Source: an uncultured cyanobacterium | Lineage (GTDB): Bacteria > Cyanobacteriota > Cyanobacteriia > Cyanobacteriales > CAWCAG01 | Length of the DNA: 64,000 nucleotides | Direction of reading: 5' to 3' | NCBI GenBank assembly: GCA_963803805.1 | Contig: CAWDOD010000007.1 | Coordinates: forward strand, 32,001-96,000 | Part shown: one piece after another, positions 1 through 64,000 of the stretch | Layout: each line of letters opens with the position of its first letter | How positions within the stretch are numbered: position 1 is the stretch's first letter | Position numbers and translations under genes: made by a program | Notes under the pieces: generated by a model | What the model saw: only the letters and a program-made list of their open reading frames with translations | What the model was told of the DNA's origin: nothing | Databases searched by the model: none

Positions 1-459
1 AGGGGAAATACCTTCAACCCCATCTTCCGGGAAAGCTTCTTCTACATCTTCATCCGTTGAGGCGATCGCTTCAAATTCAGATAAATCTTCTGGATAGTCT
101 TGCTCTTGCTCTCCCATAAATTCCTGTGAGGGAATTTCTTCTGTAGCAGATGTAGCAGTTTCTAGCTCGAAAATGTGAAAAGCATAGGGCTGTTTTTGTC
201 CTAGCACCCTCATATAGATAAGTACTCGACTACTACCTAAACAGTTCTGTTCTCGGACAGTTTGTTCTAAAACACTAAAAGTACGCTTTTGATAGGGCAT
301 CACTGATTCGGGATGCTCTACCAAAACAATTAAAGTTCCATCCTTAAGCAGACAGCGTACCTGGAGAGGGGCAAGCTGTAAGGGTTCTGAATGTAGACGC
401 TTCTGTAATAGAGCTTCTAAATCTTCTAATTTAATTGGCTTGAGCGCTGTTTCTACCAT
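1..459 (-). CDS. Hypothetical protein, N-terminal part (runs off the window start)
   Basis: ATG at 459 on the minus strand opens a stop-free frame to position 1 (MVETALKPIKLEDLEALLQKRL...QVRCLLKDGTLIVLVEHP..., then acidic). It is not in the ORF track because it is truncated. Confidence 0.7.
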   Translation of the reverse strand, partial: MVETALKPIKLEDLEALLQKRLHSEPLQLAPLQVRCLLKDGTLIVLVEHPESVMPYQKRTFSVLEQTVREQNCLGSSRVLIYMRVLGQKQPYAFHIFELETATSATEEIPSQEFMGEQEQDYPEDLSEFEAIASTDEDVEEAFPEDGVEGISP

Positions 460-1058
460 AACAACAGCAAGTATAAAGTGTATAGAGTTAGTATATTGAT
501 CCTTGTTTAGGAAGTATAGTTGTTAATTGGGCTTTGCGAACAGGTCATTAGGATGAAGTTTGCTTAACTTGCTTAGAAAAACCAGGAAATTGTCAATTTA
601 AAGCCAGAAATCAATTTTTCCGAGTATAATTTATTTGTTTGCTCTGTGTATCTCTACTTTAAACCTTACGAGTTGAAACTAAAAAAGCTAATATATTCAG
701 GGGAATATCCGGGATTTCTTGGGGTGCGTTGATAAATTAATTGACAATATTCGTAACTTAATTGAGGCAATGAACCTAAAAACCAGGTTAAAAAACCGTG
801 ATTGCTTAATCTTACTACCCCAAAAAGTACTTTTGTTATAAGCCTCAGCCATAAGTTGCGTGGCAATATGTTGCAGCTTAAGAACCTTTTTACTTCAATC
901 ACTGAAAGCCTTGTATAGCAAGCATTTTCACTATCTCCGATCAGGTTTAATGTATTACACCCAATCTTTTATCCTTTAACCTTTCCCAAAATTAAACCAT
1001 AACCGTTTAAACGGATTTGATACAGATTCCTTGTTTGTAAGCGAAAGAGAACCTTGAA

Positions 1059-3782
1059 GTGCTGATATCTCAAAAAAAGCTGCAAAAATTACCACCCTTA
1101 CCTCTGCGAGTTTTACTGGTATTACCTTTTTTAGTTCAAATTTGTGCCATTGTTGGTTTGACAGGATGGCTTTCTTTTCGCAATGGACAAAATGCGGTTA
1201 GTGATCTGGCAACGGAACTGCAAAAAGAAGTTCAATCTCAAGTAGAACATTATCTTGATGATTACTTAGCCCTACCTATACAAATTAATCACATTAATTT
1301 AGAAGCAGCTAAATTAGACTTGCTTAACTTAGAAGACTTTTCCCGTACCGGGCAGTACTTTTGGCAGCAAATGCAGGTGTTTGATGTCGGCTACATTAGT
1401 TATGCCACCCTGAAAGGAGAGTTTATTGGTATTGAACGGTTAGATAATGGGGAAGTTTTGATTAATGAAGTACCTTTATCTACCCAGGGGAAACTCTACG
1501 CTTACAAAACAGATGCAGAAGGGAATCGTACTCAACAAGTTAAAGTTACAACTGGTTATGATCCTCGCCTTGAAGCTTGGTATGCCGATGCTGTAGAAGC
1601 AGGCAAGCCTGTTTGGAGTGAGATTTATCAGTGGGAATATAAACCGGAGGTTTTATCTATTTCTTCTAGCTATCCTGTTTATGATGAGAGGCAAAATCTT
1701 CAAGGAGTTATTGGCGTTGATTTAATTCTTTCTCAGATCAATGATTTTCTCAGTAATCTAGAGTTAGATCGTTCCGGGCAGACCTTTATTTTAGAACGCA
1801 ATGGTTTATTGGTAGCTAGTTCAGCTACCGAAAAGTCTTTTGATTTGGTGGATGGTAAAGTAACCAGAAAGAAGGCTATTGATAGTCAAGATCTTATTGT
1901 TAATTCTACTGTTCAATATTTACAAAAACATTTTGGTCAATTAGCCGCCATTAAAAAGCCAGCCAACTTAGTATTGTATGTTGATGAGCAACAACAATTT
2001 CTGCAAGTTCTTCCTTATCAAGATTCCTTTGGTTTAGATTGGTTGGTGATTACAGTAATACCTGAATCAGATTTTGCAGATCAGGTGAATACTAATACCC
2101 GTACCACCATTTTGCTCTGTTTAGGAGCTTTAATTGTCGCTATTGTGATCAGCATTTTAACCTCTCGCTTGATCAGTAAACCGATCCGACAATTGAGCGG
2201 TGCTAGCAAAGCTATAGCTAATGGTAAATTGGATCAAAAAGTTGAGGTGGGTAGAGTTGATGAATTAGGTGTTTTAGCCGGTTCATTTAATAAAATGGCC
2301 CAGCAACTACACGATTCTTTCGCTGATTTAGCCAAAAATAATGAAGATTTAGAAAAAAAGGTACAGTTAAGAACTACAGCATTAGAAAAATCTGAAGCTC
2401 TACAAAAACAATTAAACCAACAACTAGAAAAAAGAGTCCAGCAACGCACCTCAGAACTGGAAAAAGCCAAAAAGAGAATGCAATTTATGGCTTTGCATGA
2501 TCCTTTAACTAATTTACCTAACCGGACTCTATTTTTAGAAAAGCTAGCAGATTGTATTTATAGCCAAAAAGAGTCAAATTATTTATTCGCTGTACTATTT
2601 TTAGACTGCGATCGCTTCAAAGTTATTAACGACTCTCTAGGACATTCAGCAGGGGATCAGTTATTAATTATCCTCACAAGTCGTTTAATTTCTTGTTTGC
2701 GCCCTGGAGATATTATCGCTCGTTTAGGGGGAGATGAGTTTGCTATCCTCTTAAATAAATTAGAAGGTATTGAAGAAGCGATCGCCGTTGCCCAAGCAAT
2801 TCAAGAAACCACCAACCAACCTTGTCAACTTAACCACTACCAGGTATTTATGAACTTCAGCATCGGTATTTGTCCTGGTTGGGAATATGAACAACCAGAA
2901 CATTTATTGAGGGATGCTGATACAGCTATGTATGCTGCCAAAGCTTCTGGTAAAGGTGCTTTTAAGGTATTTGACAATGAGATGCACGCTAAGGCAGTAG
3001 ATTTATTAAACTTAGAAACTGACTTACGGCAGGCGATAGAAAGGGAAGAGTTTTTAGTTTACTATCAACCAATTATTTGTCTTGACACAGGTAAGATACA
3101 AGCTTTTGAAGCCCTAGTACGCTGGCAGCATCCCCAACGGGGTTTCGTTTCTCCAGAACAGTTTATTCCCCTAGCAGAAGAAACTGGTTTGATTATTCCT
3201 TTAGGTATGTTGGTATTGAGGGAAGCCTGTCAGCAACTCCGGCAATGGCAAAAACTATTTTCACAAGAACACCCCCTTACCATGAGTGTAAATCTTTCGG
3301 TTAAACAGTTTTCTCAACCAGATTTATTAGGACAAATTGATCAAGTCCTTAAAGAAACTGATTTAGATAGTCGTAGTTTGAAGCTAGAAATTACCGAAAG
3401 CGCGATTATGGGCAACCCAGAAGATGCCCTGGCTATCCTTAATCAAATTAAAGAACGTCAAATCCAGTTAAGTATTGATGATTTTGGTACAGGTTATTCT
3501 TCTTTTAGTTACTTACACCGCCTACCTTTCGACACCTTAAAAATTGATCGTTCTTTTGTCAGCCAACTAGATGAAGTGAAAAAACATCGAGAAATTGTTG
3601 AGGCAATTGCAACTTTAGCCCAAAAGTTAAAAATGCAAGTCATTGCTGAAGGAATAGAAACAGAACAACAATTAGCACATTTAAGAAGTTTAGGTTGCGA
3701 TTTTGGTCAAGGTTGGTTTTTTTCTAAGCCTTTATCCCAAGAATCGGCTGAGAAGATGTTGTTGAATTCTCCTAAGTGGTAA
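1059..3782 (+). CDS. Membrane sensor diguanylate cyclase/phosphodiesterase (dCache-HAMP-GGDEF-EAL)
   Basis: Two TM segments flank a Cache-like region (YDPRLEAWY), followed by HAMP (DELGVLAGSFNKM), intact GGDEF, and FEALVRW plus DDFGTGYSS EAL motifs. Confidence 0.93.
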   Translation: MLISQKKLQKLPPLPLRVLLVLPFLVQICAIVGLTGWLSFRNGQNAVSDLATELQKEVQSQVEHYLDDYLALPIQINHINLEAAKLDLLNLEDFSRTGQYFWQQMQVFDVGYISYATLKGEFIGIERLDNGEVLINEVPLSTQGKLYAYKTDAEGNRTQQVKVTTGYDPRLEAWYADAVEAGKPVWSEIYQWEYKPEVLSISSSYPVYDERQNLQGVIGVDLILSQINDFLSNLELDRSGQTFILERNGLLVASSATEKSFDLVDGKVTRKKAIDSQDLIVNSTVQYLQKHFGQLAAIKKPANLVLYVDEQQQFLQVLPYQDSFGLDWLVITVIPESDFADQVNTNTRTTILLCLGALIVAIVISILTSRLISKPIRQLSGASKAIANGKLDQKVEVGRVDELGVLAGSFNKMAQQLHDSFADLAKNNEDLEKKVQLRTTALEKSEALQKQLNQQLEKRVQQRTSELEKAKKRMQFMALHDPLTNLPNRTLFLEKLADCIYSQKESNYLFAVLFLDCDRFKVINDSLGHSAGDQLLIILTSRLISCLRPGDIIARLGGDEFAILLNKLEGIEEAIAVAQAIQETTNQPCQLNHYQVFMNFSIGICPGWEYEQPEHLLRDADTAMYAAKASGKGAFKVFDNEMHAKAVDLLNLETDLRQAIEREEFLVYYQPIICLDTGKIQAFEALVRWQHPQRGFVSPEQFIPLAEETGLIIPLGMLVLREACQQLRQWQKLFSQEHPLTMSVNLSVKQFSQPDLLGQIDQVLKETDLDSRSLKLEITESAIMGNPEDALAILNQIKERQIQLSIDDFGTGYSSFSYLHRLPFDTLKIDRSFVSQLDEVKKHREIVEAIATLAQKLKMQVIAEGIETEQQLAHLRSLGCDFGQGWFFSKPLSQESAEKMLLNSPKW

Positions 3783-3802
3783 TGTGTATTAAATATTTCA
3801 AA

Positions 3803-3852
3803 TAGCAACTAGCTTATCGCTTTTAGATAAGTCTTTTCTTGGTTCTCTCTTA
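3803..3852 (+). repeat. 50-bp dispersed terminator-like repeat, copy 1
   Basis: 46/50 identical to 12798-12847; hairpin CTTATC-N7-GATAAG followed by a T-rich tract. Confidence 0.7.
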
Positions 3853-3919
3853 GAAGATGTTAGTCTAAATGCCAGTACGGTAAGCTAGGAGAAATTTAGC
3901 ATTGAGAACTAATATTCAT

Positions 3920-4441
3920 ATGTTCAAGCAACTTTTAACTGGCACTGTAACTTTTACTCTTTTGATTACAGTTGGTATACCCAGTTTGGCCCAAAGTCCC
4001 GAAATTGTTGCCCAGAGTCAACTTAAGCAAGTATCTAAAGGAGAAGTTAGTCCTCAAGAAGTGCAGCAGTTTTCTAGCGCTATTGTTAAATTGCAACTAA
4101 TTCAAAGACAATATAGAGGTGCAATAATTGGCGTTATTGAACAAGAAGGTTTTAGCCCAGAACGCTTTGTCGCAATTATACGCTCTGAACAAGAACAAAA
4201 ACCTCTTAATCCGGAATTAACCAACGAAGAAAGACAAAATTTGTCTGAAGCTATAACCCAAATTCAGGAAATACAGCAAAAGACTCAATTGTTGGAAGTA
4301 CAAGTAGTTCAAGAAGAGGGTTTAGGTGTGGAACGCTTTGAAGAACTTATAGAAGCAGTTGAAGAAAGTTCTGAATTGCAAAGTCAAGTCAGACAAGAAG
4401 TTAAGAGGATTATCGAAAGTTTATCTGCGCCAACAGAATAG
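3920..4441 (+). CDS. Secreted DUF4168-like protein
   Basis: Signal peptide ending SLA, then duplicated helical motifs IEQEGFSPERF and VQEEGLGVERF. ATG 3920 is preferred over TTG 3902. Confidence 0.7.
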   Translation: MFKQLLTGTVTFTLLITVGIPSLAQSPEIVAQSQLKQVSKGEVSPQEVQQFSSAIVKLQLIQRQYRGAIIGVIEQEGFSPERFVAIIRSEQEQKPLNPELTNEERQNLSEAITQIQEIQQKTQLLEVQVVQEEGLGVERFEELIEAVEESSELQSQVRQEVKRIIESLSAPTE

Positions 4442-4518
4442 CATCTTTTATATTTTGAGATCCTGCCTTAGTTTCAAGATATAACTAAGGTAGGATTACT
4501 TATTGCTGATTATTTGAA

Positions 4519-6555
4519 ATGTCCAATCGTCTTGCCCAAACCGACAGCCTCTACCTACAAAAACACGCTGATAATCCTATTGATTGGTGGCCTTGGTGTG
4601 ATGAGGCTTTAGAAACTGCTCAACAAGAGAATCGCCCGATCTTCCTTTCTGTAGGTTATTCTAGCTGTCATTGGTGTACTGTTATGGAAGGAGAGGCCTT
4701 TTCAGATGCTGCGATCGCCGCTTATATGAATGCTAATTTTTTACCGATTAAAGTAGATCGTGAAGAAAGGCCGGACTTAGATAGTATTTATATGCAAGCG
4801 TTGCAAATGATGACAAGTCAGGGGGGTTGGCCTCTGAATATTTTTCTAACTCCTGATGAACGCATCCCTTTTTATGGCGGCACTTATTTCCCCGTAGAAC
4901 CCCGTTATGGTCGTCCGGGCTTTTTGGAGGTATTACGCTCTATACGACGCTTTTATGACGTAGAGAAGGAAAAGCTGGCGGGGTTTAAGCAAGAAATCAT
5001 GAAGGGGTTGCAGCAAGGAACTGTTATTGTTCCTAATCCCCCCGGTTCCTTAACCAAAGAACTATTGCAACAGGGTATTGAAAATAATACTCGCGTCATT
5101 AGTGGCCCTAATTATGCCCCTAATTTCCCCATGATGCCCTACACTCAACTGGCTTTGCAAGGAGGTTGGTTAACTTCTCAAGGAGAAGCCGTTACCCCGG
5201 CAGCTTTGAAAAGAGGTAGTGATTTGGCCAAGGGAGGGATTTATGACCATGTGGGAGGAGGTTTTCATCGCTATACCGTAGATGCAACCTGGACAGTACC
5301 TCACTTTGAAAAGATGCTCTATGATAATGGACAGATTGTGGAATTTCTGGCTAATCTTTGGAGTGGGGGAGTACAAGAACCTGCTTTTAAAAGAGCGATT
5401 ACCGGAACGGTGCAATGGCTGAAGCGGGAAATGACTGCCCCGGAAGGCTACTTTTATGCAGCCCAGGATGCTGATAATTTTGTAACCCCAGAAGAAGTGG
5501 AACCGGAGGAGGGGGCTTTTTATGTTTGGAGTCACGAAGAGTTACAGCAATTGCTAACCCCAGAGGAGCTTGCAGCCTTAGAAGCAAGATTTACGATTTC
5601 TGCCCCAGGTAACTTTGAAGGTAAAAATGTTTTGCAGCGTCGGGATGTAGCTGAATTTCCTGAAGAGGTAGAAGAGATTCTCACTAAGTTGTTTGCTGTA
5701 CGATATGGTAAGAAGTTTGCATCAGAGGAAACTTTCACCCCGGCGAGGAATAATCAAGAAGCGAAAAGTAACAATTGGGCTGGTAGAATTCCTCCTGTCA
5801 CTGATACGAAGATGATTGTAGCTTGGAATAGTTTAATGATTTCTGGTTTGGCAAGAGCTTATGGTGTTTTTGGTGAACAGGAATATTTAGATTTAGCAGT
5901 TAGGGCAACTAACTTTATTCTGGAAAATCAGTGGCTGAGGGAACGCTTTCATCGTCTTAATTATGAAGGGAAAGTTGCGGTTTTGGCACAATCAGAAGAT
6001 TATGCTTTGTTTATTAAAGCTTTGTTAGATTTGCAAGCAGTCTCTCCCCAGAATACAACTTGGTTAGACAAAGCGGTAGAAATACAAGAAGAATTTGATC
6101 ACCTGCTTTGGTGTTTGGAAATGGGGGGATACTTCAATACTGCACCGGATGGCAGCAAAGACTTACTGATCAAAGAACGTAGTTATTTAGATAACGCCAC
6201 CCCCGCAGCTAATGGAGTTGCGATCGCTAATTTGATGCGTTTAGCTTTGTTAAAGGAAGATAAAGATTATCAAGATAGGGCAGAACAAGCTTTACAAGCA
6301 TTTGCTAGTGTAATGAGTAAATCACCCACTGCTTGCCCCAGTTTATTTTCCGCTTTAGATTGGTTTTTTCATGGTGCTTTGATTCAAGCCAAAGCAGAAC
6401 AACTTCAAACCTTTATTCCCCAGTACTTACCAACTTGTGCTTATCAAGTGGATGCTAATTTACCAGAAGAGATTTTTGGTTTAGTTTGTCGAGATTTTGT
6501 TTGCCTCAAGCCAGCAAAAAGTTGGCAGGAATTGAAGAAGCAAATTATTAATTAA
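4519..6555 (+). CDS. Thioredoxin-domain DUF255 / YyaL (SSP411) family protein
   Basis: NRLA..SLYLQKHADNP, GYSSCHWC, VDREERPD and VPHFEKMLYDN signatures. Confidence 0.92.
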   Translation: MSNRLAQTDSLYLQKHADNPIDWWPWCDEALETAQQENRPIFLSVGYSSCHWCTVMEGEAFSDAAIAAYMNANFLPIKVDREERPDLDSIYMQALQMMTSQGGWPLNIFLTPDERIPFYGGTYFPVEPRYGRPGFLEVLRSIRRFYDVEKEKLAGFKQEIMKGLQQGTVIVPNPPGSLTKELLQQGIENNTRVISGPNYAPNFPMMPYTQLALQGGWLTSQGEAVTPAALKRGSDLAKGGIYDHVGGGFHRYTVDATWTVPHFEKMLYDNGQIVEFLANLWSGGVQEPAFKRAITGTVQWLKREMTAPEGYFYAAQDADNFVTPEEVEPEEGAFYVWSHEELQQLLTPEELAALEARFTISAPGNFEGKNVLQRRDVAEFPEEVEEILTKLFAVRYGKKFASEETFTPARNNQEAKSNNWAGRIPPVTDTKMIVAWNSLMISGLARAYGVFGEQEYLDLAVRATNFILENQWLRERFHRLNYEGKVAVLAQSEDYALFIKALLDLQAVSPQNTTWLDKAVEIQEEFDHLLWCLEMGGYFNTAPDGSKDLLIKERSYLDNATPAANGVAIANLMRLALLKEDKDYQDRAEQALQAFASVMSKSPTACPSLFSALDWFFHGALIQAKAEQLQTFIPQYLPTCAYQVDANLPEEIFGLVCRDFVCLKPAKSWQELKKQIIN

Positions 6556-6832
6556 GCACCCATTAAACTTGTATATAAAAACATCGAAATATCATTTCCT
6601 AAAAGCAACTACTAAGTAAATAATCTTTCTCTTTCCTGACAAATTAAATGCCAGCACTATTTAGCATTTTCTTAGTGCATATATTCTTTTGAAATCGAAA
6701 AATACTTAAACAAAAATACTAATACTTTCTATTTATATATCTAAGCTTTAATACTGGACTTTACACAGATTTCGTGTATTTTTTGATATATTAAGTTAAC
6801 CTCTAGTAAGTTTCCCTTACCAGAAAATACTA

Positions 6833-8506
6833 ATGCTCTTGGAAAATCGTTACCAAGTCCTCCGTGCTTTGGGTCAAGGGGGTTTTGGTGAAACATTTTT
6901 AGCTGAAGATACTCATTTGCCTTCGGGCCGCCGTTGTGTTATCAAACAGCTAAAACCAGTTAACAATGACCCTAAAATTTATCAGGTGATCAAAGATCGC
7001 TTTCAAAGAGAAGCTGTAATGCTTGAAGAATTGGGAGCTGCAAATCAGCAAATTCCCAGTTTATACGCTTATTTTGAAAGTGATAATCAATTTTATCTCG
7101 TACAAGAATATATTGAAGGCACTACCTTAAGCAACCATCTACAAACTCACGGAACCCTTAGTGAAAGTTCTCTTCGAGAAATTCTCGTCAATCTTTTGCC
7201 TGTTTTAGATTATATCCACAGTAAGCGTATTATTCATCGGGACATCAAACCAGACAACATTATTTTGCGTAATGGGGATAGATTACCAGTTTTAATTGAC
7301 TTTGGTGCAGTCAAAGAAGCAATGGGAACTTTGGTTTCTCCTTCTGGCCATGCAAACAGTTCCATTGTCATTGGTACACCGGGTTTTATGTCCTCAGAAC
7401 AAAATGCAGGCAGGCCAGTATTTTCCAGTGACTTGTATAGTTTAAGCTTAACAGCCATTTACGGCTTGACCGGTAAAACACCCCAAGATTTAGAAAGCGA
7501 TCCTCAAACAGGAGAGGTGATTTGGCGCAAGTATGCACCGACAGTAAGCCCTAGCTTAGCAGGTATTTTAGACAAAGCACTCCAATTTCATCCGCGCGAT
7601 CGCTACAACAGTGCTTCAGAAATGCTAGCAGCACTCCAAGGCAATTCTCAATTTCCCCCTACTATTATTCCTCCTCCCCAGCCCTCTAACAATTTTGCAT
7701 CGACGGAAGTGTCTATGCCTCCCGGTAGCGGAGGATATCCCCAGCAACCACCAACTGTAGTTTCAACATCCCCCCAATACTATCCCTCACCACCAGCAAA
7801 CCAGCCTCATGCTTCGGGTGAGTGGCAAAAGGCAGTGATTACAGGAGGAGTAGTGGGCTTGTTTATTTTGGCAGCCAGTGTGATTGCTGTACCAAGGTTG
7901 ACAGAAGAGCAAGAAACAGCAAGCGAAACTACAGAGTCTCCGGTGGAAACGGTTGTAGAAGAGGAAGAGACACCTAAGCAAAATGAAGAACAAGCTGGTG
8001 TTCCTAGTACTTCACAAGCTAACAAAGTTGTACCACCATCAACACAACAACCTGCACCAACATCAGTTCCTACACAAGCAGTCACATCTTCTGCACCATC
8101 TATTTCTCAACAAGAGGCCGTTAACTTAGTAAATAGCTGGCTGCAAGCAAAGCGGGAACTTTTTTCTCCTCCCTACAACCGACAAGCTGGGGCAGCATTG
8201 CTAACAGGTAAAGCTTATCAAGACAACATCAGAAAAACTGACGGTACTGAAAGCTCTGTAGATTGGCTAGAAAACAATAATTCCTACTATGAATACGGTG
8301 TACAAAATATCGATAACGTCGAAAGATTTGTCGCTAATGGCGACAATGCAACGGTTGAAGTTTTAGTAACAGAAGAACGAACCTTGTATAACAGTCGGGG
8401 AAGCATTGATCCTAATAACACAGCTTTAGATACAAATTTAGTTCGCTATAGTTTGCAGTTTGATGGCAGCAGTTGGAAGATTTCTGATTACAAAGTAATT
8501 AATTAA
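6833..8506 (+). CDS. Ser/Thr protein kinase with TM and C-terminal ARC6/IMS (DUF4101)-like domain
   Basis: GQGGFG, VIK, HRDIKPDN and DFG motifs; Pro-rich linker; TM; C-terminal WLQAK...VRYSLQFDGSSWKISD. Confidence 0.9.
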   Translation: MLLENRYQVLRALGQGGFGETFLAEDTHLPSGRRCVIKQLKPVNNDPKIYQVIKDRFQREAVMLEELGAANQQIPSLYAYFESDNQFYLVQEYIEGTTLSNHLQTHGTLSESSLREILVNLLPVLDYIHSKRIIHRDIKPDNIILRNGDRLPVLIDFGAVKEAMGTLVSPSGHANSSIVIGTPGFMSSEQNAGRPVFSSDLYSLSLTAIYGLTGKTPQDLESDPQTGEVIWRKYAPTVSPSLAGILDKALQFHPRDRYNSASEMLAALQGNSQFPPTIIPPPQPSNNFASTEVSMPPGSGGYPQQPPTVVSTSPQYYPSPPANQPHASGEWQKAVITGGVVGLFILAASVIAVPRLTEEQETASETTESPVETVVEEEETPKQNEEQAGVPSTSQANKVVPPSTQQPAPTSVPTQAVTSSAPSISQQEAVNLVNSWLQAKRELFSPPYNRQAGAALLTGKAYQDNIRKTDGTESSVDWLENNNSYYEYGVQNIDNVERFVANGDNATVEVLVTEERTLYNSRGSIDPNNTALDTNLVRYSLQFDGSSWKISDYKVIN

Positions 8507-8524
8507 CGCAAGGCTTAACTAGAT

Positions 8525-9718
8525 ATGAAATCTGAAAGAAGAAAATCATTCAGGAAAAAGCCAAGCCTATCTAAATTCAAGTTTCTGGCTACTGCTAGCT
8601 TGGTGGCAATTGTAGTTACAGGAATGGGATTGAAATTGCTTGCATTGCATAATTCATCACCAGAAACGGGCATTAATTCTCCTGTATCATCGCCTGAAAA
8701 TACTCCCTCAGAAACTTTCCCTCTTACAGAAAGTTCGACTTCTGCTACTTCATCTCAGATTGTAGTCTCTCCTTTCATTTACCAAGGGAAAGAACTGATT
8801 TACAACGTCACTCAACCCCCTAACTTTGAAAACAGTCAAAGATTAGAGGAAATAGTTCAGGAAATAGTTAATCTGAGTGCAGCTAGAAATTTACCAACAG
8901 ATTCTCTATCAATTACTTTGATTGATATAAATTCTGGAGAATTTGCAGAATTTAATCAGTCTGTACCTCGATATCCTGCTAGCGTTGTTAAATTATTTTG
9001 GCTCACTGCTCTCTATAGTCAACTTGCATCTGGTATTGGGTTAGAAGATCAAGAATTAGAAAAAGAAATTTACCAGATGATGGAAAAATCAGATAATGAA
9101 GCAGCTAGTAAGATAGTTGATCGATTAACTGGTACAGAATCAGGAGAATTTACCAGTGAGCAAGAATTTGTCAGTTGGCACGAAAAACGTTCATGGCTAA
9201 ACCGTTTTTTTGCTCAAGCTGGCTATCAGGATATTTATATTAGTCAGAAAACTTTTCCTATTCCTTATCTCAAATATGATAGTCCAGAAGGATTAGATCA
9301 GCAGATGCGAGGTGATGATTTACAAAATCCAATCCGCAATCAAGTAACTACAGAACAAGTAAGCAGATTAATATATGAAATTGTTCAGGGAAAATCTGTT
9401 TCTCCTCAATACAGCGAAAAAATATTAACTATACTAAAAAAAGATTTACGTCCAGCCGCTTGGGAAAATATAGATACTAATATAGAATTTAACCCTATTA
9501 GAGCTTTTTTTGGAGAGTATTTACCTCCTGAAGAAGTAGAAATTTTCTCTAAGGCTGGATGGACTTCTAGAGGTAGACAGGAAGTAGCTTATGTTAAAAG
9601 TTTTGATGGAAATGTAGCTTATATATTGGCGATTTTTGCTGAAGATTCCGGCTATGCTACTGATTGGAAAGCTTTCCCTGGAATATCGAGGTTAGTTTAT
9701 GACAGGATGTCAAAATAA
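8525..9718 (+). CDS. Class A beta-lactamase-like serine hydrolase / low-molecular-weight PBP
   Basis: SxxK (ASVVK), SDN and KAG motifs; N-terminal membrane anchor. Confidence 0.85.
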   Translation: MKSERRKSFRKKPSLSKFKFLATASLVAIVVTGMGLKLLALHNSSPETGINSPVSSPENTPSETFPLTESSTSATSSQIVVSPFIYQGKELIYNVTQPPNFENSQRLEEIVQEIVNLSAARNLPTDSLSITLIDINSGEFAEFNQSVPRYPASVVKLFWLTALYSQLASGIGLEDQELEKEIYQMMEKSDNEAASKIVDRLTGTESGEFTSEQEFVSWHEKRSWLNRFFAQAGYQDIYISQKTFPIPYLKYDSPEGLDQQMRGDDLQNPIRNQVTTEQVSRLIYEIVQGKSVSPQYSEKILTILKKDLRPAAWENIDTNIEFNPIRAFFGEYLPPEEVEIFSKAGWTSRGRQEVAYVKSFDGNVAYILAIFAEDSGYATDWKAFPGISRLVYDRMSK

Positions 9719-9735
9719 ATGTAGCTTGAGGAATT

Positions 9736-10455
9736 TTAAATCGTCTCTGGATCTATGTCTAATTCCCGTAGCTTAGCTGCGAATCTTTCTGCGCGGGTAG
9801 CTAACTCTTTTAAAGTAGGAACTAACTTCCCTTCCGTAGTGAAAAAACGTAACTGCTCGTTGTGAATCCCTAAATACAAACCTAACTGCTGACTCCACAG
9901 GCGCTCTTGGGTATCAGCTTCTAGAGGCTGATACTCTCCATCTACTAAATGAAAGCCTGCCAATTCTAAGCTGTAGGGGTCAAACCAGAAATAATCTGGG
10001 GTGCGGAAGGTGTTTTCATAAAGTTGTTTTTTGAAGTCTTTATCTATATTCGCGGTACTAGAAGAAAGAATTTCCACAATCACATGGGGATATTGACCAT
10101 TTTCTTCCCACACTACCCAGCTTTTTCTCGTTTTCCTTTCTGCTCCCAAAACCACGAAAAAGTCTGGGCCACGAAAGTCTTCTGATTTCTTCTGGTTAGG
10201 ACTATAGTAAATGGTGAGATTACCAGCACTATAGAAATCGTTTCTATCTTTCCATAACCATTCGAGGCTTTGCAACAAGATAATTATTTGCCGTAGATGC
10301 AGTTCAGTTTCCAAGGGGGGTTCATTACTGTACAAGTCACCAGGAGGAAAGATAACATCTTCTGGCTGTTCCCTCCAAGTTTCCCCAGGTGATGCCGGGA
10401 TTGTATCTGCTTGCAGGCTATTTTGGTTAGAGGCAAGTTCTTTGGCAACAGACAT
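9736..10455 (-). CDS. Uma2 (DUF820) family endonuclease-like protein
   Basis: FRGPDFFVV, SWVVWEE, VIVEILSSST and YFWFDP motifs; LRELDIDP C-terminus. Confidence 0.92.
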   Translation of the reverse strand: MSVAKELASNQNSLQADTIPASPGETWREQPEDVIFPPGDLYSNEPPLETELHLRQIIILLQSLEWLWKDRNDFYSAGNLTIYYSPNQKKSEDFRGPDFFVVLGAERKTRKSWVVWEENGQYPHVIVEILSSSTANIDKDFKKQLYENTFRTPDYFWFDPYSLELAGFHLVDGEYQPLEADTQERLWSQQLGLYLGIHNEQLRFFTTEGKLVPTLKELATRAERFAAKLRELDIDPETI

Positions 10456-10562
10456 AACTGCGGAGAGGAGTTTAAATGGTTATGTTTATTTTAGCGCTAG
10501 GATGGGAGAGAATATACTGTAGTTGGCACAATTAAGCTACTCTTGACAGTACCCGTCAGCCC

Positions 10563-11978
10563 TTAATCCCTATTTTTCACCCAAATCTTAACTGTAGAAT
10601 CCGCCCCACCACTAACAATTGTTTGACCATCAGGGCTATAAGCAAGGGACATTACCTCATCACTATGACCTTTAAGAGTATACATTTCCTCACCTTTGTT
10701 AAGATCCCAAATTTTAATATACTTACTCCAGCTACCACTAATCAAATTCTTACCATCAGGAGAAAAAGCAACTGCCCCAACTCTATCTAAATGTCCTCGT
10801 AAAGTACAAATTTGTTCTCCAGTTTCTACTTTCCAAAGATATATGTGACAATTAAAACCTCCTGTAGCTATAGTTTGACTATCAGGACTAATTGCTACAG
10901 ATAATACCCCCGATTTACCCTTCACAGAACGAATCAACTTACCATTAGCCAATTTTCTAACTCTTAACGCTTTTTCCATACCACCTCCCACAAAGAAATT
11001 ACCATTTGAACTAATAGCAACCGAAAGAACTTGTGCAGAATAGCCTGTTAAATCATAAAGCTCTTTACCTGTATTAATTTGCCAAATTTTAATAGTTTTA
11101 TCGGCCCCACCACTAATAATCTTTTTTCTATCGGGACTAATCGCAACACTTAAGACTGTATCTCTATGTCCTCCTAACCAACTACCAAAAGTTTGAACTA
11201 ATTTACCTGTACTTAACTGCCAAAGTTTAATGGTTTTATCTGCACTACCACTAGCTAAAGTTTTGCCATCAGGATTAAAAACCACACAAGAAATTGCGGC
11301 GGAATGTCCTGTTAATGTCCGAATTTCTCGACCTGTATGCAATTGAAAAAGTTTAATTGTACCATCATAGCTACCACTAGCTAATATTCTACCATCAGGA
11401 CTTATAGCAACAGAAGAAACTTTTCCTTTATGCTTTTTCAGTGTCTGGTTACATTGCCAAGGGGTATTACTATCTTGGGTATTAGTTGCTGTTGGTTGTT
11501 GATAGTAACTTTGTTGCAGATTTTGTTCTCGCTTAATTTTCTTCGCTGTTTCAAAGTCACTCTCTGCCCGTAAGGAATAGCCAACCCTTTCATAAATAAA
11601 ACCGCGATATAAATAAGCCTTAATGTAATCTGGTTTTAATCTAATGGCGTGGGTAAAATCATCAATAGCACGGTCAAATTTCTTCTTTTCATAGTTGGTT
11701 ACTCCTCTGTTATAAAAAACTTCCCAAGGTTCACTGGGAGTAGAAACTTTAGTTTTAATTGTTCCCTGGCGATAAGGAGGTTTGTAAAATTTGAGCTTCT
11801 CGTAAGCTTCATTGATTAACTTAATTTTTTCTTCGGCTTCTTCTTTGAGATGAGGTTCTGTCGCAAATCGATCTGGATGCCAAGTTTTTGCCATTTGACG
11901 ATAGGCTTGCTTAATATCTTTCTGGGAAGCACCAGGTTTTAACCCTAAAATCTCGTAATATTGATTTATAGTAGTCAT
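10563..11978 (-). CDS. DnaJ-domain / TPR / WD40-repeat protein
   Basis: J domain with HPD, two TPR-like repeats, and seven GH...WD-type repeats. Confidence 0.92.
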   Translation of the reverse strand: MTTINQYYEILGLKPGASQKDIKQAYRQMAKTWHPDRFATEPHLKEEAEEKIKLINEAYEKLKFYKPPYRQGTIKTKVSTPSEPWEVFYNRGVTNYEKKKFDRAIDDFTHAIRLKPDYIKAYLYRGFIYERVGYSLRAESDFETAKKIKREQNLQQSYYQQPTATNTQDSNTPWQCNQTLKKHKGKVSSVAISPDGRILASGSYDGTIKLFQLHTGREIRTLTGHSAAISCVVFNPDGKTLASGSADKTIKLWQLSTGKLVQTFGSWLGGHRDTVLSVAISPDRKKIISGGADKTIKIWQINTGKELYDLTGYSAQVLSVAISSNGNFFVGGGMEKALRVRKLANGKLIRSVKGKSGVLSVAISPDSQTIATGGFNCHIYLWKVETGEQICTLRGHLDRVGAVAFSPDGKNLISGSWSKYIKIWDLNKGEEMYTLKGHSDEVMSLAYSPDGQTIVSGGADSTVKIWVKNRD

Positions 11979-12204
11979 CTACTAATTAAGTAATAAGTGA
12001 TAAGTAATAAGTGATAAGTTTATTGAGCTTGAGTTAATACCATTTTGCCAAAATAACGACGAAATTGCTCTTATGTTTAAGGGGTCTAAAATAGAGGATG
12101 GGATGATTTCGCCCTGTATTCTTGATTGGTTTTAAGATTCCCTTTTTAGTAGTAGAATATTATTGCTCCCAAAAAAATCTGTTTCTGTGTAACCTCAACA
12201 AGCT

Positions 12205-12555
12205 ATGCCTTTCATTAAAGTACAAACATCTGTTCCCACTCCTGAAAAAAACACAGTAGAGAGTATGTTAAAAATCCTCTCTAATAAACTAGCAACTCAT
12301 TTTAACAAATCAGAATCCTATGTAATGACAGCTTTTGAACCAGAAATTGCTATGACTTTCGGTGGTACTACCGAACCAGTTTGTTTTATTGAAATCAAGA
12401 ATATTGGTACAATGACTCCAGAACAAACTAAAGCAATGAGTGAAGATTTTTGTCAGGTAGTTAATGAAAAATTAGCAGTACCAAAAAATAGGATTTATCT
12501 AGAATTTGCTGATGCAAAAAGGCATTTATGGGGATGGAATGGGACTACCTTTTAA
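12205..12555 (+). CDS. MIF / phenylpyruvate tautomerase family protein
   Basis: N-terminal catalytic Pro (MPFIK), KSESYVM, and WGWNGTTF C-terminus. Confidence 0.92.
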   Translation: MPFIKVQTSVPTPEKNTVESMLKILSNKLATHFNKSESYVMTAFEPEIAMTFGGTTEPVCFIEIKNIGTMTPEQTKAMSEDFCQVVNEKLAVPKNRIYLEFADAKRHLWGWNGTTF

Positions 12556-12569
12556 GTGATGATGAGGTA

Positions 12570-12988
12570 TAAGCTGTCAGGAATTTAGATCACCTCACTT
12601 CTATAGGTGATCTCACCTCTTTTCTAGAGTAAACAACCCTAAAAAGTAGAAGTAAAGCATCTGCTTAATATACTGAATTTGCTCCACCTTCAATAACTTT
12701 GAGTAATTCCTCTACAATAAGTTGAATACTCACATCTTTAGAGAACTCCAATAAATAAAATATCCTCACCAAGTATAAGATTTTAGCAACTAGCAACTAG
12801 CAACTAGCTTATCGCTTTTGGATAAGTTTTTTCTCAGTTCTCTCTTACTTTCTGCCCTTGCAGGTACAACCCAAGCAGAACAAGATACTATATAAATCTC
12901 TGTAGGGATCGCATTAAAGTTGCAAACGGTTTATTTTATGCTCCCTACTCCCTTAACCCAACAAGCAATACAAATGCCTGACGGCTTA
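12570..12988. repeat. MITE-like element with TAAGCTGTCAGG-type inverted ends
   Basis: Left end TAAGCTGTCAGGAATTT versus right end (reverse complement) TAAGCCGTCAGGCATTT, 15/17 identical. Related ends occur at 26196-26322 and 49204. Confidence 0.55.
12798..12847 (+). repeat. 50-bp dispersed terminator-like repeat, copy 2
   Basis: 46/50 identical to 3803-3852; preceded by TAGCAAC heptamers. Confidence 0.7.
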
Positions 12989-13004
12989 AATGTGATATTA
13001 TAAC

Positions 13005-13135
13005 TCCCGTCGGTTCTAACGGGGAGCAGTCGTTAGAGGTAAGGGGGAAAGTTCGGTGTAAACCCGGCACTGTCCCGCAACTGTGAAGAAACTAGGTAGA
13101 TAAGGTTTCTAAGTCAGAATGCCCGCCGATTGTTA
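13005..13135 (+). promoter_or_regulatory. Cobalamin riboswitch
   Basis: Conserved core AAGGGGGAAAGTTCGGTGTAAACCCGGCACTGTCCCGCAACTGT and B12 box AAGTCAGAATGCCCGCC, upstream of hupE/ureJ-cobW. Confidence 0.93.
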
Positions 13136-13342
13136 CAGCTTAAAATCAAGATTCATCTGCGAGGTACGGATGTTACAACAAGTAAATCAATCTTACGAGA
13201 AAAATCTTAAGCTCAGATACAGATTTTCCTCAAGTAATTCCTAAATTGCTGGTTAGTGAACTTGTTTAGCCATAAACGAAACTTTGTAAAAATGAATTAA
13301 AACAGTTGCTGTAACAAGAAACAACTGTCTCTTTTATTAAGT

Positions 13343-14050
13343 ATGGAGATGTCCAATCTCTATTACTTATCAACGACCAATTTATTTACTAAAAATATGA
13401 ACAAACAAACAAAATTTCCTGGGCTAACTCAACTTTCACCTTTAGTTATCGCCACAATCTTATTAGCATTATTCAACTGTCTATTAATAGCTAATCCTGC
13501 CGCAGCACACCATCCCTTTGGTGGTACAACTCCCACCAATTTATCACAAGGATTTCTTTCTGGTTTAGGGCATCCAGTTATTGGTATAGACCACTTTATT
13601 TTTACCGTTGCTATTGGCTTATTAGCTGCTTTAAGAAAACCCCAAGGTATATTCATTGCCGTTGCTTTTATCTTAGCTACTCTAGGGGGAACAGGACTAC
13701 ATTTAATGGGTTTAGATTTGCCTTTTCCTGAAACAGCGATCGCCACTTCTGTTTTAGTTATTGGCTTGATGTTGGGATTAAAAAACAATCTCAATTTAAT
13801 CGCTATAGTAGTTGCCGCAGCATTAGGGGGAATATTCCACGGTTACGCCTACGGAGAAGCCATTGTTGGGGCAGAAATGACTCCTTTAATTGCTTACTTA
13901 ACAGGCTTTGCTTCCATTCAATTAGTAGTAGCCTTAACCGCCTACCAAATCAGTACAATCATGTTCAATAAATTTGCTGAACAATTTGAATTGTATTTGC
14001 GCTTTGCTGGCTTTACTATCTTAGGTATGGGAACAGCTTTTCTCTTTTAA
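13343..14050 (+). CDS. hupE: HupE/UreJ family Co/Ni transporter
   Basis: AAAHHPFGG, GLGHPVIGIDH and FHGYAYGE motifs; multiple TMs. The true start may be ATG 13397. Confidence 0.9.
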   Translation: MEMSNLYYLSTTNLFTKNMNKQTKFPGLTQLSPLVIATILLALFNCLLIANPAAAHHPFGGTTPTNLSQGFLSGLGHPVIGIDHFIFTVAIGLLAALRKPQGIFIAVAFILATLGGTGLHLMGLDLPFPETAIATSVLVIGLMLGLKNNLNLIAIVVAAALGGIFHGYAYGEAIVGAEMTPLIAYLTGFASIQLVVALTAYQISTIMFNKFAEQFELYLRFAGFTILGMGTAFLF

Positions 14051-14108
14051 TTATTACCTAAATATAACTCTTCACAATTGATTAATTTTCAATTACCAAA
14101 ATATTCCT

Positions 14109-15143
14109 ATGCACAAAATTCCTGTCACAGTTGTAACCGGCTTTCTCGGCGCTGGTAAAACCACCTTAGTACGTCATTTATTACAAAACAATCAAGGACG
14201 AAAAATAGCCGTTCTAGTTAACGAATTTGGTGAAGTTGGTATAGATGGGGACTTGTTGCGTTCCTGTCAAATTTGCGACGATGAATCTGAACCAGAAAAT
14301 AATATTGTCGAACTTACCAACGGCTGCCTTTGCTGTACTGTTCAAGAAGAATTTTATCCTACTATGCAAGAACTATTAAAAAGGCAGGATAAAATTGATT
14401 GCTTGCTAGTAGAAACGTCGGGTTTAGCCCTTCCTAAACCTTTAATTAAAGCCTTCCGGTGGCCAGAAATTCGTAATGGTGCAACAGTGGATGGGGTAGT
14501 TACTGTGGTTGATTGTCAGGCACTGGCAGAAGGGACTTTGGTAGGGGATTTAGAAGCCCTGGAAGCCCAGCGAAAAGAAGATCCTAACCTAGACCACGAA
14601 ACTCCTATTGAAGAACTGTTTGAAGACCAGCTAGCTTGTGCAGATTTGGTATTGCTAACCAAGGTGGATCAGGTGGATGAGGCAAGCAGAATTAAGGTTG
14701 AAAAATGGTTGCAACAAGAATTACCCAAGGGAGTTAAAATCGTCCCTTGCAACCAGGGAGAAGTTAGTCCAGAAGTCTTACTTGGTTTCAATGCTGCGGT
14801 GGAAGATAATCTCGAAACTCGCCCTAGTCACCATGACACTGAAGAAGATCATGAACATGATGAGGAAATTAATTCAGTACAGTTAGTTTTAGAAAAAAGT
14901 TTTGAACCAAAAACCTTGATTAGTAAATTAAAAACCTTGGTACAAGCAGAGGAAATTTATCGGGTTAAGGGTTTTGTAGATGTTCCCAACAAACCTATGC
15001 GTTTGGTATTACAAGGAGTAGGAAATCGCTTCGATTCGTTTTATGATCGACCTTGGGAAACTAAAGAACTTCGTCAAACTAGGTTAGTAGTAATTGGTCG
15101 CAACCTTAACCAGGGGAAAATAGAACAAGCTATCCTTAATTAA
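14109..15143 (+). CDS. cobW: Cobalamin biosynthesis GTPase CobW
   Basis: GFLGAGKTT, NEFG, GCLCCTV and ETSGLALP motifs; His-rich linker; riboswitch context. Confidence 0.93.
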   Translation: MHKIPVTVVTGFLGAGKTTLVRHLLQNNQGRKIAVLVNEFGEVGIDGDLLRSCQICDDESEPENNIVELTNGCLCCTVQEEFYPTMQELLKRQDKIDCLLVETSGLALPKPLIKAFRWPEIRNGATVDGVVTVVDCQALAEGTLVGDLEALEAQRKEDPNLDHETPIEELFEDQLACADLVLLTKVDQVDEASRIKVEKWLQQELPKGVKIVPCNQGEVSPEVLLGFNAAVEDNLETRPSHHDTEEDHEHDEEINSVQLVLEKSFEPKTLISKLKTLVQAEEIYRVKGFVDVPNKPMRLVLQGVGNRFDSFYDRPWETKELRQTRLVVIGRNLNQGKIEQAILN

Positions 15144-15149
15144 GGAAAA

Positions 15150-15221
15150 AGCCGATGGAGGGATTTGAACCCACGACCCATCGCTTACGAAGCGATCGCT
15201 CTACCACTGAGCTACATCGGC
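15150..15221 (-). tRNA. trnT: tRNA-Thr(CGT)
   Basis: GCCGATG TA GCTC AGTGGTA GAGC G ATCGC TTCGTAA GCGAT GGGTC GTGGG TTCAAAT CCCTC CATCGGC: a complete cloverleaf. Confidence 0.95.
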
Positions 15222-15289
15222 ATTGCCAATTAATTATTATAACCTATATTCAGTTGTCACCATTAGCAATTAGCTATTAGCAACTAGCA

Positions 15290-16093
15290 ATGAATCAAGA
15301 TAGCTATAGATTGCGGGCGGAAAAATTAGTTCTGGGTTACGATAACACGGTAATTATTAAAGAACTTGATCTGGCTATTCCTAACAGCAAAATCACTGTT
15401 TTGGTGGGGGCTAATGGTTGTGGGAAATCTACTTTATTAAGAGGGATGGCACGTTTGCTTAAACCTCGTAGTGGTGTGGTTTATCTTGATGGAGAAGATA
15501 TTAACCAACTACCGACTAAAGAAGTAGCACGAAACCTCGCTATGTTGCCCCAAAATCCTCTTACTCCAGAAGGATTAACCGTACAAAATTTGGTTTCTCA
15601 AGGACGTTTTCCCTATCATAATTGGTGGCAACAATGGTCAAAGGAAGATGAAGAAAAAGTTGAAGCTGCCTTAGAAATTACGAAAATGATTGAGTTGCGA
15701 TCGCGCAACTTAGATACCCTTTCAGGAGGACAAAGGCAAAGGGCTTGGATCGCTATGACTTTAGCCCAAGATACAGATATTATCCTTTTAGATGAGCCAA
15801 CAACTTTCTTGGATTTAGCTTATCAAATGGAAATCTTAGATTTACTTTGGGAATCACATAAAACTCAAGGCAGAACTATTGTGATGGTACTCCATGATCT
15901 TAATCAAGCTTGTCGCTATGGAGATTATTTAGTTGCGATTAAAGGAGGCAAGATTTATGCCAAAGGTAAGCCGGATCAAGTAATGACAAAAACAATGGTT
16001 AAGGAAGTTTTTGGAATTAAGAGTAAAATTATTATTAATCCTATTACAAAAACCCCCTTATGCTTACCAATTGGGGAAAGGGAAAACTCATAG
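15290..16093 (+). CDS. Fe-siderophore/cobalamin ABC transporter ATPase (FecE/FepC-like)
   Basis: GANGCGKST, LSGGQRQRAW, LLDEPT and VLHDLN motifs. Confidence 0.9.
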   Translation: MNQDSYRLRAEKLVLGYDNTVIIKELDLAIPNSKITVLVGANGCGKSTLLRGMARLLKPRSGVVYLDGEDINQLPTKEVARNLAMLPQNPLTPEGLTVQNLVSQGRFPYHNWWQQWSKEDEEKVEAALEITKMIELRSRNLDTLSGGQRQRAWIAMTLAQDTDIILLDEPTTFLDLAYQMEILDLLWESHKTQGRTIVMVLHDLNQACRYGDYLVAIKGGKIYAKGKPDQVMTKTMVKEVFGIKSKIIINPITKTPLCLPIGERENS

Positions 16094-16274
16094 AATAAAC
16101 TTACAACATACCTGAAATAAAAGGAGATTTATTAATCCTAAAAATGTTAGTTATCAACATTGAAGCTTTTAAAAAAAAGAGTTTCGTATAATGCTGCTAA
16201 AACTTACACCAATCAACTTCAAAAAAGTCTTGCTGATTTACTGACTTGGTTAGATAATAATTGACTAATTGAAC

Positions 16275-17804
16275 TCACTCCTGTTTGATGCGGATTAAGT
16301 CTGTCAAAATGCTATCCAAACTGCCATTAACTTGAATTTTATCAATCTTCTCAGCAATTCTTTCTAAAACTTCTAACTCCTTCAAACGTAACGCCACAGG
16401 ATTATTTTCCATAACCTTCGCTGTGTTTAACATACTGCGAGTTGCGGCAGTTTCTTCTCGGCGGCGAATTACGTTAGCTTGAGCTGATTTTTCCGCTTCA
16501 ACAACTTGGGACAAAATATTTTTAATTTCCCCAGGAAGGATAATATCTTTCACACCCACAGAATCAACTTTAATGCCATACTCAGCAGTTTTTTCTTTAA
16601 TGTAACTGGCGATCACATTATCGATTTGTCCTTTATCTTCTAACAAAGAATCCAACGTTTTCTCCCCAACCGCAGCCCGTAGTGCAAATTGTAATTCCTT
16701 GTACAAATAACCCTTAATATCAGATAAATGATTCTTGGCTGTGAGGGGATCAATAATGCGAAAACCTGCCATTAAATTCAAGCGTAAAGGCACTTTATCC
16801 TGAGAAAGAATATCCTGTCCAGAAACTTCTAGGGTTTGCTGACGCAGATCAAAAACTTCTGTTTGCCAACTACGCCCAAAATTCCACCAGGCATGAATAC
16901 CTGCTGGCAATGTCTCGTGAAATTCTTTATTAATATACAACAAGCCGATATGTTGGGGAGGAATTTCACAAATATGTAAAGATGGATAGCTTAATTTAAC
17001 AGTTTCCGGCAACCCAGATACCAACTCTGTCACTAAGTGGGGTGGTAACTTAGCCTCGTTGCTAATGTCAATTTCTTCCACTTTAACCCCTTGCCAAAAG
17101 AGTTTGCGACTACAAGGAGGTAAAATACTAATCACTTTATTGCGATCGCGGACAATAGCTACATCATCCGTTGCTAATTCTACAATCTCACAATAAGCTG
17201 CCACAAAATCGGGATGTTTTTCAATTAACAACTCCTCAAGGGGAAATGTCGGATTCGGTAGCATCCTACTCATGGTTTGCACAACAACATTGCGATCAAA
17301 ACTCCAAAAGCTGTACTCACCAGGTTCCAAAGGTTTAACAAAATCATTCTGTACAAACAGCAAGCCAATTTGGTATTCAGCAATGAGAACTTTCTTCAAG
17401 CCATTTACTACCACTCCACGAAGTCTCTGTACGAATGATGCTGGTAATTCTAAGCTTTCATCTAAATTGAAAAGATAGGATTCAACCTCAATAAAACCAC
17501 GCCAAAACGCCACCAATTGGTTAGGGGCAACACTCAGCCACCAATTTTGTCCCAAACGTACTAAGGCAGCTTGATTAAAACTTGTCCTAACTACTAACAA
17601 ATGATCTTGTAATGCCGCAAAGTGGTTCCGCAGCAGCAATTCCAGGTTCTCAATCTCAGCTTCAGGTTCATTGAGATCATAAACTCTAACTTGCCAATGC
17701 CAACCGAAATAACGGTAAGTCCCCGGTTGCAAAATCTGCTTGAAATCGCTGCGATGATACAAAATCCCCATTTCATTGGGTTTGATATAAAATGTTTTCC
17801 ACAT
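16275..17804 (-). CDS. SPFH/Band-7 (slipin family) protein with expanded N-terminal repeats
   Basis: C-terminal DLRQQTLEVSGQDILSQDKVPLRLN...LQFALRAAVG...GVKDIILPG...RREETAATRSMLNTAKVMENNP. ATG 17804 is preferred over TTG 17816. Confidence 0.9.
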   Translation of the reverse strand: MWKTFYIKPNEMGILYHRSDFKQILQPGTYRYFGWHWQVRVYDLNEPEAEIENLELLLRNHFAALQDHLLVVRTSFNQAALVRLGQNWWLSVAPNQLVAFWRGFIEVESYLFNLDESLELPASFVQRLRGVVVNGLKKVLIAEYQIGLLFVQNDFVKPLEPGEYSFWSFDRNVVVQTMSRMLPNPTFPLEELLIEKHPDFVAAYCEIVELATDDVAIVRDRNKVISILPPCSRKLFWQGVKVEEIDISNEAKLPPHLVTELVSGLPETVKLSYPSLHICEIPPQHIGLLYINKEFHETLPAGIHAWWNFGRSWQTEVFDLRQQTLEVSGQDILSQDKVPLRLNLMAGFRIIDPLTAKNHLSDIKGYLYKELQFALRAAVGEKTLDSLLEDKGQIDNVIASYIKEKTAEYGIKVDSVGVKDIILPGEIKNILSQVVEAEKSAQANVIRRREETAATRSMLNTAKVMENNPVALRLKELEVLERIAEKIDKIQVNGSLDSILTDLIRIKQE

Positions 17805-17930
17805 AGAGAGTGTCAATTAAATATTGACGGCTAAGGGGGTAAGGGGCAAAAGGTATTACTTATTACTTCTCCCCATCTCCGTAAGTCCTATAAATTTGTT
17901 TTTTGTAGTATCCATAATACAGAAGATTTT

Positions 17931-18231
17931 TAAACTCTGCAAGCAGGTGGGTTGCAGTTCAGTTGCGGGCTAATGGTTCTCCTTAACTGGATTAAGAATG
18001 TCTTACAGGAGGCTTTGCCAAAATTACCCTTGGGCATTTCTGACAAAAACGTACTACATTCAAATATGCCGTTCCTTAAACCTTGCTGACATCCTTCTTA
18101 GGGGAATACAGAAGGCAAACGAAGGGACATACTCAAGTTAAGGAGGGGGGCATTAACACTGGCTTCTTCCCTGTTGTAACTCCTACCCACGAAGCAATAG
18201 AAAGTTACAAGCACCTACATTGCAGAGTTTA
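17931..18231 (-). ncRNA. Putative 300-nt multibranch structured RNA of unknown class
   Basis: Perfect 12-bp closing helix (17931-17942 with 18220-18231), nested 7-, 7- and 10-bp long-range helices and three hairpins. Several plus-strand A-C mismatches become G-U pairs on the minus strand. Confidence 0.7.
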
Positions 18232-18320
18232 CTAAACATAACGGACTCGAACCGTCTGAGGATTTCTCCCGTACCAGATTTTGAGCTAAACGCTCCCTTG
18301 ACCACAACAAGGCGCCTATT
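18232..18320 (-). ncRNA. Degenerate tRNA-like element
   Basis: Canonical T arm GACGG-TTCGAGT-CCGTT, preceded by hairpins CCTTG/CAAGG, GAGC/GCTC and TCTG...GGA-GAAA-TCC...CAGA; weak acceptor stem. Confidence 0.5.
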
Positions 18321-18337
18321 AACCCTGGCAGGGGTGT

Positions 18338-18410
18338 TTAAAAGTACAGGAATTGAACCTGTTACCGATCGATTATGAGTCGATTGCTCTAACCAAATGA
18401 GCTAACTTTT
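18338..18410 (-). tRNA. Atypical tRNA or tRNA-like element with CAT anticodon (Ile2-like arm)
   Basis: AAAAGT TA GCTC ATTTGGTTA GAGC A ATCGA CTCATAA TCGAT CGGTA ACAGG TTCAATT CCTGT ACTTTT. The acceptor stem is only 6 bp and A/U-rich, and no CCA is encoded. Confidence 0.75.
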
Positions 18411-18487
18411 TGGTGTTTGATGTAGGAGTCGAACCTACCCTCGCCGATAGAGACATCGGCTGCTCTCACCAACTGAGCTAATCAAAC
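18411..18487 (-). ncRNA. tRNA-like element with non-canonical anticodon loop and encoded CCA
   Basis: GTTTGAT TA GCTC AGTTGGTGA GAGC A GCCGA TGTCTCTA TCGGC GAGG GTAGG TTCGACT CCTAC ATCAAAC A CCA: perfect stems with an 8-nt anticodon loop. Confidence 0.85.
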
Positions 18488-18597
18488 GGTGAAACTAGCG
18501 ACAATTGCAACTGCGGTATACGCTCAAGCCAAAGGTTGGCGCACCCGTTGGGCATACGGAACCCAAACGATAGCACTGCAACGTACTACTACCTCAC
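18488..18597 (-). ncRNA. Putative 110-nt branched stem-loop RNA
   Basis: 5'/3' pairing GTGAGG/TTTCAC and TTGCAG-TGC/GCA-G-TTGCAA encloses hairpins CGTTTGGG/CCCAACG and GTGCGC/GCGTAT; GC-rich against the AT-rich flanks. Confidence 0.5.
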
Positions 18598-18602
18598 TAC
18601 TT

Positions 18603-18611
18603 AATATAACA
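18603..18611 (-). promoter_or_regulatory. Candidate extended -10 promoter for the RNA array and slipin gene
   Basis: TGTTATATT (TGn-TAnnnT) lies 5 nt upstream of the first paired base at 18597. Confidence 0.5.
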
Positions 18612-18712
18612 CGAGATAAAATTACTTGATTTAAGTTTTTTTACTGATAGCAATTCTATTGGTTTACTGTATAAAACATTACGCCCTCACCAGCACCTAA
18701 AAAATACTGTCC

Positions 18713-19891
18713 TTAATCAAGCAACTGTTGTAGCCTTTGGCTAAAAGCCTCGTAATTAAATTTAGCTAAAGATTGCGATCGCAACCACTCACCGTTACAG
18801 CGTTGATCATTTCCCCGCAATATTTCTAAACAAGCCTGTACCACTGCTTCTGGATTTCTATGGGGGACTTGCCAACCTAAATGCCCATCTTGTAATGGAT
18901 CTGCTGAACCATCACTATCTCCAGAAAGTACAGGAATACCACAAGCCATGGCTTCTAGATAAACAATACCAAACCCTTCTTGAGAAGGCATAATATAGGC
19001 ATCAGCAACTCGATAATGTTCTACTAGTTCTTCAATAGGAACAAAACCAGCAAAAATCACTTGCTCCGCCACCCCTAAATCTTCAGCTAACTTAGCTAAT
19101 CTAGGCTGATCATCCCCCCGTCCAATCACTAAATATTTTACTTGAGGAAATTCTGTAATAATTTTGGGTAAGGCTCGGATGGTAACGTCAACGCCTTTAT
19201 AAATATCTCCAGACCATAACCTCGCTACAGTCATTAGTACTTTACTATTTTCTAAACCATATCTGGCAATTAGCCTGGGAGATTTTACTCCTGGGGTAAA
19301 AACTTCCCCATCAATAGCACAGTAGAGAAACTTAACTTGTTGGGGATTAATATCATTAGCTTCACAGAGGCGATCGCGGCTATAACGGCTAATTGTCCAA
19401 ATTTCGGCCGCTTCTTGCAAAGCACGTTTTTGATTAGGGGGCAGAGGTTCCCAAACCTCCTTACCGTAGGTCAAAACTGTATAGGGAATACCTTTAAACT
19501 TGCATAATAACTGTATCAAAGGTGCAAGATTAATATGACCACAGAAAACTCTTCGAGGCTTATTTCGCCACAGGAAAGTAACTAAGGAGGCCATCAAATT
19601 GAACCGCGATCGCCAAGGAGTTGCCCCCTTGAGATAATGAAACTTCATCCTACTCCCTTCCCAAGGATTATTATCCCCAGAACTGTCCCTTAGTAAGAAT
19701 ATTTCCCCTTGTCGAGAAGGAGTTAAAGCCAGATAAGCTTGTAAAATATCTTTAACGTAGGATTGAATCCCCCCTTCCTGAGAGAAAATCTCTAGGAAAA
19801 CGAAAGCATCATCTACTGTAGCTTTAACTTTTTTAGTCACATCATTCTTGACAATCTGAAGATTTACGGTAGAAGAACTATTTTTGAGCAT
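18713..19891 (-). CDS. Glycosyltransferase family 4
   Basis: GGIQSY, YKGVD and EGFGIVYLEAMACG motifs. Confidence 0.9.
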   Translation of the reverse strand: MLKNSSSTVNLQIVKNDVTKKVKATVDDAFVFLEIFSQEGGIQSYVKDILQAYLALTPSRQGEIFLLRDSSGDNNPWEGSRMKFHYLKGATPWRSRFNLMASLVTFLWRNKPRRVFCGHINLAPLIQLLCKFKGIPYTVLTYGKEVWEPLPPNQKRALQEAAEIWTISRYSRDRLCEANDINPQQVKFLYCAIDGEVFTPGVKSPRLIARYGLENSKVLMTVARLWSGDIYKGVDVTIRALPKIITEFPQVKYLVIGRGDDQPRLAKLAEDLGVAEQVIFAGFVPIEELVEHYRVADAYIMPSQEGFGIVYLEAMACGIPVLSGDSDGSADPLQDGHLGWQVPHRNPEAVVQACLEILRGNDQRCNGEWLRSQSLAKFNYEAFSQRLQQLLD

Positions 19892-20870
19892 TTACGGGTT
19901 GAACTGAGCCTGTTTTCAAGCGTTCTAAATCTTTGAGAACCATCTTTTCTATAAGAGCTTCAAAACTAACTTGGGGTTCCCAATGCAGATTTCGTTTTGC
20001 TTTAGTGGGGTTAGCAACTAACTGAAAATGTTCGTCTGGTCGCAAAAACTTAGGATTAATTACTACATAGTCTTCCCAATGCAAATCTAAACATTGAAAG
20101 GCTGCTGTTACTAAATCTTTCACGCTGTGGAGTTTTCCTGTCCCGATCACATAATCTTCTGGTTCATTGGCTTGCAACATACGCCACATCGCATCCACAT
20201 GATCCCCCGCATAACCCCAATCTCTTTTTGCTTCTAAGCTACCCATTTCTAAGTTGCTACTCAGCCCTAACTTAATAGCAGCCGCAGTTAGGGTGACTTT
20301 CCGTGTCACAAAGGCAGGAGGACGTAAAGGAGATTCGTGATTAAATAAAATACCGCTACAGGCGAATAAACCATACCTCTGGCGGTGATGTACCATCGTC
20401 CAGTGGGCATGGACTTTGGCTGCGGCGTAGGGGTTCTTAGGACGCATGGGGGTGTCTTCGTCTTGAGGCGAACAGTCTATATCACCAAACATCTCCGAAC
20501 TACTTGCTTGATAAAATCTGCTCGGAATACCAACTTGCCGAACTGCATCGAGGAGCCGGGTGGCAGTACCTGTGATTAAGTCTAGGGTTCCCAAGGGATC
20601 ATTCCAAGAAGCAGGAACAAAACTAGGGGCAGCTAAGTTATAAATCTCGTCAGGGCGTAGTTGTTCTACCACACAGCATAAAGCTTGAGCATCAGTTAAG
20701 TTAACAGCACAAACTTCTATTTTGCTAGCCATTTTCCCCAATTTGGCGATGCTTTCTTGCCTTTGGGGAGGGATCAAACCTGCTACCCGATAGCCTTTAT
20801 CCAAAAGCAAACGACTGAGATAGTAACCGTCTTGACCAGTAATTCCAGTAACTAATGCTGTTTTTGTCAT
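19878..20870 (-). CDS. gmd: GDP-mannose 4,6-dehydratase family
   Basis: TGITGQDG, QASSSEMFG, PYAAAK, LFNHESP and KRDWG motifs. Confidence 0.88.
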   Translation of the reverse strand: MTKTALVTGITGQDGYYLSRLLLDKGYRVAGLIPPQRQESIAKLGKMASKIEVCAVNLTDAQALCCVVEQLRPDEIYNLAAPSFVPASWNDPLGTLDLITGTATRLLDAVRQVGIPSRFYQASSSEMFGDIDCSPQDEDTPMRPKNPYAAAKVHAHWTMVHHRQRYGLFACSGILFNHESPLRPPAFVTRKVTLTAAAIKLGLSSNLEMGSLEAKRDWGYAGDHVDAMWRMLQANEPEDYVIGTGKLHSVKDLVTAAFQCLDLHWEDYVVINPKFLRPDEHFQLVANPTKAKRNLHWEPQVSFEALIEKMVLKDLERLKTGSVQPVNAQK

Positions 20871-21045
20871 GATATAAGAAAGGGAGCAGGGAGCAGTTAG
20901 AAATAAATTATGGACGAGAAGTCCCTCGCCCCTACTGTTATAACATCAGTACTTGATATCCTCCCTGTCCTATTCGCGTAGCGTTGCTGCACCTCTTTGG
21001 AACGGGGATATTCCCTTCCCTATCTAACCCAACAAAAAAAAAGTA

Positions 21046-21849
<804 letters not shown>

Positions 21850-21851
21850 CT

Positions 21852-22169
21852 ATGGCTGTTAAAAAAAAGTTTTCTAGTTTCCAGGAACTTCTTTCTGGCT
21901 CTGACGTACCAGTATTAGTAGATTTTTACGCAACTTGGTGTGGTCAATGCCAAATGATGGCTCCTATTTTAGAAGAAGTTAGTACTCAATTGAAAGGTCG
22001 CCTACAAGTTGTCAAGATTGATACAGAAAAATATCCTCGCTTAGCATCTCAGTATCAAGTGTATGCTCTACCTACTCTAGTTTTGTTTCAAGGGGGCCAA
22101 CCCGCAGATCGCATTGAAGGAGTTTTATCTACACCGCAGTTAATTCAGCGCTTGCAAAGTTTCATTTAA
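21852..22169 (+). CDS. Thioredoxin (y-type-like) with WCGQC active site
   Basis: VLVDFYATWCGQC, VVKIDTEKYP and ALPTLVLF motifs. Confidence 0.9.
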   Translation: MAVKKKFSSFQELLSGSDVPVLVDFYATWCGQCQMMAPILEEVSTQLKGRLQVVKIDTEKYPRLASQYQVYALPTLVLFQGGQPADRIEGVLSTPQLIQRLQSFI

Positions 22170-22177
22170 AGGACTTA

Positions 22178-22921
22178 TTATTCTCCTTCGGTCGGCTCAG
22201 AAGTTTCTTCTGGGGAAGAACCATCATTATTATTGGCTTCTTTTGCCTGTTTTTCTTGAGCGCGTCTTTCCTTTTGTTTGCGGTCTGCTTTTAAAGCATC
22301 CTCAATAGCAGCTTGTACCTGGGTCATTTTATCTAGGTTGCCCCGATACAGATCCAAATCTTTGAGCATTTTTTCAGCAGGCAGATTTAAAGCTTCGCCA
22401 ACTTTTTGCAGGAATTCATCTCGCTGCTTTTGTTCTTTGAGCAACTCTGGGTTTCCTTGTTCAAGGAGAGTATACAAACCAATGGCAAACAGACGACTAT
22501 ATTTGAATTGGGAGTTTTGGGCTATTTCTTGAATTTGGTTATGTATATCCTGGATGCCATCTACCGGGGTAGGAGAACTTAGCCAAGTTATTAAATCCTG
22601 GCCAGACATTTTATCGCTCAGAGTTTTCAAACTTGTAGCATCTTGCCGATACTTTTCAGGGTCATCCCCTACCGATTGACAAAGAGCTTTAAAAATAGAC
22701 TCTTTACCACTTTCTGGTTGATAACCTTCCATAAAACGGTCAAAGGAAGTAACAACGCCTAAAGCATAAATAGGGTTATAACGAAAGTCAACATTGACTG
22801 AGAGCAAATGCATTTCCACCATCAACTCTTCTACTACTCGCCTATAAATAGAGTTAATAGGGCGAGTATGAATGGTATAGAATTTTCGCTTGGTATCTGA
22901 GAGAGTGCGAACTTTATCCAC
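22178..22921 (-). CDS. psb29: Photosystem II biogenesis protein Psb29/Thf1
   Basis: RTLSDTKRKF..RPINSIYRRVVEELMVEMHLL and FKYSRLFAIGL motifs. Confidence 0.95.
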   Translation of the reverse strand: MDKVRTLSDTKRKFYTIHTRPINSIYRRVVEELMVEMHLLSVNVDFRYNPIYALGVVTSFDRFMEGYQPESGKESIFKALCQSVGDDPEKYRQDATSLKTLSDKMSGQDLITWLSSPTPVDGIQDIHNQIQEIAQNSQFKYSRLFAIGLYTLLEQGNPELLKEQKQRDEFLQKVGEALNLPAEKMLKDLDLYRGNLDKMTQVQAAIEDALKADRKQKERRAQEKQAKEANNNDGSSPEETSEPTEGE

Positions 22922-23068
22922 AAAGCAGATTATAAAGAAAAGATGATCCCATTGTCCCGCTTATGGAGACGTTTGCCAAGGGGAAGACCATTTATGCTAA
23001 TGGCTAATGGCTGTTTAAGCTTGGTGAGATTTGCTCTATTCCTATGATCTATCGCTTATTAAAAATAT

Positions 23069-23680
23069 ATGACTTCTAAACTTTCTACTCTAGGTCGCTA
23101 CTTAGCTGGAGAATTTGATAACCGCCAACAAGCCTTGGCTAATCCCGCTTGGTTTGTACATTTACGCCTCTGGAAAAGACCAGTATCTCTATTTACTGAA
23201 GATAGTCTTACTCTTTTTGCTGAACAAGTTAATCTGCTTAATCCAGACAAACCATATCGTCCTCGAATTTTACGCTTAAGACAGAATGATAATCCTGCCA
23301 CCCTGGAAGTTCAATACTATATGTTAAAAGATATTAATAAGTTTCTTGGAGGGGGAAGTAATCCTGAGTTACTAAAAAAAATCACCCCAGAAGAAATAGA
23401 ATTTTTACCTGGTTGTAGCCTAATGGTACAAACAGAAATAACCAACTCAGATAACTATAAATTTATTACCACTAATCCCACAGATAGCCCTTGCAGCTTT
23501 ACCTATGAAGGAAAAACCTATTGTATTTCCCTCGGTTTTAGGGCAACCCTAAATGAATTAGAAATTTATGATAAAGGAATAGACCCCCAAACTGGCAAAG
23601 CAACTTGGGGGGCATTAATGGAACCTTTTCGCTTTCAAAAACGCCAGGATTTCTCTTTTGAGTTACCGGATACATTTTAG
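23069..23680 (+). CDS. cpcT: Phycobiliprotein chromophore lyase CpcT/CpeT
   Basis: LAGEFDNRQQA..PAWFVHLRLW, PYRPR, LPGC and DKGIDP..WGA motifs. Confidence 0.9.
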   Translation: MTSKLSTLGRYLAGEFDNRQQALANPAWFVHLRLWKRPVSLFTEDSLTLFAEQVNLLNPDKPYRPRILRLRQNDNPATLEVQYYMLKDINKFLGGGSNPELLKKITPEEIEFLPGCSLMVQTEITNSDNYKFITTNPTDSPCSFTYEGKTYCISLGFRATLNELEIYDKGIDPQTGKATWGALMEPFRFQKRQDFSFELPDTF

Positions 23681-23736
23681 GAAGGGATGTACTGCTATTA
23701 GCCATTAGCTATTAGCCATTAGCTTTTAAGTATTAG

Positions 23737-24102
23737 TTATTTTTTTGTCGGTACTGTATTAATAGCTTCTTCCTCAGTTTCAAAAATATCAAATACTGAA
23801 TCCATCATGGTCACCTCAAACACCAATTTAGCTTCGGGATGAACACTACAGATCCTAAAACTACCCTTAACCCTGTCAGCATCCCTCATCCCTGCGACGA
23901 GGGAAGTTAAACCAGAACTATCAATAAAGTTAACTTGACTAAGATTAACAACTACATGAGGGCTGAATTTATTAATACACTCTTGCAACTTCAGACGGAA
24001 CTGCCAAGCCGTTGTTATATCTAGACGACCGCTTGGTGCCAGTACGATGACAGTTGTACCATCTTCGGTTGTGTGACTTTTCTGCTCGATTTGAATCACC
24101 AA
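23737..24102 (-). CDS. STAS-domain anti-sigma-factor antagonist
   Basis: GRLDITTA and VNFIDSSGL phosphoacceptor motif. Confidence 0.9.
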   Translation of the reverse strand: MVIQIEQKSHTTEDGTTVIVLAPSGRLDITTAWQFRLKLQECINKFSPHVVVNLSQVNFIDSSGLTSLVAGMRDADRVKGSFRICSVHPEAKLVFEVTMMDSVFDIFETEEEAINTVPTKK

Positions 24103-24306
24103 TACCTCCTAACAACAGTAACTCTTTAAGTTCTATATTCAGAACAATTGAGAGTTACTTTTCTCGACGACGATTGAACCTTTGATCTCCTTCTGACAAT
24201 AACCCCCTGAATTTAAACTCCATCAGTTTGGAGAAGTTAAGGGTTAGAGCCATCACCCTGGCACGTCAATCGCTTATTGTACTTTGTATTTTAACCTAGA
24301 ACATTT

Positions 24307-25353
24307 TTATGTAGATGGTGTCCAATTAACCCATTCCTGGGGTTTAAGAAAGGTATTATATAATTCCGCTTCTGGAGTGTTCGGTTCAGGATGATAATTA
24401 TATTCCCAACGTACTAAGGGTGGTAAAGACATCAAAATTGATTCTGTACGTCCATTTGTTTGTAAGCCAAAGATAGTCCCTCTGTCATAAACTAAGTTGA
24501 ATTCTACGTAGCGACCCCGGCGATAGAGTTGAAAATCACGTTCCCTTTCACCATATTCTTTTCCTTGGCGCTTTTCGATGATCGGTACGTAGGCCGGTAA
24601 GAAAGCTTGGCCACAATCTTGAACGAACTTAAATAAATCTTCCCAACTACGCTGGGAAACTTCCCCTATTTGCTTGCTTTGTTCTGCTGCGTTACCGTCT
24701 AGATTTGGCCCCCGATATAATTCTCCTAAACCATCTTGATAGTCAAAAAATAATCCTCCTACTCCTCTGGTTTCTTGGCGGTGCTTGAGATAAAAATATT
24801 CATCGCACCAGGGTTTAAAAACTTGATAATAGGCAGAATTATGGCGATCGCAGGCTGCTTTTAAAGTACGATGGAAATGAGCAACATCTTCTGGGAAAGG
24901 ATAGTAAGGGGTTAAATCCACTCCTCCACCAAACCACCAAACTGGCCCAGCTTCAAAATAGCGGTAGTTAAGGTGAACCGTCGGAACATAAGGGTTGTGA
25001 GGATGCAAAACCATCGAGGTTCCAGTGGCATAAAAACCATGCCCTTCTGCCTCTGGACGCTGTTTTAAGATGGAGGGAGGCAAGTTTTCACCCCAAACTT
25101 CAGAAAAGTTTACTCCCCCTTGCTCTAGGACATTTGCCTGTCTGATGACGCGAGAACGGCCACCGCCTCCTTCTTCTCTTGTCCAACTATCTTCAGCAAA
25201 TTTGCCCCCACCATCAACTTCTTCAAGTTTGTTACAAATTTGATCTTGAAGTTGCTGCATAAACTGGCTAACTCTTTTTTGGGAATTAGCTGGTGGTGTA
25301 GAAGCGCTAGATGGGGGGGTAGGAGTTTTAATATCTGTTTGAATAGCTGTCAT
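24307..25353 (-). CDS. hemF: Oxygen-dependent coproporphyrinogen III oxidase
   Basis: [23 protein letters not shown] and [16 protein letters not shown] motifs. Confidence 0.97.
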
Positions 25354-25715
25354 AGTTTCAATTCAACATACTGCAAGAGAAAAAGACTAGGGGAGGTGGG
25401 TATCTTCAAAAGCTAAATTTTGAGGTAGGAGAGTTTTCTAGCTATTAACTAGCTTGGTAGAATTAAACAGAAGATTCCAGCCGAGATAAGAGTTACTGAA
25501 ACTCTTCAAGCCCCCTTTTTCCTTAATTTGTTTACAATTCCATACCTCTGTTGAGAAGTTTAGCATCCGCAGGGTCTGATCCCAATGCTGTTGTGTCACA
25601 GTTTTTTCTATAGAGTTACAAATTATTCTGAACTATTCTTGAGCAAGAAACCAATCTTCCTATGCTTCTTCATACAATATATGACTTGTCTGAGTCTCAC
25701 TAGGGGAGGGGTGTT

Positions 25716-26198
25716 GTGATTCTCAATTTTTCTTTCGGTTTTTTTAAGCCTCAAGATAAGAGTGGTAATAAATTTTTGCTTTACAAGACTTATCGAGTTG
25801 TAAGTAAGGCGCCAGTAGATGCTTTGTGGCAAAAGATAGTTAATTTAGCTGATGTATCCTGGCATCCTTTGATTAACCATAGCAACGCTCCTTGGGGCTT
25901 AGTTGCTAAACCAGGTATTATTTATCAGGTAGTTACTCGCTTTACCCCTATTCCCATCAGAGTTTTTGTTGAAAGTGTTTGTCCCAGGCAATTTCTCAGT
26001 TTCCGAATTTTGGCTATTCCTGGTATTGAACAGCGCATTACCTACCAAATAGAATCAACTCTTTGCGGTACTTATATTTCTTATTCAGTCACTTTACGGG
26101 GCTGGTTATCTCCTTTACTTTGGTGGATAATTAAACCTTATACTGCTCGTGTTGTTTCTGAATTAGCTAATTCAGTGGAGAAGTTGGTTGAGTGGTAA
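25716..26198 (+). CDS. SRPBCC / polyketide cyclase-fold protein
   Basis: APVDALWQKIVNLADVSWHP start and a START-like C-terminal helix. Confidence 0.75.
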   Translation: MILNFSFGFFKPQDKSGNKFLLYKTYRVVSKAPVDALWQKIVNLADVSWHPLINHSNAPWGLVAKPGIIYQVVTRFTPIPIRVFVESVCPRQFLSFRILAIPGIEQRITYQIESTLCGTYISYSVTLRGWLSPLLWWIIKPYTARVVSELANSVEKLVEW

Positions 26199-26322
26199 GC
26201 TGATGTGCATTTAAACTGTGTATTACTCAACTAGGAAATAAGCCCTAAAACCATTCCTCCATCTCCCTATCCCCCTATCTCCCCATCAAACCTAATAAGT
26301 AAATTAAATGCCTGGCAGCTTA
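26196..26322. repeat. MITE-like element with TAAGCTG...GCATTTA inverted ends and internal CCCCATCT-type repeats
   Basis: Left TAAGCTGATGTGCATTTA versus right (reverse complement) TAAGCTGCCAGGCATTTA, 14/18 identical. Confidence 0.55.
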
Positions 26323-26349
26323 ATATCCCTTGATGGCAAAAGTATTTTT

Positions 26350-27402
26350 TTACTCTTGGTTAGAGTTGTGCCGAAGTCCTTTTGATCTCCCTAAGAGTCT
26401 TTGTAGTTTATCTTTTTGGGATAGGGACTCAGTGTTAGTTTTATCTGCTTCTAGTAATGCTTGTAACTTTTGGACAAAACCTTGTTCACGAGAGTGAATA
26501 GCGTAGGCCATTTGGAGAAAAATTTTGGCCAATTGCCCTAATTCATCGTAGCGTTTAGCTATTTTACTAAGCTTTTCTAAATCAACTTCATCTCCTACTT
26601 TTTCAGGAGCAGAAGAGTCTTCGCGAGTTACCATTTGTTGCGCTAAACTAGCCATGGGTTTTAATGGTTCGACTACAGTTCGCTTCAGCAAGCTATTAAT
26701 AACTAACAAAACTATGATAAAAATGACCATGAAATTTGCTAAAGCTACTAAACCATTTCTTCTTGCTAAGGCAAAGATATCACTAGCTGGAATATAGATA
26801 GTTTGTGCGCCGATAATTTCGTTGAGTTTCCAACCAAAACCGTTTTCTGAGCCATAGGTTTTAATTAAACTTGCTGGTGCTTGTTCTGGAGTATTGTGGC
26901 AAGCCAAGCAATTTGCCATAGTGATTTTTAAAGGACGAGCTATGTAAAAGAGGTTCTCTTGTTTTGAAGGACGGAATCCATATAATTCCTTCAGTTCTGA
27001 ATCTTGGCGAAAATTCTCCACTAATCTAGCTTCAAATTTATCGGCTTTATCTCGTAAATTAGTGGGATTTAAAGTTGCGTCTTTATAAAGATAATTAAGG
27101 TATTCTTCTTTTTGACGAAATTCCTCAAATACCTGTCTGACGTTGTAACTAGGAATAACTTCGGGAATAAATTCCGAACTATTTTCTAAGCGAGGCGTGA
27201 TTAGAGGGCTAACCTGAGCGCTGTAATAAGTTCTTAAAGCACTCATACTATCCATAAGTAGAATAGCCTGTTCTTTAACTATTTTTTGGGCTGCTAGATC
27301 CTGCATATGATTTAATACACCATAACTCAGGCTAGTTCCTACAATAAAAATAAACCCTAAGATCAAAGTAAATTTGACTCCTAGTTTTAATTTTTTTAGC
27401 AT
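26350..27402 (-). CDS. DUF3365 (Tll0287-like c-type heme) sensor with HAMP domain and no output domain
   Basis: TM, YKDATLNPTNLRDKAD, CLACH heme motif, GFGWKLNEIIGA, second TM, and HAMP (DELGQLAKIF). Confidence 0.85.
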   Translation of the reverse strand: MLKKLKLGVKFTLILGFIFIVGTSLSYGVLNHMQDLAAQKIVKEQAILLMDSMSALRTYYSAQVSPLITPRLENSSEFIPEVIPSYNVRQVFEEFRQKEEYLNYLYKDATLNPTNLRDKADKFEARLVENFRQDSELKELYGFRPSKQENLFYIARPLKITMANCLACHNTPEQAPASLIKTYGSENGFGWKLNEIIGAQTIYIPASDIFALARRNGLVALANFMVIFIIVLLVINSLLKRTVVEPLKPMASLAQQMVTREDSSAPEKVGDEVDLEKLSKIAKRYDELGQLAKIFLQMAYAIHSREQGFVQKLQALLEADKTNTESLSQKDKLQRLLGRSKGLRHNSNQE

Positions 27403-27498
27403 TATTCACTTTCCTATACATAGACATTCTAAGATAAGCTTTCCTTAACTTATATACAAAATTAAAAAACCATAGAGAAGAAACAGGGAAGAAAAGTA

Positions 27499-28401
27499 AT
27501 GACTTCTTCAACTAATTTTTATAATTGGCACAGTTTTCCTTGTGCTTATGAATTCCATAAGCCCACAGCCATTACTCAAAATGAACCGCCTCTACTTTTA
27601 CTCCACCCTATCGGTGTAGGTTTGTCCCGCCTTTTTTGGCAGCGTTTTTGTCATGGTTGGCTCAAAAATGGTTTAGGAAATCCCCTTTATAACCCTGACT
27701 TACTTGGTTGCGGCGATAGTGCTATGCCTCCTTTAGCTTACTATCCTGAAGATTGGGCAGAACAATTAATTTATTTTCTCCAAAATATAGTTAAAACTCC
27801 TGCTATACTCCTTTGTCAAGGAGCTTTATTACCTGTAGTGATCGCTTTGGTGGAGAAACAACCGGAGTTAATTAAAGCACTGATATTTTCAGGCCCCCCA
27901 GCTTGGAGATTAATTAGCGAGGATAAGCAATCTCCTCAACAGCGCATCCTTTGGAACTTATTTGCTTCTCCTCTGGGCAATGTCTTTTACCGCTATGCCC
28001 GTCGTCGCCAGTTTTTGCAATCATTTTCGGTACGCCAACTTTTTGCCGAACCAGGGGCAGTAGATGAAGAATGGTTAACTACTTTAAAAGAAGGTTCTCA
28101 AAATCTTTCTAGTCGCTATGCAGTTTTTTCTTTCCTCTCAGGATTTTGGCGACAGGATTATTCTCAATCAATTGCCACGATTAACCAACCAACTTTAGTA
28201 GTTATGGGAAAACAAGCTTCTAGTATTAGCCGAGAAGGATTTACCGAAACTCCGCCGCAACGTTTAGACACTTATCTTAAACATTTTCCTAATAGCGAGG
28301 GTAAACAAATATCAGGGCGCAATGTACTCCCCTATGAATCAACCTCAGAATTTGTCAAAGTCGTTAGTGAATTTGTCGATTCAATAAACCAAATAAATTG
28401 A
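27499..28401 (+). CDS. Alpha/beta hydrolase-fold protein
   Basis: LLLLHPIGVG, PDLLGCGDS and GRNVLPYE motifs; the canonical nucleophile Ser is replaced (CQGAL). Confidence 0.85.
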   Translation: MTSSTNFYNWHSFPCAYEFHKPTAITQNEPPLLLLHPIGVGLSRLFWQRFCHGWLKNGLGNPLYNPDLLGCGDSAMPPLAYYPEDWAEQLIYFLQNIVKTPAILLCQGALLPVVIALVEKQPELIKALIFSGPPAWRLISEDKQSPQQRILWNLFASPLGNVFYRYARRRQFLQSFSVRQLFAEPGAVDEEWLTTLKEGSQNLSSRYAVFSFLSGFWRQDYSQSIATINQPTLVVMGKQASSISREGFTETPPQRLDTYLKHFPNSEGKQISGRNVLPYESTSEFVKVVSEFVDSINQIN

Positions 28402-28666
28402 TTCTTAAGGAATTATTTTTATCTATATCTAAAAAATTTGCTTAAATAAATAAACTACGCTGCAATGGGCGTGCCAATTCTCTCTTTACTCTTGACTTAA
28501 GCAACTATTACAGAAGGATCAAGGTGAGAAAGTTGAATCGAGGAGTTAAGGGGAAGAAAATATTCCTAATTGGTTACACTTCATACCTTAACTAAACTGA
28601 TAAAACTCAGCGCGTAAATAACCATATTCTTGTCAGCATCTCAACTATGCCAGGGGCAACAACATC

Positions 28667-29287
28667 ATGATTTTCAGAAAGAGTTTCTCAGTTATTGCTA
28701 TTATAACCACCTTAGTTACCTTGGTAACATCAATTACAACCCCAGTTCAAGCAGCTATTTTTAGTTTGGATTTTAAGTTTACAGATTTCAATACTGGAGA
28801 GTTAGTTAAAGGTAGTTTTCTGTTTAATAATTCCGTGATTCCTATGGTAGCTAGCTTTGGTAGCTTATATCAAAAAGCAAGCCCATCTTTTGAAATATTT
28901 GTAGGGGACAAAATTTTCACTGGTTCTAATAATTCCATGGTAGTAGCAGACAACTTTGAGAATGCTTTTGGCGTTGTTACAGATGTAGTTCTTTTCGATG
29001 ATTTTGAAGATTTTGATTTTAATAGTCCAGAAAATCATCAATCTTTAGCACTTTTTGACTATAGCCAAGATACTTGGGGAGCGGAGACTTCACCTCCACA
29101 AATTCGCTCTACCGGATTAGTTTTGCTTAATTTAGCACCAGATGTCACTGTTTTTTCTCCTAATGCTTTAACCTCTATTAAAGAGTTAGCAGACTATCCT
29201 CCTAATACCTCTGTCCCAGAACCTAATTCAATATTGGGGCTGATTGCTCTGGCAACTTTCAGTACCATAGTAAAGAAGCAGCATTAA
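28667..29287 (+). CDS. PEP-CTERM sorting-domain protein
   Basis: Signal peptide (PVQAA) and C-terminal [13 protein letters not shown] and KK. Confidence 0.88.
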
Positions 29288-30504
29288 ATTCGTTGTTTAC
29301 TATACCAAGCATCCAAAGCCATTTGGTGAATAGTAAGCCAAGGTTGATTATTAATCCTAGCTAGTTGAGTGCAATCTTCATATTCTGGTTGGACATTGAA
29401 TATCTTTTTCTCTCCACCAACTTCTTGGCTAGCCACCTTAACTCTAACTACACCGTAAGCTGTCGTTACTTGTTCGATTTCTCTGAACAAAATACTTCTT
29501 TCCTGAGTGCGGCAGCGAATACCTAAAGTGGTGGTTTCTCTGAACAAAACCCCTTCACAAGCAACTACTTTTTCAGGATGACAAATAACTGTTAAAAGAA
29601 TGCCGGGGCGAGACTTTTTCATGCCAATTCCTTGACTAAAAACATCAACAGCCCCCACTTTCAATAATTCCTCAAAGACATAACCAATAACTTGGGGATT
29701 TAGATCATCAATTTGGGTTTCTAAAACAGAAATAAGTTCTGTTTTTGGTGATATTGCAATATCACCAAGCCAAAGACGCAGTAAATTAGGTAAAGGTAAT
29801 TGAGCAGTCCCTGCCCCCAATCCCACTTTCTCTAATTTCATCTTTGGGGGAGAACCAAAGTCCTCGGCCAAAGCGACGGCGATCGCTGCCCCTGTAGGAG
29901 TTACTAGCTCTTTATTAATGCCATTACTATAAATTGGTACTTGGCGAATTTCCCAAAGCTTCAAGACCGCAGGAACAGGTACAGGAAGCAATCCGTGGGC
30001 AGCCTTGATATTTCCTCCTCCGGTGGGTAAAGCAGAACAATATAACTTTTCAATTCCTAACCAATCTAAACCTAAGCAAGTACCAACAATATCTACCAAG
30101 GCATCTACAGCCCCCACTTCATGGAAATGTACCTTTTCCGGTGTAGTTCCATGAACCGCAGATTCTGCCTCTGCTAAGCTACGAAATACTCGCAAACTCC
30201 AAGCTGTCACCTGTGATGGTAAGTTGGCCCGGTGAATTATCTCTTCAATTTCTGGTAAATGTCTAGCAGAATGCTCATGGTGATGGTTGCTTGAAGATTC
30301 ATTCAGTAAATCTACATGAACTTTTGTACCAATTTGCCCATTATGCTTAACCTTCTCTGCCCTCAGTTGATATTCTCCTTTAATGCCCAAACCCTGCAAC
30401 TGTTCAACCAAATAATGTAAAGGTACGCCAACATCAACCAAAGCACCCAAACACATATCCCCAGCAATTCCTGTCGGACATTCCAAATAAGCGATTCTAG
30501 TCAT
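29284..30504 (-). CDS. larC: Nickel pincer cofactor biosynthesis protein LarC
   Basis: [43 protein letters not shown] and PEYED motifs. Confidence 0.93.
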
Positions 30505-30641
30505 TGATAACCATAGGTTGTGAACATCTTAATAACTAATAACTGTTCGGCTTGCCGTTGCCATTAGGCATCATTGAGCATTGATTATTGATAACTGAAC
30601 CCTAAGTAGTAACATCTAGATAAAAGAACCTCTAGTAAATT

Positions 30642-31283
30642 ATGGCTATCTACTACTCTATTCATCCGGATAATCCACAAAAACATCGAATAGAGGAAAT
30701 AAGAAAGGCTTTGGGAGACGGTGCGATTATGCTTTATCCCACCGACACCGTTTATGCCATCGGGTGTGACTTGAATATCAAGTCAGCCGTAAAACGGGTT
30801 AGGCATCTTAAACAACTATCTAATGATAAGCCTCTGACGTTCCTATGTTCGTCATTGTCTAATATCTCCCAATATGCTTGGGTTACAGATCAAGCCTACC
30901 GAATTATGAAACATTTGATTCCTGGCCCTTATACTTTCGTTTTACCAGCAACTAAGTTGGTTCCGCGTCTAGTAATGAACCCCAAACGTAAAACCACAGG
31001 AATTAGAGTTCCTAACCAAACAACTTGTCAAACCCTCTTACAAGCTTTAGGAAATCCAATTATTTCTACTTCAGCACATTTACCTGATGGGGAAGGAGAT
31101 TTTCCAACCCTAGGAATTGAACAAACTAAGTTATTTGATGCCCTCGATAAGTCAGTAGACATTGTCATTGATGATGGTTCAGAAACAGGTTCTCAGGTTT
31201 CTACTATTTTAGACTTAACCCAAGAGGAACCCATAATAGTTCGCCAAGGTCTTGGCTGGGAAGAGATTATGAACTGGATCTAG
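30642..31283 (+). CDS. YrdC/Sua5 (threonylcarbamoyl-AMP synthase-like, YciO type) protein
   Basis: YPTDTVYAIGC, PGPYTF, GIRVP and STSA motifs. Confidence 0.88.
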   Translation: MAIYYSIHPDNPQKHRIEEIRKALGDGAIMLYPTDTVYAIGCDLNIKSAVKRVRHLKQLSNDKPLTFLCSSLSNISQYAWVTDQAYRIMKHLIPGPYTFVLPATKLVPRLVMNPKRKTTGIRVPNQTTCQTLLQALGNPIISTSAHLPDGEGDFPTLGIEQTKLFDALDKSVDIVIDDGSETGSQVSTILDLTQEEPIIVRQGLGWEEIMNWI

Positions 31284-31677
31284 AATTTCGCTGATTATTT
31301 TCCTACTCAAGCTGGCTCTTACAATTAAATTCCCCTCTCTCTACAAAAGCGAAGAGGATGACTTCGTACAGCCTGGTTTAAATTTGACCAGTTCGTCAAT
31401 TGTCTCCTTAAACTGCTTTTTTACCAGTGTTCATACTCAAAGAATACTGCCAGTTTTTCTGTGGGCGTAATCCTTATGCTATGTAGTTTACAGCTCCTGT
31501 AGCTAAGGAGCAATTTGCCATGTTCAATTCCGGAGTTGACTGCCAAGTATGAGTTGTGACACAACTTGCCACCAGCAAATAGATATTGCGTTTTACATTC
31601 AATGTATAGACATCAGTTGAGAGCCAACCACAACTGATCACCAAAACTAAAATTCTTGATATTTAGGGACAGATACC

Positions 31678-32883
31678 ATGAAAGTGCAAACTGCTGAGGT
31701 TAACCAGTTTACCGACAATAACCAATTCTATCCGGAAGTAAACCAAAGTAATGAACAAGAATCTTTGAATCAACTTATTCAAGAAGAGTTACGTTCCCAA
31801 GTGAACTCTAGTTCTTCGGTTCAAGAAGTTGCTACTCGCATTACTCTAGAAGTTACTAGGGTCTGCAACAAAAGTAAGCGTATTCAAAAGTCTGGTGAAG
31901 TTCGCAACTGGCAACTATCTTTAGGTCGCCACCGCATTAGTAAGTGTATGACTTACTACCAATTGGGTTCTAAACAAGGGAGGGCTGAACTTCATAGTAA
32001 CTTGAGTGTTATGGTCTATCGCCATATTGCCCCGGCAAAAGCTCAATTAGGATTCTCCGGTCGCTACAATTTAATTGAGGATTTTTTACAAGATTTTTAT
32101 GCTGAGTCCCTCAAAGCATTCCGACGGGAGAATGAGGTTGCTGAAGATTATCAGCCTCGTACCAAGTTGCAATTAGCAGAGTATATGGCTTTTACGGAGC
32201 AATATGCAAAACGCCGCATCACTTTGCCCAATGGTTACAGCCAACAATTAATTATTTTAAGGGCCCAAAGCTTCGCTCGTCGTCAACCTTCAGAAACATC
32301 AGTAGATATTGAACAAGCTATTGAATTTCCTAAAGGTGAAGATGCCCAAGGGAGACATTCTTCCCATGTGGTACATGAGGTACGGGCAAAAATGGTTTCA
32401 GAAAATCCTGATCCCTGGAAATCTGCAACTCGCGATCGCTTAGTTAATGCTTTGTTTGAGTACCTCGAATCTAACGGTCATTCTGACTGTGCTAATTATT
32501 TAGCTTTGAAACTCCAAGATCTTCCTGCTTCAGAAATTGATGAAATTCTTGGTCTTTCTCCCCGCGAAAGAGATTATTTACAGCAACGTTTTAAGTATCA
32601 TGTTGAGAAGTTCTCCCGTTCTTCTCACTGGGAATTAGTTCACCAATGGTTAGAAGCTGATTTAGAGCAAAAGCTCGGTTTAACCAACAAAGAGTGGCAA
32701 TTATTCTATGATAAGCTCTCTTCTGAACAGCGCTTACTTTTAGGACTTAAGGAACTCAAGAAAGACGATGAGGAGATTGCGTTAGCTTTAGGTTGTACCC
32801 TCAAAAAAGCTCAAAAGCGCTGGACTAAAGTACTAGAAATTGCTTGGAAAATTCGCAATAGCAATGAGGCCAATGGTAATTAG
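31678..32883 (+). CDS. HetZ-related putative transcription factor
   Basis: KSKRIQ.SG, YYQLGS..GR.ELHS, IEDFLQ.FY, LAEYMAFTE.YAKRRI and RERDYLQQRFKYH motifs. Confidence 0.85.
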   Translation: MKVQTAEVNQFTDNNQFYPEVNQSNEQESLNQLIQEELRSQVNSSSSVQEVATRITLEVTRVCNKSKRIQKSGEVRNWQLSLGRHRISKCMTYYQLGSKQGRAELHSNLSVMVYRHIAPAKAQLGFSGRYNLIEDFLQDFYAESLKAFRRENEVAEDYQPRTKLQLAEYMAFTEQYAKRRITLPNGYSQQLIILRAQSFARRQPSETSVDIEQAIEFPKGEDAQGRHSSHVVHEVRAKMVSENPDPWKSATRDRLVNALFEYLESNGHSDCANYLALKLQDLPASEIDEILGLSPRERDYLQQRFKYHVEKFSRSSHWELVHQWLEADLEQKLGLTNKEWQLFYDKLSSEQRLLLGLKELKKDDEEIALALGCTLKKAQKRWTKVLEIAWKIRNSNEANGN

Positions 32884-33224
32884 TGATTGAGATGGTTACA
32901 GGTTGAAAGAAACTGAAGTTAAAGGTTGTTGGCTATTTCCTCAACTCGAAATAATCCGTTAACTACTAATTGGCAACTTGTAACCCTTCTCACTATTTTT
33001 AATTAAGTAAAAATAAGTTATCTCAATAATTAGAAATTCAAACTTAAAAATAAATTCATTAATTGCTTTTATCTTCTTGAAATGATCTATACTCCAAAGC
33101 TTCGATTTAGCCTACAGTAACCCTAGGCGAACCCCACTTCTCACTCCTTGCTTATTATTTTGTTAAGGTGAATAGAAGCGACAAAAGATAATTCTCTCGT
33201 CGATTTCTTAAGACTCAAATAATT

Positions 33225-33932
33225 ATGGTAACTAGAACCCCTGTTTCTGTTTCAAACTGCCCAAAGGAACAGAATATCGAGACTTTGAAAAAAGTTTGGC
33301 AAAATATTAAAGTCGATAGCTGTCCCCATGTTTACAACTTCCATATGCACACTCTCCATTCCGATGGCAAATTAGCTCCAGAAAAGTTAATGGAACAAGC
33401 TTGTCATGCAGGGCTTAAGGGTATGGCTATTACTGATCATCATACGGTTGATGGGTATAAAATCGCTCAAAGTTGGTTGAACCAACTTGAACAAAAGCAA
33501 GTTTATGATTCTCTACCCCACTTGTGGACCGGAGTTGAGATAACCTCAGAATTGTTGGGAACAGAAGTACATATTTTAGGCTATGGTTTTAATCCCGAAG
33601 ATCCTCAACTAAAAGGTGATTATTTCCAAGGAAGTGGCCCTTTAGGTAAGCTCAAATTAGCGAAAAAAGTTATCTCTGCTTTACAAGAAGCCGGAGGTTT
33701 AGCTGTATTAGCCCATCCTTTTCGCTACCAGGTTGGAGGCGAAGAGTTAATCCCGGCGGCGGCTGAAGTAGGTATTGATGGGATAGAAACTTATTATGCC
33801 TATCGTGCCACAAATCCCTGGCAGCCAAGTCCTCAACAAACAGCAGATACTGAACTTCTCACTGAACAGTACAATTTGTTGAGGACTTGTGGAACGGATA
33901 CCCACGGTTACAATTTGATGTTGCGAATTTAA
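33225..33932 (+). CDS. PHP-domain phosphoesterase
   Basis: HMHTLHSDG, ITDHH, GVEI, HILGY, AHPFRY and GTDTHG motifs. Confidence 0.92.
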   Translation: MVTRTPVSVSNCPKEQNIETLKKVWQNIKVDSCPHVYNFHMHTLHSDGKLAPEKLMEQACHAGLKGMAITDHHTVDGYKIAQSWLNQLEQKQVYDSLPHLWTGVEITSELLGTEVHILGYGFNPEDPQLKGDYFQGSGPLGKLKLAKKVISALQEAGGLAVLAHPFRYQVGGEELIPAAAEVGIDGIETYYAYRATNPWQPSPQQTADTELLTEQYNLLRTCGTDTHGYNLMLRI

Positions 33933-34184
33933 AGGATATTAAAAGGCAAAATTCATCAAAATAATTACCCCCAAACTCATCCCTAGTAACAGCAAAGCAA
34001 GACTTATTGATTCACCTAAATGTCTTGGTGTTTGAACAGTCTTCATATTCATTTCCTCATTAATTATTAGGTTTTCTTATATATCTACAAAGATAGCAAT
34101 AGTAAGATAATAAAAATGAGAAAAAGAGACGATTCTTAGTTTAACTTGTTGTAAGTTAATATAGCCAAGCTAGTTTACTTAGTT

Positions 34185-34895
34185 TTAATTGGTTAAACCA
34201 TGTTTGAGGGCATAGCGAACTAACTCTGTACGACTATTAGTTCCGGTTTTGCCAAACAGACGACTAACATACTTTTCTACATTACGAACACTAGTTTCTA
34301 ATCGGCGAGCAATTTCTTTATTCATTAATCCTTCTGCTACTAAGTCTAAAACGCTTTGTTCCCTTGGAGTTAGTTCAATTTTTATTAAAGGAGGCGTAGT
34401 CGTAAGTCCAGGATTATTGCCTAATATACTCTTAATTTCTGCTAACTGTTGATTTATTTGCAGTAATTCCGAACTGCCTTCTGCTTCTGAAGTTGCACTC
34501 TTTCTTTGCAATAAATTCCTAACAATAGCTTCTAATTCTTCAGGATCGAAAGGTTTAGGTAAATAAGCATCACAACCTGCTTGATAACCTTGAATGCGAT
34601 CAGAAGTCATGCCTCTAGCAGTTAGAAAGATTACTGGCAAAGCAGCAAAGCGAGGATCTTCCCTTAACTTTTGCAGAAATTGATAGCCATCAACTTTAGG
34701 CATCATAATATCAGAGATGACTAAATCAGGAGTCTCTTTTTCTAATAAATCCCAAGCTTCATCAGCATTACTAGCAGCTTGAACCGCAAATTCTTCACTA
34801 TCTTCTAAATAAGCTTGTACTGATTCGCGAATGCCTGGTTCATCATCTACTAGCAGTAGTTTTTTTGGCTCTTGTTCTTGCTCTGTTGTAGACAT
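34185..34895 (-). CDS. ycf29: NarL/LuxR-family response regulator Ycf29 (Rre1)
   Basis: REC domain (VDD, SDIMMP) and LTPREQSVL...NVEKYVSRLFGKTGTNSRTELVR. Confidence 0.9.
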   Translation of the reverse strand: MSTTEQEQEPKKLLLVDDEPGIRESVQAYLEDSEEFAVQAASNADEAWDLLEKETPDLVISDIMMPKVDGYQFLQKLREDPRFAALPVIFLTARGMTSDRIQGYQAGCDAYLPKPFDPEELEAIVRNLLQRKSATSEAEGSSELLQINQQLAEIKSILGNNPGLTTTPPLIKIELTPREQSVLDLVAEGLMNKEIARRLETSVRNVEKYVSRLFGKTGTNSRTELVRYALKHGLTN

Positions 34896-35083
34896 TTGTA
34901 GTTCTTTGTTGACTTTGCTCTATTGGCGAAGCTTAGCAGCAATAGTTAATTGTACAAGCAAAGGTCAATCAATTTCCCATACAAGTTAAGGGTTAAGGGT
35001 AAAATCTTCACCCTTAACTCTTTTTCGTCAATGTTATTTACTAATCCCTATTAATCTGTAACTCTTTTCTGTAGTTTAAGCAT

Positions 35084-35461
35084 TTAACAATAAACACTTA
35101 TATCCTCACCACATTCGTCTGCTAGATAACAGAGGGCGCGGAAACGCAAGGCAACTACTTCTTCATACAGGGGATTGAGTTTACACAGAGGGGGGATTCG
35201 TATCCAAGTACGGCCAAACATTTGCACTTCTCTAGCAAAAGGGCAATAAGCTGGTATATTCTTGCAGAGGCGATGGGCAAGACTAGGTTCTTTAATTTCA
35301 ATGCCGTTTAACCAGCTACGTAAAGGACTTAGAGGTCTGAATTTACTCTTATTGGTAGAGGAGTTTAACTTTAACTTTACAAAATGTTTCCAGATGATCC
35401 CGTAGAAGTTTTGTGGTGTATGATTATTGACATTCATCATTTTTCCGAAACTGCTCTCCAA
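35084..35461 (-). CDS. Mo-dependent nitrogenase C-terminal domain family protein
   Basis: LCKNIPAYCPFAR and IPPLCKLNPLYEEVVALRFRALCYLADECGED; start codon uncertain. Confidence 0.85.
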   Translation of the reverse strand: MESSFGKMMNVNNHTPQNFYGIIWKHFVKLKLNSSTNKSKFRPLSPLRSWLNGIEIKEPSLAHRLCKNIPAYCPFAREVQMFGRTWIRIPPLCKLNPLYEEVVALRFRALCYLADECGEDISVYC

Positions 35462-36042
35462 TAGTGGGCAGGACTGCTTGGTGTGTTTTTTAGCTACAGC
35501 TACTTAATTTAGTTTTCCCAAATCTTAGGAAAGACATCTTATGGGCTATCTACAGGAATTAGGAGTGAAATGGCCAGAGCAAATAGCGAAAATGTCTCTC
35601 AGCTTCGGTTTAAAGAGCTACTCCTGAATTCTGAACTCATTTTTCTTCGACGCATCCCTAATACAATTAGTTTCCTACTCAATCAAAGCAAGATAGGTAA
35701 ATAGTGGCAGTTATTTTGCTGAGACTGATAAGTTAACTTTATGACTTTCATTTAGCTAAATTATATCTACCTCAAACACAAGGAATCGTAACATAGGTAA
35801 CAGAATAGCCTTTTTCATGCAAATGGCGGATGAAATTTGTGCGTTAAGGGGATGAAGGAAAATTTTTAAAATCAAAGAATTTTTCCTTTTTGTCAAATCT
35901 CTCAAAGCTTTGCTATATTTGGCTTTGAGGTGGATAAAAACCGGCAAATCGGTTATAATAGTTGTATACATACCACTCCAGAAATAGGTAAGATAAACAC
36001 GCCTCAATAGCGCTGCAAATAAGCATTTAACGAATAGCAAAT

Positions 36043-37761
36043 ATGTCCGAACGACCCCAACAGCAACCGCCAAGCACATCAACTTTAGAAGAAATTCGCA
36101 CCACGCGCTTAGCCAAAGTTGAACAGCTTAAAGAGGCAGGATTAGTTCCCTATGCTTACCGATGGCGCTCTTCTGCTACTGCTACCCAATTACAGGAGAA
36201 ATATAAGGATCTGTCTAACGGTGAGGAAGTAGAAGCCCAAGTAGCCATCGCTGGCAGAATTATTGCCCGTCGAGTGTTTGGTAAACTAGCCTTCTTCAAC
36301 CTTCAAGATGAAACAGGTACTATTCAGCTTTACTTGGATAAAAAGCGCATTCAAGCTGAAATGTCTAATATCGCTAACCCCTTTAATCTCTTAAAAAAGC
36401 TCACTGACGTAGGAGACATTATTGGTGTTACTGGCACGATTAAGCGTACTGAAAAAGGGGAACTTTCAGTATATGTTAGGGAGTACACTATGCTCACCAA
36501 ATCCTTACTACCCTTACCAGACAAGTGGCACGGGCTAACGGACACAGAAAAACGCTATCGCCAGCGTTATGTAGATTTAATCGTTAACCCACAAGTGCGA
36601 GAAACCTTCCGCCGTCGGGCTAAAATTACCGCAGCAATTCGCCGCTATTTAGAACAAAAAGGCTTTTTGGAAGTAGAAACCCCTGTATTGCAGGGAGAAG
36701 CGGGAGGGGCAGATGCCCGCCCCTTCGTTACTTACCACAACACCTTAGAAATGGAGTTGTACCTACGCATTGCTACAGAATTACACCTCAAACGGTTAAT
36801 TGTGGGCGGCTTTGAAAAAGTTTTTGAAATGGGTAGAATTTTCCGTAACGAAGGAATTTCCACCCGCCACAACCCAGAATTTACATCCATCGAACTCTAT
36901 CAGGCTTACGCTGACTACAACGATATGATGGAGTTAACAGAAGATTTAATTTGTATCGTTGCCCAAGAAGTTTTGGGAACTTTAGAAATTAGTTATCAAG
37001 GTACAACCATTAATTTGCAAAAGCCTTGGCAACGGGTAACAATGCAGGATTTGGTTAAGGAAAAAACGGACTTAAACTTCAGTGAATTTAAGGATTTTGC
37101 TACAGCAAAAATAGCCGCCCAAAAGGTTGGTATTGAAATTCCTCATGACTGTCAAACTCTGGGCAAATTGCTTAATGAAGCTTTTGAACAAAAAGTAGAA
37201 GCAACTTTAGTTCAACCAACTTTTGTAATGGACTTCCCAGTAGAAATTTCTCCTTTAGCTAAGCCCCACCGCTCCCAAACTGGTTTAGTAGAAAGGTTTG
37301 AACTTTATGCTACAGGTAGGGAACTAGCTAACAGTTTCTCTGAATTAACTGATCCTCTAGATCAGCGTCAAAGGTTAGAAGCACAAGCTGCTAAAAAGGC
37401 TGCCGGAGACTTGGAGGCACAGGGTGTAGATGAGGATTTCCTCGCTGCCCTAGAATATGGAATGCCTCCTACAGGAGGATTAGGTATTGGTATTGATCGT
37501 TTAGTCATGCTGTTAACTGACGCAGCAAGTATTCGAGATGTAATTGCTTTTCCTTTACTCAAAAATACTAGTGCAGTAATTAGTTCTTTTGACTACGATA
37601 CCGAAAAAAAAATCCTCAAAATTGAGTTCAACAACGACAGTAGTTATAAATACCACGACGTACCAGAAAATATCTACCAAGGTTTGAAAAATACCCCTTC
37701 TTTGGGATTGTATTTTAATACCCATATCCGAGATAAATTCGGCTGCGATCGCCTGGTATGA
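36043..37761 (+). CDS. lysS: Lysyl-tRNA synthetase (class II) with C-terminal KTSC domain
   Basis: [29 protein letters not shown] and [12 protein letters not shown] motifs; tail [10 protein letters not shown]...[21 protein letters not shown] is KTSC. Confidence 0.97.
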
Positions 37762-37782
37762 TTTAAAAATAAAAATACCGTA

Positions 37783-37819
37783 ATCCCTTACTAAATCAAG
37801 CCTTGATTTAGTAAGGGAT
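37783..37819. terminator. 37-bp palindrome between convergent genes (likely bidirectional terminator)
   Basis: ATCCCTTACTAAATCAAG-C-CTTGATTTAGTAAGGGAT: perfect 18-bp arms. Confidence 0.7.
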
Positions 37820-37848
37820 CTTATTTTGTTATCACCTGATGAACTTTG

Positions 37849-38394
37849 CTAATCCTTATTTAAATTGGACTGCGGCTCAAAGTTGGATGCTAAGTTTTTT
37901 AGTAAACCGTTGACTTGTTGTAGTAATTCCCCACCAGAACTTGTCGCAATGGGCTTTCCTAAACTAGGACGATCCATACTAAGAGCGATCGCCTCACTTA
38001 CTTGCTGGCTAATTAATTCTTGAAGTTCTTCTTTAGCTCGTTGACGCTGATATTCAGCTCCTTCTTCGGTAGTAGCATAAAGGGGAACTAAGCGATTTAA
38101 AGCATAAGCCGCAATATCTCCCACATCTAGAACTTGATCGCTAGTAGCTTCAATTTCAGCAACGCGGGTTATAGCTTCACTCAAAACTAGTTCTTCCATC
38201 ACGTTAATGAATTGCTTGCGAGGCACTGCGACTACATCACCGGTTAACAGCGAACCCATGAGTCTATCTAGTGCCATATATTCTTCAATGGACAGCGCAG
38301 AGGCTGTATCGCAGATTCTGCCTACTTCTGCTTCCATAGTAGGGGTAAGATATCCATCTTTTAAAGCTTGCTCTACGATTTTTTCTATACTCAT
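37849..38394 (-). CDS. ComFB-domain protein
   Basis: FINVMEELV, DIAAYALNRLVPLYATTEEG; N-terminal IVEQALKDGYLTP segment. Confidence 0.88.
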   Translation of the reverse strand: MSIEKIVEQALKDGYLTPTMEAEVGRICDTASALSIEEYMALDRLMGSLLTGDVVAVPRKQFINVMEELVLSEAITRVAEIEATSDQVLDVGDIAAYALNRLVPLYATTEEGAEYQRQRAKEELQELISQQVSEAIALSMDRPSLGKPIATSSGGELLQQVNGLLKNLASNFEPQSNLNKD

Positions 38395-38683
38395 AGTGTC
38401 ACAGTACTTGGCAGCATCAATACTAGATAGTTCTAGAATTTTATTTTCACAAAAGAACTAATAAACTCGGAAAAATCAACAGAAATTCAAGATACTTGGA
38501 GTAAGCTAGCTCACTAACAACATAAGTATTTTTACTATCGTTGCTGTGGGTTTTGCCTTTTATCCTCGCTCTGAATTGTACCCTTTATAGATAGATGTAT
38601 CATACCGCTAACAAATTTAGCTTACTCCTGTTTTGAATAGACTAAAGTAAAGGTAAACTTTATTCTTTAGTTATACCCAAATT

Positions 38684-39538
38684 TTACTCAATTCCCGCGA
38701 ATCTCCAAGGTACAGGATCTACGGCTAAACCATGAATGTATAGACCCCAATGAAGGTGAGGACCTGTAGAAGCACCTGTACTACCTACAGTGCCAATTCT
38801 TTGTCCTGCTTGTACAAAATCACCTTCCTGTACTTCTATGGTGTGTAAATGCAAAAATGCGCTTAGTACTCCTTGCCCATGATCCATACCGACGGTGTTA
38901 CCATTAACCCGAAACCCGGCTGACTCTCTCCCCACAAGGGCTACTTTTCCTGCTGCCGGAGCAACTACCACAGAACCAGTAGCAGCAGCATAGTCTACCC
39001 CACGATGGTAATAATCTTTGGCTAATACTCCATTGTAATAGCGGCGAACACCAAAGACGCTGGAAACGCTTCCGGAACTTGGGCGCAAAAAAGGCCCATT
39101 CCAGAATTTTTTCGGACTCACAATAGTTTTAAAATCTGCAATTCTGTCAAGTTCAATTTGGGTTGCCCCATTACCTCCTCCTTTTACCCTAATACTCTGA
39201 GTCGGAAAATTGCGCCCTCCCAAACCGACAGCAAGATTACTAACTTCACCATCACCACTGACTTTAATTTCTAATCTTCCTGGTTGATCTAAAGGGGTAG
39301 TGGGAATCAAAGTGCGGTAACGATTGCTACCAAGGGGGAAGACAGGGTAATTTTTACTTTTAGAACTTACCTGGGGTTGAGAGTTAGGTGAGGTGGTTGT
39401 GACAACCACAGAAATAGTTTCTCCTAGTTTAGGATTGTCAGGCTTAACTTGTACCTGTAAAGCTTGTGCTGGAGCTATTCCTGTTAAAATTGTGGTCACA
39501 ACACCTGAGGTTAAAGCTACTGTTTGAAATTTGAGCAT
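38684..39538 (-). CDS. M23 family metallopeptidase
   Basis: HRGVD and STGPHLHW motifs; signal peptide. Confidence 0.93.
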   Translation of the reverse strand: MLKFQTVALTSGVVTTILTGIAPAQALQVQVKPDNPKLGETISVVVTTTSPNSQPQVSSKSKNYPVFPLGSNRYRTLIPTTPLDQPGRLEIKVSGDGEVSNLAVGLGGRNFPTQSIRVKGGGNGATQIELDRIADFKTIVSPKKFWNGPFLRPSSGSVSSVFGVRRYYNGVLAKDYYHRGVDYAAATGSVVVAPAAGKVALVGRESAGFRVNGNTVGMDHGQGVLSAFLHLHTIEVQEGDFVQAGQRIGTVGSTGASTGPHLHWGLYIHGLAVDPVPWRFAGIE

Positions 39539-39561
39539 TCGTTGATAATTAATAACTAAAA

Positions 39562-39774
39562 TTATCCTTTAGGCTGAAGATAAGCGATCGCTTGCCGCCA
39601 AACTATAGTAGATTGTTCGTTTTCATCAGACAAACAAAGACATTGACTATCTTGCCAAACTAGTTTACCTGCCATGACATCGTTAGTAATAAGTTTGATT
39701 TCTACTGGTTGTTGTTCTTTAATGAAACCCTGAACCTTACGAATACTAGGCAAGCCAGTGTCAAATTGTTCCAT
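39562..39774 (-). CDS. hfq: Cyanobacterial Hfq
   Basis: FDTGLPSIRKVQ..VEIKL..G.LVWQD..IVWRQAIAY; divergent from dapF. Confidence 0.92.
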   Translation of the reverse strand: MEQFDTGLPSIRKVQGFIKEQQPVEIKLITNDVMAGKLVWQDSQCLCLSDENEQSTIVWRQAIAYLQPKG

Positions 39775-39855
39775 AACTAAGAAGTTCTAATAATTAAAAC
39801 TGGTTGTAAAAAGCATCAAATTCAGCTTACCCTTTTTTGTTAAGGAGAGATTACC

Positions 39856-40710
39856 GTGACAAGACAATTTACTAAATATCATGGCTTAGGTAACGATTTT
39901 ATCTTAATAGATAACCGACAAAATCCAGAGCCAGTTATTACCCCCTCTCAAGCAATGCAGATGTGCGATCGCCACTTTGGTATTGGTGCTGATGGAGTGA
40001 TTTTCGCCCTCCCAGGGCAAGATGGTACTGATTATGCTATGCGGATTTATAATTCCGATGGCTCAGAACCAGAAATGTGCGGTAATGGAATTCGTTGTTT
40101 GGCTAAATTTATTGCCACCTTAGAAGGCGGTAAAAAAGAAGAGGCTGGAACATCTTATCGTATCCATACCTTAGCCGGGGTAATGATCCCCACCATTGAA
40201 GCAAATGGTGAAGTAACTGTAGATATGGGTTTACCTCAATTAATGGCAGGGGAAATTCCAACGACAATTTGCCCAGGGGATCACAAAGTAATTGACCAAA
40301 AATTAGCTGTTGCTGGTCATAACTGGTCAGTTACCTGTGTTGGTATGGGCAACCCTCACTGTATAACCTTCGTTGAAGATACTCAAGCCATTCCCCTTGA
40401 AAAGATTGGACCTCAATTTGAGCATCATGCTGCCTTTCCCCAACGTACCAATACAGAATTCATCCAAATTATCAAGTCAGACTATCTCAAAATGCGAGTT
40501 TGGGAAAGAGGGGCTGGGATCACCTTAGCTTGTGGTACAGGAGCTTGTGCTAGCGTAGTAGCTGGAGTCCTTAATCATAAATGTGATCGCCTTTGTACTG
40601 TAGAACTTCCGGGTGGTTGTTTAAGAATTCATTGGTCAGAGTTGGATCAAAGAGTTTACATGAGTGGGCCAGCTACCAAAGTATTTGTCGGTAATTATCT
40701 TATAGACTAG
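39856..40710 (+). CDS. dapF: Diaminopimelate epimerase
   Basis: [22 protein letters not shown] and [13 protein letters not shown] motifs. Confidence 0.97.
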
Positions 40711-40778
40711 CCAAACCATGAGAAACTATAAAACATGAGTGGCAACCAACTTTTAACCAGTAGCAAGGGAGAATGTGA

Positions 40779-41924
40779 GTGAGCGGAGGCGTATACCTCA
40801 TTCAGGAGGAAGACCAACTGGTTGAAATGGCTGAAAAACCCTATGACTCCGAAGCTTTATTGCAAGAACTCCTGGAGAGCAATCCTGGTTTACTAGCCGT
40901 AAACCGTAGAGAAGGAGCAGCTTTGAAGCCCTGGCTTTTAGTTAGGCGTAATGTAACTAACACCACCGAAGATACAATATCGGAGCGCTGGTCACTTAAT
41001 CATCTCTTTCTTGACCAGCAAGCTACTCCTACCTTGGTGGAAGTCAAAAGTAGCGACGATTCTGGTGTTCGTAGGGCAGCCATTGGCCAAATGCTTGATT
41101 ATGCTGCTAATGCCTCGGTTTATTGGCCCGTTGAATCAATTTTGACCCAATTTGAAGCTAACTGCCGGGATCAAAATCGTGACCCCGAAGATGTCTTTGA
41201 ATCTTTTCTGGGTATCAACGCTGATGAAGAAAAATTTTGGCAACAGGTCAAAACCAACTTTCAAGCGGGTAAAGTTCGCCTCATTTTTGTCGCCGATCAT
41301 ATTTCTGCTGAGTTACAGCGAGTGGTGGAATTTCTTAATAAGCAAATGGACCCGGCTGAAATTCTTGCCCTAGAAATCAAGCAGTATGCTAGCCAAAATA
41401 ACGACCTCAAAACCTTAGTTTGTAAAGTTATTGGTCAAACCGCAGAAGCACAGCAAAGAAAGACCAGAACAACCCTTGACCGCAGACAGTGGGACGAAAA
41501 TTCTTTCTTCGCAGAATACGAAATTCGCTATGGTAAGGATGAGGCGGATATTGCCAAGAAAATTTACCTCTGGGCCATTAACCAAGAGCCAAATATGGTC
41601 GTACAATGGGTGACGGGAGATGCCTATGGTGGATTTGCCGTGAAGCTTACTTGCCCAGGTAAAAAAGAGAGCAAACTGTTTTTTGTGGGCATTGATGGGG
41701 CTTTAGAAATCTCCTCTGATGCCTATGCGGATTTGCCACCTTTTGATCATCAAAATGAGTGGTTAGAGTTAAGAAATCAACTTAGTTCTATTGGTTTAGC
41801 CTTGCCCACTGAACCTAGTCAAAGAAGATTACCTAACTTTTTGTTATCCACATTGCCAGAAGGAGAAAATCTTACTCAAGTATTGACGACATTTGACTGG
41901 GTGGTTAATAGAGTTAACTGCTGA
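40779..41924 (+). CDS. PD-(D/E)XK restriction-endonuclease-fold protein (NucS-like N-terminus)
   Basis: SEALLQELL, HLFLD..TPTLVEVK and GQMLDYA motifs. Confidence 0.65.
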   Translation: MSGGVYLIQEEDQLVEMAEKPYDSEALLQELLESNPGLLAVNRREGAALKPWLLVRRNVTNTTEDTISERWSLNHLFLDQQATPTLVEVKSSDDSGVRRAAIGQMLDYAANASVYWPVESILTQFEANCRDQNRDPEDVFESFLGINADEEKFWQQVKTNFQAGKVRLIFVADHISAELQRVVEFLNKQMDPAEILALEIKQYASQNNDLKTLVCKVIGQTAEAQQRKTRTTLDRRQWDENSFFAEYEIRYGKDEADIAKKIYLWAINQEPNMVVQWVTGDAYGGFAVKLTCPGKKESKLFFVGIDGALEISSDAYADLPPFDHQNEWLELRNQLSSIGLALPTEPSQRRLPNFLLSTLPEGENLTQVLTTFDWVVNRVNC

Positions 41925-41943
41925 ACAAAAAAAGAGTAAATCA

Positions 41944-43742
41944 ATGGTGCTTGATAATCGTCATAAGTTCTCCTTTCGTATTGGGATTGCCATCACCTTA
42001 ATCTTTTGTAGCTTCACCTTAATTACCTGTAAAAAGCAACCTGAACAAATGAAAGTATCAACGGAAAAACTTCTTAGTGATCCTTTCTTGCAACTACCAC
42101 AACAAGATTCAGTACGAGTAGTCTGGTTTACTGAATTTGAGGGTTCCCGCCACTATGTTAGTTATGGAGAAGATACTCAAAAGCAGGTAGAGGCTACCAC
42201 AACAAAGCTAACTTATTTGCAAGAAGATCAAAAATCATTTGTTGGGGAGCAAACAGAAGAAGAGAAGATTTATCAAAAACCCCAAAAGCGAGATATTTGG
42301 CGGCATGAAGCAGAAGTTATAGAATTAGAACCCAATATTTCTCAACCTTACTCCGTTACTAGTGTAGATGCAGAAGGAGGGGCCGTTAGCAGCGAAACCT
42401 TTACCCTCGCCCCCAAACCTCAACCGGGAACTCCTCTCAAAATTCTTCTTACCTCAGATCATCAATCAAAACCAATGGTCGCTGCTAACTTAGAAAAAGT
42501 AGAACAAACCGTCGGTAAAGTTGATGGTATTTTTTTTGCTGGAGATTTGGTTAATATTCCTGATCGGGCTTCTGAGTGGTTTGATGACAATCGTGGAGGA
42601 GCCTTTTTCCGGCCCTCCAAGGACGGGCTAGTTATGAGTTGACTACCAGTGGCGCTAAAATTCGCTATCAAGGGGGGCAATTATTACAAAACGCTCCTTT
42701 ATATACAGCCATTGGCAATCATGAGGTTATGGGGCGTAGGGATGCTGAAGTAGGCTTAAATGAGCAATTCGAGGCTACCTTACCTCGTTTCATTGCTGAG
42801 AAAACTTATTTACGGCAAAAGGCAAAAGTTAATCCTCAAGATGATTCTCAAATCAAAGCCAATTGGATGGAAGCTAATTCTTTCAACACCGAAACTTACC
42901 AAGAACTTTTCAGCTTACCAACTAGTAAACCAGGAAAAGAAAAATATTATGCTGTCACTTTCGGCGATGTCCGTTTAGTTGTGTTATACGCCACGAGAAT
43001 TTGGAGAGTACCTGGTTTAAACCCGAAAAAGAAAGGTAAATACCGAGAGGTTGAACAAGATTTGTCTAGTCCTAAGCAATGGGGTTATGGTCAACATATC
43101 TTTGAAGCAATTCAAAAAGGTTCCAATCAATATCAATGGTTAGAGTCGGAGTTACAAAGTCCTGAATTTACCCAGGCTAAATACAAAATAGTTATGTTTC
43201 ACCATCCTCCCCATAGTTTAGGGGAAAATGTTGTTCCTGCTTTTACAGATCCTGTACAAATAGTTGAGCAAAACAAAGCCGAAGAAGTTATGGGGGTACG
43301 CTACGAATATCCCCAGAAACAAGACCATTTACTGCGGGATATTGTACCTTTATTAGAAGAAGCTGGGGTGCAACTTGTTCATTATGGCCATTCCCATTTA
43401 TGGAATCGTTTTGTTAGTCCCCAGGGAATGCACTTTTTAGAAACTTCTAACGTGGGTAACAGTTATGGAGCTTATTTGGGTGATAATAAGCGTAAAATCC
43501 CTGAAGGTTATCAAGAAAACTATGCCGCTACTGGTGATCCTGGTGGCTTGGAAGCTGTAGTTCCTAATCTTGCTCCTTTAAAAGATGAGACGGGGAAGGC
43601 TTTGCCTTATATTGCTAGTAATGAGATTACAGTTTTTAGTATCTTAGATACGGGGGAAGGTACAATAACTAGCTACTATTTTGATACTCGTAAACCAGAA
43701 TCAGAAGTTGTTAAGTTTGATCAGTTTCTTCTCTCAAATTGA
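41944..43742 (+). pseudogene. Secreted calcineurin-like metallophosphoesterase, split by a frameshift at about 42606
   Basis: TSDHQ and AGDLV lie in ORF 41893-42642; GNHE, FHHP and GHSH lie in ORF 42639-43742. One extra T in the T5 run joins them. Confidence 0.8.
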
Positions 43743-43839
43743 TGAGTAAATTTATATTCTTAATAGTTGGGGTAGTTATGCCGGAGTAGAAATTCCCTCT
43801 ATTCCCTACTTCCTACTCCCCTTAAAAAATGACTGCCGA

Positions 43840-44934
43840 ATGACTGCCGATCGTCTTCTTTCTAGTTATAATTATTTTCTGCCAAAAGAACTAATTGCTC
43901 AAACACCGATTGTTCCTAGAGATAGTTCTCGTTTACTGGTAGTTGATTCTCCGACAACTCACCACCATAGCCACTTCAAAAATCTAACGGACTGGTTACG
44001 CCCTGGGGATCTTTTGGTTCTCAATAATACCCGTGTAATTCCTGCTCGTCTTTATGGTAACAAGTCTACAGGCGCTCCGGTAGAAGTCTTGTTATTGAAA
44101 GAAGAAGCAGATAATATTTGGCTGAGTTTGGTTAAACCAGGCAAGCGTTTCAAATTGGGAACGGAAATTATTTTTACTCCTCAACAGGACAATGGGGAAA
44201 ATCTATTTTTAAAGGCAAAAGTAATTGATCGCGATGCTACTACAGGAGGAAGAAAGTTACAGTTTTATTTTCCTTCTCAATACAATTTCTCAGAAATTCT
44301 CCCTAAATTTGGCCATCTACCTTTACCTCCTTATATCACCTCCGGAGCATCGCAACCAGGTCAATATCAAACAGTTTATGCTCAACAACCAGGGGCAGTG
44401 GCAGCCCCCACTGCCGGTTTACACTTCACTAAAGAGCTTTTAGAGAATTTAAGGACTGTAGGCATCCAACAAGCTTATCTAACTCTGCACGTCGGCGTAG
44501 GGACATTTCGTCCGGTGGAAGTTGAAGATATTACTAGCCACAAAATGCACCAAGAATGGCTAGAAATTCCCCCAACTACCATAGAAACAATTAAAGAAAC
44601 TAAAGCCCGTGGTGGTCGAATTATTGCTGTAGGGACGACGGTGGTACGAGCATTAGAAGGTGCTGCTGCGGAGGCTGATAATAGCCTAATAGAGCCTTTT
44701 TGTGGTCAAACAGACTTATTTATTTATCCAGGCTATTCTTTCAAGGTAGTAGAGGGTTTAATTACTAACTTCCACTTACCAGGTTCTAGTTTATTGATGT
44801 TAGTAGCGGCTTTAATAGGACGCGAACACTTATTCACTTTATATGAGGGAGCGATGACCGAGCAATATCGCTTCTATTCTTTTGGTGATGCTATGTTGAT
44901 TTTACCTGAAGCAGCCTTGAAATCAAAGACTTAG
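43840..44934 (+). CDS. queA: S-adenosylmethionine:tRNA ribosyltransferase-isomerase
   Basis: LPKELIAQ, NNTRVIPARL, AAPTAGLHF, LHVGVGTF, TNFHLP and YRFYSFGDAM motifs. Confidence 0.97.
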   Translation: MTADRLLSSYNYFLPKELIAQTPIVPRDSSRLLVVDSPTTHHHSHFKNLTDWLRPGDLLVLNNTRVIPARLYGNKSTGAPVEVLLLKEEADNIWLSLVKPGKRFKLGTEIIFTPQQDNGENLFLKAKVIDRDATTGGRKLQFYFPSQYNFSEILPKFGHLPLPPYITSGASQPGQYQTVYAQQPGAVAAPTAGLHFTKELLENLRTVGIQQAYLTLHVGVGTFRPVEVEDITSHKMHQEWLEIPPTTIETIKETKARGGRIIAVGTTVVRALEGAAAEADNSLIEPFCGQTDLFIYPGYSFKVVEGLITNFHLPGSSLLMLVAALIGREHLFTLYEGAMTEQYRFYSFGDAMLILPEAALKSKT

Positions 44935-45004
44935 AAAGTGAAAAGTGCTTAAAAAACCGACTATTATAATCTTTAAATATTAACGATTATAAGTATTTGG
45001 TTTT

Positions 45005-46687
45005 ATGTTTTCAGGGAAGGCAAAGGCTCTTTTAATCCAGGCTACATTTTTCTTTCTTACTCTTTTTTTAGGAGCAGTTCAAGCTTGGAATCACCGTTAC
45101 AGCTTATCTACAGGAGATGCGGTTTCTTACTTAGATATTGGTGATGCTTATTGGCGAGGTGATTGGTCAGCGGCTATTAACGATTATTTTAGTCCCCTTT
45201 ATTGTTGGATTTTGGGCTTTTTTATTAAAGTAATCAATCCGGGAATCTACTGGGAATTCTTGACCGTAAAAATCACCAATTTGTTTATTCTTTTGTGTGG
45301 TTTCTTGACCTTTAGCTTTTGTCTAAAAGAATTCATCCATTACTACGAATTTAGAATTAAGCAAAATCAAACAGAGAAATATTTACAAATCCCTCAAGAG
45401 ATTTGGTTAATATCAGGATATAGCTTGTTTATTTGGTCAGCTTTACAATGGATTGGCGTTGACAACGACACTCCTGATCTTTGTGTGGCGACGATAACTT
45501 ATTTAGCGGCCGGTTTAATTTTAAGAATTTATACTCGCTCAGATAGTTGGTACAATTTCATCTTCTTGGGAGTAGTTTTAGGAATTGGCTATTTAGCAAA
45601 AGCAATTATGTTTCCTATGGCCTTAATTTTCCTGGGAACTTGCTTTTTCTGTGTTGGGAGTGTGCATCGCCCTTGGGGAAGAATTCTTGTGGCTAGTCTC
45701 GTTTTTCTGCTTGTGGCGGGGCCTTTCATTTTTGCCATCTCCCAAAAATCCGGTAGTTTTACCTTTGGTAGTGCAGGGAAACTCAACTACGCTTGGAACA
45801 TAAGTCACAATATTGGGAACCATCATTGGCAAGGAGAACCACCTGGTAGTGGAACCCCAGAACACCCTACTAGAGTGATTTTTACTGAACCCACAGTTTA
45901 TGAATTCGCCACACCAATCGCCGGAACCTATCCTCCTTGGCATGATCCCTCCTACTGGAATAGCGGTTTGCAACCCAGATCTAATCTTCGCCGCCAAATG
46001 GCTGAGGTTGCTAGTCATACTTGGGAGTGTTATCAAATTTTTGGTAAATACTTGCTTTTTGGCTACTTAATCTTCCTTATTGCCAGTGGTGACTTTTGGC
46101 TTCAGGGACGAGAATTGCTAAAAAACTGGCCACTATACATTCCTGCCTGTGCAGGGTTAGGAGCGTTACTTTTAGTTCATATTAGACCAAGATTGATAGC
46201 TAGTTTTGTCGTACTTTTATTTGCCGCTTTTTTTGGTAGTTTACGCTTAGCTAACAATCAACAAGTAAAAAAATTTGTTATTGGCATTACTCTAGGAGTT
46301 TGCTTATTGACCCTTAGCAGTTTGAGCAATATTTCTGATATTGCTGGAGAACCTATTCATTGGAAAATAGCTCAAGGTTTAGAAAAACTAGGAGTTACAA
46401 ATGGAGAACAAATTGCTATTTTAGGGAAATATGGAGATGGTAGTTCCTATTATTGGGCTAGATTAGCAAAGGTAAAGATAGTTGCGGAAATTCCAGAAAT
46501 TGCTAGTTTTTGGAGTGCAGATGTCACCACCAGGGAACAAATCTATCAAGATGTAAAAGATGTAGGAGCAAAGTTAATTGTTCAAGAAGTTGGTACAAAA
46601 CCTTCTGAAGATAGTAACTGGCAACAAATCAGTAACACTAACTGCTACCTCCATTTCTTAACCAAACTCAAAGACCCCGAATCATGA
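45005..46687 (+). CDS. Polytopic membrane protein, probable GT-C fold glycosyltransferase
   Basis: DAVSYLD in the first loop, YFSPLY, TPD and GIGYLAK motifs; about 11 TMs; overlaps the GT2 start (ATGA). Confidence 0.6.
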   Translation: MFSGKAKALLIQATFFFLTLFLGAVQAWNHRYSLSTGDAVSYLDIGDAYWRGDWSAAINDYFSPLYCWILGFFIKVINPGIYWEFLTVKITNLFILLCGFLTFSFCLKEFIHYYEFRIKQNQTEKYLQIPQEIWLISGYSLFIWSALQWIGVDNDTPDLCVATITYLAAGLILRIYTRSDSWYNFIFLGVVLGIGYLAKAIMFPMALIFLGTCFFCVGSVHRPWGRILVASLVFLLVAGPFIFAISQKSGSFTFGSAGKLNYAWNISHNIGNHHWQGEPPGSGTPEHPTRVIFTEPTVYEFATPIAGTYPPWHDPSYWNSGLQPRSNLRRQMAEVASHTWECYQIFGKYLLFGYLIFLIASGDFWLQGRELLKNWPLYIPACAGLGALLLVHIRPRLIASFVVLLFAAFFGSLRLANNQQVKKFVIGITLGVCLLTLSSLSNISDIAGEPIHWKIAQGLEKLGVTNGEQIAILGKYGDGSSYYWARLAKVKIVAEIPEIASFWSADVTTREQIYQDVKDVGAKLIVQEVGTKPSEDSNWQQISNTNCYLHFLTKLKDPES

Positions 46688-47643
46688 CCAAACTGATTAT
46701 TCAAATTCCTTGCTACAACGAGGAAGCAACTCTGGGACTTACTCTTTCAGAATTACCTCGCCAAGTTCCAGGGGTGGATATTGTAGAGTGGTTAATTATC
46801 AATGATGGTAGCGTAGACCAGACTGTGGAGGTTGCTACAGACAACGGTGTAGACCATGTTGTTAGCTTTACCCACAATCAAGGTTTAGCCAAAGGATTTA
46901 TGGCAGGCATAGAAGCTTGCCTTAAAGAAGGTGCAGATATTATTGTTAATACCGATGCTGATAACCAATACTGTGCTGCTGATATTCCTAAGTTAGTTGA
47001 ACCAATCCTGAGAGGGGAGGCGGATATAGTTATTGGGGCAAGACCGATACAAAGTATTAAACATTTTTCCCCCATCAAAAAATTCTTACAAAAACTAGGC
47101 AGTTGGGCAGTTAGGGTTGCGAGTAATACTAAAGTAGCCGATGCACCAAGTGGTTTCCGCGCCATCAGTCGCAAAGCAGCCTTGGAGTTAAATGTTTTTA
47201 ATGAATATACCTACACCTTAGAAACCATTATTCAAGCTGGACAAAAAGGTATGGCAGTGGTTTCAGTACCGATTCGGACTAATGGTTTCTTGCGGCCTTC
47301 CCGCCTGGTGAAAAGCATTTTCGCCTATGTTAGGCGTTCTTTGTTCACCATTATTAGGATATTTTTAACCTATCGACCTCTACAGTTTTTTACCCTCCTA
47401 GCTAGCTTTCCCGCTTTTTTAAGTTTTCTACTTTGTCTACGTTGGTTAATGCTGTTTATATTCGTAGATGGCACTAGAGGCAGAGTCCCTAGCTTGCTAT
47501 TAGCAGCCGTTTTAATTCTCGTTGCCTTTCAACTATTATTATTTGGTTTTATCGCCGACTTAATGGCTGTTAATCGTAAGATGCTCGAAGATGTGCAACT
47601 CAGGTTACGAAAAGCAGAAATAGATCGAAGTCAGAAGAGGTGA
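46684..47643 (+). CDS. GT2 polyprenol-phosphate glycosyltransferase (DPM1/GtrB-like)
   Basis: IPCYNEE, INDGS, DAD and SGFRA motifs; two C-terminal TMs. Confidence 0.9.
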   Translation: MTKLIIQIPCYNEEATLGLTLSELPRQVPGVDIVEWLIINDGSVDQTVEVATDNGVDHVVSFTHNQGLAKGFMAGIEACLKEGADIIVNTDADNQYCAADIPKLVEPILRGEADIVIGARPIQSIKHFSPIKKFLQKLGSWAVRVASNTKVADAPSGFRAISRKAALELNVFNEYTYTLETIIQAGQKGMAVVSVPIRTNGFLRPSRLVKSIFAYVRRSLFTIIRIFLTYRPLQFFTLLASFPAFLSFLLCLRWLMLFIFVDGTRGRVPSLLLAAVLILVAFQLLLFGFIADLMAVNRKMLEDVQLRLRKAEIDRSQKR

Positions 47644-47742
47644 TAATTGCTAATTGCTAGTTGCTAATTGCTAAAAAAATTATAGCCCCATCATTTTTAG
47701 TAAACAATCGCTTCCTACTCCCTGCTCCCTATTCTACCTAAT

Positions 47743-49206
47743 ATGAACGAAACAAAAATCAGCAACCGAGACTTATCTAAAATGTTATTAGCTCTTGGTG
47801 TTGGCATCACCCTGATTTACTTAGCTTTCCTTAAACCAGGAATTTGGGGTCATGATGGTAATGATATGCTCCAAGTTTCCATCTCCTTGATCACTAAAGG
47901 AAGTTTTGCTTTACCAGATGGTTTGGGGGTGCAGGGGGCAGATGGACAATATTATTCTGTCCGCTATCCTTTGCTTTCTATTGTCGCTATACCTTTTACG
48001 GCGGTTGGTTTGGTTTTGGCTTCTGTTTTAGGCTTACCTGTTAATTATGTTGCTGGGGTTTGCGTCCTTGTTTTATCGGTGTTGTTAACGGCGGGGTGTG
48101 CAGTCTTTGTTGCCTTAATTGCTTTGCGGTTAGGAAGCAAGCCTAAATTAGCTTACCTGGCTGCATTAAGTTATGCTTTTGGCACTGTAGCTTTAGTTTA
48201 TTCACGAGAATTTTTTGCTGAACCTCTGCTTAGCTTCTTAACAGCGGCTAGCCTCTACTTAATTCTTGGTCAAAAAGTGCGATCGCAACTTAGCGCCAGT
48301 TTAATTGGTGGATTGGCTATTACTGCTAAACCGGCTGCGGTGGTTATTGGCCCACCACTATCTATTTATTTATTTGCGAAAAAACGTCCTTGGTATTTAA
48401 TTCTTGCTCCTTTAGTTAGTACAGCCATGGGCATGGGATTGTATTTCAGTTACAACTATCTCCGCTTTGGGGACTGGTTTTCTTCTGGGCAAGATGGTGG
48501 CCGCTTTGGCCCTGCTGGCTTTGGGCCACGGCTATTTGGTCAATTATTCGGTTTTGGGGCAGGAGGGGGGCTAATTTGGTACTGCCCGCCGGTAATTTTG
48601 GCTGTAGTTGGTTTTTATCAAGCAGTTAAGCACAAGAAAACCTTAGAAGCTTTAGTGGTTGTGGCTGTATTTTGCGGCTTTTGGTTGCTTCATGGTTTCT
48701 GGCGCTTTGAAGGTTGGAGTTGGGGGCCTCGCTTTATTGTCCCTACTTTACCGGGATTAATGGCTTTAGCCGCTTTAGCAGGGCATCGTTGGAAAAAAAC
48801 TCTATTAGCGCTTACCTTAATCGGTTTTTTAGCTAGCGCCCCTAGTTTAGTCTCCTTTTACCAACGCCACTACGCTGAAGCATCAGATGCGGGGATAATT
48901 CAAGAAGCTTTAGAATTGTGGATTCCTCCAGCGCAATCTCCTTTGATTCAGTCCTGGGGTGCAGGTTATCGTCAAGTACAGGCGGGATTGAACAGCGATG
49001 TAGCTAATGTTCTCAAAGATGCTGGTGCGCCACCTGCACCGGGTAGCTTAGCCACTTCACAATTATTGCAAATAGTAGCTGTTTGGTGGTGGGTTTTGCC
49101 TGCTGCGGGGATTCCTTTGTGGATTGGTTTTGTGATTGCGATTATGCTTATTGCTAGTGGAGTTTGGTTGCTTATGAAAGGTTGGGGGTATGCGAGTAAT
49201 AGCTAA
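47743..49206 (+). CDS. Polytopic membrane protein, probable lipid-carrier-dependent (GT-C) glycosyltransferase
   Basis: DGNDM first loop, YSREFFAEP, YNYLRFG and WSWGPRF motifs. Confidence 0.65.
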   Translation: MNETKISNRDLSKMLLALGVGITLIYLAFLKPGIWGHDGNDMLQVSISLITKGSFALPDGLGVQGADGQYYSVRYPLLSIVAIPFTAVGLVLASVLGLPVNYVAGVCVLVLSVLLTAGCAVFVALIALRLGSKPKLAYLAALSYAFGTVALVYSREFFAEPLLSFLTAASLYLILGQKVRSQLSASLIGGLAITAKPAAVVIGPPLSIYLFAKKRPWYLILAPLVSTAMGMGLYFSYNYLRFGDWFSSGQDGGRFGPAGFGPRLFGQLFGFGAGGGLIWYCPPVILAVVGFYQAVKHKKTLEALVVVAVFCGFWLLHGFWRFEGWSWGPRFIVPTLPGLMALAALAGHRWKKTLLALTLIGFLASAPSLVSFYQRHYAEASDAGIIQEALELWIPPAQSPLIQSWGAGYRQVQAGLNSDVANVLKDAGAPPAPGSLATSQLLQIVAVWWWVLPAAGIPLWIGFVIAIMLIASGVWLLMKGWGYASNS

Positions 49207-49367
49207 GCTGTCAGACGTTTAGATCACCTAATAGTCCTCGAAAGGATAAACTTTAGTTAATTAATATCGATGGCAGATCCATTAAAGTCTTTATTTGAAG
49301 CGATCGCTGAAGCAAAAAGCAACTGCAAATTATTTAAAGGGGATAGGGAAATCTGGGGAATTTATTC

Positions 49368-50924
49368 ATGGCAAAATTGACTAGCAAGGCTGCTTTAATA
49401 CTGAGCGTATTAACACTCACTACTTGGAGAGGAGAAGCAACTCAAGCGGCTGAACCCAGCTTAGGAAGTTCTTTCACCCAGTGGTGTCTCCAGAAAGATA
49501 ATTTGTCAACTGGAGCAATTAGAACTGTAGATGTACTGTTAGAAGAAGCAGGGACTACTGATTGTGAATCTGCTAATAACCTGTTATCAAGCCGCACCCA
49601 ACTTGACCTCAGCGACTCCGACATTATAGATGTCACGCCTTTAGCAGGGTTCACAAACTTAGAGTACCTCAATCTCAGCGATAACCAAGTTACAGATGTC
49701 ACTCCTTTAATCAGACTCACGAATTTAGAGGTACTTGACCTTGAATCTAACAAAATCACGAATGTTACTCCAATAGCCAGACTCACGAATCTATCGGGAC
49801 TCGGCCTCTATGCCAATAAAATCAGAGATGTCACGCCTTTGGCTAAACTCACAAACCTAGAGGGGCTTTACCTTGGCAATAACAAAATCAAAGAAATAAG
49901 TTCTTTAGAACCGCTTACCAACCTGAAGATACTCAATCTCAGTTTCAATGAAGCTAAAGATATCAGTCCTATAGCAAAATTTACACAACTAGAGGAACTT
50001 TACCTTTACTCTAACCAAATCTCTGATATTAATTCTCTAACAAAACTTGCCAGTTTGAAAGTCCTCAACCTTGGCGAGAATCAGATCACAGATATCAGTT
50101 CTCTAGCAAAACTGACAAATCTAGACGAACTTGACCTCAGTTATACCCAAATCAAAGATTTCAGTTCTCTAGCAAAGCTTACATATTTAGAAAAACTTAG
50201 CCTCAACGGTAATCAAATCACGAATGTCAGTTTTCTAGCAAAACTGACAAATTTAGAGATGCTTAATATTGGGGACAACAAAATTATTGATTTTGCACCT
50301 CTAACTAAACTCACAAATCTAGAGTTTCTCAATCTTTATAGCAGCCAAACTACAAATCTTGCTCCTTTAGCAGGACTCACAAATCTTAAGAAGGTTATCC
50401 TTTGGGGCAGCGAAATTACTGATATCACTTTTTTAAGGGGACTTACCGATCTAGAGTATCTTGACCTCAGCTTTAATCAAATTGAGGATATCAGTATTCT
50501 GGCAGAACTGACAAATCTGAAAGAAGTTTACCTTCCAAGAAACAAAATCACTGATATTAATTCTTTGAGGGGACTTACTAATCTTGTGTCGCTTTCCCTT
50601 GGAGAACAGAAAATTACAGATGTTACCCCTTTGGCGAGACTCATAAATCTAGAAATACTTTCCCTCAACAATAATCAAATTAAAGATGTTACGCCTTTAG
50701 CAGGACTCATAAATCTAAAGACGCTTTTCCTCAACAATAATCAAATCGCAACTGTCAGTCCTCTCTCAGAATTAACTAATCTAGAAATACTTACCCTTCA
50801 CAGCAATCAAATTACAACTGTCAGCCCTCTATCAGGATTAACCAATCTAAATCGACTTGTCATTAGGGACAATCCCGTTACACAGCCAGTTTGTCCGATT
50901 AATAAACCTGTTTGCGTCTTTTAA
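49368..50924 (+). CDS. Secreted internalin-like leucine-rich-repeat protein
   Basis: Signal peptide, Cys cap (FTQWC...TDC), and about 19 repeats of 22 aa (LTNLE.L.LS.NQI.DV.PL). Confidence 0.93.
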   Translation: MAKLTSKAALILSVLTLTTWRGEATQAAEPSLGSSFTQWCLQKDNLSTGAIRTVDVLLEEAGTTDCESANNLLSSRTQLDLSDSDIIDVTPLAGFTNLEYLNLSDNQVTDVTPLIRLTNLEVLDLESNKITNVTPIARLTNLSGLGLYANKIRDVTPLAKLTNLEGLYLGNNKIKEISSLEPLTNLKILNLSFNEAKDISPIAKFTQLEELYLYSNQISDINSLTKLASLKVLNLGENQITDISSLAKLTNLDELDLSYTQIKDFSSLAKLTYLEKLSLNGNQITNVSFLAKLTNLEMLNIGDNKIIDFAPLTKLTNLEFLNLYSSQTTNLAPLAGLTNLKKVILWGSEITDITFLRGLTDLEYLDLSFNQIEDISILAELTNLKEVYLPRNKITDINSLRGLTNLVSLSLGEQKITDVTPLARLINLEILSLNNNQIKDVTPLAGLINLKTLFLNNNQIATVSPLSELTNLEILTLHSNQITTVSPLSGLTNLNRLVIRDNPVTQPVCPINKPVCVF

Positions 50925-50979
50925 GACTAACAATAAGCTTAGTTAAAATGGCAGCTTAAGGGGATATAATGCCAACTCA

Positions 50980-51927
50980 ATGCAGCGAAAATACCTTTCC
51001 TATTTAGGAACATTTTTATTTAGTTCAGGGCTACTGGGTTTAGCCACTTGGACGATTAGCCGCGAACTCAAAAATTATAGCCATCAAGACATACTCCAAA
51101 GCTTCCAAGCCTTACCAAGCGATCGCCTGTTTGGGGCGGTAATTCTCACCATGCTTTGTTATGGAGTAATGACAGGATATGACACCCTAGCAATGCGTTA
51201 TATTCGTCACCCCTTACCTTACCGAAAAACTGCCTTTGCTGCTTTTACTAGCATTGCCATTAGTAATAATATTGGTTTTGCTCTTTTGAGTGGTGGTGCT
51301 ATTCGTTATCGCCTCTATCGCCCCTGGCAGCTATCAAAACTAGAAATTGCTCAAGTCATTGCTTTTGGCAATCTTAGCTTTTGGTTAGGAATGTTAACAG
51401 TGGGGGGAGTTTTATTTATTTTTGTACCTTTGGATGTGCCTCAATTACTAAATTTCCCCCTTGCTTCAATGGATTTATTGGGGGGAATTTGTCTTGCTGT
51501 GGTCACTGGCTACTTCATCTTTAGTATTTTAGCTCGGCATAAAACTTTTCATTGGCGAGGTTCGGTGTTTCGAGTTCCTTCTCTTGCCATTGCCATAACT
51601 CAAATTACTATTGCTACAGTTGATTGGGCTTTGGCTGCTGGAGTTCTTTATCTACTTTTAGATATTGCTTCAGTGTTATCTTACTCTACTTTTTTTGGCA
51701 TTTATTTACTAGCTCAATTAGCTAGAATTATTAGTAGTGTTCCTGCTGGATTGGGCATCTTAGAAACTGTGATGGTATTAATGTTAGCCCCCCAAGTACC
51801 TACAGACAAAGTTTTGGCAGCTTTGCTAGCTTATCGAGGTATTTACTATCTATGCCCTTTCGTCATCGCAAGTATTTTAGTTGGTTGTTACGAACTTCTC
51901 CGCCGTCACCGTAAAAGTAGGATGTAA
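50980..51927 (+). CDS. Lysylphosphatidylglycerol-synthase TM (MprF N-terminal / UPF0104 flippase-like) protein
   Basis: TGYDTLA, GGAIRYRLY, VPAGLGILE and LLAYRGIYY motifs; no synthase domain. Confidence 0.85.
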   Translation: MQRKYLSYLGTFLFSSGLLGLATWTISRELKNYSHQDILQSFQALPSDRLFGAVILTMLCYGVMTGYDTLAMRYIRHPLPYRKTAFAAFTSIAISNNIGFALLSGGAIRYRLYRPWQLSKLEIAQVIAFGNLSFWLGMLTVGGVLFIFVPLDVPQLLNFPLASMDLLGGICLAVVTGYFIFSILARHKTFHWRGSVFRVPSLAIAITQITIATVDWALAAGVLYLLLDIASVLSYSTFFGIYLLAQLARIISSVPAGLGILETVMVLMLAPQVPTDKVLAALLAYRGIYYLCPFVIASILVGCYELLRRHRKSRM

Positions 51928-52018
51928 ATGAAAACCTAATATGCTGGCCCCGGCAGAGTTTCGGTGAACCACAGAAGCAGGTTATTGGGTTACATAAGTA
52001 ATTGACAAAGTGGCCATT

Positions 52019-54196
52019 TCATTGGGCCTTACTTCTGACCGACTTCGTACCGGGCCCTCCGCCTCTACCTCTATTAAGATCCCCCAACAAACTGCTAATA
52101 ATATCCACAGCTTCATCTCCCCTAGTCTCCAAAACTCCCTTCCGTGTACCTCTTCCTCTAGCAATAGAGCGCAACTTCAACAAAGCATCCTTCATCGCAA
52201 CTTCACTAAAAATCACTAACACCTCTGAAACCGTAGTTTCTTCAGCTACAAAAACAAAGCTATCCTTATCAGGGTCAGGAAGTAGCAGAGTTTCCTTTGC
52301 CCCAATTTTATTAGCTGTCTCTGCATACTCTTCATCCCGCAACTCCTGAAGCGAAGAAAATTCGTTAGGATAAAGTACAAATAACTCCCCACGAGGGTCA
52401 ATTAAAATTGCGCTAACAAAGAGTTCCTTATCCTCATTATTAACAATCTTCAATTGAAAGAACTCGTTGAGAGGTATAGAGTTGGTATCCCCGCTTCCAC
52501 GTTGCTGAGAAGAAACAGAACAATATTGAGCCTCTTTTGTACAACTGCCCCGCGCAGTAAATGCTTCTCCTAATATCTCTTTACCGCTTTCGATTTGCAA
52601 CGTTACTCCTACATCTAAGTGAGAAGATCGACCATTAATGGTTGTAGAAATTAGCCTAGCAGCGAGGAGAGATCTTAGCTTGCTGTTAAGACGTTTAATG
52701 GCTTCTTCTATTGTCTCTCCTGCCTTGCCAAAAGAATCGGGGACTACCTCTAAAGCCGGGGAAAATAAGCCGATGCTGCCTTCTGAAGGAACTTCCTTTG
52801 CCCTAACTTGATCGCTATAGCTTGGTGTCATGCGACTGAGAATATACTGCACATTCTCCGGGTAGGGTTCTGCTGCTGTTTGATAGGGGATTGCTTTGAG
52901 GCGTTTTAAGTTTGCAATTGCTTCCCCGGCCGTACTCGCATCTGCCCCTAATGAAGGGTCAAGACCAATTTTCAGCATAAACTCAGCAGGAATAGTCCGT
53001 GCAAACTCCTGTAATAAATCCCCTGGTTTAACATTACCTTCGAGGACTTTGTATCCTGCTTGCAAACCATTGCGAGAAGTTACTTCCACCTTGGCACTGG
53101 AAGAACTAACAAAAATTGCCCCCTCCCCACTAGCTTCTATGGCTTTGCTATCGACTCCTCCTAACCAAAGTTGGGGCTGATTACCTGGAGTGTTGATAAC
53201 TACTGCTTCTGTGGGGGCGACCTGAGATTCTAGTAGGTATACAGGCTGGTTTTGTAATGAAGCTGGTTGGGCTTCACTTTTGGCTATCTGATTTAAAGCC
53301 AGGAGAGCTAAATTACCATTAATCAAGTCAATAGTCTTATCTACATCTGTACTTTGTTGCCAAAGGGATTGAGTAAGTAGATAGGTAAACGCCCCAGCAT
53401 GAAACTCAGGGAAATTATAATCAGCAGCAAGTTGGTTGCGTCGTGCTGATGAAATCGCAACCCCTGTGGCTATACCTTTTTGCCTAAGTTCGGAAAATTC
53501 TGAGGAAGTTAACTTCAAATCTTTTAACAAGCGTTCCTGATATTCTCGCTCTTCGTCCCCAACTTGCTTACCTTCTCCATCTACAGCACGGATTTTAACG
53601 TTGCCCCTTGTCCCCCCTCCAGAATGACAACTATCTAAAACTACAGTTACATTTTCGGTTTTTTGCTTCAACGCATACATGAGAAGAAAGAGGGTGCGTC
53701 CGGTGATATCATTAACCACCTCCTCTTCTAAATCAGATGAGTCATCAGAGGGAACAAAAGTGCTGTTGCGGCGATATTCTGGGTCAGGAGATTCAGGATC
53801 AGCTACTTCCGAACCATGACCAGAAAAATGGAAAACCACCACATCTCCTGGTTTAGCTTGGGCGATTAAATGTTCCTTAAAAGCAGTTAGAATCCCCTGG
53901 CGAGTAGCCTGTTGATCTGTAATAGTCAGGATGTCCTTTGCTTGGAAGCCGAAGCGGTGCATTAAAAGATGTTTTTGTAGTTCTGTATCTTGGACACAAC
54001 CTAAGAGTTGACCAAAACGTTCTGTCTTAGGATAATTATTAATCCCCACCAATAGGGCAAGCTTACGGGGTGTATTCTGAGCTAAAACTTTACCATAACG
54101 AAGGCTTTGGCTTTGCAGTTCAAACTTGCTTAAGCCCAGAGTAGCTAATGCAGAACCAGCAAATTGTAAAAAGTGACGGCGCTTAATCTTTGTCAT
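52019..54196 (-). CDS. Tat-exported caspase-family (C14) peptidase with C-terminal DUF4384-like region
   Basis: KRRHFLQ Tat motif, ALLVGINNY, and HFSGHG / DSCHSG catalytic dyad. The true C-terminus may be frameshifted and end at 51982. Confidence 0.88.
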   Translation of the reverse strand: MTKIKRRHFLQFAGSALATLGLSKFELQSQSLRYGKVLAQNTPRKLALLVGINNYPKTERFGQLLGCVQDTELQKHLLMHRFGFQAKDILTITDQQATRQGILTAFKEHLIAQAKPGDVVVFHFSGHGSEVADPESPDPEYRRNSTFVPSDDSSDLEEEVVNDITGRTLFLLMYALKQKTENVTVVLDSCHSGGGTRGNVKIRAVDGEGKQVGDEEREYQERLLKDLKLTSSEFSELRQKGIATGVAISSARRNQLAADYNFPEFHAGAFTYLLTQSLWQQSTDVDKTIDLINGNLALLALNQIAKSEAQPASLQNQPVYLLESQVAPTEAVVINTPGNQPQLWLGGVDSKAIEASGEGAIFVSSSSAKVEVTSRNGLQAGYKVLEGNVKPGDLLQEFARTIPAEFMLKIGLDPSLGADASTAGEAIANLKRLKAIPYQTAAEPYPENVQYILSRMTPSYSDQVRAKEVPSEGSIGLFSPALEVVPDSFGKAGETIEEAIKRLNSKLRSLLAARLISTTINGRSSHLDVGVTLQIESGKEILGEAFTARGSCTKEAQYCSVSSQQRGSGDTNSIPLNEFFQLKIVNNEDKELFVSAILIDPRGELFVLYPNEFSSLQELRDEEYAETANKIGAKETLLLPDPDKDSFVFVAEETTVSEVLVIFSEVAMKDALLKLRSIARGRGTRKGVLETRGDEAVDIISSLLGDLNRGRGGGPGTKSVRSKAQ

Positions 54197-54297
54197 ATTA
54201 TTTTCTCCTTTAACTAGATAAATAACCTAATCTATATTTCTTAATTTCTCATCAAGTTGTACTGATTTTTTCATTTATAAAAATATATCGTTAAATT

Positions 54298-54466
54298 GGC
54301 GTTGCTGAATGAGTAATGATTTAGGTGATCGCAGGAACAGTAGTTCATCAATTTCTGTAATTTTAGGTATCTCTTCTTCTTCAGATATATCTGGTAGTTC
54401 CACTCCCGCTTCCTCAATCGAGTTCATGATTGTCGTATGGTGAATTTCTGTAACTCGTTCAATTCC
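54298..54466 (-). mobile_element. Internally deleted IS1-family remnant
   Basis: Minus strand 54466-54341 encodes GIERVTEIHHTTIMNSIEEAGVELPDISEEEEIPKITEIDEL, recognised as the cyanobacterial IS1 transposase HTH/DDE junction. It is joined directly to an end ...ATTCAGCAACGCC. Confidence 0.75.
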
Positions 54467-54563
54467 TCATTTTCAAAACTACGACGCTTTTTCATGTCTC
54501 ATTTGAAAATGCTATATGCTTCAGCATCATTTATAAAATTTTTGGTATGGGAGCAACTCAATG

Positions 54564-54725
54564 GGGAGCATCTCAAATTGGTAAATATAGGCTCTGGCCG
54601 TTGACTTGATGAACAAAAAGTTCAAAGAAGCAGCAATAAATGTATTCTTAAAGCTAAGAGCTAATAGCTAAGAGCTAATAGCTAACCTCACAGATCAACT
54701 GTTTCTGCAAAATTGAGATGCTCCC
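54564..54725. mobile_element. 162-bp MITE
   Basis: Perfect 13-bp terminal inverted repeats GGGAGCATCTCAA / TTGAGATGCTCCC, flanked by an 8-bp direct repeat ACTCAATG (54556-54563 and 54726-54733). Confidence 0.9.
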
Positions 54726-55245
54726 ACTCAATGTTCGTTTATTGTTTGTTTTTTAACTTATACAGCTTAATCCATACAGGTTATCAAAATAAATTTTGTA
54801 TCAATTTTGGCAATTGATACAAAATCTTCAAACCTGCCTCTTTTAGGTAATTTTACTCTCGATAATGCCAAGAAAATACTTTGAGCAAGGAATAAACTGA
54901 AAAATTTATTCCTTGCGACAACATTAACGCACACATCAGCTTTTTAGTATTAATTTAGCGTTCTTGAGAGAAAAACAACTTTTGAGAAACCGACTAAAAA
55001 GTCTGAAATACTTTGCAAACGCATTGCGTATTTATAGATCATTTCTCTTTATTGAGTGCTAGACTTTGCTCCCTTTTAAGTTGCTTTAGGGAAGGGGAAA
55101 AGTCATGTTTGTATCTACAGCAAAATTTTTGGTAATTGATATTATCACACAGTCTTATTTAGTCGGTAACGCCATAAATCAAATCCTATCCTTTTCAAAC
55201 CTAAAACACTCAGCATTTACGCAAACGTATTCTTGGTAAGTAAAT

Positions 55246-57696
55246 ATGGCACGTCAAACCTCTAAAAATACAACCAAACTATATTGGCTTTTCCTCAGTA
55301 CTGCTTTGATAGTCAGTGGCAACTTCCGGTTAATTGCTCCTGTTATAGCTGGTACTCAAGCTGGTCAAGAGATTAAAAACACTGCGACGGCAACTTATCT
55401 AGATCCTACAAATCCTCTCAATATTATTAATGCAACTTCTGACACTATCACCATAACCGTAGCGGAGGTTTCAGGTGTTACCGTCACTAATGCTGGTGTT
55501 ACCGATAGTAATGGTGGCAAAATTGCACGGAATGATGAGATTTTTTATGATTACACCGTTACCAACGTAGGTAATGACCCAACTCAATTGTTTATCCCCG
55601 ACGAAGATAATATCAATATCAACGGCCCTGGTACTATCACCTCTGTAGATGCAGACTTAGATGGGGATGGCACATTTGAAACACAAGTTCCTACTGGCGG
55701 ACTAACTACCACTACTCTTGTTGCTGCTGACGATTCAATTCAAGTAAGGGTAACAGTTACTGTTGATAGCAATGCTAACTCTGGAGAAACTATTGCTGTA
55801 CAACTTGGTAACACTCCAACTGATGATGGTACAAGCCAGCCTTTAGTAGATGACGGTGATAGCGACTTACAAACTATTGATGATAGTACTCCTACTCCAG
55901 TTAACGGTGAAAGTGAGACTAGCATCACTCAAGAAGCTACAGTGGAAGCTTCGCCGACAGCGTTAGCGAAAGTCCTCAAGACCCGAACTAACCACGATAA
56001 AGGAGATCCACTCGACATCACAGACGATGTTCTTAGCTATGCTCTTAGTTTACAGGTTGAATCTAGCGATCCCACAGGTACAGGGATCAATCCTGCACCT
56101 CTAGCTGGTATAGATATTAACGTTGATGGTATCGTTGAGGCTCATATCCTGATCTCTGATGCTATTCCTACAGGTACAGAATTAGAAGGTACAGCCGTTG
56201 CACCCAGTGGTTGGATTGCCGTCTATACCGATAGTCCCATTGCGACTGCTGCTGTAAATGTTAACTGGAGAACTAATCCTGCTGATTTAACTGGCCCTGT
56301 AACCCGTGTTGGTTTCATAAATGATACAGTAGCTACTGTTGCCACAGGTCAAACCGTTAGCGGTTTTAATCTCAATTTAGGGGTTATCGCCACGGCAACT
56401 TCACCTTTAAATGTAGCAAACATTGCCCAGGTATTTGGTGCTACTGATGGAGTTCCTGATATCATCATTTATGATGAATCTGGTGACCAAAATCCCAATA
56501 ACTACAACCCTGTTGATGGTACTGTAGATGGTTTCGATGCCCTTACTGACACAGGTTTACTTAATGCTTTAGATTTAACAGCCTTAACTGCTAGCGTCGG
56601 TATTGATACCAACAATAATAACACCGGTGATGGCCCTGGTGGTGAAGCTAGCTTTATTGAAATTGCTTTACCTGCTGTAGGGGATATCTTAAATGGACCC
56701 AAAGATGTTGCTGATGCTATCGGTCCAACGGATAGTAACGATGACTTTACTAACAAATCCACACCGATTATTAAATACACCAAACCTGGTTCTACTATTG
56801 ATCCTGATCCAGTAGACTTTATAAACACCTTTGTTAATACAAGTGGTCAGTCTGCTGATGTCACCTTAGAACCAGTTGCCCCCGCTAATCCCCTTGATCT
56901 ACCGGATCAAACTGTAGTTACCATCACCGCAGTAGATATTCTTACACCCACCAACCCGATTAAATCTGCTACTTACCGGTATGATCAAGCAACAGGAACC
57001 TTTACCCTCACCAATGGTACACCAATTGTCTTTAACAACCCTCTACCTCTAGTGGGTGGTCCTGGTAAAGGCGTACTTCCTAATGTTCCTGTTGCCTACA
57101 ACGTGGAGATCGACTTACCCAGTGATACACCTCTTTCTACCGATACCCTTGAAGATTATACTGGGGATACAGAATTTGGTTTCCCTGTGGGAATCGTCGC
57201 CAAACTAGACACTGACGGTAATGGCACTTTTGAAGCAGAAAATACCACCATCGACAGGGCTTACACCGGCTACCTCAAACTGGAGAAAACCTTCCAAATT
57301 CTCCAAGGAGATGGCCCTACAGTTAGTGATCCTACTGCTCCTCCTGCACCGGGTAACATCATTGAGTACACCGTCAAATACAGTAATATTTCCACTCCTG
57401 GCGGCGGTATAGGCAACATTGGCTTAAATGCAACCACGGTAATTATTACTGAAGATGGTGCTGATGCGGCTATTGAAAATAACTGGGCATTAGATAACGA
57501 TAGCAACGGTGAAATTGATACTAGCCATGTTGTGGGACAAGCAAGTGATAACAACGGCGGTATCGTTACGTACTTTGACCTTGGTGGTAGTGTTCTAGAT
57601 ACAGTAGGTGTAGATATTACAAGATATCTAGACACAATCTCTAATGTTGCCCCTGGTGCATCGGGTGAGTTTACCTTCCAACGCAAAGTCAATTAA
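55246..57696 (+). CDS. Secreted multi-Ig / DUF11-like surface protein, candidate major fibre subunit
   Basis: Signal peptide; N-terminal GQEIKNTATATY; YTVTNVGND, ISDAIPTG and PGNIIEYTVKYSN motifs; C-terminal PGASGEFTFQRKVN; T/D/G-rich. Confidence 0.8.
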   Translation: MARQTSKNTTKLYWLFLSTALIVSGNFRLIAPVIAGTQAGQEIKNTATATYLDPTNPLNIINATSDTITITVAEVSGVTVTNAGVTDSNGGKIARNDEIFYDYTVTNVGNDPTQLFIPDEDNININGPGTITSVDADLDGDGTFETQVPTGGLTTTTLVAADDSIQVRVTVTVDSNANSGETIAVQLGNTPTDDGTSQPLVDDGDSDLQTIDDSTPTPVNGESETSITQEATVEASPTALAKVLKTRTNHDKGDPLDITDDVLSYALSLQVESSDPTGTGINPAPLAGIDINVDGIVEAHILISDAIPTGTELEGTAVAPSGWIAVYTDSPIATAAVNVNWRTNPADLTGPVTRVGFINDTVATVATGQTVSGFNLNLGVIATATSPLNVANIAQVFGATDGVPDIIIYDESGDQNPNNYNPVDGTVDGFDALTDTGLLNALDLTALTASVGIDTNNNNTGDGPGGEASFIEIALPAVGDILNGPKDVADAIGPTDSNDDFTNKSTPIIKYTKPGSTIDPDPVDFINTFVNTSGQSADVTLEPVAPANPLDLPDQTVVTITAVDILTPTNPIKSATYRYDQATGTFTLTNGTPIVFNNPLPLVGGPGKGVLPNVPVAYNVEIDLPSDTPLSTDTLEDYTGDTEFGFPVGIVAKLDTDGNGTFEAENTTIDRAYTGYLKLEKTFQILQGDGPTVSDPTAPPAPGNIIEYTVKYSNISTPGGGIGNIGLNATTVIITEDGADAAIENNWALDNDSNGEIDTSHVVGQASDNNGGIVTYFDLGGSVLDTVGVDITRYLDTISNVAPGASGEFTFQRKVN

Positions 57697-57769
57697 GGCA
57701 TTTTGCTACACCAATTATTGTCGCCTACTTCCCTTCAAAGTACTAATTTGTAACTCACAGAGGTTTATT

Positions 57770-58327
57770 ATGAAACGTTTCTTCCTTAGTCTCAGCGCGA
57801 TCGCCCTTGTTGCTACAGTTCCAGTTTTAGCTAGTTCTCCAGTACAAGCTAGTATCCGTGAAGCAGGAACTAAAATTGCCCAATTTCTTGCTCGTCCTGA
57901 AGTTAAGTTAAACTTAGCCGCAGCTAAGCGTATGGTGAAAGTTGATGATTCTGGCAATGAACAGGTTAACTGGGAAGATATTGCCCAAGAAGCAACGGTT
58001 GTACCGGGGGATGTCCTCCGCTACACAGTCACTGGTGAAAATGCTGGTGATGCCACAGCCAACAACTTTGTGATCACCCAGCCTATTCCTACGCAAACCA
58101 TGTATGTTTTAGATTCAGCAGCTAGTAGTAATAGTGCCACTGTCACCTACAGCATTGATAACGGTACAACCTTCAGTGCAGAACCAACTATTCAAGTAGA
58201 TGATAACGGTACATTGATCGAGCAACCTGCACCGCCTGAGTCTTATACTCACGTTCGTTGGAGCTTTGAGCAGTCTCTAGTGGCTCAAGAAGAGGTGCAA
58301 GCTTCCTACGAAGTAACCATTAAGTAG
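57770..58327 (+). CDS. Small secreted DUF11-like single-domain protein
   Basis: ATG 57770 after an AGAGG RBS; signal peptide; PGDVLRYTVTGENAG, YSIDNG and YTHVRW motifs. Confidence 0.82.
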   Translation: MKRFFLSLSAIALVATVPVLASSPVQASIREAGTKIAQFLARPEVKLNLAAAKRMVKVDDSGNEQVNWEDIAQEATVVPGDVLRYTVTGENAGDATANNFVITQPIPTQTMYVLDSAASSNSATVTYSIDNGTTFSAEPTIQVDDNGTLIEQPAPPESYTHVRWSFEQSLVAQEEVQASYEVTIK

Positions 58328-58463
58328 CAATAGAGAATCACATCAAATCCAGTGTGAATGGGGAACGGGGAACAGGTAATGGGCAATAGTTTTATCCCAA
58401 CTCCCCATCTCCCCATCTCCCCTTCTCCCTAAGCGCTTTAACTAGTTTGAAACTTACTTACCC

Positions 58464-59963
58464 ATGGAAAGAAACAAGCTGCTATTTTCAATTTCCTCTC
58501 AGCACAAGCTATCTACTTTCCTGAATCTTGTAGCAATCTTAGGCTTAGGAACAAGTTTAATAGGCATTGATGCCACCTTAGCTCAAGGTAACATTTCTTT
58601 CCAAAACCAAGCTACCTACACTTATCAAAACTCGGCTAACCAGACTCAGTTACAAGGAGTTTCTAATCAGATTGAAGTTAACACCCTCGACTCATCTTTA
58701 GTTGATCCTTTCGGGCAGGTTTTGGGTTGTAATGGTGAACCCTTGTTAGATTACACAGGCTTTTCCGTTAGCTTATATACTCCTGCTGCCAACGCAACCA
58801 CTGGGACAGAACTAGATCAGTTAGTTCCTTTAACGGCAACAGAGTTACCGGATGTAGCAGGTAATGACCTTACTCAAGGGGTAGAACCTAACATCAGCAA
58901 TGTTAATCCTTTTTCCCTTAGCAATACTACTCAAGGCAAGTATAGCTTCCTCTTAGATAGTAGTAAAGGACAACTGATACCAGGAACAAGCTATATTTTC
59001 GTAGTTAATCCCCCTACTAATTCTAACTATAGTCAGCGACGGGTCAAGATAGAAATACTAGCAAATAATAATGGGAAAGTCAGTTATAGAGCCAGTTCCC
59101 TAGATGGCCAACCTATTACCTCTCAAGGCCAAACTCAAATTGATGACACCCTGGTTAATATCTCTGAAGCCAACAAACAAGGTGTTATCCTAGCTGCTTT
59201 GCAACCTCAATTAGTACTGTGCAACCCTAATCAAATTGAAATTATTAAAACAGGGGATCGCGCTGTTGCTGGACCTGGAGATACGGTACTCTATCGTCTT
59301 ACAGTGAGAAGCAAATCTGATGCGACTCTCAACGCAATTAAGATTAACGATTATTTACCCCCTGGTTTTAAATTTTTACCTAATTCTGTGCGGGGTGAAT
59401 TTCAAGGGCAACCCCTTTCTATCAATGCTACTAACCATGGTAATGAGGTTGACTTTGAAATTGCAGCAAATCTCTCTCCCCAAGGTGTAATCAACCTTGT
59501 TTATGCGGCTCAACTTACTCCTGATTCTTTAAGGGGTTCCGGAGAAAATTCAGCAGTTGTGAATGCTAAGCGTCTTGACAACTCTTTCCAGGTTAAAAAT
59601 GGCCCGGTTATCCATCGTTTGCAAATCAATCCTGGCATTCTTTCTAGTTGCGGCACTTTGCTCGGTCGTGTCTTTGAAGACCATAACTTTGATGGTGAAC
59701 AACAGCCTGGTGAACCTGGCATCCCTAATGCAGTAATTGTGCTTGAGGATGGCAACCGTATCACTACAGATACTAACGGCTTATTTTCCGTGGCTTCGGT
59801 ACTTCCTGGCTATCACACAGGAACTCTGGATCTTACTAGTGTACCTGATTATACTATTGCTCCCAATCACTATTTCCGCGAACGCAATAGCCTCTCACGC
59901 TTAGTTAATCTGGCTCCTGGTGGCATGGTTCGCATGAATTTTGCTGTTACTAAAACAAATTAG
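58464..59963 (+). CDS. Secreted DUF11 plus SdrD B-like domain protein
   Basis: Signal peptide; FQNQATYTY; IIKTGD..GPGDTVLY..DYLPPG..GENSA; GRVFEDHNFDGEQQPGEPGIPNA. Confidence 0.82.
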   Translation: MERNKLLFSISSQHKLSTFLNLVAILGLGTSLIGIDATLAQGNISFQNQATYTYQNSANQTQLQGVSNQIEVNTLDSSLVDPFGQVLGCNGEPLLDYTGFSVSLYTPAANATTGTELDQLVPLTATELPDVAGNDLTQGVEPNISNVNPFSLSNTTQGKYSFLLDSSKGQLIPGTSYIFVVNPPTNSNYSQRRVKIEILANNNGKVSYRASSLDGQPITSQGQTQIDDTLVNISEANKQGVILAALQPQLVLCNPNQIEIIKTGDRAVAGPGDTVLYRLTVRSKSDATLNAIKINDYLPPGFKFLPNSVRGEFQGQPLSINATNHGNEVDFEIAANLSPQGVINLVYAAQLTPDSLRGSGENSAVVNAKRLDNSFQVKNGPVIHRLQINPGILSSCGTLLGRVFEDHNFDGEQQPGEPGIPNAVIVLEDGNRITTDTNGLFSVASVLPGYHTGTLDLTSVPDYTIAPNHYFRERNSLSRLVNLAPGGMVRMNFAVTKTN

Positions 59964-60033
59964 GCAAAAGTCTATAGGCAATAAGCAAAAGTAATTACCT
60001 ATTTAAAATTATTTACCTTGAGGGGAAAGAGTT

Positions 60034-63000
60034 ATGCTCTACTCTGATGTATTAAAGACAAGTAAGGGGAAAAATTTAGTTGTACTGTCGGCAATACTGA
60101 TAGGAAGTGTTAACTCACTTTGCGCCCCTCAAATAGCCCAAGGACAGGAATATGTAGAAATTATTCCTGAAACAAAGACAGCAACTCAGTTTGTAGAATC
60201 AGAAACAATAACGTCAGAAACTGTTTCCAACCCAATAGATGAGACAAAGGAAATCGACCTTCCTAATAACAATGCTTCTGAAAAGACTACATCAGCAGTC
60301 AGCATCCTTTCTCCTACAGTTAACAGCATTTTAGATCAACCGGCCGTCACAGTAGTGGTTCAGTATCCTAGGGATGCTGAAATAGAACTAAGAGTTAATG
60401 GACAACCAGTAGATCCTAAACTAATCGGTCGCACAGAAACTAACTCTGCTACGCAATTAATTACCCAGACGTGGTATGCTGTGCCTCTCCAGGCAGGAAC
60501 TAACAGTCTCAGTGCCAACTTATTAGGTCAGCCAGAAACCTTAACTACCACTAGTTTACAAGTAAGAGGACAGCCAAGTGAACTAATGGTCGCCACTAGG
60601 GAAACAAGTATAGATGCTGATGCCCGCTCTACAGCGATAGTGCAAGGTCAATTACAAGACGATAATGGTAACTTAGCTAATTGGGATGGTACTGTCACCC
60701 TAAGTACCAGTGCTGGAGAGTTTGTAGAACCAGACCAAGACTTACAACAACCCGGTTTTCAAGTCAAAGTCACAGATGGTAAATTCCGCACTATCTTACG
60801 CTCAACTTTAGAAGCCCAAACTGTCACTATTCGCGCTAACACCAGAGAGTTAGAAGCCTATACTCAACTACAATTTAAAACTGCATTGCGTCCTAGCTTA
60901 GTTTCTGGAGTTGTTAACATCCGTTTGGGAGCTGGTGGTACAGATTTCTACGATAGTTTCCAAGACTTCCTACCCTTAGATGAGGATGATGATTTTGTCT
61001 TAGATTTTAGTAGCGCTGTCTTTGCTACTTTTCCCATCGGTGAATGGCTATTCACCGGGGCTTATAACAATCAACGCCCCCTTAACCTTGATTGCAATTG
61101 TGACAATCGTCTCTTTCGCAATTATCAAGCCTCAGAAAACCAGTATCCTATCTACGGTGATGATTCTACTTCGGAAATTCTCGCCCCTTCTATAGATAGT
61201 CTCTATTTGCGTCTAGAACGCTCCTCTCCTGTGGTAGGAGCCGCGCCAGATTATGTCATGTGGGGAGACTATAACACCTCAGAGTTTGCAAACCCTTCCC
61301 AATTTTTCACCGCAACAACTCGCCAACTCCACGGCTTTAAAGGCAATTATAATTTAGGCAATCTCCAAGTTAGTGGCTTCTATGCCAACAACACTGAAGG
61401 TTTCCAAAGAGACATTCTCAACCCCGACGGTACTAGCGGCATCTATTTTCTCTCCCAAAGATTGCTAGTTCCTGGTAGTGAGGATGTCTTTATTGAATTA
61501 GAAGAATTAACCCGCCCTGGAACAGTTCTGCAACGAGAACGATTAAGCCGGGGTGCAGATTACGAGATTGATTATGATCGAGGAACGTTGAATTTCCGTG
61601 AACCGCTGTTGCGTACTGATATCGATGCAGAGGGGAATATTTTAGTACGCCGACTAGTGGTTAGTTATCAGTTTGAAGATGGCGGAGAAGATACTAAACT
61701 TTATGGCGGTAGACTGCGCTATCATCTTTCCCGGAATTTAAACCAGGAAAGCTGGTTGGGCGCTACCTATCTTAAGGAGGAACAGGGTGTGCGGGACTTT
61801 GAACTGTACGGTGCAGATGTTTTGCTTTCTCTAGGAGAAAAGGGACGTTTTACCGGTGAATATGCCCATTCTCGCCATAATTCTCCAGAGTTAGGTGCTA
61901 CTGCTGGTTCGGCTTATCGTTTACTTCTAGAAGGGGAAGTAAGTACAGGAATTGCTGGCCGGGCTACTATCAATCCACTGATAATGGTTTTGCTAACCAA
62001 GCAACGGCAAGTTTTGTTCCTGGACAAACTCGTTACGGTGCAGAGTTGCAAGCCCGCCTTTCCCCAAATACTCAATTGAGGGCCAAATATGACCAGGAAA
62101 GTAATCAAGGTAATAACCAGCAAATTCTCACTCCCATCGGTAATGTGCTAGAAGGGTACACCTTAGAAGGTAGTTTAGATAGCTTTCAATCCCAAACTGA
62201 GGTAAATAATTCCCTCACCACCATTTCCCTGGGAGTGCAACAAAAAATTTCTACTGCTACTTTAGATTTTGATTGGATTTATCGCCAACGGGAAGACCAA
62301 ATTAATCCTAATCTAAATAGTAATTCCCAACAGTTGCGATCGCGATTAAGCCTACCCTTAACAGATAATCTTACTTTCCGAGCGCTCAATCAATTAACCT
62401 TAAGTGAACAGACTGATGCTGTTTACGGCGATCGCACTGCTGTAGAGTTAGATTGGCAATTTCTTCCTGGTGTTAATCTCCTATTAGGACAAAATTGGTA
62501 TACGAAAGGGACGCTTGCTGGTAGTTCCATTACTAGTTTGAGTTTGCAGGGTGATTATAATTTTAGTCCTAATACTCGCTTAACAGGGCGCTACAGCCTT
62601 TTAGGGGGTGAGAATGACTGGACGGGACACGGGGCAATAGGATTACAGCATGACTGGCAACTTACCCCTGGTTTAAAGCTTAATCTGGCCTACGAACGGA
62701 TTTTTGGTAACTTTGGCAGCAATGTTATTGGCACAGGAATTAATCAACAATCCCTGACTACAGGTAGCAATAGTTCTGTTTTAGGAGTCACAGAGGGCAA
62801 TAGCTACAGTGTGGGTTTAGACTATGCCAGCGATCCTAACTTTCAATTCTCAGCTAACTGGCAACATCGTTCCTCATCCCAAGGCAGCAACACAGTTATT
62901 TCTGCTTCTGCCCTTGGTAAAATTACCCCCAGTTTATCAGCTTTGTTAGATTTCCATCACGCTAGTTCTACTAGTCCGGCTCTGAGTGGCTTAGGAAGTT

Positions 63001-63527
63001 CGACAGATTTAAAGCTGGGTCTAGCTTTCCGCGATCCCCACAGTGATGAATTTAACGCTTTGCTTAAGTACGAATATCGTCGCAACCCTGCCACCATTCC
63101 TGATACTATTTTATTCGGCAGTGGTACAGGATCTCAAGAACATCTTTTCTCCGCTGAAGCGATTTATGCTCCTAATTGGCAGTGGGAATTTTATGGTAAG
63201 TATGCTTTCCGTACTAGCACTACCTATTTAGCGAATGATTTTGTTGCTAACTCTATAGTTTCCCTAGCACAGCTAAGGGCTACTTATCGCCTTGGTTATA
63301 GTTGGGATTTAGTAGGAGAGGCACGCTGGATCACTCAACCCACAGCCGGCTACAGTGAAACTGGCTTTCTTCTGGAAACGGGTTACTATCTAACCTCTAA
63401 TTTACGCTTGGCAGCAGGTTACTCTTTAGGGGATATTAGTGATCGAGATTTTAGTGGTTCTCGTTCTGCTGGTGGCCCTTATGTGAATCTTACTCTGAAA
63501 TTCGATGATCTTTTCTTTGGGAATTAA
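60034..63527 (+). CDS. Large outer-membrane beta-barrel protein with N-terminal Ig-like domains, split by a frameshift at about 61964
   Basis: ORFs 60034-62079 and 62046-63527 join with one added base to read AGRAYYQSTDNGFANQATASFVPGQTRYGAELQARL. YPIYGDDS and DYEIDYDRG motifs; many amphipathic beta strands up to the C-terminus. Confidence 0.75.
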
Positions 63528-63768
63528 GCATTGGACATAAATTACAATGTCTTTTGAAACATACAACATCAAGATAGTAGCCTATCCTTCTTGAGCATTG
63601 ACATTTAACACTAACAAAAAATCAAAAATATACACAGGAGAATCTAAACTTTCTCAAAGAGAAGGTAACTAATATTTAGTTTGGGAGGTAAAATGCTGGT
63701 TATCTCTCAAAACCAAAAATTAGGTCAATGTCTGCTTAGTATGACCTCAAATTCTCTGAGATTAATTA

Positions 63769-64000
63769 ATGAGAAGCCACCAGCAGAGCCGCAAATTCAG
63801 TTTTCAACCATTGAAGCTCTCAGCAACCTTATCAAAAAGGCTGCATCAGAGCTTATTCGTGATCCCTGCAATCATTACTAGTACCAGCTTTTATTCCCCT
63901 CTAGTTAGCGCCCAGTCTATTATTAGGGAAGCAAACAGTACAGGAACGATAGTTAACCAACAAGGTGATATTTATCAGATTGAGGGTGGAACTCAAGCAG
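63769..64000 (+). CDS. Filamentous-haemagglutinin (TPS) N-terminal domain protein, partial
   Basis: Stop-free frame from ATG 63769 to the window end: signal-like region, then VSA-QSIIREANSTGTIVNQQGDIYQIEGGTQA. Confidence 0.75.
   Translation, partial: MRSHQQSRKFSFQPLKLSATLSKRLHQSLFVIPAIITSTSFYSPLVSAQSIIREANSTGTIVNQQGDIYQIEGGTQA

What the first reader, a model, noticed from the sequence alone, without database searches (positions are those of the whole stretch)
55246..57696. Split DUF11 domain suggests head-to-tail donor-strand polymerisation with an intermolecular isopeptide bond
Seen: the internal domain has both the first-strand Lys (AKVLKT), the acidic residue (ISDAIP) and the last-strand Asn (VANIAQV). 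The C-terminal domain has the Lys (LKLEKT) and the acid (ITED) but stops at FTFQRKVN without an N-x-A strand, while the mature N-terminus is exactly such a strand (GQEIKNTATATY, Asn45). The 499-aa protein also starts with FQNQATYTY. The small protein lacks the final strand and has Q at the acidic position (ITQPIP). Established: Ig-like pilin domains form autocatalytic Lys-Asn bonds, and donor-strand complementation builds many pili. Inference: a covalently chained filament, with the 499-aa protein as terminal donor and the small protein as a non-covalent chaperone or cap.
Basis: inference. Interest (0 to 1): 0.8.

Follow-up and report, generated by a model that had tools for sequence, protein, structure and literature searches.

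The report
Split isopeptide domain links fibre subunits
A cyanobacterial surface protein carries one half of a self-locking domain at each of its ends, so copies probably click together head-to-tail into a covalently bonded fibre, a building principle not yet described for bacteria with an outer membrane.

Summary
The 816-aa secreted protein (55246-57696) ends in an Ig-like domain that has the first-strand Lys (K681) and an acid (E736) but stops before the Asn strand. Its mature N-terminus is that missing piece (I43-x-N45-x-A-x-A-x-Y51 plus a second strand).

Evidence:
- In seven giant natural proteins the two halves are contiguous, joined by a 7-residue linker.
- A predicted complex docks residues 37-75 onto 675-738 (ipSAE 0.84, best control 0.01).
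- The triad is kept in 126 of 128 split representatives.
- The conserved operon adds a donor-only protein (499 aa), an acceptor-only protein with Gln at the acid position (185 aa) and a ~1170-aa outer-membrane protein. Many genomes also have variable adhesins ending in a Lys+Asp acceptor domain.
- A second locus in this genome has donor and acceptor only on different proteins.

Best reading (0.55): a modular, isopeptide-locked, donor-strand-complemented fibre.

Not shown: the bond itself, and trans versus cis complementation for this protein. The "DUF11" label fails Pfam for the C-terminal domain. The mechanism has precedents (BsaA, archaeal threads), so I rate this a new variant of a known kind. 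No paper on it was found.

The parts
55246..57696 (+). Gene for the 816-aa secreted multi-domain protein ('A816'), the proposed shaft subunit with a donor at the N-terminus and an acceptor at the C-terminus.
   Evidence: ORF. 1167 homologues at E<=1e-3 among 8000 scored candidates. 472 cluster representatives at E<=1e-3. Single copy in its own genome.
55246..55350 (+). Signal peptide, residues 1-35. Cleavage after PVIA is inferred.
   Evidence: Basic n-region and hydrophobic stretch read from the sequence. The conserved '..APVLA(E)GT' precedes the donor motif in the alignment. AF2 pLDDT is below 50 for residues 1-36. No signal-peptide predictor was run.
55351..55470 (+). Donor segment, residues 36-75. 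It consists of two strands, I43-x-N45-x-A47-x-A49-x-Y51 and INATSDTITITV. The Asn45 codon is 55378-55380.
   Evidence: I43, N45 and Y51 are invariant in A1. N45 is kept in 129 of 130 representatives. Residues 37-38, 40-55, 57, 61, 63-68 and 70-75 form the interface with the C-terminal domain. The segment follows the C-terminal domain directly in natural fused proteins.
55477..55953 (+). First Ig-like domain (D1), residues 78-236, without a first-strand Lys.
   Evidence: AF2 strands lie at 78-232. hhalign of the small protein against D1 gives probability 86%. Only residues 109-110, 162 and 219-220 touch the C-terminal domain in the complex.
55963..56505 (+). Internal complete isopeptide domain, Pfam DUF7925, residues 240-420, with K245, D305 and N392.
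   Evidence: PF25546 scores 210.8 bits against a cut-off of 26.5. The family was built from a Nostoc PCC 7120 protein with a predicted intramolecular Lys264-Asp326-Asn415 bond (PMC12617251, passages). The K/D/N triad is kept in 109 of 129 representatives.
57268..57693 (+). C-terminal acceptor domain, residues 675-816. K681 (codon 57286-57288) lies on the first strand and E736 (57451-57453) on the 'VIITED' strand. The chain ends FTFQRKVN with no Asn strand.
   Evidence: K681 is kept in 128 of 130 and an acid at 736 in 127 of 130. Interface residues are 675-683, 706-712, 727-738, 743-747, 809 and 815-816. The pLDDT of this chain is 83-84 with the donor fragment and 70-72 with unrelated partners. 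hhalign aligns the contiguous form to the last strands of DUF7925, Asn on Asn, at E=2.9e-4 and probability 41%.
57770..58327 (+). Small secreted DUF11 protein ('B186', 185 aa). It is acceptor-only, with a conserved Lys, Gln at the catalytic-acid position and no Asn strand.
   Evidence: PF01345 scores 28.0 bits against a cut-off of 24.6, and TIGR01451 scores 34.7. K is kept in 70 of 71 and Q in 69 of 71; an N-x-A strand occurs in the last 30 aa in 0 of 71. It lies next to A816 in 70 of 80 loci. No paralogue is present in the second locus of its own genome.
58464..59963 (+). 499-aa pilin-like protein ('C499'). It is donor-only: an N-terminal I/L/F-x-N48-Q-A-x-Y-x-Y segment (about nt 58584-58697), then a complete DUF11 domain (K262, D296, N362) and an SdrD_B domain.
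   Evidence: Pfam DUF11 at 33.0 bits and SdrD_B. N48, A50, Y52, Y54, K262, D296 and N362 are each kept in 69 of 69. In the AF2 monomer the N-segment has pLDDT 41-68 while the rest is 76-97. Foldseek finds Gram-positive pilins (4p0d, 3kpt) at E about 1e-12. The N-segment aligns to the A816 N-segment at hhalign probability 68% and E=4.9e-5.
60034..63527 (+). Large outer-membrane protein gene, read in the window as 681 aa plus 493 aa because of a frameshift at about 61963. It is one 1206-1337-aa ORF in two relatives checked.
   Evidence: Weak Invasin_D3/Big_1 and OMP beta-barrel/DUF2490 hits. The homologue's residue 686 aligns in both frames at 61962-61965. A contig of run X1 (depth 7.3) has an extra C behind 61963, which puts both parts in one frame. 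It is colinear in 68-69 of 80 loci. It has no solved relative by sequence.

Best explanation
The 816-aa protein is the shaft subunit of a modular surface fibre or adhesin-display system of filamentous cyanobacteria. Its joints are split isopeptide domains.

Proposed mechanism:
1. After Sec export and signal-peptide cleavage, the first ~40 mature residues of an incoming subunit complete the beta-sandwich of the C-terminal domain of the preceding subunit. These residues form two strands carrying I43-x-N45-x-A-x-A-x-Y51. The C-terminal domain (residues 675-816) ends just before its Asn strand.
2. In the reconstituted hydrophobic core, K681 on the first strand attacks the N45 carboxamide, with E736 as the catalytic acid. 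This gives an autocatalytic intermolecular Lys-Asn isopeptide and locks subunits head-to-tail.

Proposed roles of the neighbouring genes:
- The 499-aa pilin-like protein has a donor but no acceptor and closes the acceptor end, probably at the base near the outer-membrane protein.
- Variable adhesins ending in a Lys+Asp acceptor domain take the donor end. In this genome they are encoded elsewhere.
- The 185-aa protein is a catalytically dead acceptor (Gln for the acid). It would hold free donor segments without becoming trapped, as a chaperone or cap.
- The ~1170-aa outer-membrane protein would secrete or anchor the fibre.

Shown here: the split, the fit of the halves in a predicted model, the conservation of the triad, and the operon.

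Inferred: the bond, trans assembly of this particular protein, its polarity, and the roles of the partners.
For: 1. The two halves are contiguous in natural proteins.
- In 5 of the 149 other representatives listed (P0133, P0151, P0156, P0233, P0235), and in giant ORFs of two genomes, one of them a single 3.67-Mb contig, the C-terminal domain end '..F-x-F-x-R-x-V-N' is followed by a 7-residue linker and then 'I/L-x-N-x-A-x-A-x-Y..SN-x-V'. There is no signal peptide between them.
- The window protein has 7 residues (G36-E42) between the inferred cleavage site and I43.
- In P0233 only the two donor strands follow before unrelated cadherin domains begin. This delimits the missing piece.

2. Predicted complex (ESMFold2; chain 1 = residues 660-816, partner = residues 37-236, rows of A1).
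- ipSAE was 0.84, 0.84 and 0.85, against a best of 3 controls of 0.01.
- The mark was reached by 58 of 80 solved complexes and 2 of 110 mismatched pairs. These counts hold only roughly here, because my own alignment was used.
- The runs agree in at least 95% of contacts, and the partner's pLDDT is at least 89.
- The interface is the N-segment (37-75) against 675-683, 706-712 and 727-738.
- The register (735:48, 733:50, 736:47, 708:45, 677:51) puts N45, A47, A49 and Y51 on the face of E736, I734 and V732.
- Halves of one domain tend to pass such a test by likeness to solved Ig-like domains. The pass therefore shows fit, not binding in the cell.

3. Conservation. Among 128 split representatives, K681 is kept in 128, N45 in 127 and the acid in 127. 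This is tighter than the internal DUF7925 triad (109 of 129). In the contiguous versions the Lys is lost in 2 of 5. Fisher p = 0.001, which is only rough because relatives are not independent.

4. Donor-only and acceptor-only partners.
- The order A816, B186, C499, OMP is colinear in 68-71 of 80 related loci.
- The C499 donor motif is kept in 69 of 69, and B186 lacks the Asn strand in 71 of 71.
- In 39 of 68 loci the next gene encodes a variable 735-1190-aa protein. Its conserved C-terminal domain has the Lys in 35 of 35 and the Asp in 35 of 35, and none of 35 has an Asn strand.

5. A second locus in the same genome has a 318-aa C499 paralogue starting 'IENTASAS..SNTITTPV', an OMP paralogue, and two adhesin genes with the acceptor tail. 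It has no protein carrying both halves. There, complementation can only be in trans.

6. In AF2 monomers the N-segment of A816 is confident (pLDDT 75-88), whereas that of C499, which has no acceptor of its own, is not (41-68).

7. The mechanism has precedents. BsaA of C. perfringens uses N35 on an N-terminal donor strand with K74 and E56, tested by mutation (10.1101/2024.11.04.621531, passages). The archaeal thread combines donor-strand complementation with an isopeptide and a donor-only cap (PMC9715654, passages).
Against: - No experiment or expression data were available. No RNA run holds the locus, which is no evidence either way.
- The complex test cannot tell cis from trans. The high pLDDT of the N-segment in the A816 monomer model is what one would expect if AF2 docked it onto the protein's own C-terminal domain. 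Self-complementation is therefore not excluded sterically.
- No Lys-Asn distance could be read, because no coordinates are available. The K681-N45 pair is not among the 25 best-defined contacts listed, although 675-683 is in the interface.
- Sequence-profile support for the fold class is weak. hhalign gives probability 41% against DUF7925. There is no Pfam hit on the C-terminal domain and no relative among solved structures by sequence.
- The outer-membrane protein belongs to no known secretion family, so export is assumed.
- The window copy of that gene reads as frameshifted, although a public contig has the extra base.
- The C499 donor has Tyr where A816 has Ala49, so its acceptor may not be the A816 domain.
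Confidence: 0.55

Rival explanations
1. Self-complementation in cis. The N-terminal segment of each molecule inserts into its own C-terminal domain and the K681-N45 bond closes the chain into a covalently cyclised, protease- and force-resistant monomer. The protein would then be a ring-closed surface protein or adhesin stalk, not a polymer.
For: - The effective concentration of the two halves is highest within one chain.
- The AF2 monomer model gives the N-segment pLDDT 75-88, compatible with docking in cis.
- The complex test and the triad conservation fit cis as well as trans.
- Type 1 pilus subunit FimA is reported to fold either to a self-complemented monomer or to a polymer (PMC6615685, title and start of the abstract in the listing).
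Against: - It does not explain why the same operon conserves a donor-only protein and acceptor-only proteins with matching motifs.
- It does not explain why a second locus in the genome has the halves only on different proteins.
- In the contiguous natural versions the donor strands lead on linearly into the next domain. That is the geometry of a head-to-tail joint.
- Sec export is N-to-C, so the donor emerges before the protein's own acceptor exists. This point is an inference.
Confidence: 0.2
2. A defined hetero-oligomer, not a homopolymer. One copy of the 816-aa protein acts as an extender between a tip protein with an acceptor domain (a tail-domain adhesin or the 185-aa protein) and the 499-aa donor protein. 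This gives a three-part covalent stalk of fixed length on the outer-membrane protein.
For: - There are two donor types and three acceptor types in the system.
- The second locus works without any shaft protein. The basic unit there is one donor protein plus one acceptor protein.
- Close cousins of a true partner can also pass the complex test (text).
Against: - In the contiguous natural versions the strand that completes the A816-type C-terminal domain is of the A816 type, with a small residue at position 49. It is not of the C499 type, which has Tyr there.
- The homotypic pair scores 0.84 against a best control of 0.01.
Confidence: 0.15
3. Non-covalent strand complementation only. The conserved Lys, Glu and Asn would be a buried hydrogen-bonded cluster that stabilises the joint without forming an amide bond.
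For: - The bond is not observed here.
- BsaA oligomers without the bond (N35A) still resisted SDS sample buffer and the gel, and came apart only on heating (10.1101/2024.11.04.621531, passage).
- The 185-aa protein keeps the Lys although it lacks the acid, so the Lys may have another role.
Against: - The triad is identical in kind and order to that of proven autocatalytic isopeptide domains. It is kept more strictly in split proteins (126 of 128 have all three) than in the internal domain (109 of 129).
- The Lys is lost in 2 of 5 contiguous versions, where a covalent lock is not needed.
Confidence: 0.1

Closest known systems
[quoted passage not shown]
   Same: An Asn on an N-terminal donor strand of one subunit, a Lys and a catalytic Glu in the acceptor subunit, and an autocatalytic intermolecular isopeptide after strand insertion. 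Assembly needs no sortase.
   Different: BsaA is a small single-domain TasA-like protein of a Gram-positive bacterium with a SipW signal peptidase. Here the subunit has about 780 mature residues in at least five Ig-like domains. The split domain resembles DUF11/DUF7925 (CnaA-like). Two strands are donated. The host is a diderm, and the operon has its own large outer-membrane protein and separate donor-only and acceptor-only proteins. No sequence relation was found (no such Pfam hit).
Archaeal thread filament, Saci_0406 of Sulfolobus acidocaldarius (PMC9715654; passages read)
   Same: Head-to-tail subunits joined by donor-strand complementation of an N-terminal strand, an added intermolecular isopeptide, and a neighbouring gene for a donor-only putative cap (Saci_0405), like the 499-aa protein here.
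   Different: In the thread the bond joins the N-terminal alpha-amino group (Asp24) to Asn57 of the subunit two places along, not Lys to Asn in a CnaA-type triad between neighbours. The thread is archaeal, glycosylated and built from a small subunit, with no outer membrane.
Chaperone-usher pili (type 1, P pili)
   Same: An incomplete Ig fold completed by the N-terminal extension of the next subunit. The logic of a tip subunit with an acceptor only, a shaft subunit with both, and a terminator with a donor only (recalled for FimH and PapH; general scheme in the PMC9715654 introduction). A dedicated outer-membrane protein in the operon.
   Different: Chaperone-usher joints are non-covalent. No PapD-like chaperone or usher family hit was found in the operon. 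Here the candidate chaperone would accept a strand rather than donate one. Subunits are about five times larger, and two strands are donated.
Sortase-assembled Gram-positive pili (BcpA, T6, SpaA and others)
   Same: Multi-domain Ig-like pilins with intramolecular Lys-Asn isopeptides and covalent links between subunits. The AF2 model of the 499-aa protein matches these pilins by Foldseek at E about 1e-12.
   Different: Those links are made by a sortase between a C-terminal LPXTG threonine and a pilin-motif lysine. Here the chains end KVN with no LPXTG, no sortase gene is seen in the locus, and the link would be autocatalytic within a reconstituted domain.
SpyTag/SpyCatcher, an engineered split CnaB2 isopeptide domain (recalled; named in the abstract of 10.1101/087593 in the listing)
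   Same: A domain split so that one strand carrying one reactive residue sits on one partner, and the rest with the Lys and catalytic acid on the other. The bond forms spontaneously on docking.
   Different: SpyTag/SpyCatcher is man-made from an intramolecular domain. Here the split appears natural and old: 472 cluster representatives, and matches in 44 of 401 sampled genomes of the phylum. It is used at both ends of one protein.
Pfam DUF7925 / DUF11 ('CLIPPER') intramolecular isopeptide domains (PMC12617251; passages read)
   Same: The internal domain of this protein is a DUF7925 member with the predicted Lys-Asp-Asn triad. The split domain has the same order of elements, and its last strands align to those of DUF7925.
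   Different: That survey treats intramolecular bonds only. In the passages read it does not mention a split or intermolecular version (0 occurrences of 'split' and 'donor strand'). The C-terminal domain itself matches no Pfam model.

Membership tests
Pfam DUF7925 (PF25546), internal domain | HMM match above the gathering score | tested here: met
   210.8 bits against a cut-off of 26.5; residues 240-420 cover profile positions 1-185 of 185.
Pfam DUF7925 (PF25546), internal domain | Lys / Asp / Asn triad predicted to form an intramolecular isopeptide | tested here: met
   K245, D305 and N392 are present. All three are kept in 109 of 129 representatives. The reference triad Lys264/Asp326/Asn415 of Q8YS00 is given in PMC12617251. 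The bond itself was not tested.
Pfam DUF11 (PF01345), as claimed for the C-terminal domain | HMM match to the domain | tested here: not met
   No PF01345 hit in the 816-aa protein at E<=0.01, nor across the contiguous domain of five fused proteins at E<=1. The small protein (28.0 bits) and the 499-aa protein (33.0 bits) do meet it (cut-off 24.6).
Autocatalytic Lys-Asn isopeptide domain (CnaA-like) | Lys on the first strand, Asp/Glu on a central strand and Asn on a late strand, all conserved | tested here: met
   K681, E736 and N45 are all present in 126 of 128 split representatives, counting E or D as the acid. The order K..E..N is contiguous in natural fused proteins.
Autocatalytic Lys-Asn isopeptide domain (CnaA-like) | The three side chains meet in a hydrophobic core at bonding distance | tested here: inconclusive
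   The contact register puts N45, A47, A49 and Y51 on the face of E736, I734 and V732, and 675-683 is in the interface. No coordinates or distances can be read.
Autocatalytic Lys-Asn isopeptide domain (CnaA-like) | The amide bond exists (-17 Da, resistance to SDS and heat) | not testable with these tools
   Needs mass spectrometry or gels.
Donor-strand-complemented fibres (general) | Acceptor domain lacks its final strand(s) | tested here: met
   The chain ends at FTFQRKVN. In contiguous versions 7 linker residues and two more strands follow within the same domain. The chain's pLDDT is 83-84 with the donor and 70-72 with unrelated partners.
Donor-strand-complemented fibres (general) | The N-terminal extension of a subunit fills the acceptor of another subunit | tested here: inconclusive
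   The fit is supported: ipSAE 0.84 against a best control of 0.01; 58 of 80 solved and 2 of 110 mismatched pairs reach the mark; runs agree in at least 95% of contacts; partner pLDDT at least 89. The test cannot separate trans from cis. Trans follows only indirectly, from the donor-only and acceptor-only partner proteins.
Chaperone-usher pathway | PapD-like periplasmic chaperone and usher outer-membrane protein | tested here: not met
   No such Pfam or NCBIfam hit in any of the operon proteins. The outer-membrane protein gives only weak Big_1/Invasin_D3 and DUF2490/OMP_b-brl hits and has no solved relative.
Sortase-dependent pili | C-terminal LPXTG sorting signal and a sortase gene | tested here: not met
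   The proteins end ..QRKVN..EVTIK and ..AVTKTN. No sortase family hit among the proteins scanned.
TasA/BsaA family | Sequence membership in the TasA/camelysin-like family | tested here: not met
   No such Pfam hit. The likeness is in mechanism only.

The most novel reading that the evidence does not exclude
This would be a previously unrecognised class of diderm surface organelle. Every joint is a natural SpyTag/SpyCatcher-like split isopeptide domain.
- Interchangeable tip adhesins carry a Lys+Asp acceptor tail.
- A shaft subunit carries both halves.
- A pilin-like base protein carries only the donor.
- A catalytically dead 'decoy acceptor' (Gln for the acid) chaperones donor strands in the periplasm.
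- All of these pass through or anchor on a new ~1200-aa outer-membrane protein family.
The result would be covalent, sortase-free, chaperone-usher-free pili in cyanobacteria.
Probability: 0.4. Interest if true: 0.9.

Novelty: new variant of a known kind. Interest (0 to 1): 0.78.

Why it matters
If true, filamentous cyanobacteria (Nostoc, Anabaena, Calothrix, Fischerella, Coleofasciculus, Leptolyngbya and others) build a covalent surface fibre by a route known in neither chaperone-usher, type IV, type V nor sortase pili. The route is self-catalysed isopeptide locking of donor strands behind an outer membrane.

It would have four consequences:
- It would name a whole operon of 'hypothetical' proteins. 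All source names seen are 'hypothetical', 'beta strand repeat-containing' or 'DUF7925 domain-containing'.
- It would give a function to a new large outer-membrane protein family.
- It would show that intramolecular isopeptide domains can evolve into intermolecular joints by a simple nick in a loop. Both states are still present in nature.
- It would offer natural orthogonal Tag/Catcher pairs: two donor types and three acceptor types, one of them non-reactive.

The claim can be tested directly in model strains, since the PCC 7120 homologue Q8YS00 is named in PMC12617251.

Tried and rejected
- Expression: no RNA holder was listed for the locus. Only one DNA run, possibly the source sample, holds it.
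- Consensus promoter and terminator scan of 54100-64000: fewer sites than in shuffles, nothing usable.
Lys-Asn distances and the cis docking in the monomer model could not be examined.
- hhalign of the N-segment alone against DUF7925 or the C499 DUF11 domain: no signal (probability below 1%).
- hhalign of the C-terminal domain alone against these domains: weak (3-7%).
- hhalign of the adhesin tail against the A816 C-terminal domain: 4%.
- Profile of the C-terminal domain (A3) against all PDB sequences: 0 hits at E<=10. The outer-membrane protein against PDB: 0 hits at E<=1. The ESM Atlas gave only automatically named or unnamed clusters for it.
- Foldseek of the two whole models gave generic multi-Ig and pilin matches with low TM-scores. 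These are useful only for the pilin-like nature of C499.
- Search for small pilin-sized proteins carrying the C-terminal domain: 8 hits, mostly partial or from short contigs. No evidence for a minimal subunit.
- C-terminal Asn816 as the reactive Asn: rejected. It is N in only 70 of 130 representatives (K 22, Q 9, D 7 and others), and some proteins have short tails after it.
- D737 as the catalytic acid: E736 is preferred. E or D at 736 is kept in 127 of 130, against D at 737 in 93 of 130. One family member in A1 (P0107) has E-N at these two positions, and one fused protein (P0151) has E-A.
- Earlier notes of this scan: nothing by place or by sequence.
- Literature: no paper on this cyanobacterial system was found in the searches. 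The only paper naming DUF7925 or Q8YS00 is the isopeptide survey. Its supplementary tables were not opened and may list further predicted bonds in these proteins.
- Further complex jobs could not be run because the cap is one job. Not run: small protein with donor, adhesin tail with donor, C499 donor with the A816 acceptor, and a cis/trans competition.

Full report
**What is there**

The region 55246-63527 holds four co-directional genes:
- an 816-aa protein (A816, 55246-57696);
- a small protein whose likely start is the Met at 57770 (B186, 185 aa);
- a 499-aa protein (C499, 58464-59963);
- a large outer-membrane protein, read in the window as two overlapping frames (60034-62079 and 62046-63527).

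Pfam finds only DUF7925 (residues 240-420, 210.8 bits) in A816. It finds DUF11 in B186, and DUF11 plus SdrD_B in C499. The last gene gives weak Ig-like and beta-barrel hits.

**The family**

A816 has 1167 relatives at E<=1e-3 among the 8000 candidates scored. It has 472 representatives at E<=1e-3 in the 50%-identity library. The only names given by sources are 'hypothetical', 'beta strand repeat-containing' or 'DUF7925 domain-containing'.

A scan of species genomes found 378 encoding loci. The 80 kept are almost all filamentous cyanobacteria. In an even sample of the phylum, 44 of 401 genomes have a match at E<=1e-20, spread over 27 of 156 genera. The window's own genome has one copy.

**The split is real**

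In the 51-sequence alignment A1 the mature N-terminus is '..(E)GT-x-AG-x-x-I-x-N-T-A-T-A-T-Y-E-D-P..SNTV-x-V-T-V', with I43, N45 and Y51 invariant. Every protein stops at 'F-T-F-Q-R-K-V-N'.

Among the 149 other representatives listed, nearly all full-length ones carry the N-motif directly after the signal peptide.

The decisive evidence is a set of natural contiguous versions. They are five long representatives (P0133, P0151, P0156, P0233, P0235) and giant ORFs in two genomes, one of them a single 3.67-Mb contig (the G230 ORF matches P0235 over the junction stretch printed, so these are at most seven and perhaps six distinct proteins). In these the C-terminal-domain homologue '..F-x-F-x-R-x-V-N' runs on without a signal peptide. 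A 7-residue linker follows, then 'I/L-x-N-x-A-x-A-x-Y-E-D..SN-x-V..'. The window protein has exactly 7 residues (G36-E42) between the inferred signal-peptide cleavage site and I43.

In P0233 the two donor strands are followed at once by cadherin domains. The missing piece is therefore those two strands and no more.

A local hhalign of the contiguous domain against the DUF7925 domain aligns 'FIFQRQVNQTTAGQ-LITNTANATY' with 'GFNLNLGVIATATSPLNVANIAQVF', Asn on Asn (E=2.9e-4, probability 41%). This support is weak but consistent.

**Do the halves fit?**

The one complex job used residues 660-816 as chain 1 and residues 37-236 (donor plus its own first domain) as the partner, so the strand could choose between the two domains.
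- ipSAE was 0.84, 0.84 and 0.85. The best of three controls was 0.01.
- The mark was reached by 58 of 80 solved complexes and 2 of 110 mismatched pairs. These counts hold only roughly here, because my own alignment was used.
- The runs agree in at least 95% of contacts, and the partner's pLDDT is at least 89.
- The interface is residues 37-75 of the partner, with only five residues of domain 1. It lies against 675-683 (the K681 strand), 706-712, 727-738 (the E736 strand), 743-747, 809 and 815-816.
- The register (735:48, 733:50, 736:47, 708:45, 677:51) puts the conserved inward-facing N45, A47, A49 and Y51 on the same face as E736, I734 and V732.
- The acceptor chain's own pLDDT is 83-84 with the donor and 70-72 with unrelated partners. 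The donor fragment's pLDDT falls from 90 to 59 when the acceptor is replaced.

Two halves of one domain tend to pass such a test by likeness to solved Ig-like domains. The pass shows that they fit. It does not show that they bind in the cell, nor whether they do so in trans.

**The triad**

Of 150 representatives, 130 cover both ends.
- N45 is kept in 129.
- K681 is kept in 128.
- Position 736 is E in 118 and D in 9.
- D737 is D in only 93.

The two K misses are fused giants that MAFFT misaligned. Read directly, three of the five fused proteins keep the Lys and two have Thr.

Among the 128 split proteins, all have K681. One lacks the Asn (P0191) and one lacks the acid (P0253, checked).

The internal DUF7925 triad is looser, at 109 of 129. 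The Lys is lost where the chain is continuous (2 of 5) and never where it is split (0 of 128). That is what a covalent lock for a nicked domain predicts. Fisher p = 0.001, which overstates the case because relatives are not independent.

**Cis or trans: the partners**

The order A816, B186, C499, OMP is conserved. Of 80 loci, 70 hold B186, 71 hold C499 and 68-69 hold the OMP parts. Nine Nostoc loci hold a lone A816 paralogue.

C499:
- It begins after its signal peptide with I/L/F-x-N-Q-A-x-Y-x-Y (N48, A50, Y52 and Y54 in 69 of 69).
- It has a complete DUF11 triad of its own (K262, D296 and N362 in 69 of 69). It is therefore a donor without an acceptor.
- Its AF2 monomer leaves that N-segment at pLDDT 41-68 while the rest is confident. 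The A816 N-segment has 75-88 in its monomer.
- Its fold matches Gram-positive pilins.

B186 is a DUF11 domain that ends at the strand before the Asn strand (0 of 71 have N-x-A in the last 30 residues). It keeps the Lys (70 of 71) but has Gln where the acid should be (69 of 71).

In 39 of 68 loci the gene after the OMP encodes a 735-1190-aa protein. Its N-terminal part is variable. Its C-terminal domain is conserved ('LL-x-KRIT..PGDE-x-EYTIYFLS..CD-x-x-P..SYGFVRFR-x-KVK', then the end). The Lys is kept in 35 of 35 and the Asp in 35 of 35, and none has an Asn strand. The count of 39 is a lower bound, because the flanks held are short. By hhalign this domain is DUF11-like (81% to B186, 72% to the C499 domain).

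The window's genome lacks this gene next to the operon, but it has a second locus on another contig. That locus holds:
- a 318-aa C499 paralogue beginning 'QQQ-IENTASAS..SNTITTPV';
- an OMP paralogue (958 aa);
- a beta-helix protein;
- two adhesin genes with the acceptor tail, both fragmented by frameshifts in this roughly 7x assembly.

It has no A816 or B186. There the donor and the acceptor lie on different proteins only, so complementation in trans is built into the system.

This evidence, together with the linear geometry of the natural fusions, makes me prefer head-to-tail assembly over self-closure for A816. It remains an inference.

**The outer-membrane protein**

In L002 and L010 it is one ORF of 1337 and 1206 aa whose start overlaps the stop of the C499 gene. 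In the other loci the two parts lie 81 nt apart in one frame.

In the window the frames switch at 61962-61965. A contig of the one public run that holds the locus has an extra C behind 61963 at depth 7.3. This joins the two parts, so the break is probably an assembly error or a minor variant.

The protein matches no secretion family and no solved structure. Its role as pore or anchor is assumed from its place in the operon.

**Comparison with what is known**

- The internal domain's bond was already predicted. DUF7925 was built from Q8YS00 in a survey of intramolecular isopeptides. In the passages I read, that survey does not mention split or intermolecular versions.
- Donor-strand insertion followed by an autocatalytic Asn-Lys bond with a Glu is established by mutation for BsaA of C. 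perfringens.
- Donor-strand complementation plus an isopeptide, with a donor-only cap gene, is described for archaeal threads.
- The present system differs in fold family, in donating two strands, in subunit size, in being diderm with its own outer-membrane protein, and in having separate tip-like, base-like and non-reactive acceptor proteins.
- It fails the membership tests for chaperone-usher, sortase and TasA systems.
- No paper describing it was found.

**Verdict**

Best explanation (0.55): an isopeptide-locked, donor-strand-complemented modular fibre.

Rivals:
- cis cyclisation (0.2);
- a fixed hetero-oligomer (0.15);
- non-covalent joints (0.1).

I rate it a new variant of a known kind, with interest 0.78.

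Noticed in passing
window 61955-61970 (within 60034-63527): The outer-membrane protein gene reads as two frames in the window. A contig of public run X1 (depth 7.3) has one more C behind 61963, which restores a single frame. The same run shows 11 single-letter differences across 55200-63600.
   Followed up: yes
L084 (G000:C2:1240000-1259000) 8516-18910 and L091 1245-2201, minus strand: Second related locus in the same genome. It holds a 318-aa donor-only C499 paralogue, a 958-aa OMP paralogue, a 426-aa beta-helix-like protein, and two adhesin genes with the Lys+Asp acceptor tail. Both adhesin genes are broken into several frames, possibly through low-coverage assembly errors.
   Followed up: partly
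L002 19200-21890; L010 18519-22049; 39 of 68 related loci: The gene after the OMP encodes variable large proteins (DUF11, DUF7933 and SdrD_B domains). They share a conserved C-terminal acceptor-like domain ending ..SYGFVRFR-x-KVK. This gene is absent at that position in the window.
   Followed up: partly
L011, L014, L017, L025, L030, L046, L048, L072, L073: Nine Nostoc loci hold a lone A816 paralogue (about 795 aa) without the partner genes nearby.
   Followed up: no
L092 (G023) and L093 (G230); P0133, P0156, P0235: Giant proteins of 1400-2700 aa use the C-terminal half of the A816 unit plus the donor strands as an ordinary contiguous stalk module. It sits next to RTX, cadherin, beta-helix, FG-GAP or DUF4347 parts.
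   Followed up: partly
window 52019-54196 (-): 725-aa protein with a caspase domain (Peptidase_C14, 81.8 bits) and DUF4384, divergently placed about 1 kb upstream of A816.
   Followed up: no
window 49368-50924 (+) and 50980-51927 (+): A secreted 518-aa leucine-rich-repeat protein (LRR_4, 295 bits), followed by a membrane protein with the LPG_synthase_TM domain.
   Followed up: no
window 63769-63999 (+), runs off the window: Start of another secreted protein with no Pfam hit in the 77 residues held. It is not the adhesin gene found at this position in other genomes.
   Followed up: partly
L015 (record titled as an Acetobacteraceae MAG): This record holds the complete cyanobacterial-type operon at 41-53% identity. 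This is probably a mis-binned contig rather than presence outside cyanobacteria.
   Followed up: no

Follow-up and report, generated by a model that had tools for sequence, protein, structure and literature searches.

Four co-oriented genes, here named g1 to g4, lie in a 64,000-nucleotide stretch of DNA from an uncultured cyanobacterium (the window). They encode secreted Ig-fold proteins and a large putative barrel, and raise the question of whether such a set is a machine for building a pilus. A sequence-only reading of the window had taken the four products for the major subunit, the chaperone or cap, the base adaptor and the outer-membrane platform of a surface fibre. The answer that we regard as fairly probable is a different one, namely a split platform of the plug-and-barrel, autotransporter-like kind that displays isopeptide-stabilised adhesins. 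The evidence comes from computation and consists of synteny, gene fusion, co-occurrence, folds and the predicted docking of g3 on g4.

The four genes are real, and the coordinates and sizes first read for g1, g2 and g3 are right (Table 1). The domain calls agree as well, with DUF7925 found in g1, DUF11 in g2, DUF11 plus SdrD_B in g3, and Ig plus OMP_b-brl in g4. By eye, the N-termini of all four proteins are basic and then hydrophobic. The start of g2 was set at the Met carrying the signal peptide (57767); the mechanical ORF list begins it at 57644. No Rfam match was found in 54000–64000 at E ≤ 0.1, and promoter-like and terminator-like sites are no commoner than in shuffled sequences. The small ORFs of the upstream spacer are unremarkable.

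Table 1. Features of the g1–g4 cluster, in window coordinates.
Feature	Position	Strand	Description
Upstream spacer	54197..55245	.	AT-rich 1 kb, GC 0.34-0.35; presumed promoter region
g1	55246..57696	+	ORF; 816 aa; secreted multi-Ig protein
g2	57767..58327	+	186 aa, secreted; one DUF11 (CLIPPER-like) Ig domain
g3	58464..59963	+	ORF; 499 aa, secreted
g4 N-terminal piece	60034..61963	+	ORF; signal peptide, two Big/invasin-like Ig domains, barrel start
One-base gap splitting g4	61963..61964	+	Extra C here in public contig
g4 C-terminal piece	61964..63527	+	Remaining barrel, other frame; mechanical ORF begins 62046

Similar clusters had been expected in other bacteria, and a synteny survey found them. 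The survey covers 80 loci, of which 12 are too short upstream to judge gene order. In 44 of the 68 informative cyanobacterial loci the genes stand as g1-g2-g3-g4, in the same order and on the same strand (type A). A second cluster type, with a short g3 and g4 only, occupies 22 of the 68 (type B), and other arrangements are seen in 2. At some loci the g2–g3 or the g3–g4 interval seemed to hold a further gene, which proved to be a longer version of g3 or g4. A g3-like gene adjoins g4 on its upstream side in 77 of the 80 loci, the remaining three having less than 700 nt upstream, and in loci L034, L040 and L047 the stop of g3 and the start of g4 overlap. A literature search found no paper on the cluster and no characterised member, with the proviso that omics papers naming locus tags may escape it. 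Searches for DUF11 together with autotransporter or usher gave top matches that make no connection between them. PMC13297417, a PCC 11901 signal-peptide paper mentioning 'DUF11', is not relevant as far as its available text goes, and PMC10272220 is a DUF1194 match, likewise not relevant.

Gene g4 appears in the window as two ORFs in different frames, 60034–62079 (681 residues) and 62046–63527 (493 residues). The N-terminal frame continues after the gap through out-of-frame residues to the stop at 62079, and the frame break was placed at 61962–61965. Homologues have both halves in one frame, separated by 81 nt, compared with 80 nt in the window. An independent contig from the public run X1, 959 nt long and of word depth 7.3, carries a C inserted behind 61963 and is otherwise identical. 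Because this C restores the frame, g4 is probably an intact gene of 3495 nt encoding 1164 residues. At related loci g4 is a single ORF of 1071–1565 residues in 74 of 80 cases. The fourth protein of approximately 1160 residues in the sequence-only reading therefore stands as the probable product of the whole gene; its two frames in the window had been read through as one.

The Pfam matches of g4 are all weak, namely Invasin_D3/Big and GH2_C5 in the N-terminal piece and OMP_b-brl in the C-terminal piece. Its last strand, LTLKF, is beta-signal-like. The AF2 model of the g4 homologue P0003 (pLDDT 74) has two Ig domains and, after them, about 38–39 long strands, a number that is a secondary-structure read-out of a single model (pTM 0.66). 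These strands would form a single closed barrel. The Ig domains resemble those of invasin, intimin and GH2 proteins (VIA-align Z 12–14.7), and GH2 Ig domains are the sole matches of the g4 profile among PDB sequences. With the whole model, Foldseek and VIA-align return generic barrels of low TM or high rmsd, and no family is prominent among them. The absence of a prominent structural family does not prove a new fold. The earlier placing of g4 as an outer-membrane barrel platform is supported. The N-terminal piece of the gene includes a highly conserved barrel insert.

Many g4 homologues bear the NCBI name 'TonB-dependent receptor', and some TonB-dependent transporters are found among the generic Foldseek and VIA-align barrel matches. 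The gene could accordingly be read as such a receptor with unrelated surface proteins for neighbours, a reading that we find scarcely credible. The TonB plug and barrel families, like the usher and autotransporter families, have no match in the g4 pieces of the window (Pfam, and NCBIfam for the receptor families, E ≤ 0.01), and those of the receptor have none in the full-length homologues P0241, P0243 and P0299 (E ≤ 0.001). Instead of the 22 strands of such a receptor the model shows about 38, and Ig domains take the place of an N-terminal plug. A nutrient receptor would also be ill-suited to the strict linkage with g3 and to the fusions with DUF11 passengers described below.

The partner in this linkage, g3, starts with an N-terminal motif and a prealbumin-like middle, followed by DUF11 (residues 258–356) and a very conserved C-terminal SdrD_B/CnaB-like domain (residues ~391–497). 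In the Pfam/NCBIfam search DUF11 (PF01345) scores 33 bits against a cut-off of 24.6, and SdrD_B falls below threshold. The g3 profile matches the solved CLIPPER domain 9ifr (E 1e-4), and the triad K262/D296/N362 is invariant in all 69 sequences. A search of the ESM Atlas with g3 yields only DUF11 clusters of g3's own kind. A conserved strand motif at the N-terminus is common to g1, g3, the short g3 and the fused relatives.

The role of base or adaptor earlier given to g3 gains from its place next to g4, from fusions in other phyla and from complex prediction. The prediction was run with the L001 orthologues, from another genus, using the g3 C-terminal domain and the barrel minus its Ig domains. 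This g3–g4 pair, one of those for which the sequence-only reading had proposed such a check, gives ipSAE values of 0.84, 0.85 and 0.83, and the best of three controls gives 0.00. Of 157 solved complexes 116 reach the ipSAE mark that it passes, and of 215 mismatched pairs 2 do; with our own alignments as input, these counts apply only roughly. At least 84% of the contacts are common to the runs, and the pLDDT of the partner is at least 84. On the barrel the contacts involve every other residue of the first strands (290–395) and of the last strands (997–1156). The g3 C-terminal domain is thus predicted to be set against both barrel ends, a position that would lie in the barrel lumen. Conservation at the g4 interface is weakly enriched (39/85 against 276/789 at ≥90% identity, p = 0.057), and on the g3 side of the predicted interface there is no enrichment of conserved residues.

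The g4 profile collects 3654 cluster representatives at 50% identity (E ≤ 1e-3), many of them 1900–2500 residues long, in a family that spans several phyla. Outside the cyanobacterial arrangement, in other phyla, the C-terminal half of g3 (DUF11 + SdrD_B) is fused to a g4-like part in proteins of about 2000 residues. Six of the nine long g4 homologues scanned have an N-terminal DUF11, and in five of these six the Big-plus-barrel part is also preceded by an SdrD_B match and/or CarboxypepD_reg-like domains. Residues 257–495 of window g3 are similar to residues 681–916 of P0312 (E 1e-28) and to residues 687–923 of P0344 (E 3e-21), in both proteins directly ahead of the g4-like part. In another class of the phylum all four components are present, and g3 and g4 are fused via SLH domains. 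As read from their sequences, passenger and barrel are on one polypeptide in the relatives and encoded by separate genes in the window. Since the g3-like and g4-like parts form one polypeptide in other bacteria, the cyanobacterial genes would be a split autotransporter-like giant adhesin rather than a pilus machine.

The likeness to type Va autotransporters lies in the single chain of the fused relatives, in which an adhesin-like N-terminal passenger precedes a C-terminal barrel, and in the g3–g4 prediction, which places part of the passenger inside the barrel. The differences are considerable. An autotransporter barrel has 12 strands, whereas the g4 model has about 38 and is about threefold larger; the 12-strand family is absent from the Pfam matches of the window proteins and of the scanned homologues. 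By prediction a folded CnaB-like domain lies in the g4 lumen, where autotransporters have a helix. In the relatives Ig, SLH or OmpA domains stand between plug and barrel, and in cyanobacteria the genes are separate.

A separate protein, from a neighbouring gene, inside a large barrel is also known from LptD-LptE and MtrB-MtrA; here such an arrangement is predicted. Both LptD and MtrB are among the structural matches of the g4 model, but their barrels have 26 strands and the g4 model is much larger. There is no sequence relation, g3 being an Ig/CnaB-domain protein where their partners are a lipoprotein or a cytochrome, and their functions in lipid or electron transfer are unrelated.

Some domains of the relatives point toward the cell wall. 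Three SLH domains stand beside the barrel in P0293 and in the L087 protein (2744 residues), and OmpA domains do so in P0344, P0305, P0243 and P0456. In cyanobacteria, 19 of the 22 type-B loci and 17 of the 44 type-A loci have a beta-helix/Big_6/OmpA gene behind g4. On these grounds the barrel and g3, perhaps with g1 and g2, might be periplasmic and link the outer membrane mechanically to peptidoglycan, as SlpA and OmpM connectors do. SlpA and OmpM share with g4 a very large single-chain barrel, and with some of its relatives the SLH domain. Deinococcus SlpA is in the Foldseek barrel list, at a low TM of 0.18–0.20, and the predicted docking involves the beginning of the first strand and the far end of the final one, which would lie at the periplasmic rim. 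We nevertheless consider an envelope tether unlikely. Neither SLH nor OmpA domains nor a coiled coil occur in the four proteins of the window, and no OmpA gene follows g4 there. The passenger of P0375 includes arrays of cadherin-like and Big_9 domains, as extracellular adhesins typically do, and isopeptide domains occur chiefly in the stalks of surface adhesins, according to the available text of PMC12617251. SlpA itself has 30 strands and forms trimers, unlike the g4 model. For D. radiodurans the available part of PMC9388160 mentions three predicted barrels of 38 strands, which can be likened to the g4 model in strand number. Because one platform can carry both an anchor to the wall and an adhesin at the surface, the tether data leave the split adhesin platform standing. 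The SLH and OmpA domains of the relatives, which are periplasmic wall-binding modules, and the beta-helix/OmpA neighbours fit a tether equally well.

What the platform might carry is indicated by g1. After an N-terminal motif, GT-x-I-x-N-x-A-x-x-x-Y-x-D, come a domain at residues 73–235, the CnaA-type DUF7925 domain (residues 240–420/475) and, on the C-terminal side, more beta domains, the last of which is DUF11-like with an invariant K681. DUF7925 (PF25546) scores 210.8 bits in Pfam, above the curated cut-off of 26.5. The AF2 model of g1 (pLDDT 83.2) is all-beta, a chain of Ig domains resembling the stalks of Gram-positive pilins and adhesins. Its fold matches are BcpA, SpaD, PitA, CLIPPER 9ifr and AgI/II C123 (Z 8–10.5); the search of PDB sequences with the g1 profile gave nothing useful. 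At K245/D305/N392, 35 of 42 sequences have K-D-N and the other seven lack K and D together; judged from this alignment, the Lys-Asp-Asn triad is retained or lost as one unit. The available text of PMC12617251, the sole match in a literature search for DUF7925 or Q8YS00, defines DUF7925 on the Nostoc protein Q8YS00, lists DUF7925, DUF11 and SdrD_B as isopeptide-domain families, and places such domains mostly in adhesin stalks.

DUF7925 is present in 32 of 301 genomes of a phylum sample, each of them one of the 44 genomes in which the barrel occurs. In this sample g1 is found only in barrel-bearing genomes. Wherever both positions are listed, DUF7925 and the barrel share a contig with few kb between them. 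A passenger stretch of the fused relative P0457 was tried as a DUF7925 domain; it was dropped as a g1 fusion link because it scores 24.2 bits, under the Pfam cut-off of 26.5, and BLASTP with g1 found nothing.

Gene g2 lies between g1 and g3 in 44 loci, and another class of the phylum has a counterpart of 154 residues (hhalign 99.1%, E 1e-18). DUF11 scores 28 bits in Pfam (cut-off 24.6) and TIGR01451 scores 34.7 bits; the search of PDB sequences with the g2 profile gave nothing useful. At the triad positions, 37 of 44 sequences retain K54 and 40 of 44 retain D82. No conserved C-terminal Asn was seen in these sequences, so that a Lys-Asp-Asn triad in g2 is doubtful.

The CnaA-type domains with Lys-Asp-Asn triads in g1 and g3 recall Gram-positive pilins and adhesins such as BcpA, SpaD, RrgB and AgI/II. 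The anchor here, however, would be an outer-membrane barrel, and theirs is the cell wall. The C-termini of g1–g3 have neither LPXTG nor a hydrophobic tail. Sortase (PF04203) has no match in the genome, with positive controls in three Gram-positive genomes.

A polymerised pilus or fibre, with g1 as repeating subunit, g2 as chaperone or cap, g3 as base and g4 as usher-like pore, joined by donor strands or intermolecular isopeptides, is the remaining reading to be weighed. Like a chaperone-usher operon, the cluster combines secreted Ig-fold proteins with a big barrel that has a conserved early insert. This insert of about 75 residues, at 414–490 of P0003, follows roughly the seventh strand of g4, a position which we take to resemble that of the usher plug. 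The best barrel match of the g4 model is the FimD usher 6e14_D (Z 13.3, 365 aligned residues). The common N-terminal strand motif could be a donor strand, and the middle domain of g1 is similar to sortase-pilin domains.

Against these points, the FimD alignment has a poor rmsd of 13.9, and usher matches are no better than those of other barrels: the translocation domains of FimD and PapC (2vqi) give Z 12.0–12.3, and porins, MtrB, SlpA and LptD are similar. The usher fold is recognised by a barrel of 24 strands, a plug inserted between the sixth and the seventh, and periplasmic domains at both termini; the g4 model has about 38 strands, and C-terminal usher domains are absent. The absence of PapD, usher and sortase signatures noticed at first sight extends to the whole genome (97% complete). 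The PapD-like chaperone (PF00345; PapD_N) has no match in it or in the four proteins, and Usher (PF00577) has none in it at E ≤ 0.001 and none in the g4 pieces; the E. coli controls of both were positive. The fused relatives are single chains rather than polymers, and g1 is big and multi-domain where pilins have one domain. The cluster also differs from the chaperone-usher system of Synechocystis (slr1667, slr1668, slr0019), which is of the PapD/FimD kind according to the available part of bioRxiv 10.1101/130278. We therefore judge a pilus to be quite improbable. Two of the original assignments likewise find no support: g1 as a polymer's major subunit, where the fold is that of a multi-domain fibrillar adhesin with no sign of polymerisation, and g2 as a chaperone or cap, where the protein is one DUF11-type Ig domain with no likeness to PapD. 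A polymerised pilus with chaperone is not supported.

The split adhesin platform would work as follows. g4 would form a very large outer-membrane beta-barrel of about 38 strands, its two preceding Ig domains probably facing the periplasm. g3 would be its obligate partner, with the conserved CnaB-like C-terminal domain inside the barrel beside the seam, pairing strand to strand with an in-folded barrel loop, and with the DUF11 domain and N-terminal part as a stalk. g1, an isopeptide-stabilised Ig chain, and g2, one Ig domain, would be the partners found only with this platform. They may attach to it and be displayed or exported through the barrel on the cell surface, where they would serve as an adhesin or short fibre. 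In other diderms a single chain of about 2000 residues would unite the DUF11 'passenger', the barrel and often an OmpA/SLH cell-wall anchor.

A bolder proposal, which we put forward tentatively, is that the cluster belongs to an unrecognised outer-membrane system for display and secretion, widespread in diderms and split in cyanobacteria. Its ~38-strand barrel would exceed any solved, be plugged by a CnaB domain of its own passenger or partner, and offer a channel of sufficient width for Ig domains that are already folded and isopeptide-locked. In cyanobacteria the system may even build a surface fibre of several proteins, with g3 as base plus g2 and g1, and with no chaperone, usher, sortase or pilin.

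We know of no route by which cyanobacteria, and other diderms without type IX secretion, place large isopeptide-stabilised Ig adhesins. The cluster ties such adhesins to a dedicated giant barrel, genetically and, by prediction, physically. The g4 barrel is outside all characterised outer-membrane secretion or assembly families, and the family labels 'TonB-dependent receptor', 'OmpA family' and 'hypothetical' are at least partly wrong. If the proposed platform is correct, it would be a candidate for a new outer-membrane route of anchoring or export, would contain the largest single-chain barrel so far, and would give a handle on adhesion, aggregation and biofilm formation of cyanobacteria.

The cluster comprises four neighbouring genes, g1 to g4, the last encoding a predicted giant outer-membrane barrel. 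A sequence-only reading had proposed four co-oriented genes as a candidate non-canonical pilus or fibre assembly system, and four reading frames of the + strand are indeed found. The mechanical ORF of g2 begins at 57644, overlapping g1.

Genes of the cluster and its neighbours (window coordinates)
Feature	Position	Strand	Description
Leucine-rich-repeat protein	49368-50924	+	518 aa; upstream neighbour
LPG_synthase_TM membrane protein	50980-51927	+	upstream neighbour
Caspase-like (Peptidase_C14) + DUF4384 protein	52019-54196	-	upstream neighbour
g1	55246-57696	+	816 aa ORF
g2	57767-58327	+	186 aa, counted from the Met starting a typical signal peptide
g3	58464-59963	+	499 aa ORF
g4, first piece	60034-62079	+	681 aa; tail is out-of-frame sequence
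g4, second piece	62046-63527	+	493 aa; frame different from first piece
TPS-domain + DUF4347 protein	downstream of g4	+	874 aa
CHAT-domain protein with DUF11 domain	downstream of g4	+	893 aa

Past the break in g4 the other frame continues as '...YYQSTDNGFANQATASFVPGQTRYGAELQARL', and a profile search of the genome places the junction at 61962-61965. The two halves are 80 nt apart in the window, versus 81 nt and one frame in related loci. A single g4 ORF of 1071-1565 aa spans both halves in 74 of 80 loci; of the others, five run off the contig and one (L056) is likewise broken. Of the words sampled from the region, 92% occur in the contigs of the public sequencing run X1. One of these contigs, 959 nt over 61107-62064 at depth 7.3, carries a C inserted behind 61963 and is otherwise identical; the insertion yields '...GIAGRAYYQS...', matching the homologue P0003. 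Besides this C, 11 single-base differences separate the X1 contigs from the window in g2-g4 (57884-62199); X1 therefore represents a slightly different strain or consensus. X1 may be the window's own source, and would then be a second assembly and not independent biology. Given the X1 contig and the in-frame halves of related loci, the split is most likely a consensus error or strain variant, with g4 of about 1164 aa. The size of about 1160 aa first proposed for the fourth protein thus holds with the extra C, while the window itself has two frames.

With the N-terminal piece of g4, 406 of 8000 candidates scored match at E≤0.001. The listed relatives are nearly all cyanobacterial and 1100-1192 aa long, under the source names 'TonB-dependent receptor', 'hypothetical' or 'Ig-like/invasin domain'. 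Gene order was scored by tblastn with the window proteins (at least 50 bits) in the best 80 of 168 stretches encoding a g4 relative, one genome per species. As expected by the sequence-only reading, similar clusters exist in other bacteria and are syntenic: g1-g2-g3-g4 share order and strand in 44 of the 80 loci (type A). Another 22 (type B) have only g4 and a short g3, about 305 aa, consisting of an N-terminal motif, DUF11 and SdrD_B; two are arranged otherwise, and in 12 the upstream DNA is too short for the arrangement to be read. A g3-like gene directly precedes g4 in 77 of 80, the other three having less than 700 nt upstream, and the g3 stop overlaps the g4 start in L034, L040 and L047. 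The barrel occurs in 44 of 301 sampled genomes of the phylum (33 of 134 genera). DUF7925, the g1 domain, occurs in 32 of the 301, and comparison of the two genome lists places all 32 among the 44; where both positions are listed, they share a contig and are separated by a few kb.

In 19/22 type-B and 17/44 type-A loci the gene after g4 encodes a beta-helix/Big_6/OmpA protein (positions checked for 13 of the 17). It is absent after g4 of the window, where the TPS-domain and CHAT-DUF11 genes stand instead, directly downstream on the same strand (63769-64000 and beyond; L085 370-5699, G000:C7:95769-101098 of the window's genome). A similar pair lies upstream of the type-B clusters in L045, L064, L066 and L067, which suggests a possibly recurrent neighbourhood. 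The three upstream neighbours (49368-54196) are not conserved beside the cluster in the loci examined. The AT-rich 1-kb spacer before g1 contains a short tandem repeat of 'agctaagagctaat' units at 54640-54690.

The window's genome has a second, type-B copy, intact, on another contig (L084, G000:C2:1246000-1265900), with a barrel gene of 1221 aa and a short g3 of 318 aa. Its downstream beta-helix/Big_6/OmpA gene appears in pieces (426 aa and 168 aa), followed by about 3.5 kb with few ORFs and then a DUF6923/DUF11 gene; the broken gene and ORF-poor stretch could be insertion or decay. Spacer parts of the cluster proteins vary in length. The g4 homologue of Calothrix parasitica (L034 7811-13498) reaches 1895 aa through an N-terminal extension of about 13 tandem copies of the 25-aa repeat 'NGNYLLALEPFLN.QKP.EFPISST', and g3 of Coleofasciculus (L003), 812 aa, has a long alanine/serine/glutamine-rich insert.

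Searches with Pfam and NCBIfam identified DUF11 (28 bits) and TIGR01451 in g2, DUF11 at aa 258-356 (33 bits) and SdrD_B at aa 402-451 (below cut-off) in g3, and weak matches to Invasin_D3, GH2_C5 (Ig) and OMP_b-brl in g4; in g1, Pfam places DUF7925 at aa 240-420 (210.8 bits). DUF7925, whose representative is a Nostoc protein, DUF11 (renamed CLIPPER) and SdrD_B are CnaA- or CnaB-like families in which intramolecular isopeptide bonds are predicted or shown, according to the available part of PMC12617251, where the domains of the cluster are thus already catalogued. The g1 model is a string of beta domains (pLDDT 83.2, pTM 0.50). PrgB Ig domains and AgI/II C123 rank high against it in Foldseek, and in VIA-align aa 240-475 resemble BcpA, CLIPPER domain 9ifr, PitA, SpaD and Mfa5 (moderate Z, 9.2-10.4) and aa 73-235 resemble TTHA1873 (moderate Z, 10.5). 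Of 42 orthologues, 35 have K-D-N at the g1 triad K245/D305/N392; the remaining seven lack both the Lys and the Asp, the joint loss expected of a putative functional unit. The g3 triad K262/D296/N362 is invariant in 69/69 sequences. The first strand of the SdrD_B-like domain of g3 has an invariant Arg, R402, at the position where CnaB domains carry the isopeptide Lys, so this domain is probably bondless. A similar motif, 'GT-x-I-x-N-x-A-x-x-x-Y-x-D ... S-N-x-V', directly follows the signal peptide in g1, g3, the short g3 and fused relatives.

The barrel was modelled with AF2 on P0003, the closest full-length homologue (64% identity where it aligns with the N-terminal piece of g4), from an alignment of 70 sequences (pLDDT 74, pTM 0.66). 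The model comprises two Ig domains (aa about 45-240) and, by the secondary-structure output, about 39 long beta strands (aa 247-1107). A short-stranded insert (aa 414-490) contains the densest run of invariant residues in the alignment. SprA, with 36 strands, is the largest solved single-chain barrel in the available part of 10.64898/2026.03.07.710327; three 38-stranded barrels are predicted, not studied, in D. radiodurans (PMC9388160), the one mention of such barrels in the literature searched. The Ig domains match those of invasin, intimin and GH2 (Z 12-14.7). Barrel matches in Foldseek and VIA-align are generic outer-membrane proteins with none standing out: FimD (Z 13.3, 365 aligned, rmsd 13.9) scores similarly to DcaP, MtrB, porins, SlpA and LptD. 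Small porins match residues at either end of the barrel region (242-1108), a pattern that a putative single closed barrel, with its first and last strands side by side, would produce. Many full-length homologues bear the source name 'TonB-dependent receptor'. The homologues so named show no match to the plug or barrel families of TonB receptors; this identity is not supported for g4, and the label is a probable systematic mis-annotation.

Among 1.84 billion representatives, the g4 profile matches 3654 with E≤1e-3, of which 1457 reach ≤1e-30. Lengths of 1900-2500 aa are frequent among the matches, with homology in the C-terminal 1100 residues. In six of nine proteins scanned with Pfam, up to five DUF11 copies precede the Big-plus-barrel part; several of the six also have DUF7507 or DUF7619 there, and five have SdrD_B and/or CarboxypepD_reg-like domains. 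Window g3 aa 257-495 align with P0312 681-916 (30% identity, E 1e-28) and P0344 687-923 (E 3e-21), immediately before the g4-like parts starting at 942 and 1033, respectively. By these alignments, g3 and g4 correspond to two halves of one protein in other bacteria. Sources include Thermodesulfobacteriota, Deltaproteobacteria, Nitrospirae, Oligosphaeraceae, Thalassotalea, Massilia and Gallionella, among others; proteins of named sources are always called 'DUF11 domain-containing', 'OmpA family' or 'TIGR01451 repeat protein'. A cluster from a different class of the window's phylum encodes a g2-like protein of 154 aa (hhalign 99.1%, E 1e-18), a protein of 1110 aa whose likeness to g1 is confined to the N-terminal 170 aa (97%, E 7e-11), a g3-SLH-g4 fusion of 2744 aa and a DUF6923/DUF11 protein.

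The proposal that g3 is the base adaptor of the barrel gained support from pair prediction. The g3 C-terminal domain (aa 393-504) and the barrel (aa 285-1158), both from the Limnofasciculus locus L001, were folded together, with 69 alignment rows per chain. The ipSAE values were 0.84, 0.85 and 0.83, whereas none of three controls exceeded 0.00; 116/157 solved complexes and 2/215 mismatches reach the mark, rough rates only, because the alignments were our own. At least 84% of the 253-262 contacts are common to the runs, with partner pLDDT of at least 84. Since no comparable complex has been solved, the predictor is unlikely to have passed by reproducing a known structure. The contacts involve every other residue in the first strands (290-359) and in roughly the last eight (997-1156). 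They also include loop 368-388, disordered in the monomer model; for its pairing with g3 residues 436-441 the expected error is 0.8-0.9 A. Interface conservation is only weakly enriched (p = 0.057). We read the g3 domain, as modelled, as a plug in the barrel lumen beside the seam.

A pilus of chaperone-usher type is not supported: neither a chaperone nor a match to the usher family is present, and in the relatives the system is one polypeptide chain. Usher, TonB-receptor, autotransporter, secretin and POTRA families have no match in g1-g4 (Pfam, NCBIfam), and the absence of PapD/PapC and sortase signatures first noticed in the window extends to the whole genome (5.3 Mb, 97% complete), which has no Usher, PapD_N or Sortase match while control genomes were positive. 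The Synechocystis chaperone-usher system, PapD/FimD-type in the available part of 10.1101/130278, is different from this cluster. The best fit is a split plug-and-barrel platform, deriving from or giving rise to an autotransporter-like giant adhesin, in which g4 would supply the barrel and g3 a stalk plugged into it, with g1 and g2 as dependent partner proteins.

Whether the Ig-domain parts lie outside the cell, as an adhesin or fibre, or inside, as a tether, can be argued both ways. The cadherin-like arrays of the relative P0375 and the isopeptide domains would argue for surface exposure of the distal parts. The wall-binding modules of other relatives, a C-terminal OmpA domain in P0344, P0305 and P0243 and SLH domains in P0293, would argue that at least the barrel-adjoining segment is periplasmic. 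Both kinds of module would fit a chain that exits via the barrel, with its anchor in the wall beneath.

No paper on the cluster or the family was found in the literature searched. We rate the cluster as a putative barrel-anchored surface adhesin of plug-and-barrel type, and there is a fair chance that it represents a new type of system for display or secretion at the outer membrane.
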